Source of the DNA: an uncultured virus (IMG/VR IMGVR_UViG_3300001460_000019)
Taxonomy: Duplodnaviria > Heunggongvirae > Uroviricota > Caudoviricetes
Length of the DNA: 20,000 bases
Direction: 5' to 3' (one strand)
Virus record (IMG/VR): IMGVR_UViG_3300001460_000019
Location: 55,416-75,415 of that record
Part shown: piece by piece, positions 1 to 20,000 of the stretch
How the letters are laid out: each line of letters starts with the position of its first letter
Numbering within the stretch: the stretch's first letter is position 1
Made by a program: the position numbers and the translations under genes
The notes under the pieces: model-generated
What the model was told of the DNA's origin: nothing
What the model saw: the letters and a program-made list of their open reading frames with translations, nothing else
Databases searched by the model: none

Positions 1-452
1 CAGGTAACGTAACTATTGCCTCATACGCAAACATCAGAGCCGACGTTGCAACATTAACAGCAACAACGGCAAGATATGCGGATTTGGCTGAGAGATACGA
101 AGCAGATGCACAATACGACGCAGGTACAGTAATGGTATTTGGTGGTGACAAAGAAGTTTCAATGTCAGCAACAGAATACGATCACAGAGTAGCAGGCGTT
201 ATTTCTTCAGCACCAGGTTACATGATGAACTCAGAAGCAGGCGATGACGCAACTCATCCATACGTAGCACTTACAGGTAGAGTGCCATGTAAAGTAACAG
301 GTTCGATCAAAAAAGGTGACTTACTAACTTCATCAGCAATGGCGGGACACGCTATGGCGGGCGAAGGTAAAGCAGGTCATATGATTGGTAAAGCAATGGA
401 AGATTTTGACGGCGAAACAGGTGTTATTGAAGTATTAGTGAACTTAATGTAG
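1..452 (+). CDS. 3' end of tail fibre/spike protein with C-terminal intramolecular chaperone (Peptidase_G2/IMC-like) domain; 5' truncated by the window
   Basis: Frame is open from position 3 (GNVTIASYANIRADVATLTATTARYADLAERYEAD...), so the ORF-track start at 84 is internal. Motifs ADLAERY..D..Y..GTV...GG, VAGVISSAPGYMMN, VALTGRVPCKVTG.IKKGDLL and IGKAMEDF are typical of phage tail-fibre C-terminal chaperone domains. Confidence 0.8.
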   Translation, partial: GNVTIASYANIRADVATLTATTARYADLAERYEADAQYDAGTVMVFGGDKEVSMSATEYDHRVAGVISSAPGYMMNSEAGDDATHPYVALTGRVPCKVTGSIKKGDLLTSSAMAGHAMAGEGKAGHMIGKAMEDFDGETGVIEVLVNLM

Positions 453-469
453 TAGAGGAGATATAAATT

Positions 470-745
470 ATGGCAAACATGAGATATTTTAACCTTAAAA
501 CATTAGCGAATGTAAAGGTAAGAAACTTAGACGTTAATTCAAACGTTAGAAGAGTTTTTGATCCTATGCACACTGATTTAAATAATTACGGTTTAGTAAC
601 TGAAGCAGATTCACTTTTCCCACAGCACAACTTAGGTGCAGGTGAGGCAGGTATGGGCTTTCTTCATAACTTTATGGATTACGGATCAGTAGCTGACGCA
701 GTTGTTTCAAGTGGTGGTAATTACGACTACGGAACAATAGCTTAA
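470..745 (+). CDS. hypothetical protein (91 aa), probably virion-associated
   Basis: GAGGAG RBS upstream, codon usage like the flanking structural genes, repeated (D/N)YG motifs (NNYG, MDYG, YDYG), followed by a terminator. Confidence 0.75.
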   Translation: MANMRYFNLKTLANVKVRNLDVNSNVRRVFDPMHTDLNNYGLVTEADSLFPQHNLGAGEAGMGFLHNFMDYGSVADAVVSSGGNYDYGTIA

Positions 746-770
746 GACTTTTAAATAACGAAGTTTAAAA

Positions 771-799
771 AGGGCTGTGGCAACATGGCCCTTTTTTTA
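771..799 (+). terminator. Rho-independent terminator
   Basis: Stem AGGGCTGTG / CATGGCCCT with GCAA (GNRA) loop, followed by a T run; an A run upstream suggests it may be bidirectional. Confidence 0.85.
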
Positions 800-982
800 T
801 GGCTTGAACACCAATTAGAATTTCTATTATGTTATAATAGTATTTAATATACGCATTTTAATTGTTGTTCTATATAATAAATATAACTAACCACTCCGAA
901 CGAAAGTGGATTATATAACAATGAGGCAGACCCTCCCAAATACGTTAAAATATAATATAGCTTATTAAAGGGAGAATTTATA

Positions 983-3900
983 ATGGCTAACATTAAAAAC
1001 TTCGGTTTAGCTGGTATTGGCTCAGACGTACAATTTGGTAAATCAGGTGGTAGATTGGTATACGATTCATCATCAGCATTTTTCAAATTTACAACTGACG
1101 GCAGTACATTAACACAAATCAGAGCGGCTTCTCCATCAAACGCAACTGACGTAGCAACAAAATCTTATGTTGATGCTACTAAATCAGGCCTTGATGTAAA
1201 AGACTCTGTACGTGCGGCTACAACTGGCAACATAACTATCGCAACTGGCTTAAATGTAGGTGACGCAATCGACGGCGTAACACTTGCAGACGGTGATAGA
1301 GTACTAGTTAAGAACCAAACTACTGGTTCTGAAAACGGTATCTACACAGCAGGTGCATCTCCGGCAAGAGCAACTGATTTCGATGAGAACTCAGAAGTAA
1401 CTGCTGGTGCTTTCTTCTTCGTAGAAGAAGGTTCAACTAACGCTGACTCTGGTTTCGTTATCTCAACAGATGATGATATCACAGTTGGTTCAACATCAAT
1501 TGCGTTTACTCAGTTCTCAGGTACAGGTCAAATTGTAGCTGGTAACGGTTTAGACAAAACTGGTAACACACTGAGCGCCAATGTAGATGATTCATCACTT
1601 GAAATCAACTCAGACGCACTTAGAATTAAATCAACGTATGCAGGTCAAACATCACTTACAACTTTAGGTACTATTTCAACTGGTACTTGGAATGCAACTG
1701 ATATTGGCGTAGCACACGGTGGTACAGGCGCTTCATCAGCCGCTGATGCTAGAACTAACTTAGGTTTAGCAATCGGTTCTGACGTACAGGCGTTTGACGC
1801 ACAATTGGCTGACATTGCTGGCTTAACTCCAACAGACGGAAACATCATCATTGGTGATGGTTCAAACTTTGTATTAGAGTCAGGCGCAACAGCAAGAGCA
1901 TCATTAGGTTTAACTATTGGTACTCACGTACAGGCATTTGATGCACAGTTGGCTTCTATTGCAGGCTTGGCAGACACAGACGGTAAATTCATCGTAGGTT
2001 CAGCTTCAGGTTTCGTAGCAGAAGACGGCAACACAGCAAGAACATCACTAGGCTTAGGCACTGGTGACACACCAACTTTCACAGGTGCGGCAATGGGTTC
2101 AGCGGCTATTACAGGCGTTGCAGATCCATCGAACGCTCAAGATGCGGCTACTAAGGCGTATGTTGATGCCTCAATTGCTTCATCAAACGAAATCGGTGAA
2201 TTATCTGACGTAAACATTACATCACCAGCAGACGGTTCTATGTTATTATATGACACAGGCAACTCTGTTTGGATTGATTCAGCTATGTCAGGTGACGCTA
2301 CATTGGCAGACACAGGTGCAATTACACTTGCTAACTCTGATGCAACTAGAACAAACCTAGGTTTGGCTATTGGTACAAATGTTCAGGCATTTGACGCACA
2401 ATTGGCTGATATCGCAGGTTTAACTCCAACTGATGGTAACATCATTATTGGTGACGGTTCAAACTTCGTATTAGAATCAGGTGCAACAGCAAGAACTTCT
2501 TTAGGTTTAGGCACAATTGCAACACAGGCGGCTAATAACGTAGCAGTAACAGGTGGTTCAATCACTGGTGTTACTACTTTCTCAACTGGTACATTAGGTT
2601 CAACAGCAACTATTGATGGTTCAATGGCTATCACTGGTGACCTAGCAGTAACAGGTGACTTAACTGTTTCAGGTAACTCTATTACTTTAGACGTTGGAAC
2701 AGTTACATCAGAAGACAAATACATGCAAGTAAACAGTGGTGCTACATCACAAGAAACTGGTTTAGCTGGTGGTATCGAGATCAAAAGATCAAATACTGCT
2801 GACACAGACCAATTTGCATTTGTTAACTTTGATGATTCAAATGACTCTTTCACATTCAAAACTGGTTCAGCTAACCAGGCTTCAGTAGCAGACGCAACTA
2901 TGCGTTTTGGTACAATTGCCGCTGGTACATGGAACGGTTCTGTAATAGGAAGAACATACGGTGGCTTTGGTACTTCAATCTCAGGTCACGGTACAAACTC
3001 ACTTGTTGAAGCAGACGGCGGCGAAATCGGCGTAGGTTCAGCGGGTCAATACTTAAGATCAGACGGAACTAACTTCTCAGCTTCTGGATTAGCGGCATCA
3101 GATTTATCTGGTACTGTTGCGGCGGCAAACGGTGGTTTAGGTACAAACATCTCTTCTTTCTCACAAAGCTCTATCATCACTACAGACGGTGACGGTACAG
3201 TTTCAGAGTTAGGCAAAGGTGCAAACTCAACTGTTCTTAAAGTAAGTTCAGGTGGTTCTCTAGCATACGCAAAAGTTGATATGACAGCAGACATCACAGG
3301 AGCAACTCCAGTAGCAAACGGTGGTACAGGTTTAACAGCAGTTGGTACAGTAAACAAATACTTAAGATCAACTGGTTCAGTTAACCAATACGACTATGTT
3401 ACTGCATTAAGAGATGCGGCTGGTACATCAGCAATTGAAGTTTCAGGTACATTAACTGATAACATCAAATTGGTAATGACTAATGCGGCAGACAAAGTAA
3501 CATTACAAGCTACAGATCCAGATGACGGTGCGGCAAACATCGACCTAGTTCTTAAAGGACAAGGCGACGGTGTTGTTGTAATTTCTGAATCTTCAGGTGG
3601 TAACTCACTTGTAATGGCTGATGATAACTTAGACTTAACAGTATCAGGTGGTGCGGCTTCAGGCGCGGCGGCTGGTGATGCAGTTATCAAAGGTGGTAAC
3701 GGTACAGGTGCTCACGCATCAGGTGACGTTTTAATTAAAGGTGGTACTGGCGGTGCTTCAGAAGGTAAAGTAAAAGTACTTGACTCTTCTAACAATGAGA
3801 TTGCTATTTTCGAAAGAACAGCTTCGGCTATCAACGAAATTTCAATCACTAACGCGGCGGCTTCAGGTGCTCCTTCAATTGCATCAACTGGTGGCGACAC

Positions 3901-4390
3901 AAACATTTCATTAACACTATCTCCAAAAGGTACTGGTGTAATCACAACTTATGATGGTTACGAAGCAAACGTATCTGGCGATGACGATCTTGTTACTAAG
4001 AAATGGGTTGAAGACAACGTTGTACAAACTGTTGATGATCTAACTATTAGAACAGCAGTAGGTACTGGCGCTTCTTCAGTAACAATTGGAACTATGCCAA
4101 ACGCAGGTTCAACAACTTACTATGTATCAAAAGTAACTGTTCACGTAGCAACAGGCTTCTCAGGTGATTCAGTGGATCACATCACAGTTAGTGATGGTTC
4201 ATTAGCACTTGTGGCTGACGCAGACGCGGACGTTTCAACTGCTGGTTCATACGTAGTTGACCTTCCGTTTGCAACAGCAACGGCTGGTGGCGCAACAATT
4301 ACATTAGCATTTTTAAAATCTAATGCTTCAGCGTCAACACCAACAGGTGGTTCTGCAGTAGTTACAGTTGAATATAAAGCATTAACATAA
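983..4390 (+). CDS. large tail fibre / structural protein (1135 aa, Gly/Ala/Ser/Thr-rich)
   Basis: GGGAG RBS; phage fibre motifs DVKDSVRAATTGNI...GDRVLVKNQT...ENGIY, D(V/A)ATK.YVD stalk motifs, GTWN...I...GG motifs and 48-aa internal repeats. Confidence 0.8.
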   Translation: MANIKNFGLAGIGSDVQFGKSGGRLVYDSSSAFFKFTTDGSTLTQIRAASPSNATDVATKSYVDATKSGLDVKDSVRAATTGNITIATGLNVGDAIDGVTLADGDRVLVKNQTTGSENGIYTAGASPARATDFDENSEVTAGAFFFVEEGSTNADSGFVISTDDDITVGSTSIAFTQFSGTGQIVAGNGLDKTGNTLSANVDDSSLEINSDALRIKSTYAGQTSLTTLGTISTGTWNATDIGVAHGGTGASSAADARTNLGLAIGSDVQAFDAQLADIAGLTPTDGNIIIGDGSNFVLESGATARASLGLTIGTHVQAFDAQLASIAGLADTDGKFIVGSASGFVAEDGNTARTSLGLGTGDTPTFTGAAMGSAAITGVADPSNAQDAATKAYVDASIASSNEIGELSDVNITSPADGSMLLYDTGNSVWIDSAMSGDATLADTGAITLANSDATRTNLGLAIGTNVQAFDAQLADIAGLTPTDGNIIIGDGSNFVLESGATARTSLGLGTIATQAANNVAVTGGSITGVTTFSTGTLGSTATIDGSMAITGDLAVTGDLTVSGNSITLDVGTVTSEDKYMQVNSGATSQETGLAGGIEIKRSNTADTDQFAFVNFDDSNDSFTFKTGSANQASVADATMRFGTIAAGTWNGSVIGRTYGGFGTSISGHGTNSLVEADGGEIGVGSAGQYLRSDGTNFSASGLAASDLSGTVAAANGGLGTNISSFSQSSIITTDGDGTVSELGKGANSTVLKVSSGGSLAYAKVDMTADITGATPVANGGTGLTAVGTVNKYLRSTGSVNQYDYVTALRDAAGTSAIEVSGTLTDNIKLVMTNAADKVTLQATDPDDGAANIDLVLKGQGDGVVVISESSGGNSLVMADDNLDLTVSGGAASGAAAGDAVIKGGNGTGAHASGDVLIKGGTGGASEGKVKVLDSSNNEIAIFERTASAINEISITNAAASGAPSIASTGGDTNISLTLSPKGTGVITTYDGYEANVSGDDDLVTKKWVEDNVVQTVDDLTIRTAVGTGASSVTIGTMPNAGSTTYYVSKVTVHVATGFSGDSVDHITVSDGSLALVADADADVSTAGSYVVDLPFATATAGGATITLAFLKSNASASTPTGGSAVVTVEYKALT
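1751..2491 (+). repeat. 48-aa internal repeat in the tail fibre: copies at 1751-1894, 1895-2038 and 2348-2491
   Basis: RTNLGLAIG(SD/TN)VQAFDAQLADIAGLTPTDGNIIIGDGSNFVLESGATA; copies 1 and 3 are 46/48 identical in protein, copy 2 is more divergent. Confidence 0.9.
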
Positions 4391-4445
4391 TAGGTTAGTT
4401 TAGGCTAACTTATTAGTTAGACAAACACTATTAATAATACTTTGG

Positions 4446-4476
4446 GCGGGGATTGGAAACAGTCCCCGCTTTTTTT
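4446..4476 (+). terminator. Rho-independent terminator
   Basis: GCGGGGATTG-GAAA-CAGTCCCCGC followed by T7, downstream of the tail fibre gene. Confidence 0.9.
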
Positions 4477-4511
4477 ATGATAAATACTGTTCGTTTACAA
4501 AGGAGTAAATT

Positions 4512-4679
4512 ATGAAAATGTTTGATAAGATCAAAGGTTCAATTAAGACAGCTCAAGACAAGGCTAAAGCTATGGGCAGTTCTGCTAAAGCATCAATGAA
4601 TAAAGCTAAAGACGGAACTAAAAACATGGGTTCAAAAGTTAGTTCATCAATAAAAAAATTAAACCCATTTAAAAAATAA
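4512..4679 (+). CDS. small Lys-rich basic protein (55 aa), not in the ORF track
   Basis: AGGAG RBS at 4501-4505 and ATAAATA at 4480-4486 upstream. Translation MKMFDKIKGSIKTAQDKAKAMGSSAKASMNKAKDGTKNMGSKVSSSIKKLNPFKK*. Confidence 0.75.
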   Translation: MKMFDKIKGSIKTAQDKAKAMGSSAKASMNKAKDGTKNMGSKVSSSIKKLNPFKK

Positions 4680-4706
4680 GTTGCTGTATAACTACACATA
4701 GAAACC

Positions 4707-4714
4707 TATAAATA
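4707..4714 (+). promoter_or_regulatory. T4-type late promoter (TATAAATA) for the tRNA
   Basis: Exact T4 gp55 late -10 consensus 6 nt before the tRNA 5' end. Confidence 0.6.
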
Positions 4715-4720
4715 ATAGTA

Positions 4721-4794
4721 TGCAGTGTAGTGTAGTGGTAACACGTTAGTCTCAGTAGCTAGAGTTATGAGTTCAATTCTCATCACTGCTACCA
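4721..4794 (+). tRNA. atypical tRNA, anticodon CAG (nominally Leu), encoded CCA
   Basis: Cloverleaf: acceptor TGCAGTG/CACTGCT + ACCA; D stem GTGT/ACAC with AGTGGTA loop; anticodon stem TTAGT/GCTAG with loop CTCAGTA; 4-nt variable loop; T stem ATGAG/CTCAT with TTCAATT loop. Confidence 0.85.
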
Positions 4795-4966
4795 AAATAT
4801 TAATAGGGCTTTTAATATGAATATAATTTTACCTGTTAATATTTTTTGAGATACATATAAATATTTTTATAGCACACCAAAGAGGGACTCGCGTTATATA
4901 CTTTGGGTGCTGTCAATTATTTTCTATACACAAAAATTATATAAGAGTATAAGGGGTTTAATCCTC

Positions 4967-6175
4967 TTATACTCTACTATTAATTTTATTATATATTGTA
5001 CACATGTCTTTCGCTGAATAGTTTCTAATATGATCATAGTAGGATAAAAAGTTTTTTGTGTCTTTCCATGTTAAATGACTGTTTGCTTTTTCTATAATGC
5101 TTGTAAAACTTTTTACTTGCGGATATGTTTCAATGTAAGGTTGACATTCTTTTATTATTTGTGTTCTTATTTCTTTTGGAACAATACCAATATTAAGTGC
5201 TTCAGGCCACATAACTAGTACCGGTGAAAATTTAGTAAAGTTATATTCTTTACCATATTTTAATAAGTCTGGCAATTGATCTAAATTTAATAATTGTATT
5301 GCTGACGTTAGTGTTGACTTAATATTACTATATTGTTTAATAGTTTCATTAAATGATTGCTGTATTTGTTTTGTCTTTTCCCATTTACCAGGCCATCTAA
5401 TATATTCAAATGTACTACCTATACCATCTGTAGACCAGTTTATATCTACAAGTTTAAACTTACTAAAAATAGGTATCCATTTAGTTACATCAGTTGTGCC
5501 ATTTGTAACAATAATAACTTCTATGTTTTTAGCATATGATGTTTGTGAAAGTTTTTGTATAAATTCTTTAAACCCATCTAATAATGTTGGTTCGCCACCT
5601 GTAAACTTTAATCTTAGTAAGTTTGGTGCCTGCTCTAATAACTCTTGTAAGTTATTTCTATCAAAGTCATTGTCTTCACCGGTTGATACTATTAATTCTT
5701 TTAGATCATTAGGCACAGGGTATTTTTGCTTTTCTTTTGTATGTAAGGAAGAACTATGTCCATCACACATTACACACGCAAGATTACATTTGTTACCAAA
5801 CTTTAGATCTAAAGTTCTAAGTGTTAAGCCACCTTGTTCTTTTATTTTTTGTACCGTTCCCGGAAATTTATTTTCTATTTCAATTGATTGATTAAGTCTT
5901 TTACTTAATGAATATGCTCCGTCTTTTTCATATTGATAACACCTACGACATTCTTTAATAGGTTTGTTACTTAACATTTTTTCTCTTATATTATTTAGAA
6001 CGTTATTATTTTTCCATGTATCAATTATTTGATTATTGTACATGTCTGAATCTATTGTATCTGAAAAACAACACAATTGCCCGTGTCCTTGTGCTGTATT
6101 ACATATTTCTGTAAAAGGCAACACACAAAAAGAATTACCGTGTTCTTTAATAAACTTTTGATAGTCTTTATGCAT
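4967..6175 (-). CDS. radical SAM protein with N-terminal twitch/SPASM-like Cys domain
   Basis: CNLACVMC (CxxxCxxC), FTGGEP, VTNGT and STDG motifs; N-terminal CVLPF...LCC...CRRC auxiliary Fe-S motif. Confidence 0.9.
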   Translation of the reverse strand: MHKDYQKFIKEHGNSFCVLPFTEICNTAQGHGQLCCFSDTIDSDMYNNQIIDTWKNNNVLNNIREKMLSNKPIKECRRCYQYEKDGAYSLSKRLNQSIEIENKFPGTVQKIKEQGGLTLRTLDLKFGNKCNLACVMCDGHSSSLHTKEKQKYPVPNDLKELIVSTGEDNDFDRNNLQELLEQAPNLLRLKFTGGEPTLLDGFKEFIQKLSQTSYAKNIEVIIVTNGTTDVTKWIPIFSKFKLVDINWSTDGIGSTFEYIRWPGKWEKTKQIQQSFNETIKQYSNIKSTLTSAIQLLNLDQLPDLLKYGKEYNFTKFSPVLVMWPEALNIGIVPKEIRTQIIKECQPYIETYPQVKSFTSIIEKANSHLTWKDTKNFLSYYDHIRNYSAKDMCTIYNKINSRV

Positions 6176-7451
6176 TCAATGTACCACCTATTACAGGAGT
6201 AAGATTCTTTACTGATTTTTTAAACATTGCTTTAGTTATATCGTGATGCTGTGCTTTAGGTACGCACAAACCACAACCACAAACTTTGTTTGGACAAGTT
6301 ATCACTGGCATAGTTCCGGTAGCAAACTGTTTTTCTAGTTTGTTTATTATTTGATCACACTCAGTAATAGTTCCTATCTCTCCCTTCTTACCTCCAAAAT
6401 TTGCTCTGCATGTTTGATGATGTAATATTTTATTATACTCTTGTTCAATGTGTAGCCAATTCCAATTTATCATGCATGACCATTCTTTATATTCAGTTGA
6501 ACACGCAAATACAGATTTTTTCCAATCATTAGTATCTAGCTTTACATTGTCTTTCTTATATTGATCTTCATCTAGTGTATAAAAAGTTCTTTGCCCACAG
6601 CAAGGTCTTCCTAATGCTTTTCTTGTATTGACTTCTTTTGGTTTTGGTGATATTTCTTTTACTACTTTTGGTTTTTCTTTTAGAGTATGTACAACTTGTT
6701 TTTGTTGTTGTACTTTCTTTTGATCATCTTTATATTCATACTCTGCATCTTTATTTGCATCAGGCTTGTTTATTTTTTTGTTTTTATTTGTCCAATAGTT
6801 TCTAAACCATGCATGTTGTTCCGGAGTATATCGATGTACATACTTACTATCTTCATAGCTTTCACCAATGATACGAGGTACAAACTTTATATTATCGTCT
6901 GTAAACCTATCAACGAGCTTCATACATTCATCAAAGTATTCTGGTTTAGCATGTACCATCAAATTAACTTTATATTTGATTCCTGAGTTATGTAACTGAT
7001 ATATTCTTGCAACTACATTATCTTTTATCTTTTGTTTTGCTTCACAATGATAACTTACTGTAATAGAATCAACAGCTTCTATAAGTTTATCACAATACTT
7101 TTGGCTAAATGCTCCATTAGTAGTAACATCAACTAATACGTCTGGATCATTTTGTGCATGTATGTATTGACACATTTCTAAGAAGTTTGGATTGTTAGTT
7201 GGTTCCCCACCTGTAAAACCAATATTCCACTGTCTATCAAAAGTCATTTGTGATTGCATTAATTTTTTATACTCAAAAACAAATTTACTTGTTTTAATTA
7301 ATGTTTCTAAACTTGCATGTGAAGAAGTATTGTTGTGTCTATGTGCAGGACAATAGGTACAGTCGTAATTACATCTTAATCCTAAATCCCATGTAACTTC
7401 AAATGAATAAGGATTTTGTATATCGTTGTCTATTGCTATTACTTTGCCCAT
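6168..7451 (-). CDS. radical SAM protein with C-terminal Cys-rich extension
   Basis: CNYDCTYC, FTGGEP, TTNG, VSYH; Lys/Gln-rich linker, then PCC...C...C...C...CPNKVCGCGLC. Confidence 0.9.
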   Translation of the reverse strand: MGKVIAIDNDIQNPYSFEVTWDLGLRCNYDCTYCPAHRHNNTSSHASLETLIKTSKFVFEYKKLMQSQMTFDRQWNIGFTGGEPTNNPNFLEMCQYIHAQNDPDVLVDVTTNGAFSQKYCDKLIEAVDSITVSYHCEAKQKIKDNVVARIYQLHNSGIKYKVNLMVHAKPEYFDECMKLVDRFTDDNIKFVPRIIGESYEDSKYVHRYTPEQHAWFRNYWTNKNKKINKPDANKDAEYEYKDDQKKVQQQKQVVHTLKEKPKVVKEISPKPKEVNTRKALGRPCCGQRTFYTLDEDQYKKDNVKLDTNDWKKSVFACSTEYKEWSCMINWNWLHIEQEYNKILHHQTCRANFGGKKGEIGTITECDQIINKLEKQFATGTMPVITCPNKVCGCGLCVPKAQHHDITKAMFKKSVKNLTPVIGGTLNA

Positions 7452-8587
7452 GTTTCAATTTCTTTAAACCAAGATTCAAATTCTGGTCTTATGTTTAGTA
7501 TGTTTGTGTTTCTCACTTTATCAAGTGCATTAATCCAGTTATAAAATTTATGTTGTAATTGTTTTTCTTTTTTAAAACCTGATTGTGGAATTTTAATATC
7601 TTTATTTGTTTCTAACATAGAGTCTGGCAATACCGATCTTACATCTAAGTGTCTTGGAGTATATACATAGTTTACATTATGATATACATTATCAAGGTTT
7701 TGTTCTTTAATCCATTTTTTAGCTAGTTTAGATTGATCATACGTTGTACAATGTATTGTGTCTACTATACTTAATCTTGATGCTACTTTAGATAGTTGTT
7801 TGATATTTTCTTTTATTGTTTCTAAAGTATATATGCCTCCTCTTGAATATTGATAGACATCTTGTTCCCAAGCATCAACACTACATAATAGGTCAACGTT
7901 TTTAAACTTTCTTAAAATAGTATCAATATTTTTATTATATAATGTAAGATTAGTAATGATTGAAAGATTAATACTACTTCTTCCTATACTTAATAGAAAC
8001 TCTAAAAATTCAAATAGCATAGGTTCATAAAAAGGTTCCCCGCCTGATATTTCAACTTTGGTTACTGACTCCCACCATTGTTTACTATTTCTTAACCACC
8101 ACTTGTCTGGTAACTTATCATATGAACTTATTGCTTTTTTAGGAAACATACCAAGTTCAGAAAGTTTTTGCTCGTCTTTTACCCAACCGGTTGATCTTTT
8201 ACTATTACACATTACGCATTTTAAATTACATTTGTTTGAAAAGTCAATTTTTAAAAAGAAAGGATTGTTATTCTGTTTTCCATGAGCTCCAATTACTGGA
8301 TTAGAAAAGTGATTAATTTTATGTCTAACTGATCTAGATCTTTTATTTTCTGTTGTTGTTGCACTGTCTTGAGAAAGACACTGGTCGCATCTACCTTTAG
8401 GTAACGGACCGTTAGCTAATGGCTCAATTGCTTTAATGAATTCCGAAGACTGCATCTTTTTTAGAAAGTCTCCGTCCTTGTCTAGGTTAAATTCCATTGG
8501 TTCACCTAAGGCACAACATGGTGTTATTTTCCTGTCATGTCTAAGCCATATATGAGACGTTCCTGCGTTACACCATTTTTTTGTCAT
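7439..8587 (-). CDS. radical SAM protein with N-terminal twitch/SPASM-like Cys domain
   Basis: CNLKCVMC, ISGGEPF, ITN, SVD; N-terminal WC...PCC...CDQC; same architecture as 4967-6175. Confidence 0.9.
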   Translation of the reverse strand: MTKKWCNAGTSHIWLRHDRKITPCCALGEPMEFNLDKDGDFLKKMQSSEFIKAIEPLANGPLPKGRCDQCLSQDSATTTENKRSRSVRHKINHFSNPVIGAHGKQNNNPFFLKIDFSNKCNLKCVMCNSKRSTGWVKDEQKLSELGMFPKKAISSYDKLPDKWWLRNSKQWWESVTKVEISGGEPFYEPMLFEFLEFLLSIGRSSINLSIITNLTLYNKNIDTILRKFKNVDLLCSVDAWEQDVYQYSRGGIYTLETIKENIKQLSKVASRLSIVDTIHCTTYDQSKLAKKWIKEQNLDNVYHNVNYVYTPRHLDVRSVLPDSMLETNKDIKIPQSGFKKEKQLQHKFYNWINALDKVRNTNILNIRPEFESWFKEIETWAK

Positions 8588-8627
8588 AGTTTTTCTCTAG
8601 TATTGATATATCTATACGTAAATGTAT

Positions 8628-9224
8628 TTATTTGCTGTTTTTGTACGTCTGTGTAACGTAATCGTAGATGTCTTTCCAGTTAGCAACCTGGTGTACATTT
8701 TTATTTGCGTAGTGAATATTGTAAGCATGTTTCATTAGTACAGGCTTTAATCCAACCTTTAATGCGTCTTCTAAGTTAGAAATTCTATCGTCAATGTATA
8801 TTAATCCGCTGTTTTCAAAGTCCATCATAGCATCTAGTTTAGGTGCGCCAGCTGGTAAACATCTTACATCAACAAATACATCAGTGTCAAAGTAATCTTC
8901 AATGTTTAGGTAACGATAATATTGTGCAATCGGTTTATCACTTAATGATGTAATAGCAATAAAATGATAACCTTCTTCGTGTAGCTTCTTAATATATTCT
9001 TCAGACTGTCTCATTGGTTCTAAAACAGAACAAGCCATAGAGGCATTGAACTCTTCTCTTTTCACAGTAGCTTCTTGTAAAGAAATACCAAACTCGTTTT
9101 GTATTTCTGCGTCATGATGTATAACTCCTGTAGAAGAATAGCCTTGCAATTCCATCCACTTTACGAATGCTGTATGCCAATCAAAGACAACTCCATCAAT
9201 ATCTGTTAAAATTATTTTGTCCAC
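8628..9224 (-). CDS. HAD-superfamily phosphatase (5'(3')-deoxyribonucleotidase-like)
   Basis: Motif I ILTDIDGV, motif II AITS, motif IV YIDDR..N, C-terminal HAYN...V.NW..I as in phage 5'-nucleotidases. Confidence 0.85.
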   Translation of the reverse strand: MDKIILTDIDGVVFDWHTAFVKWMELQGYSSTGVIHHDAEIQNEFGISLQEATVKREEFNASMACSVLEPMRQSEEYIKKLHEEGYHFIAITSLSDKPIAQYYRYLNIEDYFDTDVFVDVRCLPAGAPKLDAMMDFENSGLIYIDDRISNLEDALKVGLKPVLMKHAYNIHYANKNVHQVANWKDIYDYVTQTYKNSK

Positions 9225-9377
9225 TCTGCTCTCCCATTATTTGTAGATTGCTCAACCTACATATATATTTACTGTAATTTAGTAGTAGTCAAACATACCA
9301 CTTTAATTAATAAACTTCTGTTAATGGATTCTTGCACTAGTTTTAATAATAAATATGTAAAAGTAAAAAGGTAAAAA

Positions 9378-10037
9378 ATGATTGTAGAAACATCACAAGA
9401 TACAATAGAAATAAACGTTGATTCAAACAAAAGAAACATTGGTATAAAGTTGAGCGGTGGACTAGATTCATCCATTGTAGCCTATCTAATTTGCTTGTAC
9501 ATACGTGATCATCGACCAGACTGTACCATTGTACCATTTACAGTCATACATGGTTTAAAACCTCATAATATATGGTATGCTTCTAAAGTTAAATGGTGGT
9601 TAAAAAGAGAGTTCCCTAATGTTAGATGGCATAAAGAACATTTTACAATACATTCAGACGGTAGTGATTATAACGAACGTATGGAAGAACTACAAAGTAT
9701 CTTAACTAAAAACAAAATTATAGATTGTAAGTTTAGTGGTGTTACAGCTAACCCTCCAATAGAAGTTTATAAACAGTGGTCACCTGATGACCCAAATGAC
9801 GAACCATCTCCAGGTCGTGATAAAGAACAGAAAAGAAAAGACACAGCACATGGAAGAATACTTGTTAATATTGATAAGAAAGGTGTTGCAGAACTTTATA
9901 AGAAGTATAACTTAATGGACACTTTATTTAATGTAACAAGGACATGTGAGGAAACAGAATTAGATCCTTCAATTACTCCGCATTGTGGTAAATGCTGGTG
10001 GTGTGAAGAAAGACTATGGGGCTTTGGTAAACTGTAA
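9378..10037 (+). CDS. QueC-like PP-loop ATPase (7-cyano-7-deazaguanine synthase-like, divergent)
   Basis: PP-loop LSGGLDS near the N-terminus; C-terminal TRTCE...HCGKCWWCEER Zn-binding motif of the QueC family. Confidence 0.75.
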   Translation: MIVETSQDTIEINVDSNKRNIGIKLSGGLDSSIVAYLICLYIRDHRPDCTIVPFTVIHGLKPHNIWYASKVKWWLKREFPNVRWHKEHFTIHSDGSDYNERMEELQSILTKNKIIDCKFSGVTANPPIEVYKQWSPDDPNDEPSPGRDKEQKRKDTAHGRILVNIDKKGVAELYKKYNLMDTLFNVTRTCEETELDPSITPHCGKCWWCEERLWGFGKL

Positions 10038-10417
10038 ATCTTTTTTGAATTAAAACTCTATATATAGAGTTCTAAGATGTTTTTATGTAGCCTACAAGGC
10101 GATAACTATTATTACTTGAGTAACAACAAAGACGAGGCATATAGCATAAGCTAACAGACGCCGTAGATGTACTTTGTTTATTGAATAAACTTTGTTTATT
10201 CGTTTAGGTTATGTTTGGTAGTAAGCAACCCAAGAGCACTGCAAGGCAGTCAGGTTTAAAAAGGCTTTTAAATTTAAGCTACCGTTATAAACAATAATAA
10301 CCTTAGAAGACTTTAGGTCTTCATTTGTGAAAAAATGTTTTTGATTTTTTCCCCGGCTGATGCTTAATGCATCCTAAGTCCGGGGTTTATGCATTCTAGC
10401 ACTCCATAAATAGTTAT

Positions 10418-11518
10418 ATGTCTTGGGCACTTAAAACAGATCAAATTACACGTTTACAAATAGAGCTTACAAATTATTGTAATGCTGGTTGTCCTCATTG
10501 TGCAAGAGTAAACTATTTAAATTCAGATTGGCTTAAAGGATACAAACAAGAATCACCATACCCAGTCAGCATAAATTCAACACATTTAAATATAGACAGA
10601 TACAAAAAAATGATTACAAATGATAAATGGGAAAGTCTACGTGAAATACACTATTGTGGAAACTATGACGAACCAACTGTACATCCAAAAATTATGCAAT
10701 TTATTGATTATACTGTAGAATATCTACCACAAGCAAAGTCTATTAGTATTGCTACCAACGGTGGTACTAGAGATAGAGAATGGTGGAAACAATTAGGAGA
10801 AAAAAGCAATCAATTAAAACAAAAAAATATTGATTTAAGAGTTGTATGGGGTATAGATGGCCTAGAAGATACAAATCATATCTATCGCAAAGGTGTTAAT
10901 TGGAATAAATTAAAAGAGAATTATACAGCATATAATCAAGCAGGTGGTAATTCAACATGGCAAATTATTGTATTTGATCATAATGAACATCAATTAAATG
11001 AAATTGAATCCAATTATAAAGCCTGGGGATTTAATTCTATTAAAATAATCAACAGCAACAGAAAAAATCCACAGATTAAAATTGATAAAAGCCCAAAGAA
11101 AAAATATATACAGCATGATACTAGCAATCAAATAAAAAATACACCAATTAATAAAAAAATACCACCATTTTCTATGCCCAAAACCACAGCAACAGTAAAA
11201 AAAGATACCATTTTTTGCAAGGCTTTAGAAAAAAATAGCATAATTAAACGAAGTCTTTTTATCACAGCACATGGATTTATTACTCCTTGCTGTTGGATGG
11301 GGACTGATCGTAGCCTCAAAGAAGGTGCTTCATCATTTTCACAAGGACTTGATCCAGAAATTCATTCAATTTATTCACAAGATTCAATAACAGATATATT
11401 AAATTCAAAGTATTTTTCTCAGCTACAGTCAGCATGGAACAATAGATCCTATATAACCTGTAATGAAAAATGTTCCACAGCACATAATCCTGATATAAAA
11501 AGCATAATTAAAAGGTAA
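10418..11518 (+). CDS. radical SAM/SPASM-twitch domain protein
   Basis: CNAGCPHC, G..DEP, ATNGG, GIDG; C-terminal C...G.ITPCC...C...C auxiliary cluster motif. Confidence 0.9.
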   Translation: MSWALKTDQITRLQIELTNYCNAGCPHCARVNYLNSDWLKGYKQESPYPVSINSTHLNIDRYKKMITNDKWESLREIHYCGNYDEPTVHPKIMQFIDYTVEYLPQAKSISIATNGGTRDREWWKQLGEKSNQLKQKNIDLRVVWGIDGLEDTNHIYRKGVNWNKLKENYTAYNQAGGNSTWQIIVFDHNEHQLNEIESNYKAWGFNSIKIINSNRKNPQIKIDKSPKKKYIQHDTSNQIKNTPINKKIPPFSMPKTTATVKKDTIFCKALEKNSIIKRSLFITAHGFITPCCWMGTDRSLKEGASSFSQGLDPEIHSIYSQDSITDILNSKYFSQLQSAWNNRSYITCNEKCSTAHNPDIKSIIKR

Positions 11519-11526
11519 TATAAATA
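11519..11526 (+). promoter_or_regulatory. T4-type late promoter (TATAAATA) upstream of the nitroreductase
   Basis: Exact TATAAATA 5 nt before ATG 11532. Confidence 0.55.
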
Positions 11527-11531
11527 CTTTT

Positions 11532-12302
11532 ATGAGTATGGATAAAGAAAAAGAGTATATTAATACTATTAAAAAGTGCCAACGCAATTGGGACCTAACA
11601 AAATCCATACCTCAAGAGCATATTGATCACTGGTTATGGATAGCTCAAAATGCCCCAAGCAAACAACATGAAGCATATTATGATGTTTATTTTATTCGCA
11701 AAGCTGAAGTAATCAAAGAAATGCTAGAATACACATGGGGTTTTACAGCCACAACAACACCACCTAGCTGTTGGAGAAATCCACAAATGGGTGCTAATTT
11801 TTACATGTGTTTTGTAAGCAAGTATCCAGATACAATGCGTAACTATGAAGTAGATGGCGAAGGTCGTTCAGAAGAATATCAGGGCAGACGTGATAACTGT
11901 TTGGCTTCAATTGGACTGGCAATGGGCTTGATTGCACGTTCGGCCGCGGAAATGGGCTATGCAACAGGCTTCAACAAGAACATGAGTTCACCTCCAGACA
12001 AGGAATATTGGTGGAAACGTTTGAACATATTGGATGGCGTAAATGATGGTACGAAAGCACTGGAATATGGCATAGGCATTGGATATCCACAGCAGGATCT
12101 AGAACACACACAGTCAGATCAACATGAAGTATTGATAGGACAAGCCACTGGAGCATGGACAGACAATCCGGGTAAAATAGTGGATATAAAACAGATATCC
12201 GCAGAAGACAACCAAGGTAACATACACTACCTACCCAAAGAAATTAAATTCCCATCATTTTCCAAAGAAAATCGCGACATTAAATGTATAGAGATCAAAT
12301 AG
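11532..12302 (+). CDS. nitroreductase-family (FMN-binding) protein
   Basis: IKKCQRNWD...IP.E.I.....A.NAPSKQH N-terminal signature; ASIGLAMGLIARSAAEMGYATG and GIGIGYP motifs. Confidence 0.75.
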   Translation: MSMDKEKEYINTIKKCQRNWDLTKSIPQEHIDHWLWIAQNAPSKQHEAYYDVYFIRKAEVIKEMLEYTWGFTATTTPPSCWRNPQMGANFYMCFVSKYPDTMRNYEVDGEGRSEEYQGRRDNCLASIGLAMGLIARSAAEMGYATGFNKNMSSPPDKEYWWKRLNILDGVNDGTKALEYGIGIGYPQQDLEHTQSDQHEVLIGQATGAWTDNPGKIVDIKQISAEDNQGNIHYLPKEIKFPSFSKENRDIKCIEIK

Positions 12303-12802
12303 ATCACACACTTGAACAATTAAATCAATTGGAAATGGACCTAGAGCCCAGCTACAGTCGATACGTCAGCTACTACGAACAAAACATCACACAGTACTAT
12401 AAGAATCTGCTGTATCAAGGTTGTGCATGGGCAAACGTAGCCACACACAGCATAGAAGCAGTTGATTGGAGTCGCTATCATACCAACAAATATCGCAGTA
12501 CCACAACAATGAAAACCCACACACAGATGCGTAACATACACAACACACACTATTGCGAGGATGTATATTGGGCACCCGCTTGTATACTCTACAGCACACA
12601 GCCACATGACGGTTTGGCACTGTTGGAGTACATGCCTGAGATAGAACAGTGGTTCGAACAGCACAGCATGAGTGTGAACAAGCCTTGGAAAATGGCCACA
12701 CTAGCAGGCTGTTGGATAGAACAAGGTCTCGGTAACAAGGATAAATTCACTGAATTATATCATAGATTCACAGGCTATGATCTCAAGGACGTTAGGTTCT
12801 AA
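12284..12802 (+). CDS. hypothetical protein (172 aa)
   Basis: Open frame overlapping the nitroreductase end and coupled to the next ORF by TAATG; no recognised motif. Confidence 0.6.
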   Translation: MYRDQIDHTLEQLNQLEMDLEPSYSRYVSYYEQNITQYYKNLLYQGCAWANVATHSIEAVDWSRYHTNKYRSTTTMKTHTQMRNIHNTHYCEDVYWAPACILYSTQPHDGLALLEYMPEIEQWFEQHSMSVNKPWKMATLAGCWIEQGLGNKDKFTELYHRFTGYDLKDVRF

Positions 12803-12990
12803 TGCACTACTGTTTCGTATACGCATACAAAGGCAATATCGTATTAGAAGAATTCTGTGCATACTCAACAAAGAAGCTGATACAAGAACGATTCGACGAA
12901 CTACTAGGTGAAGATTACGACTGTATAGTAATAGACGATATCACAAAAGAACAGTACGAAGCACAGCATAACCCATTTGGCATAAGCTAG
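12802..12990 (+). CDS. hypothetical protein (62 aa)
   Basis: TAATG translational coupling to the preceding ORF; plausible composition. Confidence 0.6.
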   Translation: MHYCFVYAYKGNIVLEEFCAYSTKKLIQERFDELLGEDYDCIVIDDITKEQYEAQHNPFGIS

Positions 12991-13340
12991 TAGCACACAT
13001 ACACACACTTGATCACTACACTATTAGTCTAGAGTGACTGTAACACAGCATTAATGCATGACACACAGTGAAGCAATGTGGATTGTGCATATATCCTTTC
13101 AGTATGAACTAAAAAGAAAGCTATTTTACAGGTACCGTACGAAGCGATTTTGGGGTATAAACACTACACAGATTAGTCTGTTTTTGTATACACAATGTGG
13201 ATAGAAAGTTCCTACCCAAAAGGTAAAACCGTGTCTCTCATTACCCGTATCTGAAGACGATAAAACCAATTTACCTACGCTATAACCATGGCCTCTTAAC
13301 CATTATCAACCGTGTAACCACCATTGATCATCGCTTCCTG

Positions 13341-13489
13341 ATAGTGGGGCAATCAGCTGTTGCTGTCTGAAATAGATCATTCTGATCTAGCCTCCGGCTT
13401 CATATGTGCTCTTGTGCGTATCGTAAACTCATACGCACGGCGTAGCACATACGATTGGGCCCCTGATCAATTGCCCCTATACTCACTAT
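13341..13489 (+). other. multibranch stem-loop element (candidate ncRNA or ssDNA structure)
   Basis: Closing stem GGGGCAAT (13346-13353)/ATTGCCCC (13470-13477) enclosing TAGATCA-TTC-TGATCTA, AGCC-TCC-GGCT and a long hairpin at 13403-13451. Confidence 0.5.
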
Positions 13490-13507
13490 ATACGCTGTAA
13501 CCACTAT

Positions 13508-13550
13508 GACCCCGCTGTAGGGGTTGGCTATACCTGGGACCCCGCTGTAG
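13508..13550 (+). repeat. 13-bp direct repeat GACCCCGCTGTAG x2
   Basis: Exact copies at 13508-13520 and 13538-13550. Confidence 0.85.
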
Positions 13551-13571
13551 CTTATACGGGGTTTGAGGCCA

Positions 13572-13688
13572 CCACAACATGTAGTCATGATTAAATGACC
13601 CCATTTAATTTGGCCACCACTATATCTAGTCTTGAGCATGCGGTCTATGCCTCATGGGCAGTGCTGTGGCCATCACTATATGTAGTAG
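13572..13688. promoter_or_regulatory. three NrdR-box-like palindromes, each preceded by GGCCA
   Basis: CCACAACATGTAGTCA (13572-13587), CCACTATATCTAGTCT (13617-13632), TCACTATATGTAGTAG (13673-13688); all match the core of the NrdR consensus acaCwAtATaTwGtgt. Confidence 0.7.
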
Positions 13689-13702
13689 AGGCCTCTTTGG
13701 GG

Positions 13703-13731
13703 TTGACAGTTGGCCTATATGAGTATATACT
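13703..13731 (+). promoter_or_regulatory. sigma70-type promoter with no downstream protein gene
   Basis: TTGACA (13703-13708), 17 bp, TATACT (13726-13731). Confidence 0.7.
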
Positions 13732-13888
13732 AGTAAATAACAATACATGGGTGGCCTTTACGGCGGGCATCGATCACTGCACGTANACAACCAAGTACCC
13801 AGAACATCGGTGTGCGATCAGTTGCATATTTGGGAACACTCCGTATAGAGCCCCGAGAGTCTGAGATTAAGTTCTCTGGAGTACGATC

Positions 13889-14003
13889 GGTTCAAAGGGT
13901 TCAAAGACACTGTAGGGCTTCAATGACTTCAATGCATCAATGAGACGTCAATGGGGCTCAAAGGCTTCAAGGGGTTCATTGGGACTTCAAAGAGGTTCAA
14001 AGG
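13889..14003 (+). repeat. degenerate tandem repeat, approximate unit GG(T/C)TCAA(A/T)G, about 11 units
   Basis: TCAA/TCAT cores at 13892, 13901, 13920, 13929, 13937, 13948, 13958, 13967, 13976, 13987, 13997. Confidence 0.8.
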
Positions 14004-14074
14004 TGGCGAACGGAGAGTTTAGAATAGGTTCCAGAGACTCGGGACCTAGCTCAGAATTTAAGGATTTTGAGAGG

Positions 14075-14166
14075 TGTTGCAGAAATGCAACAACTAGTCT
14101 AAAAGTGTTGCACAAAAACAACAAACAGCACATGAGAGATCGAGGGGGTGTTGCGTAAAAACAACA
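14075..14166. promoter_or_regulatory. three 18-bp TGTTG-N8-CAACA (TGT-N12-ACA) palindromic operators
   Basis: TGTTGCAGAAATGCAACA (14075), TGTTGCACAAAAACAACA (14106), TGTTGCGTAAAAACAACA (14149). Confidence 0.7.
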
Positions 14167-14211
14167 CCCTACTTAATGGTACTACAGTGTGTGCCATATC
14201 GATACAGCACG

Positions 14212-14304
14212 ACACAACATCTAGTAGATAAAAAGACTAATAATTTCAATGGTTTAACCGTGAAGAACAGACTAACTGCTGTTGTGGTTCACTAGATATA
14301 GTCG
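14212..14304. promoter_or_regulatory. two further NrdR-box-like palindromes
   Basis: ACACAACATCTAGTAG (14212-14227) and TCACTAGATATAGTCG (14289-14304); weaker GGACTATATAATGTGC at 14310-14325. Confidence 0.65.
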
Positions 14305-14446
14305 ATGGGGGACTATATAATGTGCCATGGTATTTAGGTCAGAGTTCGGCCCATCCTTTGAGTATCGATTTTATCTTTCTAGATTTATTTGGTTCTAGTT
14401 AATTACAACCGGCGGATAAAGTTTCTGTTCCCTTATCTTATTATTA

Positions 14447-14474
14447 ATAATAACATAGGTTCCTATTGTGTCAA
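14447..14474 (-). promoter_or_regulatory. leftward early-type promoter pointing into the non-coding region
   Basis: Minus strand reads TTGACA-caataggaaccta-TGT-TATTAT-taataat, the same architecture as the rightward early promoters. Confidence 0.7.
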
Positions 14475-14510
14475 CCAGAATAATTTAAATCTTTTTGGCC
14501 AATTAGGGGC

Positions 14511-14538
14511 TTGACACATTGCGTAATGGTGCTACTAT
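14511..14538 (+). promoter_or_regulatory. early promoter P1
   Basis: TTGACA, 16 bp ending TGC, TACTAT. Confidence 0.8.
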
Positions 14539-14562
14539 AAACATATGAACAAAGGAGCACAC

Positions 14563-14895
14563 ATGCAAATAAAAAACTTTAGAGTGGCTTACAGCGAATA
14601 TGACGTTACCTCTACGCTGTACCAAAAGAAAACTGCTGAGGAACTAGCACGTCAACTAGAAGAGGTTGCACCAACTCTAGAAACTGCCAAGTACTTTGTA
14701 CACCTGGCACAGTGGAACCTAAAAGATCACGGACATGTTGATGGTTTGGGAGATCCTTTATGCACACGCCTAAGTGGTGTAAAGAACACAGAGGACCTTG
14801 AGGGTCTGTTTATACACATGAAGGGTGAATGGCATTATTCCGATGATGGCATCTACTGGGAACCAACCAAGATAGAGTTTCCAAAAGCCGCGTAG
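14563..14895 (+). CDS. hypothetical early protein (110 aa from the RBS-supported start)
   Basis: AAGGAG lies before ATG 14563, making it a likelier start than 14545; directly behind P1. Confidence 0.75.
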   Translation: MQIKNFRVAYSEYDVTSTLYQKKTAEELARQLEEVAPTLETAKYFVHLAQWNLKDHGHVDGLGDPLCTRLSGVKNTEDLEGLFIHMKGEWHYSDDGIYWEPTKIEFPKAA

Positions 14896-14921
14896 TATAA
14901 CATCTTTTTGCAAACTGTCAA
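14894..14921 (-). promoter_or_regulatory. antisense promoter facing ORF 14563-14895
   Basis: Minus strand reads TTGACA-gtttgcaaaaaga-TGT-TATACT (16-bp spacer, extended -10). Confidence 0.65.
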
Positions 14922-14969
14922 GTGTAATGTTGGGGACAACATTACACTGTCCCCTATGCATTTACCCTC

Positions 14970-14997
14970 TTTACAATATGCACAATTGTGCTATATT
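14970..14997 (+). promoter_or_regulatory. early promoter P2
   Basis: TTTACA, 16 bp ending TGC, TATATT, then the shared AATAATATAACAAA leader. Confidence 0.7.
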
Positions 14998-15029
14998 AAT
15001 AATATAACAAAAGCAAAGGAACAACAATA

Positions 15030-15206
15030 ATGTACAACAGTAAAACAGCAAAACCCGTATACTACAAACTGCCTATAAAAACTTACGCACAACTTGAAAA
15101 AACAATTGTGCGTTTACAAGCAGACACACGTATGTGTTACACAACAAAGCAACAGCACATAAAAAGTATGTTTGCACAATACAAAAACAATACATTTATA
15201 ATATAA
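15030..15206 (+). CDS. small basic hypothetical protein (58 aa), not in the ORF track
   Basis: AAGGA RBS behind P2; MYNSKTAKPVYYKLPIKTYAQLEKTIVRLQADTRMCYTTKQQHIKSMFAQYKNNTFII*. Confidence 0.65.
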   Translation: MYNSKTAKPVYYKLPIKTYAQLEKTIVRLQADTRMCYTTKQQHIKSMFAQYKNNTFII

Positions 15207-15221
15207 CAAAGGGACAAACAC

Positions 15222-15677
15222 ATGCAAAAATGGGAAAGTTACAAAGACGGCGAAGAATATTTTTTAGGCAACAAAGAAACGATTACTGTAAGCACAAGCA
15301 AACAAGGTGCACAGCGAATTAAAGACATAGTAGATGGCGTGTACGAATGTAGTGATTGGAAATGTAAACACTGCGGTGAGAAACACATAGACGAAAGAGA
15401 CTATGCAGACTTTGTGGATAAACAAGAAGAGTACGTTGCAGATGCTGTTGCTGAGATAAGAGAAGCAACAACGTTAGAACAAGTTAAGGAACTGTTGGAA
15501 GAACATTTTGTATACGATGGTATGGATGGTTTAGATTGTATTAACAACAGAGTGGAAGGGGACTTTGATTGGACTTGCGAAGTTGTAACAGAGAACTGCG
15601 ACGGCGATGTTGCTTGTACAAAGTGTGGCAAGTACAACAACGATGACATGGAGGACATTATTAAAAAACTTAAATAA
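15222..15677 (+). CDS. acidic hypothetical protein with two CxxC pairs (putative Zn ribbon)
   Basis: AAGGGA RBS; CKHC and CTKC; Asp/Glu-rich. Confidence 0.8.
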   Translation: MQKWESYKDGEEYFLGNKETITVSTSKQGAQRIKDIVDGVYECSDWKCKHCGEKHIDERDYADFVDKQEEYVADAVAEIREATTLEQVKELLEEHFVYDGMDGLDCINNRVEGDFDWTCEVVTENCDGDVACTKCGKYNNDDMEDIIKKLK

Positions 15678-15681
15678 ACAC

Positions 15682-15709
15682 TTGACAAAATGCACAAGTA
15701 TGCTACATT
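15682..15709 (+). promoter_or_regulatory. early promoter P3
   Basis: TTGACA, 16 bp ending TGC, TACATT. Confidence 0.8.
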
Positions 15710-15736
15710 AATAATATAACAAAGGAAGGAACAAAC

Positions 15737-16165
15737 ATGCACACATTAGTAAAACAACTACAAGCACTACAGCACGTAACAGTAACAACTGACGCTGAGG
15801 ATGACAGAGAAATTTATTACATAAGTGTTAACTTAGGAGGTGGCTTTGCTGGCAACTACGAAGCAGGCTATTGGGGTGACTGTGCTGTAACAAATGACGA
15901 GCTAACGTTAGAGACAGCAATTGACTGTAGTGACGAGTATGGGGACAATGAGATTAGTATATGGGAAGGCACTGTACATTTGGATTATGTAAAAGGCAGT
16001 GGACTTGCATATACTGGCGCATTAAATGACGCAATAAACGAGAGAATACACACACGCACAAACAAGCTATTGGAAGCTGGTGGTAGCGAACAGGGTATGC
16101 AGGGTGAGGACTATTTAAGTTTGGATGTATACTGCAAAGACAAACATAGAAAATTAGTTGCATAA
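15737..16165 (+). CDS. acidic hypothetical protein (142 aa)
   Basis: AAGGA RBS behind P3. Confidence 0.8.
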   Translation: MHTLVKQLQALQHVTVTTDAEDDREIYYISVNLGGGFAGNYEAGYWGDCAVTNDELTLETAIDCSDEYGDNEISIWEGTVHLDYVKGSGLAYTGALNDAINERIHTRTNKLLEAGGSEQGMQGEDYLSLDVYCKDKHRKLVA

Positions 16166-16178
16166 GCATGTGCATGGG

Positions 16179-16202
16179 GGTGCGTTAAAACAACGCACCT
16201 TC
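16179..16202 (+). terminator. hairpin, possible terminator or operator
   Basis: GGTGCGTT-AAAAC-AACGCACC followed by a short T run. Confidence 0.45.
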
Positions 16203-16242
16203 GCTCCCTATTAAAACCTCAGCATTTATTTGCAAAAAGAGG

Positions 16243-16270
16243 TTGACATAATAGGATCCTATGCTATATT
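16243..16270 (+). promoter_or_regulatory. early promoter P4
   Basis: TTGACA, 16 bp ending TGC, TATATT. Confidence 0.85.
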
Positions 16271-16300
16271 AAATATATAAACAATTATAAAGGAGCAGAT

Positions 16301-16897
16301 ATGCCGAACTGGTGCAACAACAATATAGAAATAGTAGGACCCAAAGCAAAGGTCGACAAACTAATCGAAGGTGCTAAGAAGGGAGAGTTCATCAACACAC
16401 TTTACCCTATGCCTAAAGAGCTAGAAGATACTCAAAGCACTTCGGACGATGAAGTGATGAAGAAACAACCTGTAGTGGATGGACACAACAATTGGTACGA
16501 TTGGAGAACAAGCAATTGGTCTACCAAATGGGATTGTGACATCTATGATGGATCTATACAAGAACAAGAAGAGCTGTTTGGCAAAGACGATGGTGACAAG
16601 CGAGTGGTGTTTGGTTTTGATACTGCATGGGCCCCACCGATCGGTGCGTACGAACATTACATATCCAACAATGATGATATGTCAATCCGTGCTGTCTACT
16701 ATGAACCGGGCTGTGACTTTATGGGAGTTTGGGAAGACATGGATGACCGTTGTTATATGTGTAGCGAAGATGCACCAAAGTCAGACTCAGAGTTTTGGCA
16801 AACAGAAGATGGCAAGTTGATAGATGACTACATGGGTTGTGTAGAGAACTTGGCGCAATGGGAAGAAGACCAAAAGGAGGAACAAGCGAATGGCTAA
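16301..16897 (+). CDS. YubB/Api92 (DUF1281)-like ferredoxin-fold protein
   Basis: MPNWCNN N-terminus, WYDWR..NW.TKWD, FDTAWAPP and YYEPGCDFMG motifs characteristic of this phage/plasmid family. Confidence 0.8.
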   Translation: MPNWCNNNIEIVGPKAKVDKLIEGAKKGEFINTLYPMPKELEDTQSTSDDEVMKKQPVVDGHNNWYDWRTSNWSTKWDCDIYDGSIQEQEELFGKDDGDKRVVFGFDTAWAPPIGAYEHYISNNDDMSIRAVYYEPGCDFMGVWEDMDDRCYMCSEDAPKSDSEFWQTEDGKLIDDYMGCVENLAQWEEDQKEEQANG

Positions 16898-17255
16898 CGA
16901 ACGATTTGATCCACTAGGCACATTGCCTGCAAACTTGAACGACCAAGAAGAACACGATCCCTACTATGAAGATAGTAGGGCAATGGTGTTGTCACACTAT
17001 GTAATGGCTGAACGATGTCTACAAGTTGAAGCATCAAAGATATACAATGACTTCAAAGAAGGTGACTATTCAACTCTCACTTATATACTAGAGGGTGGCT
17101 TTAGAGGCTTTCACAAGATGTCTAGGGAAGACCTAGAAGCAGAATATAAGGAGATCGAAGAGCTGTGGTATAAACTAGAAGCAGACAAAGGGCTGTATTG
17201 GGAAGCATATGAGGATGATCCCATATGGAGCATAACTGAAAATGTTGCCATTTAA
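16890..17255 (+). CDS. acidic hypothetical protein (121 aa)
   Basis: AAGGAGG RBS, overlaps the upstream stop. Confidence 0.8.
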   Translation: MANERFDPLGTLPANLNDQEEHDPYYEDSRAMVLSHYVMAERCLQVEASKIYNDFKEGDYSTLTYILEGGFRGFHKMSREDLEAEYKEIEELWYKLEADKGLYWEAYEDDPIWSITENVAI

Positions 17256-17272
17256 TGCGGATAAATTAATGG

Positions 17273-17300
17273 TTGACAGGATTCTATATCGTGCTATATT
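17273..17300 (+). promoter_or_regulatory. early promoter P5
   Basis: TTGACA, 16 bp ending TGC, TATATT. Confidence 0.85.
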
Positions 17301-17332
17301 AATAATATAAACAAATAAAACAAAGGAACAAA

Positions 17333-17533
17333 ATGAAACTTATAATAAACACAATAGCAACATTACTTGTATTCGTAGGTATTGTAATGATGGCAGGTTC
17401 CGCAGGAGACTGTGATGGTAAATGCGTTGAACAGGCTAACACAATTGGCGAGATGCTAATGTTTGCAGGCATTGGACTTACAATGTTTGTTACAGGGTCT
17501 GCTGTATTAATTTCTAACAGAGGAGAAGCATAA
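17333..17533 (+). CDS. small two-TM membrane protein (66 aa)
   Basis: Two hydrophobic segments flanking a loop containing CDGKC; AAGGA RBS. Confidence 0.75.
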   Translation: MKLIINTIATLLVFVGIVMMAGSAGDCDGKCVEQANTIGEMLMFAGIGLTMFVTGSAVLISNRGEA

Positions 17534-17883
17534 TGTCAAAAAAAGAATACGGTAAAGAGAATCCACACAAGGATATCGGTAAACAAAAGTTTAGAGTTAG
17601 ACATTGTTACAATGTTTGGGTAGAATACGATGTGGTTGCTACAAACAAAGACCAGGCAGTTGATGCTGTTATCGATCATGGTGGCATAGAAAAAATTGAA
17701 TGGTTAGAAGGATATCATGATAACGAACCGGTTGAGGTTTATGCACAAGATTATAACACAGACTCAACACAATCATTTGAAGCTGTTAAAGTAGCTGAAT
17801 GTATCCCATACGAAGATAGTGACAGTATTGATTATGAAGACACAGAATGGTCTACAGATGAATTTGAATGGAAGGTAGCTTAA
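17533..17883 (+). CDS. acidic hypothetical protein (116 aa)
   Basis: GAGGAG RBS, TAATG coupling. Confidence 0.8.
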   Translation: MSKKEYGKENPHKDIGKQKFRVRHCYNVWVEYDVVATNKDQAVDAVIDHGGIEKIEWLEGYHDNEPVEVYAQDYNTDSTQSFEAVKVAECIPYEDSDSIDYEDTEWSTDEFEWKVA

Positions 17884-18302
17884 TGTCTGAATTCTATGAA
17901 GTTAAAGATCTCCGTCACAACAAAGATGGCTTCGAGGTCCGTGTAGGATACTTCTATGAAGATATACATCCTAATGAATTGTACTGCGATGAAACAGACA
18001 CAGATGAAATGGCTAAGAGAATCGATGCAGGTTATGATGCATGGTTTGGCTTTTGGGCAAAAGCATATTTCAAAGGACATGAAATGGGTAATGCCAACCT
18101 AGGTGGATTGTATTACAAAGATGATCATGCTGAAAGCATAATTGAAAAGAAAGAAGAGTATTGGTATGATGATGTGATATGGGAAGCCGTAGAAGATGCC
18201 AAGAAGCAAACTGGCGATTTATGGAAACAATTAAGTTTGAATTTTCCGGTTGACAAACTGGAATCCTATGCTACTATTAATAATAAACAAAGGGAGGCCT
18301 AA
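17883..18302 (+). CDS. acidic hypothetical protein (139 aa from the TAATG-coupled start)
   Basis: ATG 17883 overlaps the upstream stop with GAAGGT before it; likelier than 17868. Confidence 0.75.
   Translation: MSEFYEVKDLRHNKDGFEVRVGYFYEDIHPNELYCDETDTDEMAKRIDAGYDAWFGFWAKAYFKGHEMGNANLGGLYYKDDHAESIIEKKEEYWYDDVIWEAVEDAKKQTGDLWKQLSLNFPVDKLESYATINNKQREA
18250..18277 (+). promoter_or_regulatory. early promoter P6 (inside the 3' end of the upstream ORF)
   Basis: TTGACA, 16 bp ending TGC, TACTAT. Confidence 0.8.
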
Positions 18303-18806
18303 ATGGCAACAAGAGCAAGAATAGGAATACAACAAAAGTCCGGAAGAATCATAGCAAGTTATCAACACTGGGACGGATACCCAGGAGGACTTGGCTACAA
18401 GTTAGAAGAGTATTGGATGAACAGCGCCAAGGTCACTAAAGCAATCAAATTAGGAGATGCTAGTACTTGGGGAATGTTTATTGGAGACACAATAGACTTC
18501 GACAATAGAGATGCTGAAACATATGATTATCAAAATGTCTACTATGGTAGAGACAGGGGCGAGAAGAACAGCGGATATAAAATTTACAAAGACGAAGCAG
18601 AATATCTTGCTAATGGTTTCAACTCATGCGAGGACTACATTTATCTAATGAAGGATGTTGGCGACAAGGACTTCTTAGGTAAGCCAACAGGCACTTGGTA
18701 CTATGCAAAACATGACCAACTAGGTTTTGAAAAGAACATGAAGGTGGCTGTTAAAGATCACATCGACATCTTAACTAGAAGTTGTCTTAAAGAAGAGGTT
18801 GCGTAA
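18303..18806 (+). CDS. conserved phage hypothetical protein (M.TR..IG...HWDGYP family)
   Basis: MATRARIGI...SYQHWDGYPGGLG, YYGRDRGE and EDYIYL motifs; GGGAGG RBS. Confidence 0.8.
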   Translation: MATRARIGIQQKSGRIIASYQHWDGYPGGLGYKLEEYWMNSAKVTKAIKLGDASTWGMFIGDTIDFDNRDAETYDYQNVYYGRDRGEKNSGYKIYKDEAEYLANGFNSCEDYIYLMKDVGDKDFLGKPTGTWYYAKHDQLGFEKNMKVAVKDHIDILTRSCLKEEVA

Positions 18807-19006
18807 TGGGACCAATTAAACAGAAGTTCTGTGGATCATGTCAAGAGTCCACAGAGCACTTTGATGATAGACAGTATGCAGAAGATCAAGAACAATGGAA
18901 CTGCGTACAATGTTTCGATCGCACAGGTTCGGAGGATGCACTTAATGAAGCAATTCCATTCAGCGATCTAGATGATGAAGAAGGGTTTATACACGATGAG
19001 TGGTAG
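18806..19006 (+). CDS. small acidic Zn-ribbon protein (66 aa)
   Basis: CGSC...CVQC; GAGGT RBS; TAATG coupling. Confidence 0.7.
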   Translation: MGPIKQKFCGSCQESTEHFDDRQYAEDQEQWNCVQCFDRTGSEDALNEAIPFSDLDDEEGFIHDEW

Positions 19007-19212
19007 AAAGAATTTGACGTGCTGGTCAATTAGTCGGCAGACTTTAAATGCATCAGAGAGGTTTTGACCGTTGCGGTCGGGTTTACTCTTTAAACATAGC
19101 CAACAGATGCGAAGTAGTATCAACCATGAAGGGGTATAGCACTAGTCCCCATAAGAGCCGGGAAGCCGGGATACTTCGAAAACTTAGGTTGATTAGAGTT
19201 CCTTTGTTTAAA

Positions 19213-19249
19213 AGCCTCATAGATCATTAAGGTTTATGGGGCTTTTTTT
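19213..19249 (+). terminator. Rho-independent terminator
   Basis: AGCCTCATAGA / TTTATGGGGCT stem followed by a T run, just before P7. Confidence 0.8.
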
Positions 19250-19253
19250 ATGG

Positions 19254-19281
19254 TTGACAGGTTTCTATAATATGCTATATT
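19254..19281 (+). promoter_or_regulatory. early promoter P7
   Basis: TTGACA, 16 bp ending TGC, TATATT. Confidence 0.85.
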
Positions 19282-19306
19282 ATTAATATAACAAAAGGAA
19301 CAGAAC

Positions 19307-19951
19307 ATGAAAAAACTTATATTTTACTTTTTTACAATATACTTGTTAGCTTGGGCTATTGCTCCTGCTAATGCTACAACAGGTGCTGAACTTACTACAC
19401 AAGCAAAACACATCCTGTGGACAGAATTAGAACAAGAAGGTGTTGATAAGAAATATCATGCAGAGGTTATGTGCCTAGCAGAAAACATCTACTTCGAAGC
19501 CAGAGCAGAAAGTTATGGTGGTAAGGCGGCCGTTGGTAATGTGACTCGTAATAGAGTTGAAGATGCAAGATGGCCTAGCACTTATTGTGAAGTGGTAATG
19601 CAAGGTCCTGTTAGAGAGTCATGGAAAACAAAACAACACAAAGACCTAGCAGACTCTGAAAGAGTTTATTATCCTAAGAAACATAGATGTAAATTTAGTT
19701 GGTATTGTGATGGACAGAAAGATGTTATATGGGCCAACTATGAAAAGACTGGTCAGACAATTGAAGGTAATGCAAGAGCTTGGAGAGAATCAGTACAACT
19801 TGCGATATACATACAAGAGGTTGGTTCAATGATGATCAAAGATAATACACATGGTGCGACATTCTATTATGCACATAATTTGGTATATCCTCACTGGGCA
19901 GATAGTAAAGAAAGAATAGGCTCTTTAGGTAACCATACTTTTATGAAATAA
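19307..19951 (+). CDS. SleB-like cell wall hydrolase (Hydrolase_2 family) with signal peptide
   Basis: N-terminal signal peptide; CLAENIYFEARAE (catalytic Glu), V..NRV....WP.T.C.VV.Q, FSWYCDG, T.GATFYYA...P.WA and G.HTF motifs. Confidence 0.88.
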   Translation: MKKLIFYFFTIYLLAWAIAPANATTGAELTTQAKHILWTELEQEGVDKKYHAEVMCLAENIYFEARAESYGGKAAVGNVTRNRVEDARWPSTYCEVVMQGPVRESWKTKQHKDLADSERVYYPKKHRCKFSWYCDGQKDVIWANYEKTGQTIEGNARAWRESVQLAIYIQEVGSMMIKDNTHGATFYYAHNLVYPHWADSKERIGSLGNHTFMK

Positions 19952-19956
19952 AGTGG

Positions 19957-19984
19957 TTGACAGAAACCTATATCATGCTATTAT
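19957..19984 (+). promoter_or_regulatory. early promoter P8
   Basis: TTGACA, 16 bp ending TGC, TATTAT. Confidence 0.85.
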
Positions 19985-20000
19985 TATAATATAAACAGAA

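Follow-up and report, generated by a model that had tools for sequence, protein, structure and literature searches.

NrdR-type boxes around a repeat-rich RNA in a relative of marine jumbo phages: putative operators for host NrdR

The NrdR box and the array in the phage leader

NrdR is treated in the literature as a repressor dedicated to the ribonucleotide reductase (RNR) genes, and the box to which it binds is a 16-bp partial palindrome in which C4, A6, A8, T9, T11 and G13 are highly conserved. The AT content between C4 and G13 has a lower limit of 63% (PMC13584703), and a change of the A6-to-T type is tolerated by EcoNrdR in vitro. The boxes come in pairs with a linker of 15–16 bp, that is, a centre distance of 31–32 bp; when linkers of 12–27 bp were tested, good binding was seen only at 14–17/18 and 24–27 bp, binding at the other linkers was ~100-fold weaker, and single boxes were not bound. 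In bacteria, these boxes lie over the RNA-polymerase site or over the start of transcription. Boxes are recognised in vitro across distantly related bacteria, the E. coli and S. coelicolor NrdRs both binding heterologous boxes. A search of freely available full texts found no description of NrdR boxes at phage promoters other than those of nrd genes.

Other described systems invite comparison with parts of the locus reported here. The datA locus is a DnaA-binding titration (decoy) locus; the OL–OR operators of lambda and the operators of lac and gal cooperate by DNA looping; and regulatory RNAs of the CsrB/RsmZ type act as sponges, through the motif GGA.

The window (the whole 20,000-nt stretch of viral DNA that was analysed) carries six NrdR-type boxes at 13572–14325, inside a non-coding leader of 1.55 kb with a local GC of 0.46–0.49 versus 0.34. 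Five exact matches to CACWAnATnTAGT, at 13573, 13618, 13674, 14213 and 14290, all lie on the plus strand, while the one-mismatch site, at 14312–14324, lies on the minus strand. The corresponding 16-mers, to which no strand is assigned, are box 1, CCACAACATGTAGTCA (13572–13587, centre 13579, 13.8 bits); box 2, CCACTATATCTAGTCT (13617–13632, centre 13624, 17.9 bits); box 3, TCACTATATGTAGTAG (13673–13688, centre 13680, 13.0 bits); box 4, ACACAACATCTAGTAG (14212–14227, centre 14219, 17.7 bits); box 5, TCACTAGATATAGTCG (14289–14304, centre 14296, 8.9 bits); and box 6, GGACTATATAATGTGC (14310–14325, centre 14317, 13.6 bits), which reads GCACATTATATAGTCC on the minus strand. Boxes 1–3 are each directly preceded by GGCCA (repeat family D1), and upstream of the boxes stand two exact copies of the direct repeat GACCCCGCTGTAG (13508–13520 and 13538–13550, no strand; family D13). 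From centre to centre the boxes are spaced by 45, 56, 539, 77 and 21 bp, leaving linkers of 29, 40, 523, 61 and 5 bp.

In all of this a pattern search and the repeat families reproduced the preliminary description, an earlier reading of the bare sequence: its site positions, 16-mer starts and GGCCA prefixes were recovered, and its spacings of 45, 56 and 77 bp were correct; the interval from box 5 to box 6, 21 bp, is to be added. The leader was rightly called non-coding, as it contains only short mechanical ORFs and, compared with its homologue in a complete 328-kb relative (locus L066), shows many indels of a length not divisible by three.

That such recurrence is very unlikely to arise by chance, as had been claimed, is borne out by two kinds of control. 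At up to one mismatch the pattern has 9 matches, a count that none of 200 dinucleotide shuffles reached (mean 1.98, sd 1.46, largest 7), and all five exact matches in the whole 75,415-bp contig fall within 13573–14302. When a 20-bp weight matrix, trained on 82 unique sites of related phages with the window left out, was run over the contig, seven matches scored at least 8 bits; six are the six boxes and the seventh is a stray (8.4 bits, window position 7753), while ten mononucleotide shuffles of the contig gave 0–3 matches each. A search for the GGCCA-prefixed pattern returned three single-site viral contigs, taken as chance, blastn of the non-coding gap against 50,697 GenBank phage records returned no match, and the flanking 116-aa and 172-aa proteins, as single queries, retrieved no related loci.

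By sequence, the boxes share with the bacterial nrd promoters (E. coli nrdAB, nrdHIEF and nrdDG; S. coelicolor nrdAB and nrdRJ) the same 16-bp palindrome and AT-rich core. All six critical positions are present in five of the six boxes, box 1 included, and five of six in box 6, whose deviation is of the tolerated A6-to-T type; between C4 and G13 the AT content of boxes 1–5 is 75–88%, above the published limit. Box 4 agrees at 15 of 16 positions with a logo-derived synthetic consensus box, ACACAACATCTAGTGG (PMC13584703). The motifs of LexA, ArgR and sigma54 do not fit.

The window differs from the bacterial promoters in what the boxes accompany and in how they are arranged. No RNR gene is controlled, and the six boxes instead form two triplets around an RNA gene. 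None of the adjacent pairs, with linkers of 29, 40, 61 and 5 bp around the long central gap, is spaced in a way that NrdR has been found to accept, and boxes 1–3 sit 23–124 bp upstream of the −35 of the nearest promoter, P1.

Promoters beside the boxes and their counterparts in related phages

P1 is a sigma70-type promoter on the plus strand (TTGACA-17 bp-TATACT, 13703–13731, 11/12 consensus matches) and the candidate promoter of the RNA; the centre of box 3 lies 23 bp ahead of its −35. It is kept in L066 as TTGACT..TATATT, where the offset is 30 bp, as compared with 19–20 or 29–30 bp in the relatives at large. Within the window, promoter overlap is confined to boxes 5 and 6, which contain the hexamers of a weak candidate on the plus strand (TAGATA-17 bp-TATAAT, 14293–14321, 10/12, a consensus match only), box 5 overlapping its −35-like hexamer. 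Farther right, a leftward sigma70-type promoter (TTGACA-16 bp-TATTAT, 14447–14474, minus strand, 11/12, with TG) faces boxes 6–4 across an invariant block of sequence, and a rightward one (TTGACA-16 bp-TACTAT, 14511–14538, plus strand), kept in L066, precedes the first early gene. This ORF (14545–14895, plus strand) encodes 116 aa of no known family; homologues come right of the gap in L066 and behind a boxed promoter in another relative (L037).

The relatives are marine jumbo phages, one of them with a complete genome of 328 kb, and at least two sites were found in 33 of 140 related loci. Among 74 unique adjacent pairs no more than 200 bp apart, 44 are spaced by 31–33 bp and 24 by 15–16 bp; the 15–16 bp linker of the bacterial nrd promoters is thus shared by the phage pairs. 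In 17 of the 44 pairs a TTGAC-N17-19-TAnnnT promoter starts 19–20 bp past the centre of the proximal box and in another 5 of the 44 it starts 29–30 bp past it, and in these 22 the phased promoter is always on the gene side of the pair. An alignment of 13 orthologous promoters shows conserved boxes, GGTTGAC and TGTTAT with a varying linker, and in 4 of the 13 a 10–11 bp insertion preserves the phase. With the sequence features of the boxes themselves, these canonically spaced pairs mean that the NrdR-box-like identity first proposed holds up well, so far as sequence can tell.

The layout of the window is itself kept in L066, at 50% protein identity of the anchor gene. The box centres there are spaced by 45, 55, 529, 33 and 85 bp, so that two triplets ~540 bp apart are seen in both phages, and the GACCCCGCTGTAG-type repeat is present in ~2.7 copies with a 21-bp period. 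Box 1 has a positional homologue, box 4 is kept, and 33 bp upstream of its counterpart L066 has a partner box, which the window has lost by deletion. For boxes 1–3 (box 2 among them) L066 has the strong half-site on the other side, and such flipping is what would be expected of a site for a symmetric protein.

This last observation bears on the idea that the sites are promoters for a single-subunit phage RNA polymerase, with a CACTATA-like core that presumably resembles T7/SP6-type promoter cores, the sole point in its favor. Promoters of that kind would be directional, non-palindromic and in one orientation. The sites are palindromic, their strong half flips between window and L066, both orientations occur, pairs stand 31–32 bp apart, the downstream genes have sigma70-type promoters, and no RNA polymerase was recognised among the window ORFs. 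Contradicted by both orientation and pairing, the polymerase explanation is extremely unlikely.

A different protein might nonetheless be the binder, either phage-encoded or at any rate not NrdR; one form of this explanation is a basic protein that represses its own gene through three operators. In relatives, triple boxes spaced by 15 and 32 bp do mark the 5' end of a gene whose product is very basic, the complete relative (G001) and a second genome (G002) having distant homologues of it, and an origin of the boxes outside the NrdR system would also accommodate their position upstream of −35, unlike that of bacterial NrdR sites, and the non-canonical spacings of the window. On the other hand, the protein belongs to no known family and is assigned to no DNA-binding family, a search of the 75-kb contig gave no homologue, and a private factor would have to coincide with 15 of 16 positions of the NrdR consensus and with pairs at 31–32 bp. 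Nor would it explain the spread of the motif. A loose scan of IMG/VR returned at least 120 stretches, and 47 of the 80 fetched have a full second box at 30–33 bp; the stretches with a tandem box span a GC of 0.28–0.61. A tandem motif across unrelated viral contigs fits a universal host factor, and we regard a phage-encoded or other non-NrdR binder as unlikely.

In unrelated (pro)phages, well-spaced tandem boxes also accompany genes for regulators, excisionases and late activators, and in five such (pro)phages no class I/II RNR was found, a combination which suggests that sensing NrdR may be a general phage strategy.

Reductase genes and the question of titration

The preliminary description had stated that no nrd or nrdR gene lies in the window, and this extends to the 75-kb contig (~21% of the genome by CheckV), in which profile searches found no NrdR (TIGR00244), RNR large subunit (PF02867) or ATP-cone (PF03477). 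NrdR was likewise absent above the family cut-off from all 10 relatives' records searched, one of them complete, while a control search found it in 10–12 of 14 reference genomes, 9 of them above cut-off. The relatives do encode an ATP-cone nrdA of their own. In the complete relative this gene has no boxes; within 1.5 kb of nrdA there were none in four relatives, and within ~7.5 kb upstream there were none in the three examined so far out. NrdR is among the annotated products of some marine phages (PMC8790148, one table row), and ~79% of this genome lies outside the contig, which weighs against the repressor being supplied by the host.

These gene contents, and the promoter register described above, bear on the interpretation that accompanied the first reading of the array, namely that it is a decoy: the boxes would titrate host NrdR during phage replication, derepress the host RNR and so raise the dNTP supply. 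The contig lacks an nrd gene, the six sites are clustered in non-coding DNA, and their copy number would climb with replication. There is also a likeness to datA, in that sites for a host regulator are clustered away from that regulator's usual target gene. Unlike datA, the phage sites are in register with promoters in the relatives and here flank P1, the weak candidate promoter, the leftward promoter and the RNA gene. Decoy sites should be uncoupled from promoters, whereas 22 of the 44 relatives' pairs keep a fixed helical phase with early promoters, and such a register is the signature of cis-regulation rather than of a free-standing sponge.

Further considerations point the same way. Spacings like those of the window are bound poorly by NrdR in vitro and would make a poor sponge; the complete relative has only ~8–9 sites in 328 kb (the pattern at one mismatch is mostly noise there, with 36 matches versus 28 for the reversed control); and phages with their own ATP-cone nrdA would have less need of the host RNR. 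Promoter register and layout in the relatives thus lent titration no support, and we consider the decoy improbable. The preliminary description therefore stands in part, for the NrdR-box-like operators and not for a decoy that derepresses the host RNR. Better supported is its alternative, in which NrdR senses dNTPs and controls the promoters at 13703 and 14474; the RNA gene between the triplets had been missed.

The repeat-rich RNA and control of early transcription

New with respect to that description is a structured RNA of ~283 nt that the boxes bracket (13860–14142), apparently on the plus strand and with P1 as its putative promoter. The evidence for it is RNA-library contigs, fold and repeats. 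Three contigs, from three RNA-library runs of three studies, match the window with no differences and jointly cover 13828–14142: X15 (283 nt, 13860–14142), X17 (199 nt, 13860–14058) and X18 (177 nt, 13828–14004). Such contigs give neither strand nor level, and DNA can occur in such libraries; the end at 13860 shared by X15 and X17, from two studies, is a weak hint of an RNA end. The four runs contain no contig cover of 12900–13827 or 14143–14708, which we do not count as evidence. One X17 contig exchanges 13905–14067 for 149 other letters, probably the variant repeat array of a relative. A promoter-like TTGCAT-16-TATAGA at 13823–13850 would fit the end at 13860, but was discarded, as L066 does not keep it and one of the RNA contigs begins farther upstream.

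The segment holds ~12 tandem YTCAAWG units with a 9–10 bp period (13889–14004) and two hairpins (14074–14093 and 14105–14124), and a third hairpin on the plus strand, GGGTGTTG-loop-CAACACCC (14146–14169; repeat family D2), follows directly past the end of the RNA contig. The plus strand folds at −80 kcal/mol with a z of −3.27, as compared with −1.28 for the minus strand, and the L066 homologue folds at a z of −4.06. In a two-sequence alignment 14 of 52 pairs are changed on both sides, a figure of little weight given that the repeat array makes the alignment ambiguous. A structured RNA with ~12 copies of a short motif resembles the CsrB/RsmZ-type sponges; it differs from them in that its motif is YUCAAWG rather than GGA and that Rfam, searched with 12500–15000 at E up to 1, returned only a chance miRNA match inside an ORF.

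The sole lead to a partner of this RNA lies 200 nt downstream, in the invariant block GGTCAGAGTTCGGCCCAnCCTTTGAGTATCG (14336–14368, no strand), which is shared by the window and seven IMG/VR contigs. Within the block, CCTTTGAG complements the repeat unit CTCAAAGG; the lead itself is CCUUUGAG, the RNA motif's complement. The block could form a hairpin, in which 0 of 7 pairs covary across these eight sequences; a box stands 21 bp ahead of it in 5 of the 8 contigs, and an equivalent of the leftward promoter lies 105–138 bp to its right in all 8.

The same repeats could be read as iterons of a replication origin, with P1 providing an activating transcript and the boxes gating initiation by dNTP status. 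Periodic repeats of 9–10 bp, hairpins, divergent promoters and the GC contrast of the leader would all suit such an origin. Yet the GC skew of the contig tracks gene strand and does not turn at the gap, none of the neighbouring genes was recognised as an initiator, RNA libraries contain the repeat segment as a discrete RNA whose fold surpasses that of shuffled sequences, and relatives with canonical boxes carry them at ordinary gene promoters. An origin is accordingly quite improbable.

Taken together, the sequence features of the boxes, the canonical pairs at early promoters in relatives and the absence of nrdR make operators for host NrdR the most likely reading. We would give about even chances to the boxes being putative host-NrdR operators that couple early transcription of the phage to dNTP and energy status, both the identity of the binder and its repressive effect being deduced from sequence patterns. 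What weighs against this reading is that the linkers in the window are non-canonical and that boxes 1–3, like the pairs in relatives, stand upstream of −35, unlike those of bacteria. The 23-bp offset between box 3 and P1, outside the values seen in relatives, and the lack of boxes near the phages' own nrdA genes count against it too.

If host NrdR is indeed the binder, an NrdR-type regulon would be conserved across a marine jumbo phage family. In most relatives, tandem boxes 31–32 bp apart precede the −35 of a strong sigma70-type early promoter by one or two turns of the helix; in the window and in the complete 328-kb relative, the two triplets bracket P1 and the RNA where the early gene cluster begins. 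With dATP up or energy charge down, NrdR tetramers would bind, bend the DNA and damp the promoters, and early transcription and the RNA would thereby be coupled to the dNTP and energy state of the host; if NrdR were titrated at all as phage DNA replicates, this would be no more than a side effect. That host NrdR has been co-opted as an early-transcription switch throughout the family and that, in addition, operator triplets clamp an RNA gene is a broader proposal, which we advance only tentatively.

The triplets may possibly loop around the RNA gene. Like the looping operators of lambda, lac and gal, two groups, here of three boxes and ~540 bp apart, stand on either side of a promoter and its putative transcript, and the arrangement is kept in a relative; the inner spacings of the two phage triplets are not mirror images, and the parallel is at this point conjecture. 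No DNA looping by NrdR is known over distances of this kind.

Should the NrdR reading prove true, a host sensor of dATP and ATP would be an input to the timing of infection, acting through early promoters and a non-coding RNA. It might serve as a timer, with early genes being shut off as dNTP pools rise, and it could restrain infection in energy-poor cells, a matter of relevance to slow-growing marine hosts. The analysis also points to a repeat-rich phage RNA.

Boxes of NrdR type in a marine jumbo phage

The six 16-mers starting at 13572, 13617, 13673, 14212, 14289 and 14310 (boxes 1–6) lie within 1.55 kb of DNA (about 12990–14545; GC 0.46–0.49) in which no gene is credible. Their positions stand as the preliminary description gave them, with five exact CACWAnATnTAGT sites and one at one mismatch, as does the GGCCA directly before each of the first three. 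With up to one mismatch allowed, the motif matches 9 times against 1.98 expected, a number that none of 200 shuffles reached, and all five exact matches of the whole contig fall within 13573–14302. A 20-bp matrix made exclusively from sites of other phages (82 unique sites) returns seven hits of at least 8 bits across the 75 kb, six of them boxes 1–6, with shuffles giving 0–3 hits. A direct repeat, GACCCCGCTGTAG, is present in two copies at 13508–13550, just upstream of boxes 1–3, and in about 2.7 copies, with a 21-bp period, at 5319–5375 of L066, the syntenic locus of the complete relative G001.

In two papers (PMC13584703, PMC12051234), the site of NrdR, the bacterial ATP-cone repressor of ribonucleotide reductase (RNR) genes, is described as two partially palindromic 16-bp boxes with a linker of 15–16 bp, each box having six highly conserved positions (C4, A6, A8, T9, T11 and G13) and an AT content of at least 63% between C4 and G13; a single box is not bound, and good binding is limited to linkers of 14–17/18 or 24–27 bp. 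All six positions are present in five of our six boxes, and five of the six in box 6; boxes 1–5 have an AT content of 75–88%, and box 4 (ACACAACATCTAGTAG) agrees with the logo-derived consensus box of PMC13584703 at all but one of its 16 positions. Because of these conserved positions, the AT content and the likeness of box 4 to the consensus, the earlier identification of the sites as NrdR boxes is borne out at the level of sequence.

The source contig (75,415 bp; GC 0.34; 21% complete by CheckV), of which the window is the final 20 kb, comes from a marine jumbo phage, since two small proteins encoded right of the box region are distantly related to proteins of T4-like cyanomyoviruses and of further marine phages, with nearer relatives on IMG/VR contigs that reach 364 kb. 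G001 itself, at 328,149 bp with direct terminal repeats, is rated complete. The contig encodes tail-fibre-like, PhoH and small early-type proteins together with many that are radical-SAM- and 2OG-oxygenase-like; a tRNA-Leu(CAG) gene at 4721–4794 of the window adjoins a cluster (4967–11518) of four radical-SAM-like genes, one QueC-like gene and one phrog_420 hydrolase-like gene. The remaining contig holds TonB-dependent-receptor-like, desaturase-like, carbamoyltransferase-like and many 2OG-oxygenase-like genes, named by eye from translations.

Box geometry and promoters in relatives

L066 is syntenic with the window, the homologue of ORF 14545–14895 coming after its gap, and it has positional homologues of all six boxes with the critical positions kept. 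Box-centre spacings are 45, 55, 529, 33 and 85 bp in L066 and 45, 56, 539, 77 and 21 bp in the window, whose layout is, by this comparison, a conserved variant. In boxes 1–3 the better half-site (CCAC) lies on opposite sides in the two phages, a switch that a symmetric protein-binding site permits and a directional promoter would not. Exact boxes number only four in the 328 kb of the complete relative; three are in the L066 gap, and the fourth belongs to a second small cluster before another sigma70-type promoter.

Conservation in related phages, a check proposed in the preliminary description, is indeed seen: two boxes or more are present in 33 of the 140 loci retrieved with a pair of anchor genes, and their extended consensus is a palindrome of 18–20 bp, tGGCACwAnATnTwGTGCCa. 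Among 74 unique adjacent pairs no more than 200 bp apart, centre-to-centre distances are 31–33 bp in 44, 15–16 bp in 24 and other values in six, the first class being, as far as spacing goes, exact NrdR geometry. Half of these canonical pairs (22/44) have on their gene side a near-consensus promoter (GGTTGAC, 16–17 bp, TG-n-TATAcT), which starts 19–20 bp after the proximal box centre in 17 pairs and 29–30 bp after it in five, and the boxed promoters are followed by a Shine-Dalgarno sequence and a start codon. Where 13 orthologous promoters are aligned, boxes and promoter elements are kept while the linker varies, four of the 13 having an insertion of 10–11 bp that preserves helical phase. Behind these promoters lie small uncharacterised early genes together with genes for a SleB-like hydrolase and a DNA ligase; one of these genes is homologous to the first early ORF of the window.

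This promoter register speaks for regulation in cis. The array had been proposed to act as a decoy that titrates host NrdR and so derepresses host RNR; that proposal is not borne out, and titration, which nothing supports, would be at most a side effect.

Promoter P1, a putative RNA and an invariant block

The sigma70-type promoter P1 (13703–13731; TTGACA, 17 bp, TATACT) lies 23 bp after box 3 and is followed by about 12 tandem YTCAAWG units with a 9–10 bp period and by three GTTG...CAAC hairpins, two of them inside 13860–14142. All of these elements are kept in L066, and one of the hairpins differs by a compensatory change from C-G to T-A. RNA-library contigs from three different studies match without a difference, at 13860–14142 (283 nt, run X15), 13860–14058 (199 nt, X17) and 13828–14004 (177 nt, X18); such contigs carry no strand or level information, and DNA may occur in these libraries. 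For the + strand the computed fold has −80 kcal/mol (z −3.27; none of 200 shuffles equally good) and for the L066 homologue z is −4.06, as compared with z −1.28 for the − strand. The interval 13860–14142 is thus probably a structured phage non-coding RNA of about 283 nt without an Rfam family, which we infer to be read from the + strand, and P1 is probably its promoter. One further X17 contig (record 8) has 149 other letters between 13904 and 14068, which suggests that a co-occurring relative carries a variant of the repeat array. An ambiguous base (N) stands at 13787, in the leader that separates P1 from the RNA, and another at contig position 46875.

Beyond the RNA, a candidate promoter (TAGATA, 17 bp, TATAAT) has its two hexamers at boxes 5 and 6. 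Ten bases further on begins a 33-bp block, GGTCAGAGTTCGGCCCAnCCTTTGAGTATCG (14336–14368), which is invariant across the window and seven IMG/VR contigs and includes CCTTTGAG, complementary to the repeat unit of the RNA; its hairpin shows no covariation. A box lies 21 bp to the left of the block in five of these eight contigs, and a strong leftward promoter 105–138 bp to its right in all eight.

The binding protein and a proposed control by dNTP supply

Neither the 75-kb contig nor the records of ten relatives, the complete one included, yielded an NrdR gene. An nrdA with an ATP-cone is present in four of five relatives (G001:C1:256731–258905, with equivalents in G002–G004). Since no NrdR-type box lies within 1.5 kb of nrdA in these four relatives, or in the roughly 7.5 kb upstream of it in the three followed to that distance, the reductase of the phage itself seems exempt from the control carried by its early promoters. 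In a loose IMG/VR scan that required the first box as TAGTG only, at least 120 stretches were obtained; a complete first box stands at 30–33 bp in 47 of the 80 fetched, with contig GC of 0.28–0.61, so that the tandem motif extends beyond this phage family, a spread that fits a universal host factor as the binder. Well-spaced tandem boxes occur likewise in five unrelated (pro)phages (L284–L288), whose records, four of which are 95% complete or more, gave no class I or II RNR; those of L285 (2239/2306) adjoin genes for a Cro/CI-like regulator and an excisionase, and those of L287 (2154/2186) a late transcriptional activator gene. Full-text searches of the main texts of papers, PMC9110341, PMC12176259 and PMC4667477 among them, brought up no description of NrdR boxes in regulatory regions of phages; a table row in PMC8790148 names a phage ORF that resembles a protein bearing the annotation NrdR.

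It is possible that a phage-encoded protein binds the boxes instead, the leading candidate being a very basic protein whose gene in relatives carries a triple box (spaced 15 and 32 bp) at its 5' end (L072 4601–5095 and L037 2690–3208). Its core reads GFRCxSGPRKGRIVAKPSTC; it has distant homologues in G001 and G002 and matches no Pfam or PHROG family.

In the favoured reading, host NrdR in its dATP/ATP (or ADP) tetramer form would bind the operators and lower transcription from the adjoining promoters. For the window specifically, serious points stand against this mechanism: no two neighbouring boxes are joined by a linker at which NrdR is known to bind, boxes 1–3 are upstream of the P1 −35, and the 23-bp offset from box to P1 is outside the 19–20 and 29–30 bp series of the relatives. 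Either the triplets here cooperate in some other way, looping over about 540 bp being the boldest option, or binding is weak. Under the proposed control by host NrdR, the early genes and the RNA would be expressed as long as there is little dATP compared with ATP, and switched off once dNTP pools rise or energy falls.

Follow-up and report, generated by a model that had tools for sequence, protein, structure and literature searches.

The window, a 20-kb stretch taken from a 75,415-bp virus record that itself covers 21% of the genome of a large marine phage, contains the main non-coding control region of that phage. This region, the longest non-coding gap of the lineage, harbours an array of three palindromes together with the following promoters, repeats and RNA-covered stretch:

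13703..13731, plus strand: sigma-70-like promoter TTGACA-N17-TATACT, matching at 11/12 positions and reading towards the array
13768..14159, plus strand as inferred from the promoter: stretch with contig cover from four RNA libraries, including palindromes 1 and 2 and reaching palindrome 3
13889..14003, plus strand: about 11 (T/C)TCAAWG units, 9-11 bp apart, directly 5' of the palindromes (families D4, D6)
14075..14092, no strand assigned: palindrome 1, TGTTGCAGAAATGCAACA, with 7-bp arms around a GAAA centre
14106..14123, no strand assigned: palindrome 2, TGTTGCACAAAAACAACA, with 5-bp arms
14146..14169, no strand assigned: palindrome 3, GGG-TGTTGCGTAAAAACAACA-CCC, with its core at 14149-14166
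14161..14188, plus strand: weak promoter-like sequence ACAACA-N16-TACAGT, matching at 7/12 positions, below the promoter-scan threshold
14293..14321, plus strand: promoter-like TAGATA-N17-TATAAT (10/12), the next rightward promoter
14447..14538, both strands: divergent promoter pair, minus at 14474-14447 (11/12) and plus at 14511-14538 (10/12)

A sequence-only reading had described three 18-bp TGTTG-N8-CAACA palindromes starting at 14075, 14106 and 14149, and both their coordinates and their start-to-start spacings of 31 and 43 bp were reproduced. Three exact copies (14075-14092, 14106-14123 and 14149-14166) compare with a chance expectation of 0.08 in the window, and three or more palindromes occurred in none of 200 dinucleotide-preserving shuffles. 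They are the sole exact copies in the 75,415-bp record, in which nine matches, the three exact ones included, are found when one mismatch is tolerated, while TGTTG and CAACA arms separated by other spacers (0-15) occur at most once per spacer length. The palindromes double as direct repeats of GTGTTGC-NN-AAA-NN-CAACA (repeat family D2; three forward, zero reverse, zero in the control), and because the A-rich centre has the same orientation in all three, they are not perfectly symmetric. As previously proposed, they make up a second repeat family, separate from the boxes nearby, and they are flanked by two clusters of CACTATAT.TAGT-like boxes at 13567-13691 and 14213-14305 (families D1, D5). 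Palindrome 3 is extended as GGGTGTTG...CAACACCC; its 18-mer is identical in the jumbo phage records G001, G002 and G004, and that of palindrome 2 in G001 and G002.

A syntenic array is present in a complete 328-kb relative, where it lies in the longest non-coding gap between a CTCAAAG array, the counterpart of the (T/C)TCAAWG units, and conserved downstream blocks. In a MAFFT alignment palindrome 1 pairs with TGTTGTAGAAATACAACA of this relative, whose array consists of two exact sites and one degenerate site, site number and spacing thus differing from those of the window. At 10.5 bp per turn the 31- and 43-bp spacings of the window equal 2.95 and 4.10 turns, and the proposal that the sites occupy the same DNA face is arithmetically sound, on two spacings only; the spacings in the relative are 28 and 20 bp, however, and cooperative, helically phased binding does not hold up as a conserved trait. 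The 328-kb genome (G010) contains three exact sites, none of which lies within 130 bp of a promoter scoring at least 11/12. In the complete relative TerL is located 100 kb away from the array, and GC skew tracks gene strand and gives no origin signal. In a search for further syntenic relatives, using the TCAAAG-array pattern and a conserved downstream block, the matches listed were unrelated coding repeats and the known relative only. Furthermore, no match was obtained by blastn of the control region against deposited phage genomes or by an Rfam search of the region at E up to 1, and no IMG/VR relatives were found for the adjacent 116-aa protein.

The promoter at 13703..13731, for which a transcript start is predicted near 13738, is kept in the syntenic relative (L409 2550-2578), as are both divergent promoters (3302-3275 minus and 3326-3353 plus), of which the plus promoter at 14511-14538 serves the small-gene block starting at 14545. 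The -35 position of the candidate promoter at 14161..14188 would be the right arm of palindrome 3, and its -10/start region is repeated at the 14293-14321 and 14511-14538 promoters (families D3, D8); the 14293..14321 promoter-like sequence also overlaps a CACTAGATATAGT box (family D5). At the spacing observed in the relatives, no consensus promoter was found in the window downstream of the array; the closest candidate is the 7/12 sequence, and the promoter scan of the window returned no promoter of at least 9/12 at a P2-like distance from the palindromes. An A/T-rich stretch and an iteron-like short-repeat array adjoin the palindromes. CsrA-type GGA repeats were considered for the (T/C)TCAAWG array and discarded, the constant word being UCAAWG rather than GGA.

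The RNA-library cover of 13768..14159 is composed of an X15 contig at 13860-14142 (depth 25, 0 differences), X16 contigs at 13768-13903 and 13915-14100, an X18 contig at 14009-14159 and an X19 contig at 13828-14004. Positions 12800-13767 have no contig cover in any of the four RNA libraries, while the uncovered stretches 14160-14268, 14420-14708 and 14900-15300 are contig gaps and were not taken as silence. The covered stretch is probably an abundant non-coding RNA, with the proviso that contigs show neither RNA strand nor ends and that DNA carry-over is possible in RNA libraries.

The three palindromes are members of a broader family with the consensus TGTTGY-N6-RCAACA and an A-tract in the centre. 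In a set of at least 176 unique sites from at least 80 IMG/VR loci, recruited through tandem TGTTG-N8-CAACA matches, the base that follows inwards is Y at 159/176 and R at 165/176 sites and the centre is A/T-rich; IMG/VR counts are lower bounds, and the sets include near-duplicates. The family is also apparent in a motif-independent set, chosen by homology to the window's 198-aa protein, in which 40 of the 80 listed loci hold at least one exact site and 61 exact sites occur, among the matches listed, in 729,646 bp, as opposed to approximately 0.2 expected under uniform base frequencies. Within the palindrome, complementarity does not exceed chance at positions 6/13 and 7/12 and falls below it at 8/11 and 9/10, such that the two half-sites change independently of one another, the pattern expected if a dimer reads duplex DNA. 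In a single-site IMG/VR scan the matches listed were mostly lone chance occurrences. No second shared motif was found in the mixed IMG/VR set, where a search for TTGAC or other k-mers at fixed offsets returned only neighbouring sites, and a full-text literature search found no paper with the motif.

Five records of related jumbo phages, four of which have a homologue of the window's 167-aa protein in common, contain 9, 11, 4, 9 and 9 sites, compared with 0-1 for the reversed control; for the 285-354-kb relatives the number is 9-11 per genome. According to a crude ORF call, 32 of these 42 sites are intergenic. For most sites a near-consensus sigma-70 promoter follows, its -35 box 17-67 bp downstream of the site: a promoter of at least 10/12 was found within 130 bp downstream of 32/42 sites versus 143/960 random positions, and within 60 bp of 29/42 sites versus 75/960. 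When G002, a near-duplicate of G001, is left out, 21 of 31 sites are promoter-linked. Distances from site centre to -35 box cluster at about 18, 28.5, 40, 47-51, 57.5 and 66.5 bp, with the 17.5-19.5 bp class (measured to the start of the -35 box) representing six of the 21 promoter-linked sites outside G002, and the A-rich side is directed towards the promoter in 16 versus 5 cases (p 0.027). By record, G003 has none of its four sites near a promoter, and G004 has four of nine. A short T run is often present between site and -35 box in these relatives. The lineage of the window departs from the other carriers in that its sites are gathered at a single locus rather than spread over promoters; because its strong promoters carry no palindrome, a promoter-element reading is borrowed from these more distant relatives. 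TerL lies far away from the sites in the jumbo phages, and a packaging link was therefore dropped for these. Two unrelated groups of approximately 35-kb phages, which share no more than a tail-fibre domain and two further proteins with the window's lineage, carry tandem copies upstream of their terminase genes; in one of these groups the sites sit inside a small gene, in its 3' end, and precede the start of terS by 24-40 bp, which leaves no room for a promoter.

The motif also occurs in bacterial genomes. Two gammaproteobacterial genomes, G252 and G015, carry exact tandems 200-250 bp upstream of Porin_4 genes, and no other member of their family, 55 genomes in all, has one. A TTGCAT-N17-TATAAT promoter in G015 sets the site centres near -78 and -114. 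A third genome, G141, holds single sites in a gap between divergent porin genes and in front of a porin-like gene, and the bacterial porin evidence totals three loci in three genomes. The 401 sampled genomes of the class mostly contain 0-4 sites each, a level comparable to that of the reversed control, and sites in G075, G028, G056 and G018 are mostly GC-centred or within ORFs. In a tandem scan of bacterial genomes, the first 80 loci were mostly from other repeat families, such as Sulfurovum REPs and a GC-centred Streptomyces repeat, and did not on their own point to a host.

All three palindromes conform to the TGT-N12-ACA frame that is published for PpsR/CrtJ and TyrR sites, as far as the excerpted sources go, and its earlier recognition here was right as a format. 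Further formats given in such excerpts are the TyrR box TGTAAA-N6-TTTACA, the GlrR/QseF site TGTC-N10-GACA and the GacA/UvrY box TGTAAG-N6-CTTACA. Sites of these four systems resemble the palindromes in their 18-bp frame, 6-bp arms, 6-bp centre and often tandem placement upstream of promoters, but arm positions 4-6 (TTG-Y) of the palindromes differ from each. GlrR and GacA sites precede small-RNA genes. The TyrR box was rejected, as it needs TGTAAA/TTTACA while the window arms are TGTTGC/RCAACA in all three sites and TGTTGY in the family. As regards PpsR/CrtJ, whose regulator has a Fis-type HTH, HTH_8 was detected in none of five phage genomes, and the bacterial copies precede porin rather than photosynthesis genes. 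A resemblance to pseudomonad HexR sites had also been suggested, and did not survive comparison: in the excerpt of PMC5489143 the HexR consensus is TTGT-N7-8-ACAA, whereas the family reads TTGY-N6-RCAA and the window sites TTGC-N6-GCAA, TTGC-N6-ACAA and TTGC-N6-ACAA. According to the same excerpt (PMC5489143), HexR sites are pseudo-palindromes with TTGT/ACAA words and are bound by a dimer, as the palindromes would be; the inner words of the palindromes are, however, one to two bases too close, and their invariant outer TG/CA falls outside the HexR consensus.

In P2, the Ogr/Delta dyad is centred near -55. Like the palindromes, the P2 element is an 18-bp TGT/ACA dyad that is phage-borne, multicopy and upstream of sigma-70-dependent promoters, as described in the excerpt of PMC3931495. 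In contrast, the palindrome arms are TGTTGY and not just TGT, the relatives have near-consensus -35 boxes and the motif is also present in bacterial chromosomes. A gene for the cognate zinc-finger activator was not found, Ogr_Delta (PF04606) occurring in 0/5 carrier genomes including the complete relative and the 21%-complete record. The rrnB P1 promoter has three Fis sites, at -71, -102 and -143, and Fis recognises a core of odd length, the 15-bp G-N13-C with an A/T-rich centre. The array may be likened to this arrangement in its three sites at ~3- and 4-turn spacing, A/T-rich centre and G/C-containing outer arms more than one turn apart, and the family in its association with very strong promoters and in what would be phage use of an abundant host architectural protein. 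The palindromes are unlike Fis sites in being even 18-bp dyads with fixed pentamer arms that are not superposable on the odd core, with a spacing that is not conserved. PeSL cassettes of T4-type phages combine a stem-loop with an early promoter, including upstream of the -35 box, in the excerpt of PMC2839356. The family resembles these in that repeated intergenic modules join a palindrome to a strong sigma-70-like promoter, a link present in the relatives; PeSL stems are variable and often G/C-rich terminators, whereas the palindrome arms are fixed, without covariation, and form weak stems with no selection for pairing, and no promoter adjoins the window sites. REP elements, such as the Sulfurovum REP GTAGGGTGTTGTACCCCTACAACACC (as excerpted in PMC4690160), are GTAG-led hairpins repeated many times in a genome with a RAYT transposase. 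A REP/RAYT origin was rejected, for the GTAGGG lead is present at palindrome 3 only (minus strand), flanks are unconserved in the family, and there are three copies rather than hundreds. The formats of parS, LexA, CRP/NtcA, CytR and lux boxes, as generally known, mismatch in frame or arm sequence.

Of the explanations considered, the one that fits best, and that we adopt tentatively at somewhat below an even chance, is that the palindromes are putative sites at which a dimeric DNA-binding protein of the host docks and acts on transcription. Of the proposed cooperative platform for a host regulator, protein binding is thus the part that is retained, and cooperative phasing the part that is not. 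A host-encoded binder appears likelier than a phage-encoded one, because the same word precedes promoters in unrelated phages as well as porin genes, and the search turned up no phage protein shared among carriers. One dimer would occupy each palindrome, reading two TGTTGY half-sites with centres 13 bp apart across the A-tract, and as this distance exceeds one helical turn the A-tract centre is probably bent or narrowed. In the jumbo phages and at the porin genes, where sites lie upstream of sigma-70 promoters with the A-rich side usually facing the promoter, they would most likely function as upstream activating or architectural elements for host RNA polymerase, and their mode of action may most likely be likened to that of the Fis sites at rrnB P1 and the TGT-N12-ACA elements of P2 late promoters. 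In the lineage of the window, the three-site array would coincide with the 3' end of a non-coding transcript that is strongly represented, and would lie upstream, on its A-rich side, of the weak promoter-like sequence and the next rightward promoters. The bound host protein would here control local transcription, possibly through activation of the weak rightward promoter overlapping site 3, or by marking where the non-coding RNA unit gives way to the downstream units.

The palindromes could instead act at the RNA level, an explanation that we consider unlikely: they would be hairpins in the 3' part of the abundant non-coding RNA from the 13703-13731 promoter, forming or stabilizing its 3' end or binding an RNA-binding protein, and in relatives they would be PeSL-like 3'-end hairpins of upstream transcripts before the next promoter. 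In keeping with this, 13768-14159 has contig cover from four studies and 12800-13767 has none, and two of the contigs end at palindrome 3 (14142 and 14159), although, as stated, contigs define neither strand nor ends and may reflect carried-over DNA. The fold of 13787-14175 beats shuffles (z -4.35), as does the counterpart in the relative (z -3.64), and hairpins 1 (-9.9 kcal/mol, z -3.3) and 3, the strongest (-15.2 kcal/mol, z -4.4), are stable. The frequent T run between site and -35 box in relatives and the stem-loop-promoter combination of PeSL cassettes (excerpt of PMC2839356) also agree with such a role. On the other hand, hairpin 2 (-3.2 kcal/mol, z 0.0) does not outperform shuffles, the stem of most family members is limited to 5 bp and is A/U-rich, pairing is not in excess at stem-extending positions and is depleted at the central pairs, and the commonest form, in the direction of transcription, is of the C..A mismatch type. 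The arms are fixed and do not co-vary as PeSL stems do, the terminator scan called no intrinsic terminator at the palindromes (palindrome 3 is followed by TACTTAAT, which has no T run), and the bacterial copies lie in untranslated spacers upstream of porin promoters. Decidedly improbable, in our estimation, is that the sites are operators of a phage-encoded repressor or activator that switches the flanking units, comparable to lambda OR1-3 or the Ogr/Delta elements. The single locus (three sites in 75 kb; two exact and one degenerate in the relative) is typical of a switch region, and the commonest site centre in relatives, ~53 bp upstream of the start, is near the -55 of P2. The 35-kb tandems precede a terS-terL late operon, like P2, which has Ogr sites before its packaging genes according to the excerpt of PMC3931495. 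This is countered by the absence of both Ogr_Delta and HTH_8 from five phage genomes (0/5 each, the window's record being 21% complete), by Pfam and PHROG scans that found no DNA-binding family among the flanking small ORFs, by the occurrence of the neighbouring 116-aa gene in only one of five phage genomes, confined to the window's lineage, and by the lack of a candidate protein in common among carriers with unrelated terminases. The same tandems furthermore precede porin genes in bacterial chromosomes.

Replicating phage DNA might also act as a decoy, soaking up a host protein that drives porin or envelope promoters and so shifting host expression, which we regard as very doubtful; it is a sharper form of the multi-regulator decoy or sensor panel that the sequence-only reading had envisaged. 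The lack of a consensus promoter at the usual distance in the window, a spacing free to vary between relatives, the same word before bacterial porin genes and the presence in the region of two clusters of another box family are all compatible with a sink; yet there are three sites per genome only, the protein would have to be scarce enough for titration, and the promoter-linked sites of related phages suggest use, not removal, of the protein. Scarcely more than a slim chance is given to a replication origin, packaging or partition site, that is, a unique cis site for an initiator, small terminase or partition protein. Lambda cosB sites precede Nu1, and lambda ori iterons are palindromes with A-rich centres. 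A function of this kind would suit the unique cluster in the relative's longest non-coding gap, beside the iteron-like array and A/T-rich DNA, and the tandems of the 35-kb phages just before terS, followed in one group by a G run. It is at odds with the 100-kb distance to TerL and the uninformative GC skew in the complete relative, with the 9-11 scattered, promoter-linked sites in related jumbo phages, with the single specificity that would be needed across unrelated terminase families, and with the bacterial copies before porin genes.

If a single host protein reads the word, the strongest promoters of several uncultured phage lineages would be tied to bacterial porin genes; if true, this would involve a regulator so far undescribed and would help to predict the hosts of uncultured phages. 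A more far-reaching version, which we put forward as a long shot, is that the word is the site of a putative global DNA-binding protein, at work in Gammaproteobacteria of marine and fresh waters, which drives porin and other very strong promoters, and that many unrelated phages have copied this site, the window's lineage having moved its sites off promoters into one array within an abundant non-coding RNA gene. Replicating genomes would then compete with porin promoters, resulting in fewer outer-membrane receptors and a block to superinfection, and local transcription would report the availability of the protein. The contribution of the window is a new context for the motif, namely an array in the middle of a densely packed control region of 1.5 kb, which is also the source of a probable abundant marine non-coding RNA. 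As a further observation on this phage lineage, its promoters are often preceded by a hairpin and a T run.

The window, which forms the last 20 kb of a 75,415-bp virus record, contains three exact matches to the word TGTTG-N8-CAACA, at 14075, 14106 and 14149 (sites 1, 2 and 3), where 0.08 matches were expected by chance and 0 of 200 shuffles gave three; the whole record holds no copy besides these. The palindromes reported by the sequence-only reading are confirmed by exact match, the feature is real, and it does lie between two box clusters, as had been stated. The sites double as direct repeats of the form GTGTTGC-NN-AAA-NN-CAACA, with A-rich centres all oriented alike; in site 1 a GAAA centre is flanked by 7-bp arms, and the extended arms of site 3 are GGGTGTTG/CAACACCC.

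The record covers part of a marine phage genome; its CheckV completeness of 21% implies approximately 350 kb in total. No convincing gene was found in the 1.55 kb that hold the palindromes (G+C 42% versus 34% genome-wide; a single N at 13786). This stretch is bordered on the left by radical-SAM and other enzyme genes that form an AT-rich block, the last ending at 12990, and on the right by a block of small genes from 14545.

Features of the non-coding stretch, with strand where assigned
13508-13520 and 13538-13550: two GACCCCGCTGTAG repeats, an exact direct repeat 30 bp apart
13567-13691: first cluster, three CACTATAT.TAGT-like boxes
13703-13731, plus strand: sigma-70-like promoter, 11/12 positions
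13889-14003: array of ~11 (T/C)TCAAWG units, 9-11 nt apart
14075, 14106 and 14149 (starts): the three palindromes
14213-14305: second cluster, two further CACTATAT.TAGT-like boxes
14293-14321: promoter-like site
14474-14447, minus strand, and 14511-14538, plus strand: divergent promoter pair

The name 'NrdR boxes' for the CACTATAT.TAGT-like repeats is that of the sequence-only reading alone. In the first cluster, 14 bp separate the end of the final box from the -35 box of the 13703 promoter; in the second, the box at 14290-14305 overlaps that of the 14293-14321 site. Comparable boxes are found beside these features in G010, a complete syntenic relative, and in two fetched loci (L417/L418). The GACCCCGCTGTAG repeat is present in three copies at the same place in G010, with single CCCCGCTGT words in L417/L418. 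The non-coding block at 14312-14368 (…GGTCAGAGTTCGGCCCAYCCTTTGAGTATCG…) is conserved, with 82-97% identity in loci L417-L419 and a counterpart in G010, and lies downstream of the box repeats in every case; Rfam and tRNA searches gave no match for it, and the control region as a whole matched neither an Rfam family nor any deposited phage genome. Site 3 is followed by no consensus promoter at the distances usual in related phages. The best candidate there, ACAACA-N16-TACAGT (14161-14188, 7/12 positions), would use the right arm of site 3 as its -35 position and has a -10/start region that is repeated in two real-looking promoters nearby; as a putative promoter it is a weak lead.

DNA of the window phage was found in marine runs of 14 studies, and contigs from four RNA libraries (four studies) were placed on 12800-15300. 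These cover 13768-14159: X15 spans 13860-14142 (depth 25, 0 differences), X16 13768-13903 and 13915-14100, X18 14009-14159 and X19 13828-14004. X18 also yielded 14269-14419, spanning the conserved block, and X15 14709-14889, while none of the four libraries gave a contig for 12800-13767, the ~970 bp before the covered stretch. This cover fits a predicted transcript from the 13703-13731 promoter that would run via the UCAAWG array and palindromes 1-2 and reach palindrome 3. The stretch is a probable abundant phage non-coding RNA, given contigs that show neither its strand nor its ends and that may include DNA carry-over. It folds better than shuffles (z -4.35), as does its counterpart in G010 (z -3.64), where the layout is kept and the units read CTCAAAG. 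A G+C-rich hairpin lies between this array and the palindromes in G010, so that the G010 RNA may end before the palindromes. A reading of the UCAAWG array as a CsrA sponge was rejected, since its constant word is not GGA.

Across the non-coding region the window is colinear with its closest complete relative, G010 (328,149 bp, terminal repeats present), in which GACCCCGCTGTA repeats, boxes, promoter, CTCAAAG array, palindromes, several conserved blocks and divergent promoter pair follow one another in this order; the gap, of 1,590 bp, is the longest non-coding one of G010. The palindromes are thus retained at the syntenic place in a related phage, where the sequence-only reading had taken a lack of conservation as grounds for abandoning its proposal. 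Only three exact sites occur in the 328 kb of G010, two of them in the syntenic array, adjoined by a degenerate third copy. Array spacings are 28 and 20 bp, as opposed to 31 and 43 in the window, and distances to flanking conserved features differ too; helical phasing, emphasized previously, is therefore not conserved. A pattern of their own, ggTTGACAgat.tcTATA..aTGcTATTAT, often after a hairpin and T run, marks the strong promoters of the two phages, none of which has a palindrome inside 130 bp. Together with the few sites in G010, this indicates that in the window lineage the word forms a single-locus array and is not a general promoter element.

An IMG/VR scan for two palindromes 8-38 bp apart matched at least 119 stretches, from which 80 loci were fetched. 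Among their 176 unique sites, TGTTG is followed by C/T in 159 and CAACA preceded by A/G in 165, and the centre is A/T-rich; since these properties lay outside the search pattern, the true word is TGTTGY-N6-RCAACA. Exact copies of sites 2 and 3 are present in other phages. Furthermore, in a motif-blind sample of 80 loci, picked solely by homology to the window's 198-aa protein, exact sites are present in 40 (61 in all, over 729,646 bp; ~0.2 expected by our own calculation with uniform base frequencies).

A homologue of the window's 167-aa protein is common to four jumbo phage records of 285-354 kb. The five jumbo records analyzed (G001-G005) contain 9, 11, 4, 9 and 9 sites, respectively, versus 0-1 for the reversed control pattern, and 32 of these 42 sites are intergenic by a crude ORF call. 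A sigma-70 promoter (at least 10/12 positions) lies within 130 bp on one side of 32/42 sites versus 143/960 random positions, and within 60 bp of 29/42 versus 75/960. With G002, nearly a duplicate of G001, left aside, 21 of 31 sites are promoter-linked (G001 9/9, G003 0/4, G004 4/9, G005 8/9). Distances from site centre to -35 box cluster at ~18, 28.5, 40, 47-51, 57.5 and 66.5 bp, and it is the A-rich side that points to the promoter in 16 cases versus 5 (p 0.027). The typical module consists of a site, 8-10 bp ending in TTTTGG, and TTGACC-N17-TATAAT. A second recurrent element, CTGCTTAAAAA..AG.CAG, was observed in G001/G002 (L384, L386, L390), often between palindrome and -35 box when these are 46-67 bp apart.

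Tandems were also found in two groups of ~35-kb phages with different large terminases, Terminase_3 (14 loci) and Terminase_6N (11 loci), in both of which they precede a small-ORF and terminase pair. The first group has them inside a small gene, at its 3' end, with 24-40 bp left before the next start codon; in the second, a G run, a ~450 bp spacer and a strong promoter come after them. In one small-phage group and G003 (L139, L157, L161, L153/L400), TAGGG and a G run directly follow the last tandem palindrome, a junction that may represent a genome end or cleavage site. The palindromes belong to a widespread, apparently undescribed family of cis-elements, of which the window's case is unusual in being a single array inside a transcribed non-coding region. 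Full-text searches returned no paper describing the motif or six typical 18-mers, and literature beyond their coverage might.

Among the matches listed in a scan of species-representative genomes, most belong to other repeat families, those in Sulfurovum being the published REP GTAGGGTGTTGTACCCCTACAACACC (PMC4690160). Site 3, read on the minus strand (14146-14172) as GTAGGG-TGTTGT-N6-GCAACA-CC, closely resembles this REP, probably by coincidence, because the GTAG lead is absent from sites 1 and 2. Site counts in 401 sampled genomes of one class are mostly control-like, but intergenic sites with A/T centres were found before porin genes. In bacterial genome G252, two such sites 35 bp apart form a tandem that lies ~200 bp upstream of a Porin_4 gene. 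G141 has one site in the spacer of a divergent pair of Porin_5 and Porin_O_P genes and a second one in front of a BBP2 porin-like gene. An exact tandem occurs in 2 of 55 genomes of the G252 family; in the second, G015 (annotated as uncultured Thiomargarita), it likewise precedes a Porin_4 gene, and relative to a TTGCAT-N17-TATAAT promoter there the site centres fall near -78 and -114.

The TGT-N12-ACA frame is in print for PpsR/CrtJ, TyrR (TGTAAA-N6-TTTACA), GlrR/QseF (TGTC-N10-GACA) and GacA/UvrY (TGTAAG-N6-CTTACA), and also for Ogr-dependent late promoters of P2-like phages (PMC3931495). The palindromes share this frame, whereas their arms match none of these sites, so that the earlier comparison with PpsR/CrtJ and TyrR holds for the frame only. 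The suggested resemblance to HexR sites fails on spacing against the consensus TTGT-N7-8-ACAA (PMC5489143). PeSL cassettes share the idea of promoter plus palindrome, but their stems, as described in PMC2839356, are variable.

As a tentative first choice, each palindrome may be a docking site for a dimer of a host DNA-binding protein that would group by function with the upstream activators or the architectural proteins that act on sigma-70 promoters. At this locus the protein would control transcription where the non-coding RNA unit ends and the rightward units begin; the way the A-tracts point speaks for a target to the right. The three palindromes are reminiscent of the three Fis sites of rrnB P1. 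That they instead act as hairpins of the non-coding RNA is unlikely: sites 1 and 3 fold well, but site 2 folds no better than shuffles, and a terminator scan called none at sites 1-3. Under hairpin selection, positions beside the 5-bp arms should tend to pair, yet mixed-type Y/R pairs are as frequent as independence predicts in three site sets (observed/expected 81/76.8, 21/17.4 and 22/16.6), with pairing at chance level for pair 7/12 and below chance for pairs 8/11 and 9/10. The arms are a single fixed word across unrelated phages and bacteria. Jointly, these results favour two independently varying half-sites, with an asymmetric A-tract between them, that would be read by a dimer on duplex DNA.

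Operators of a phage-encoded regulator are a more doubtful explanation. The gene adjoining the array is confined to the window lineage, no DNA-binding family was recognized by Pfam or PHROG in the small ORFs that flank the array, and Fis-type HTH and Ogr/Delta proteins were each found in 0 of 5 carrier phage genomes. With no phage-borne candidate from these scans and with chromosomal sites before porin genes, a host-encoded binder would be the simpler reading, judged with about one fifth of the window phage genome in hand. A pure decoy, as the sequence-only reading envisaged for a host regulator, is very improbable, and least probable of all is an origin, packaging or partition site, as 100 kb separate the array of G010 from its TerL gene and GC skew gives no signal. 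With the window lineage, two tandem-carrying ~35-kb phages, G006 and G008, share only a tail-fibre domain (~40% identity, ~145 residues) and two other proteins, a limited overlap that also speaks for a host-encoded binder. The domain belongs to the N-terminal part of a 1,135-aa fibre-like protein (window 983-4390) and, in G006, to a 1,254-aa protein (29548-33312), which hints at a possible common host group.

Beyond the control region, radical-SAM/SPASM genes are unusually numerous, with four inside the window (4967-12802) and at least nine others upstream, in the remainder of the record (L130-L132). Also encoded are a QueC-like protein, an NT5C-type nucleotidase, a nitroreductase-like protein, a TonB-dependent receptor, fatty-acid desaturases, a carbamoyltransferase, PhoH and a SET-domain protein. 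A tRNA-Leu(CAG) is located at 4721-4794.
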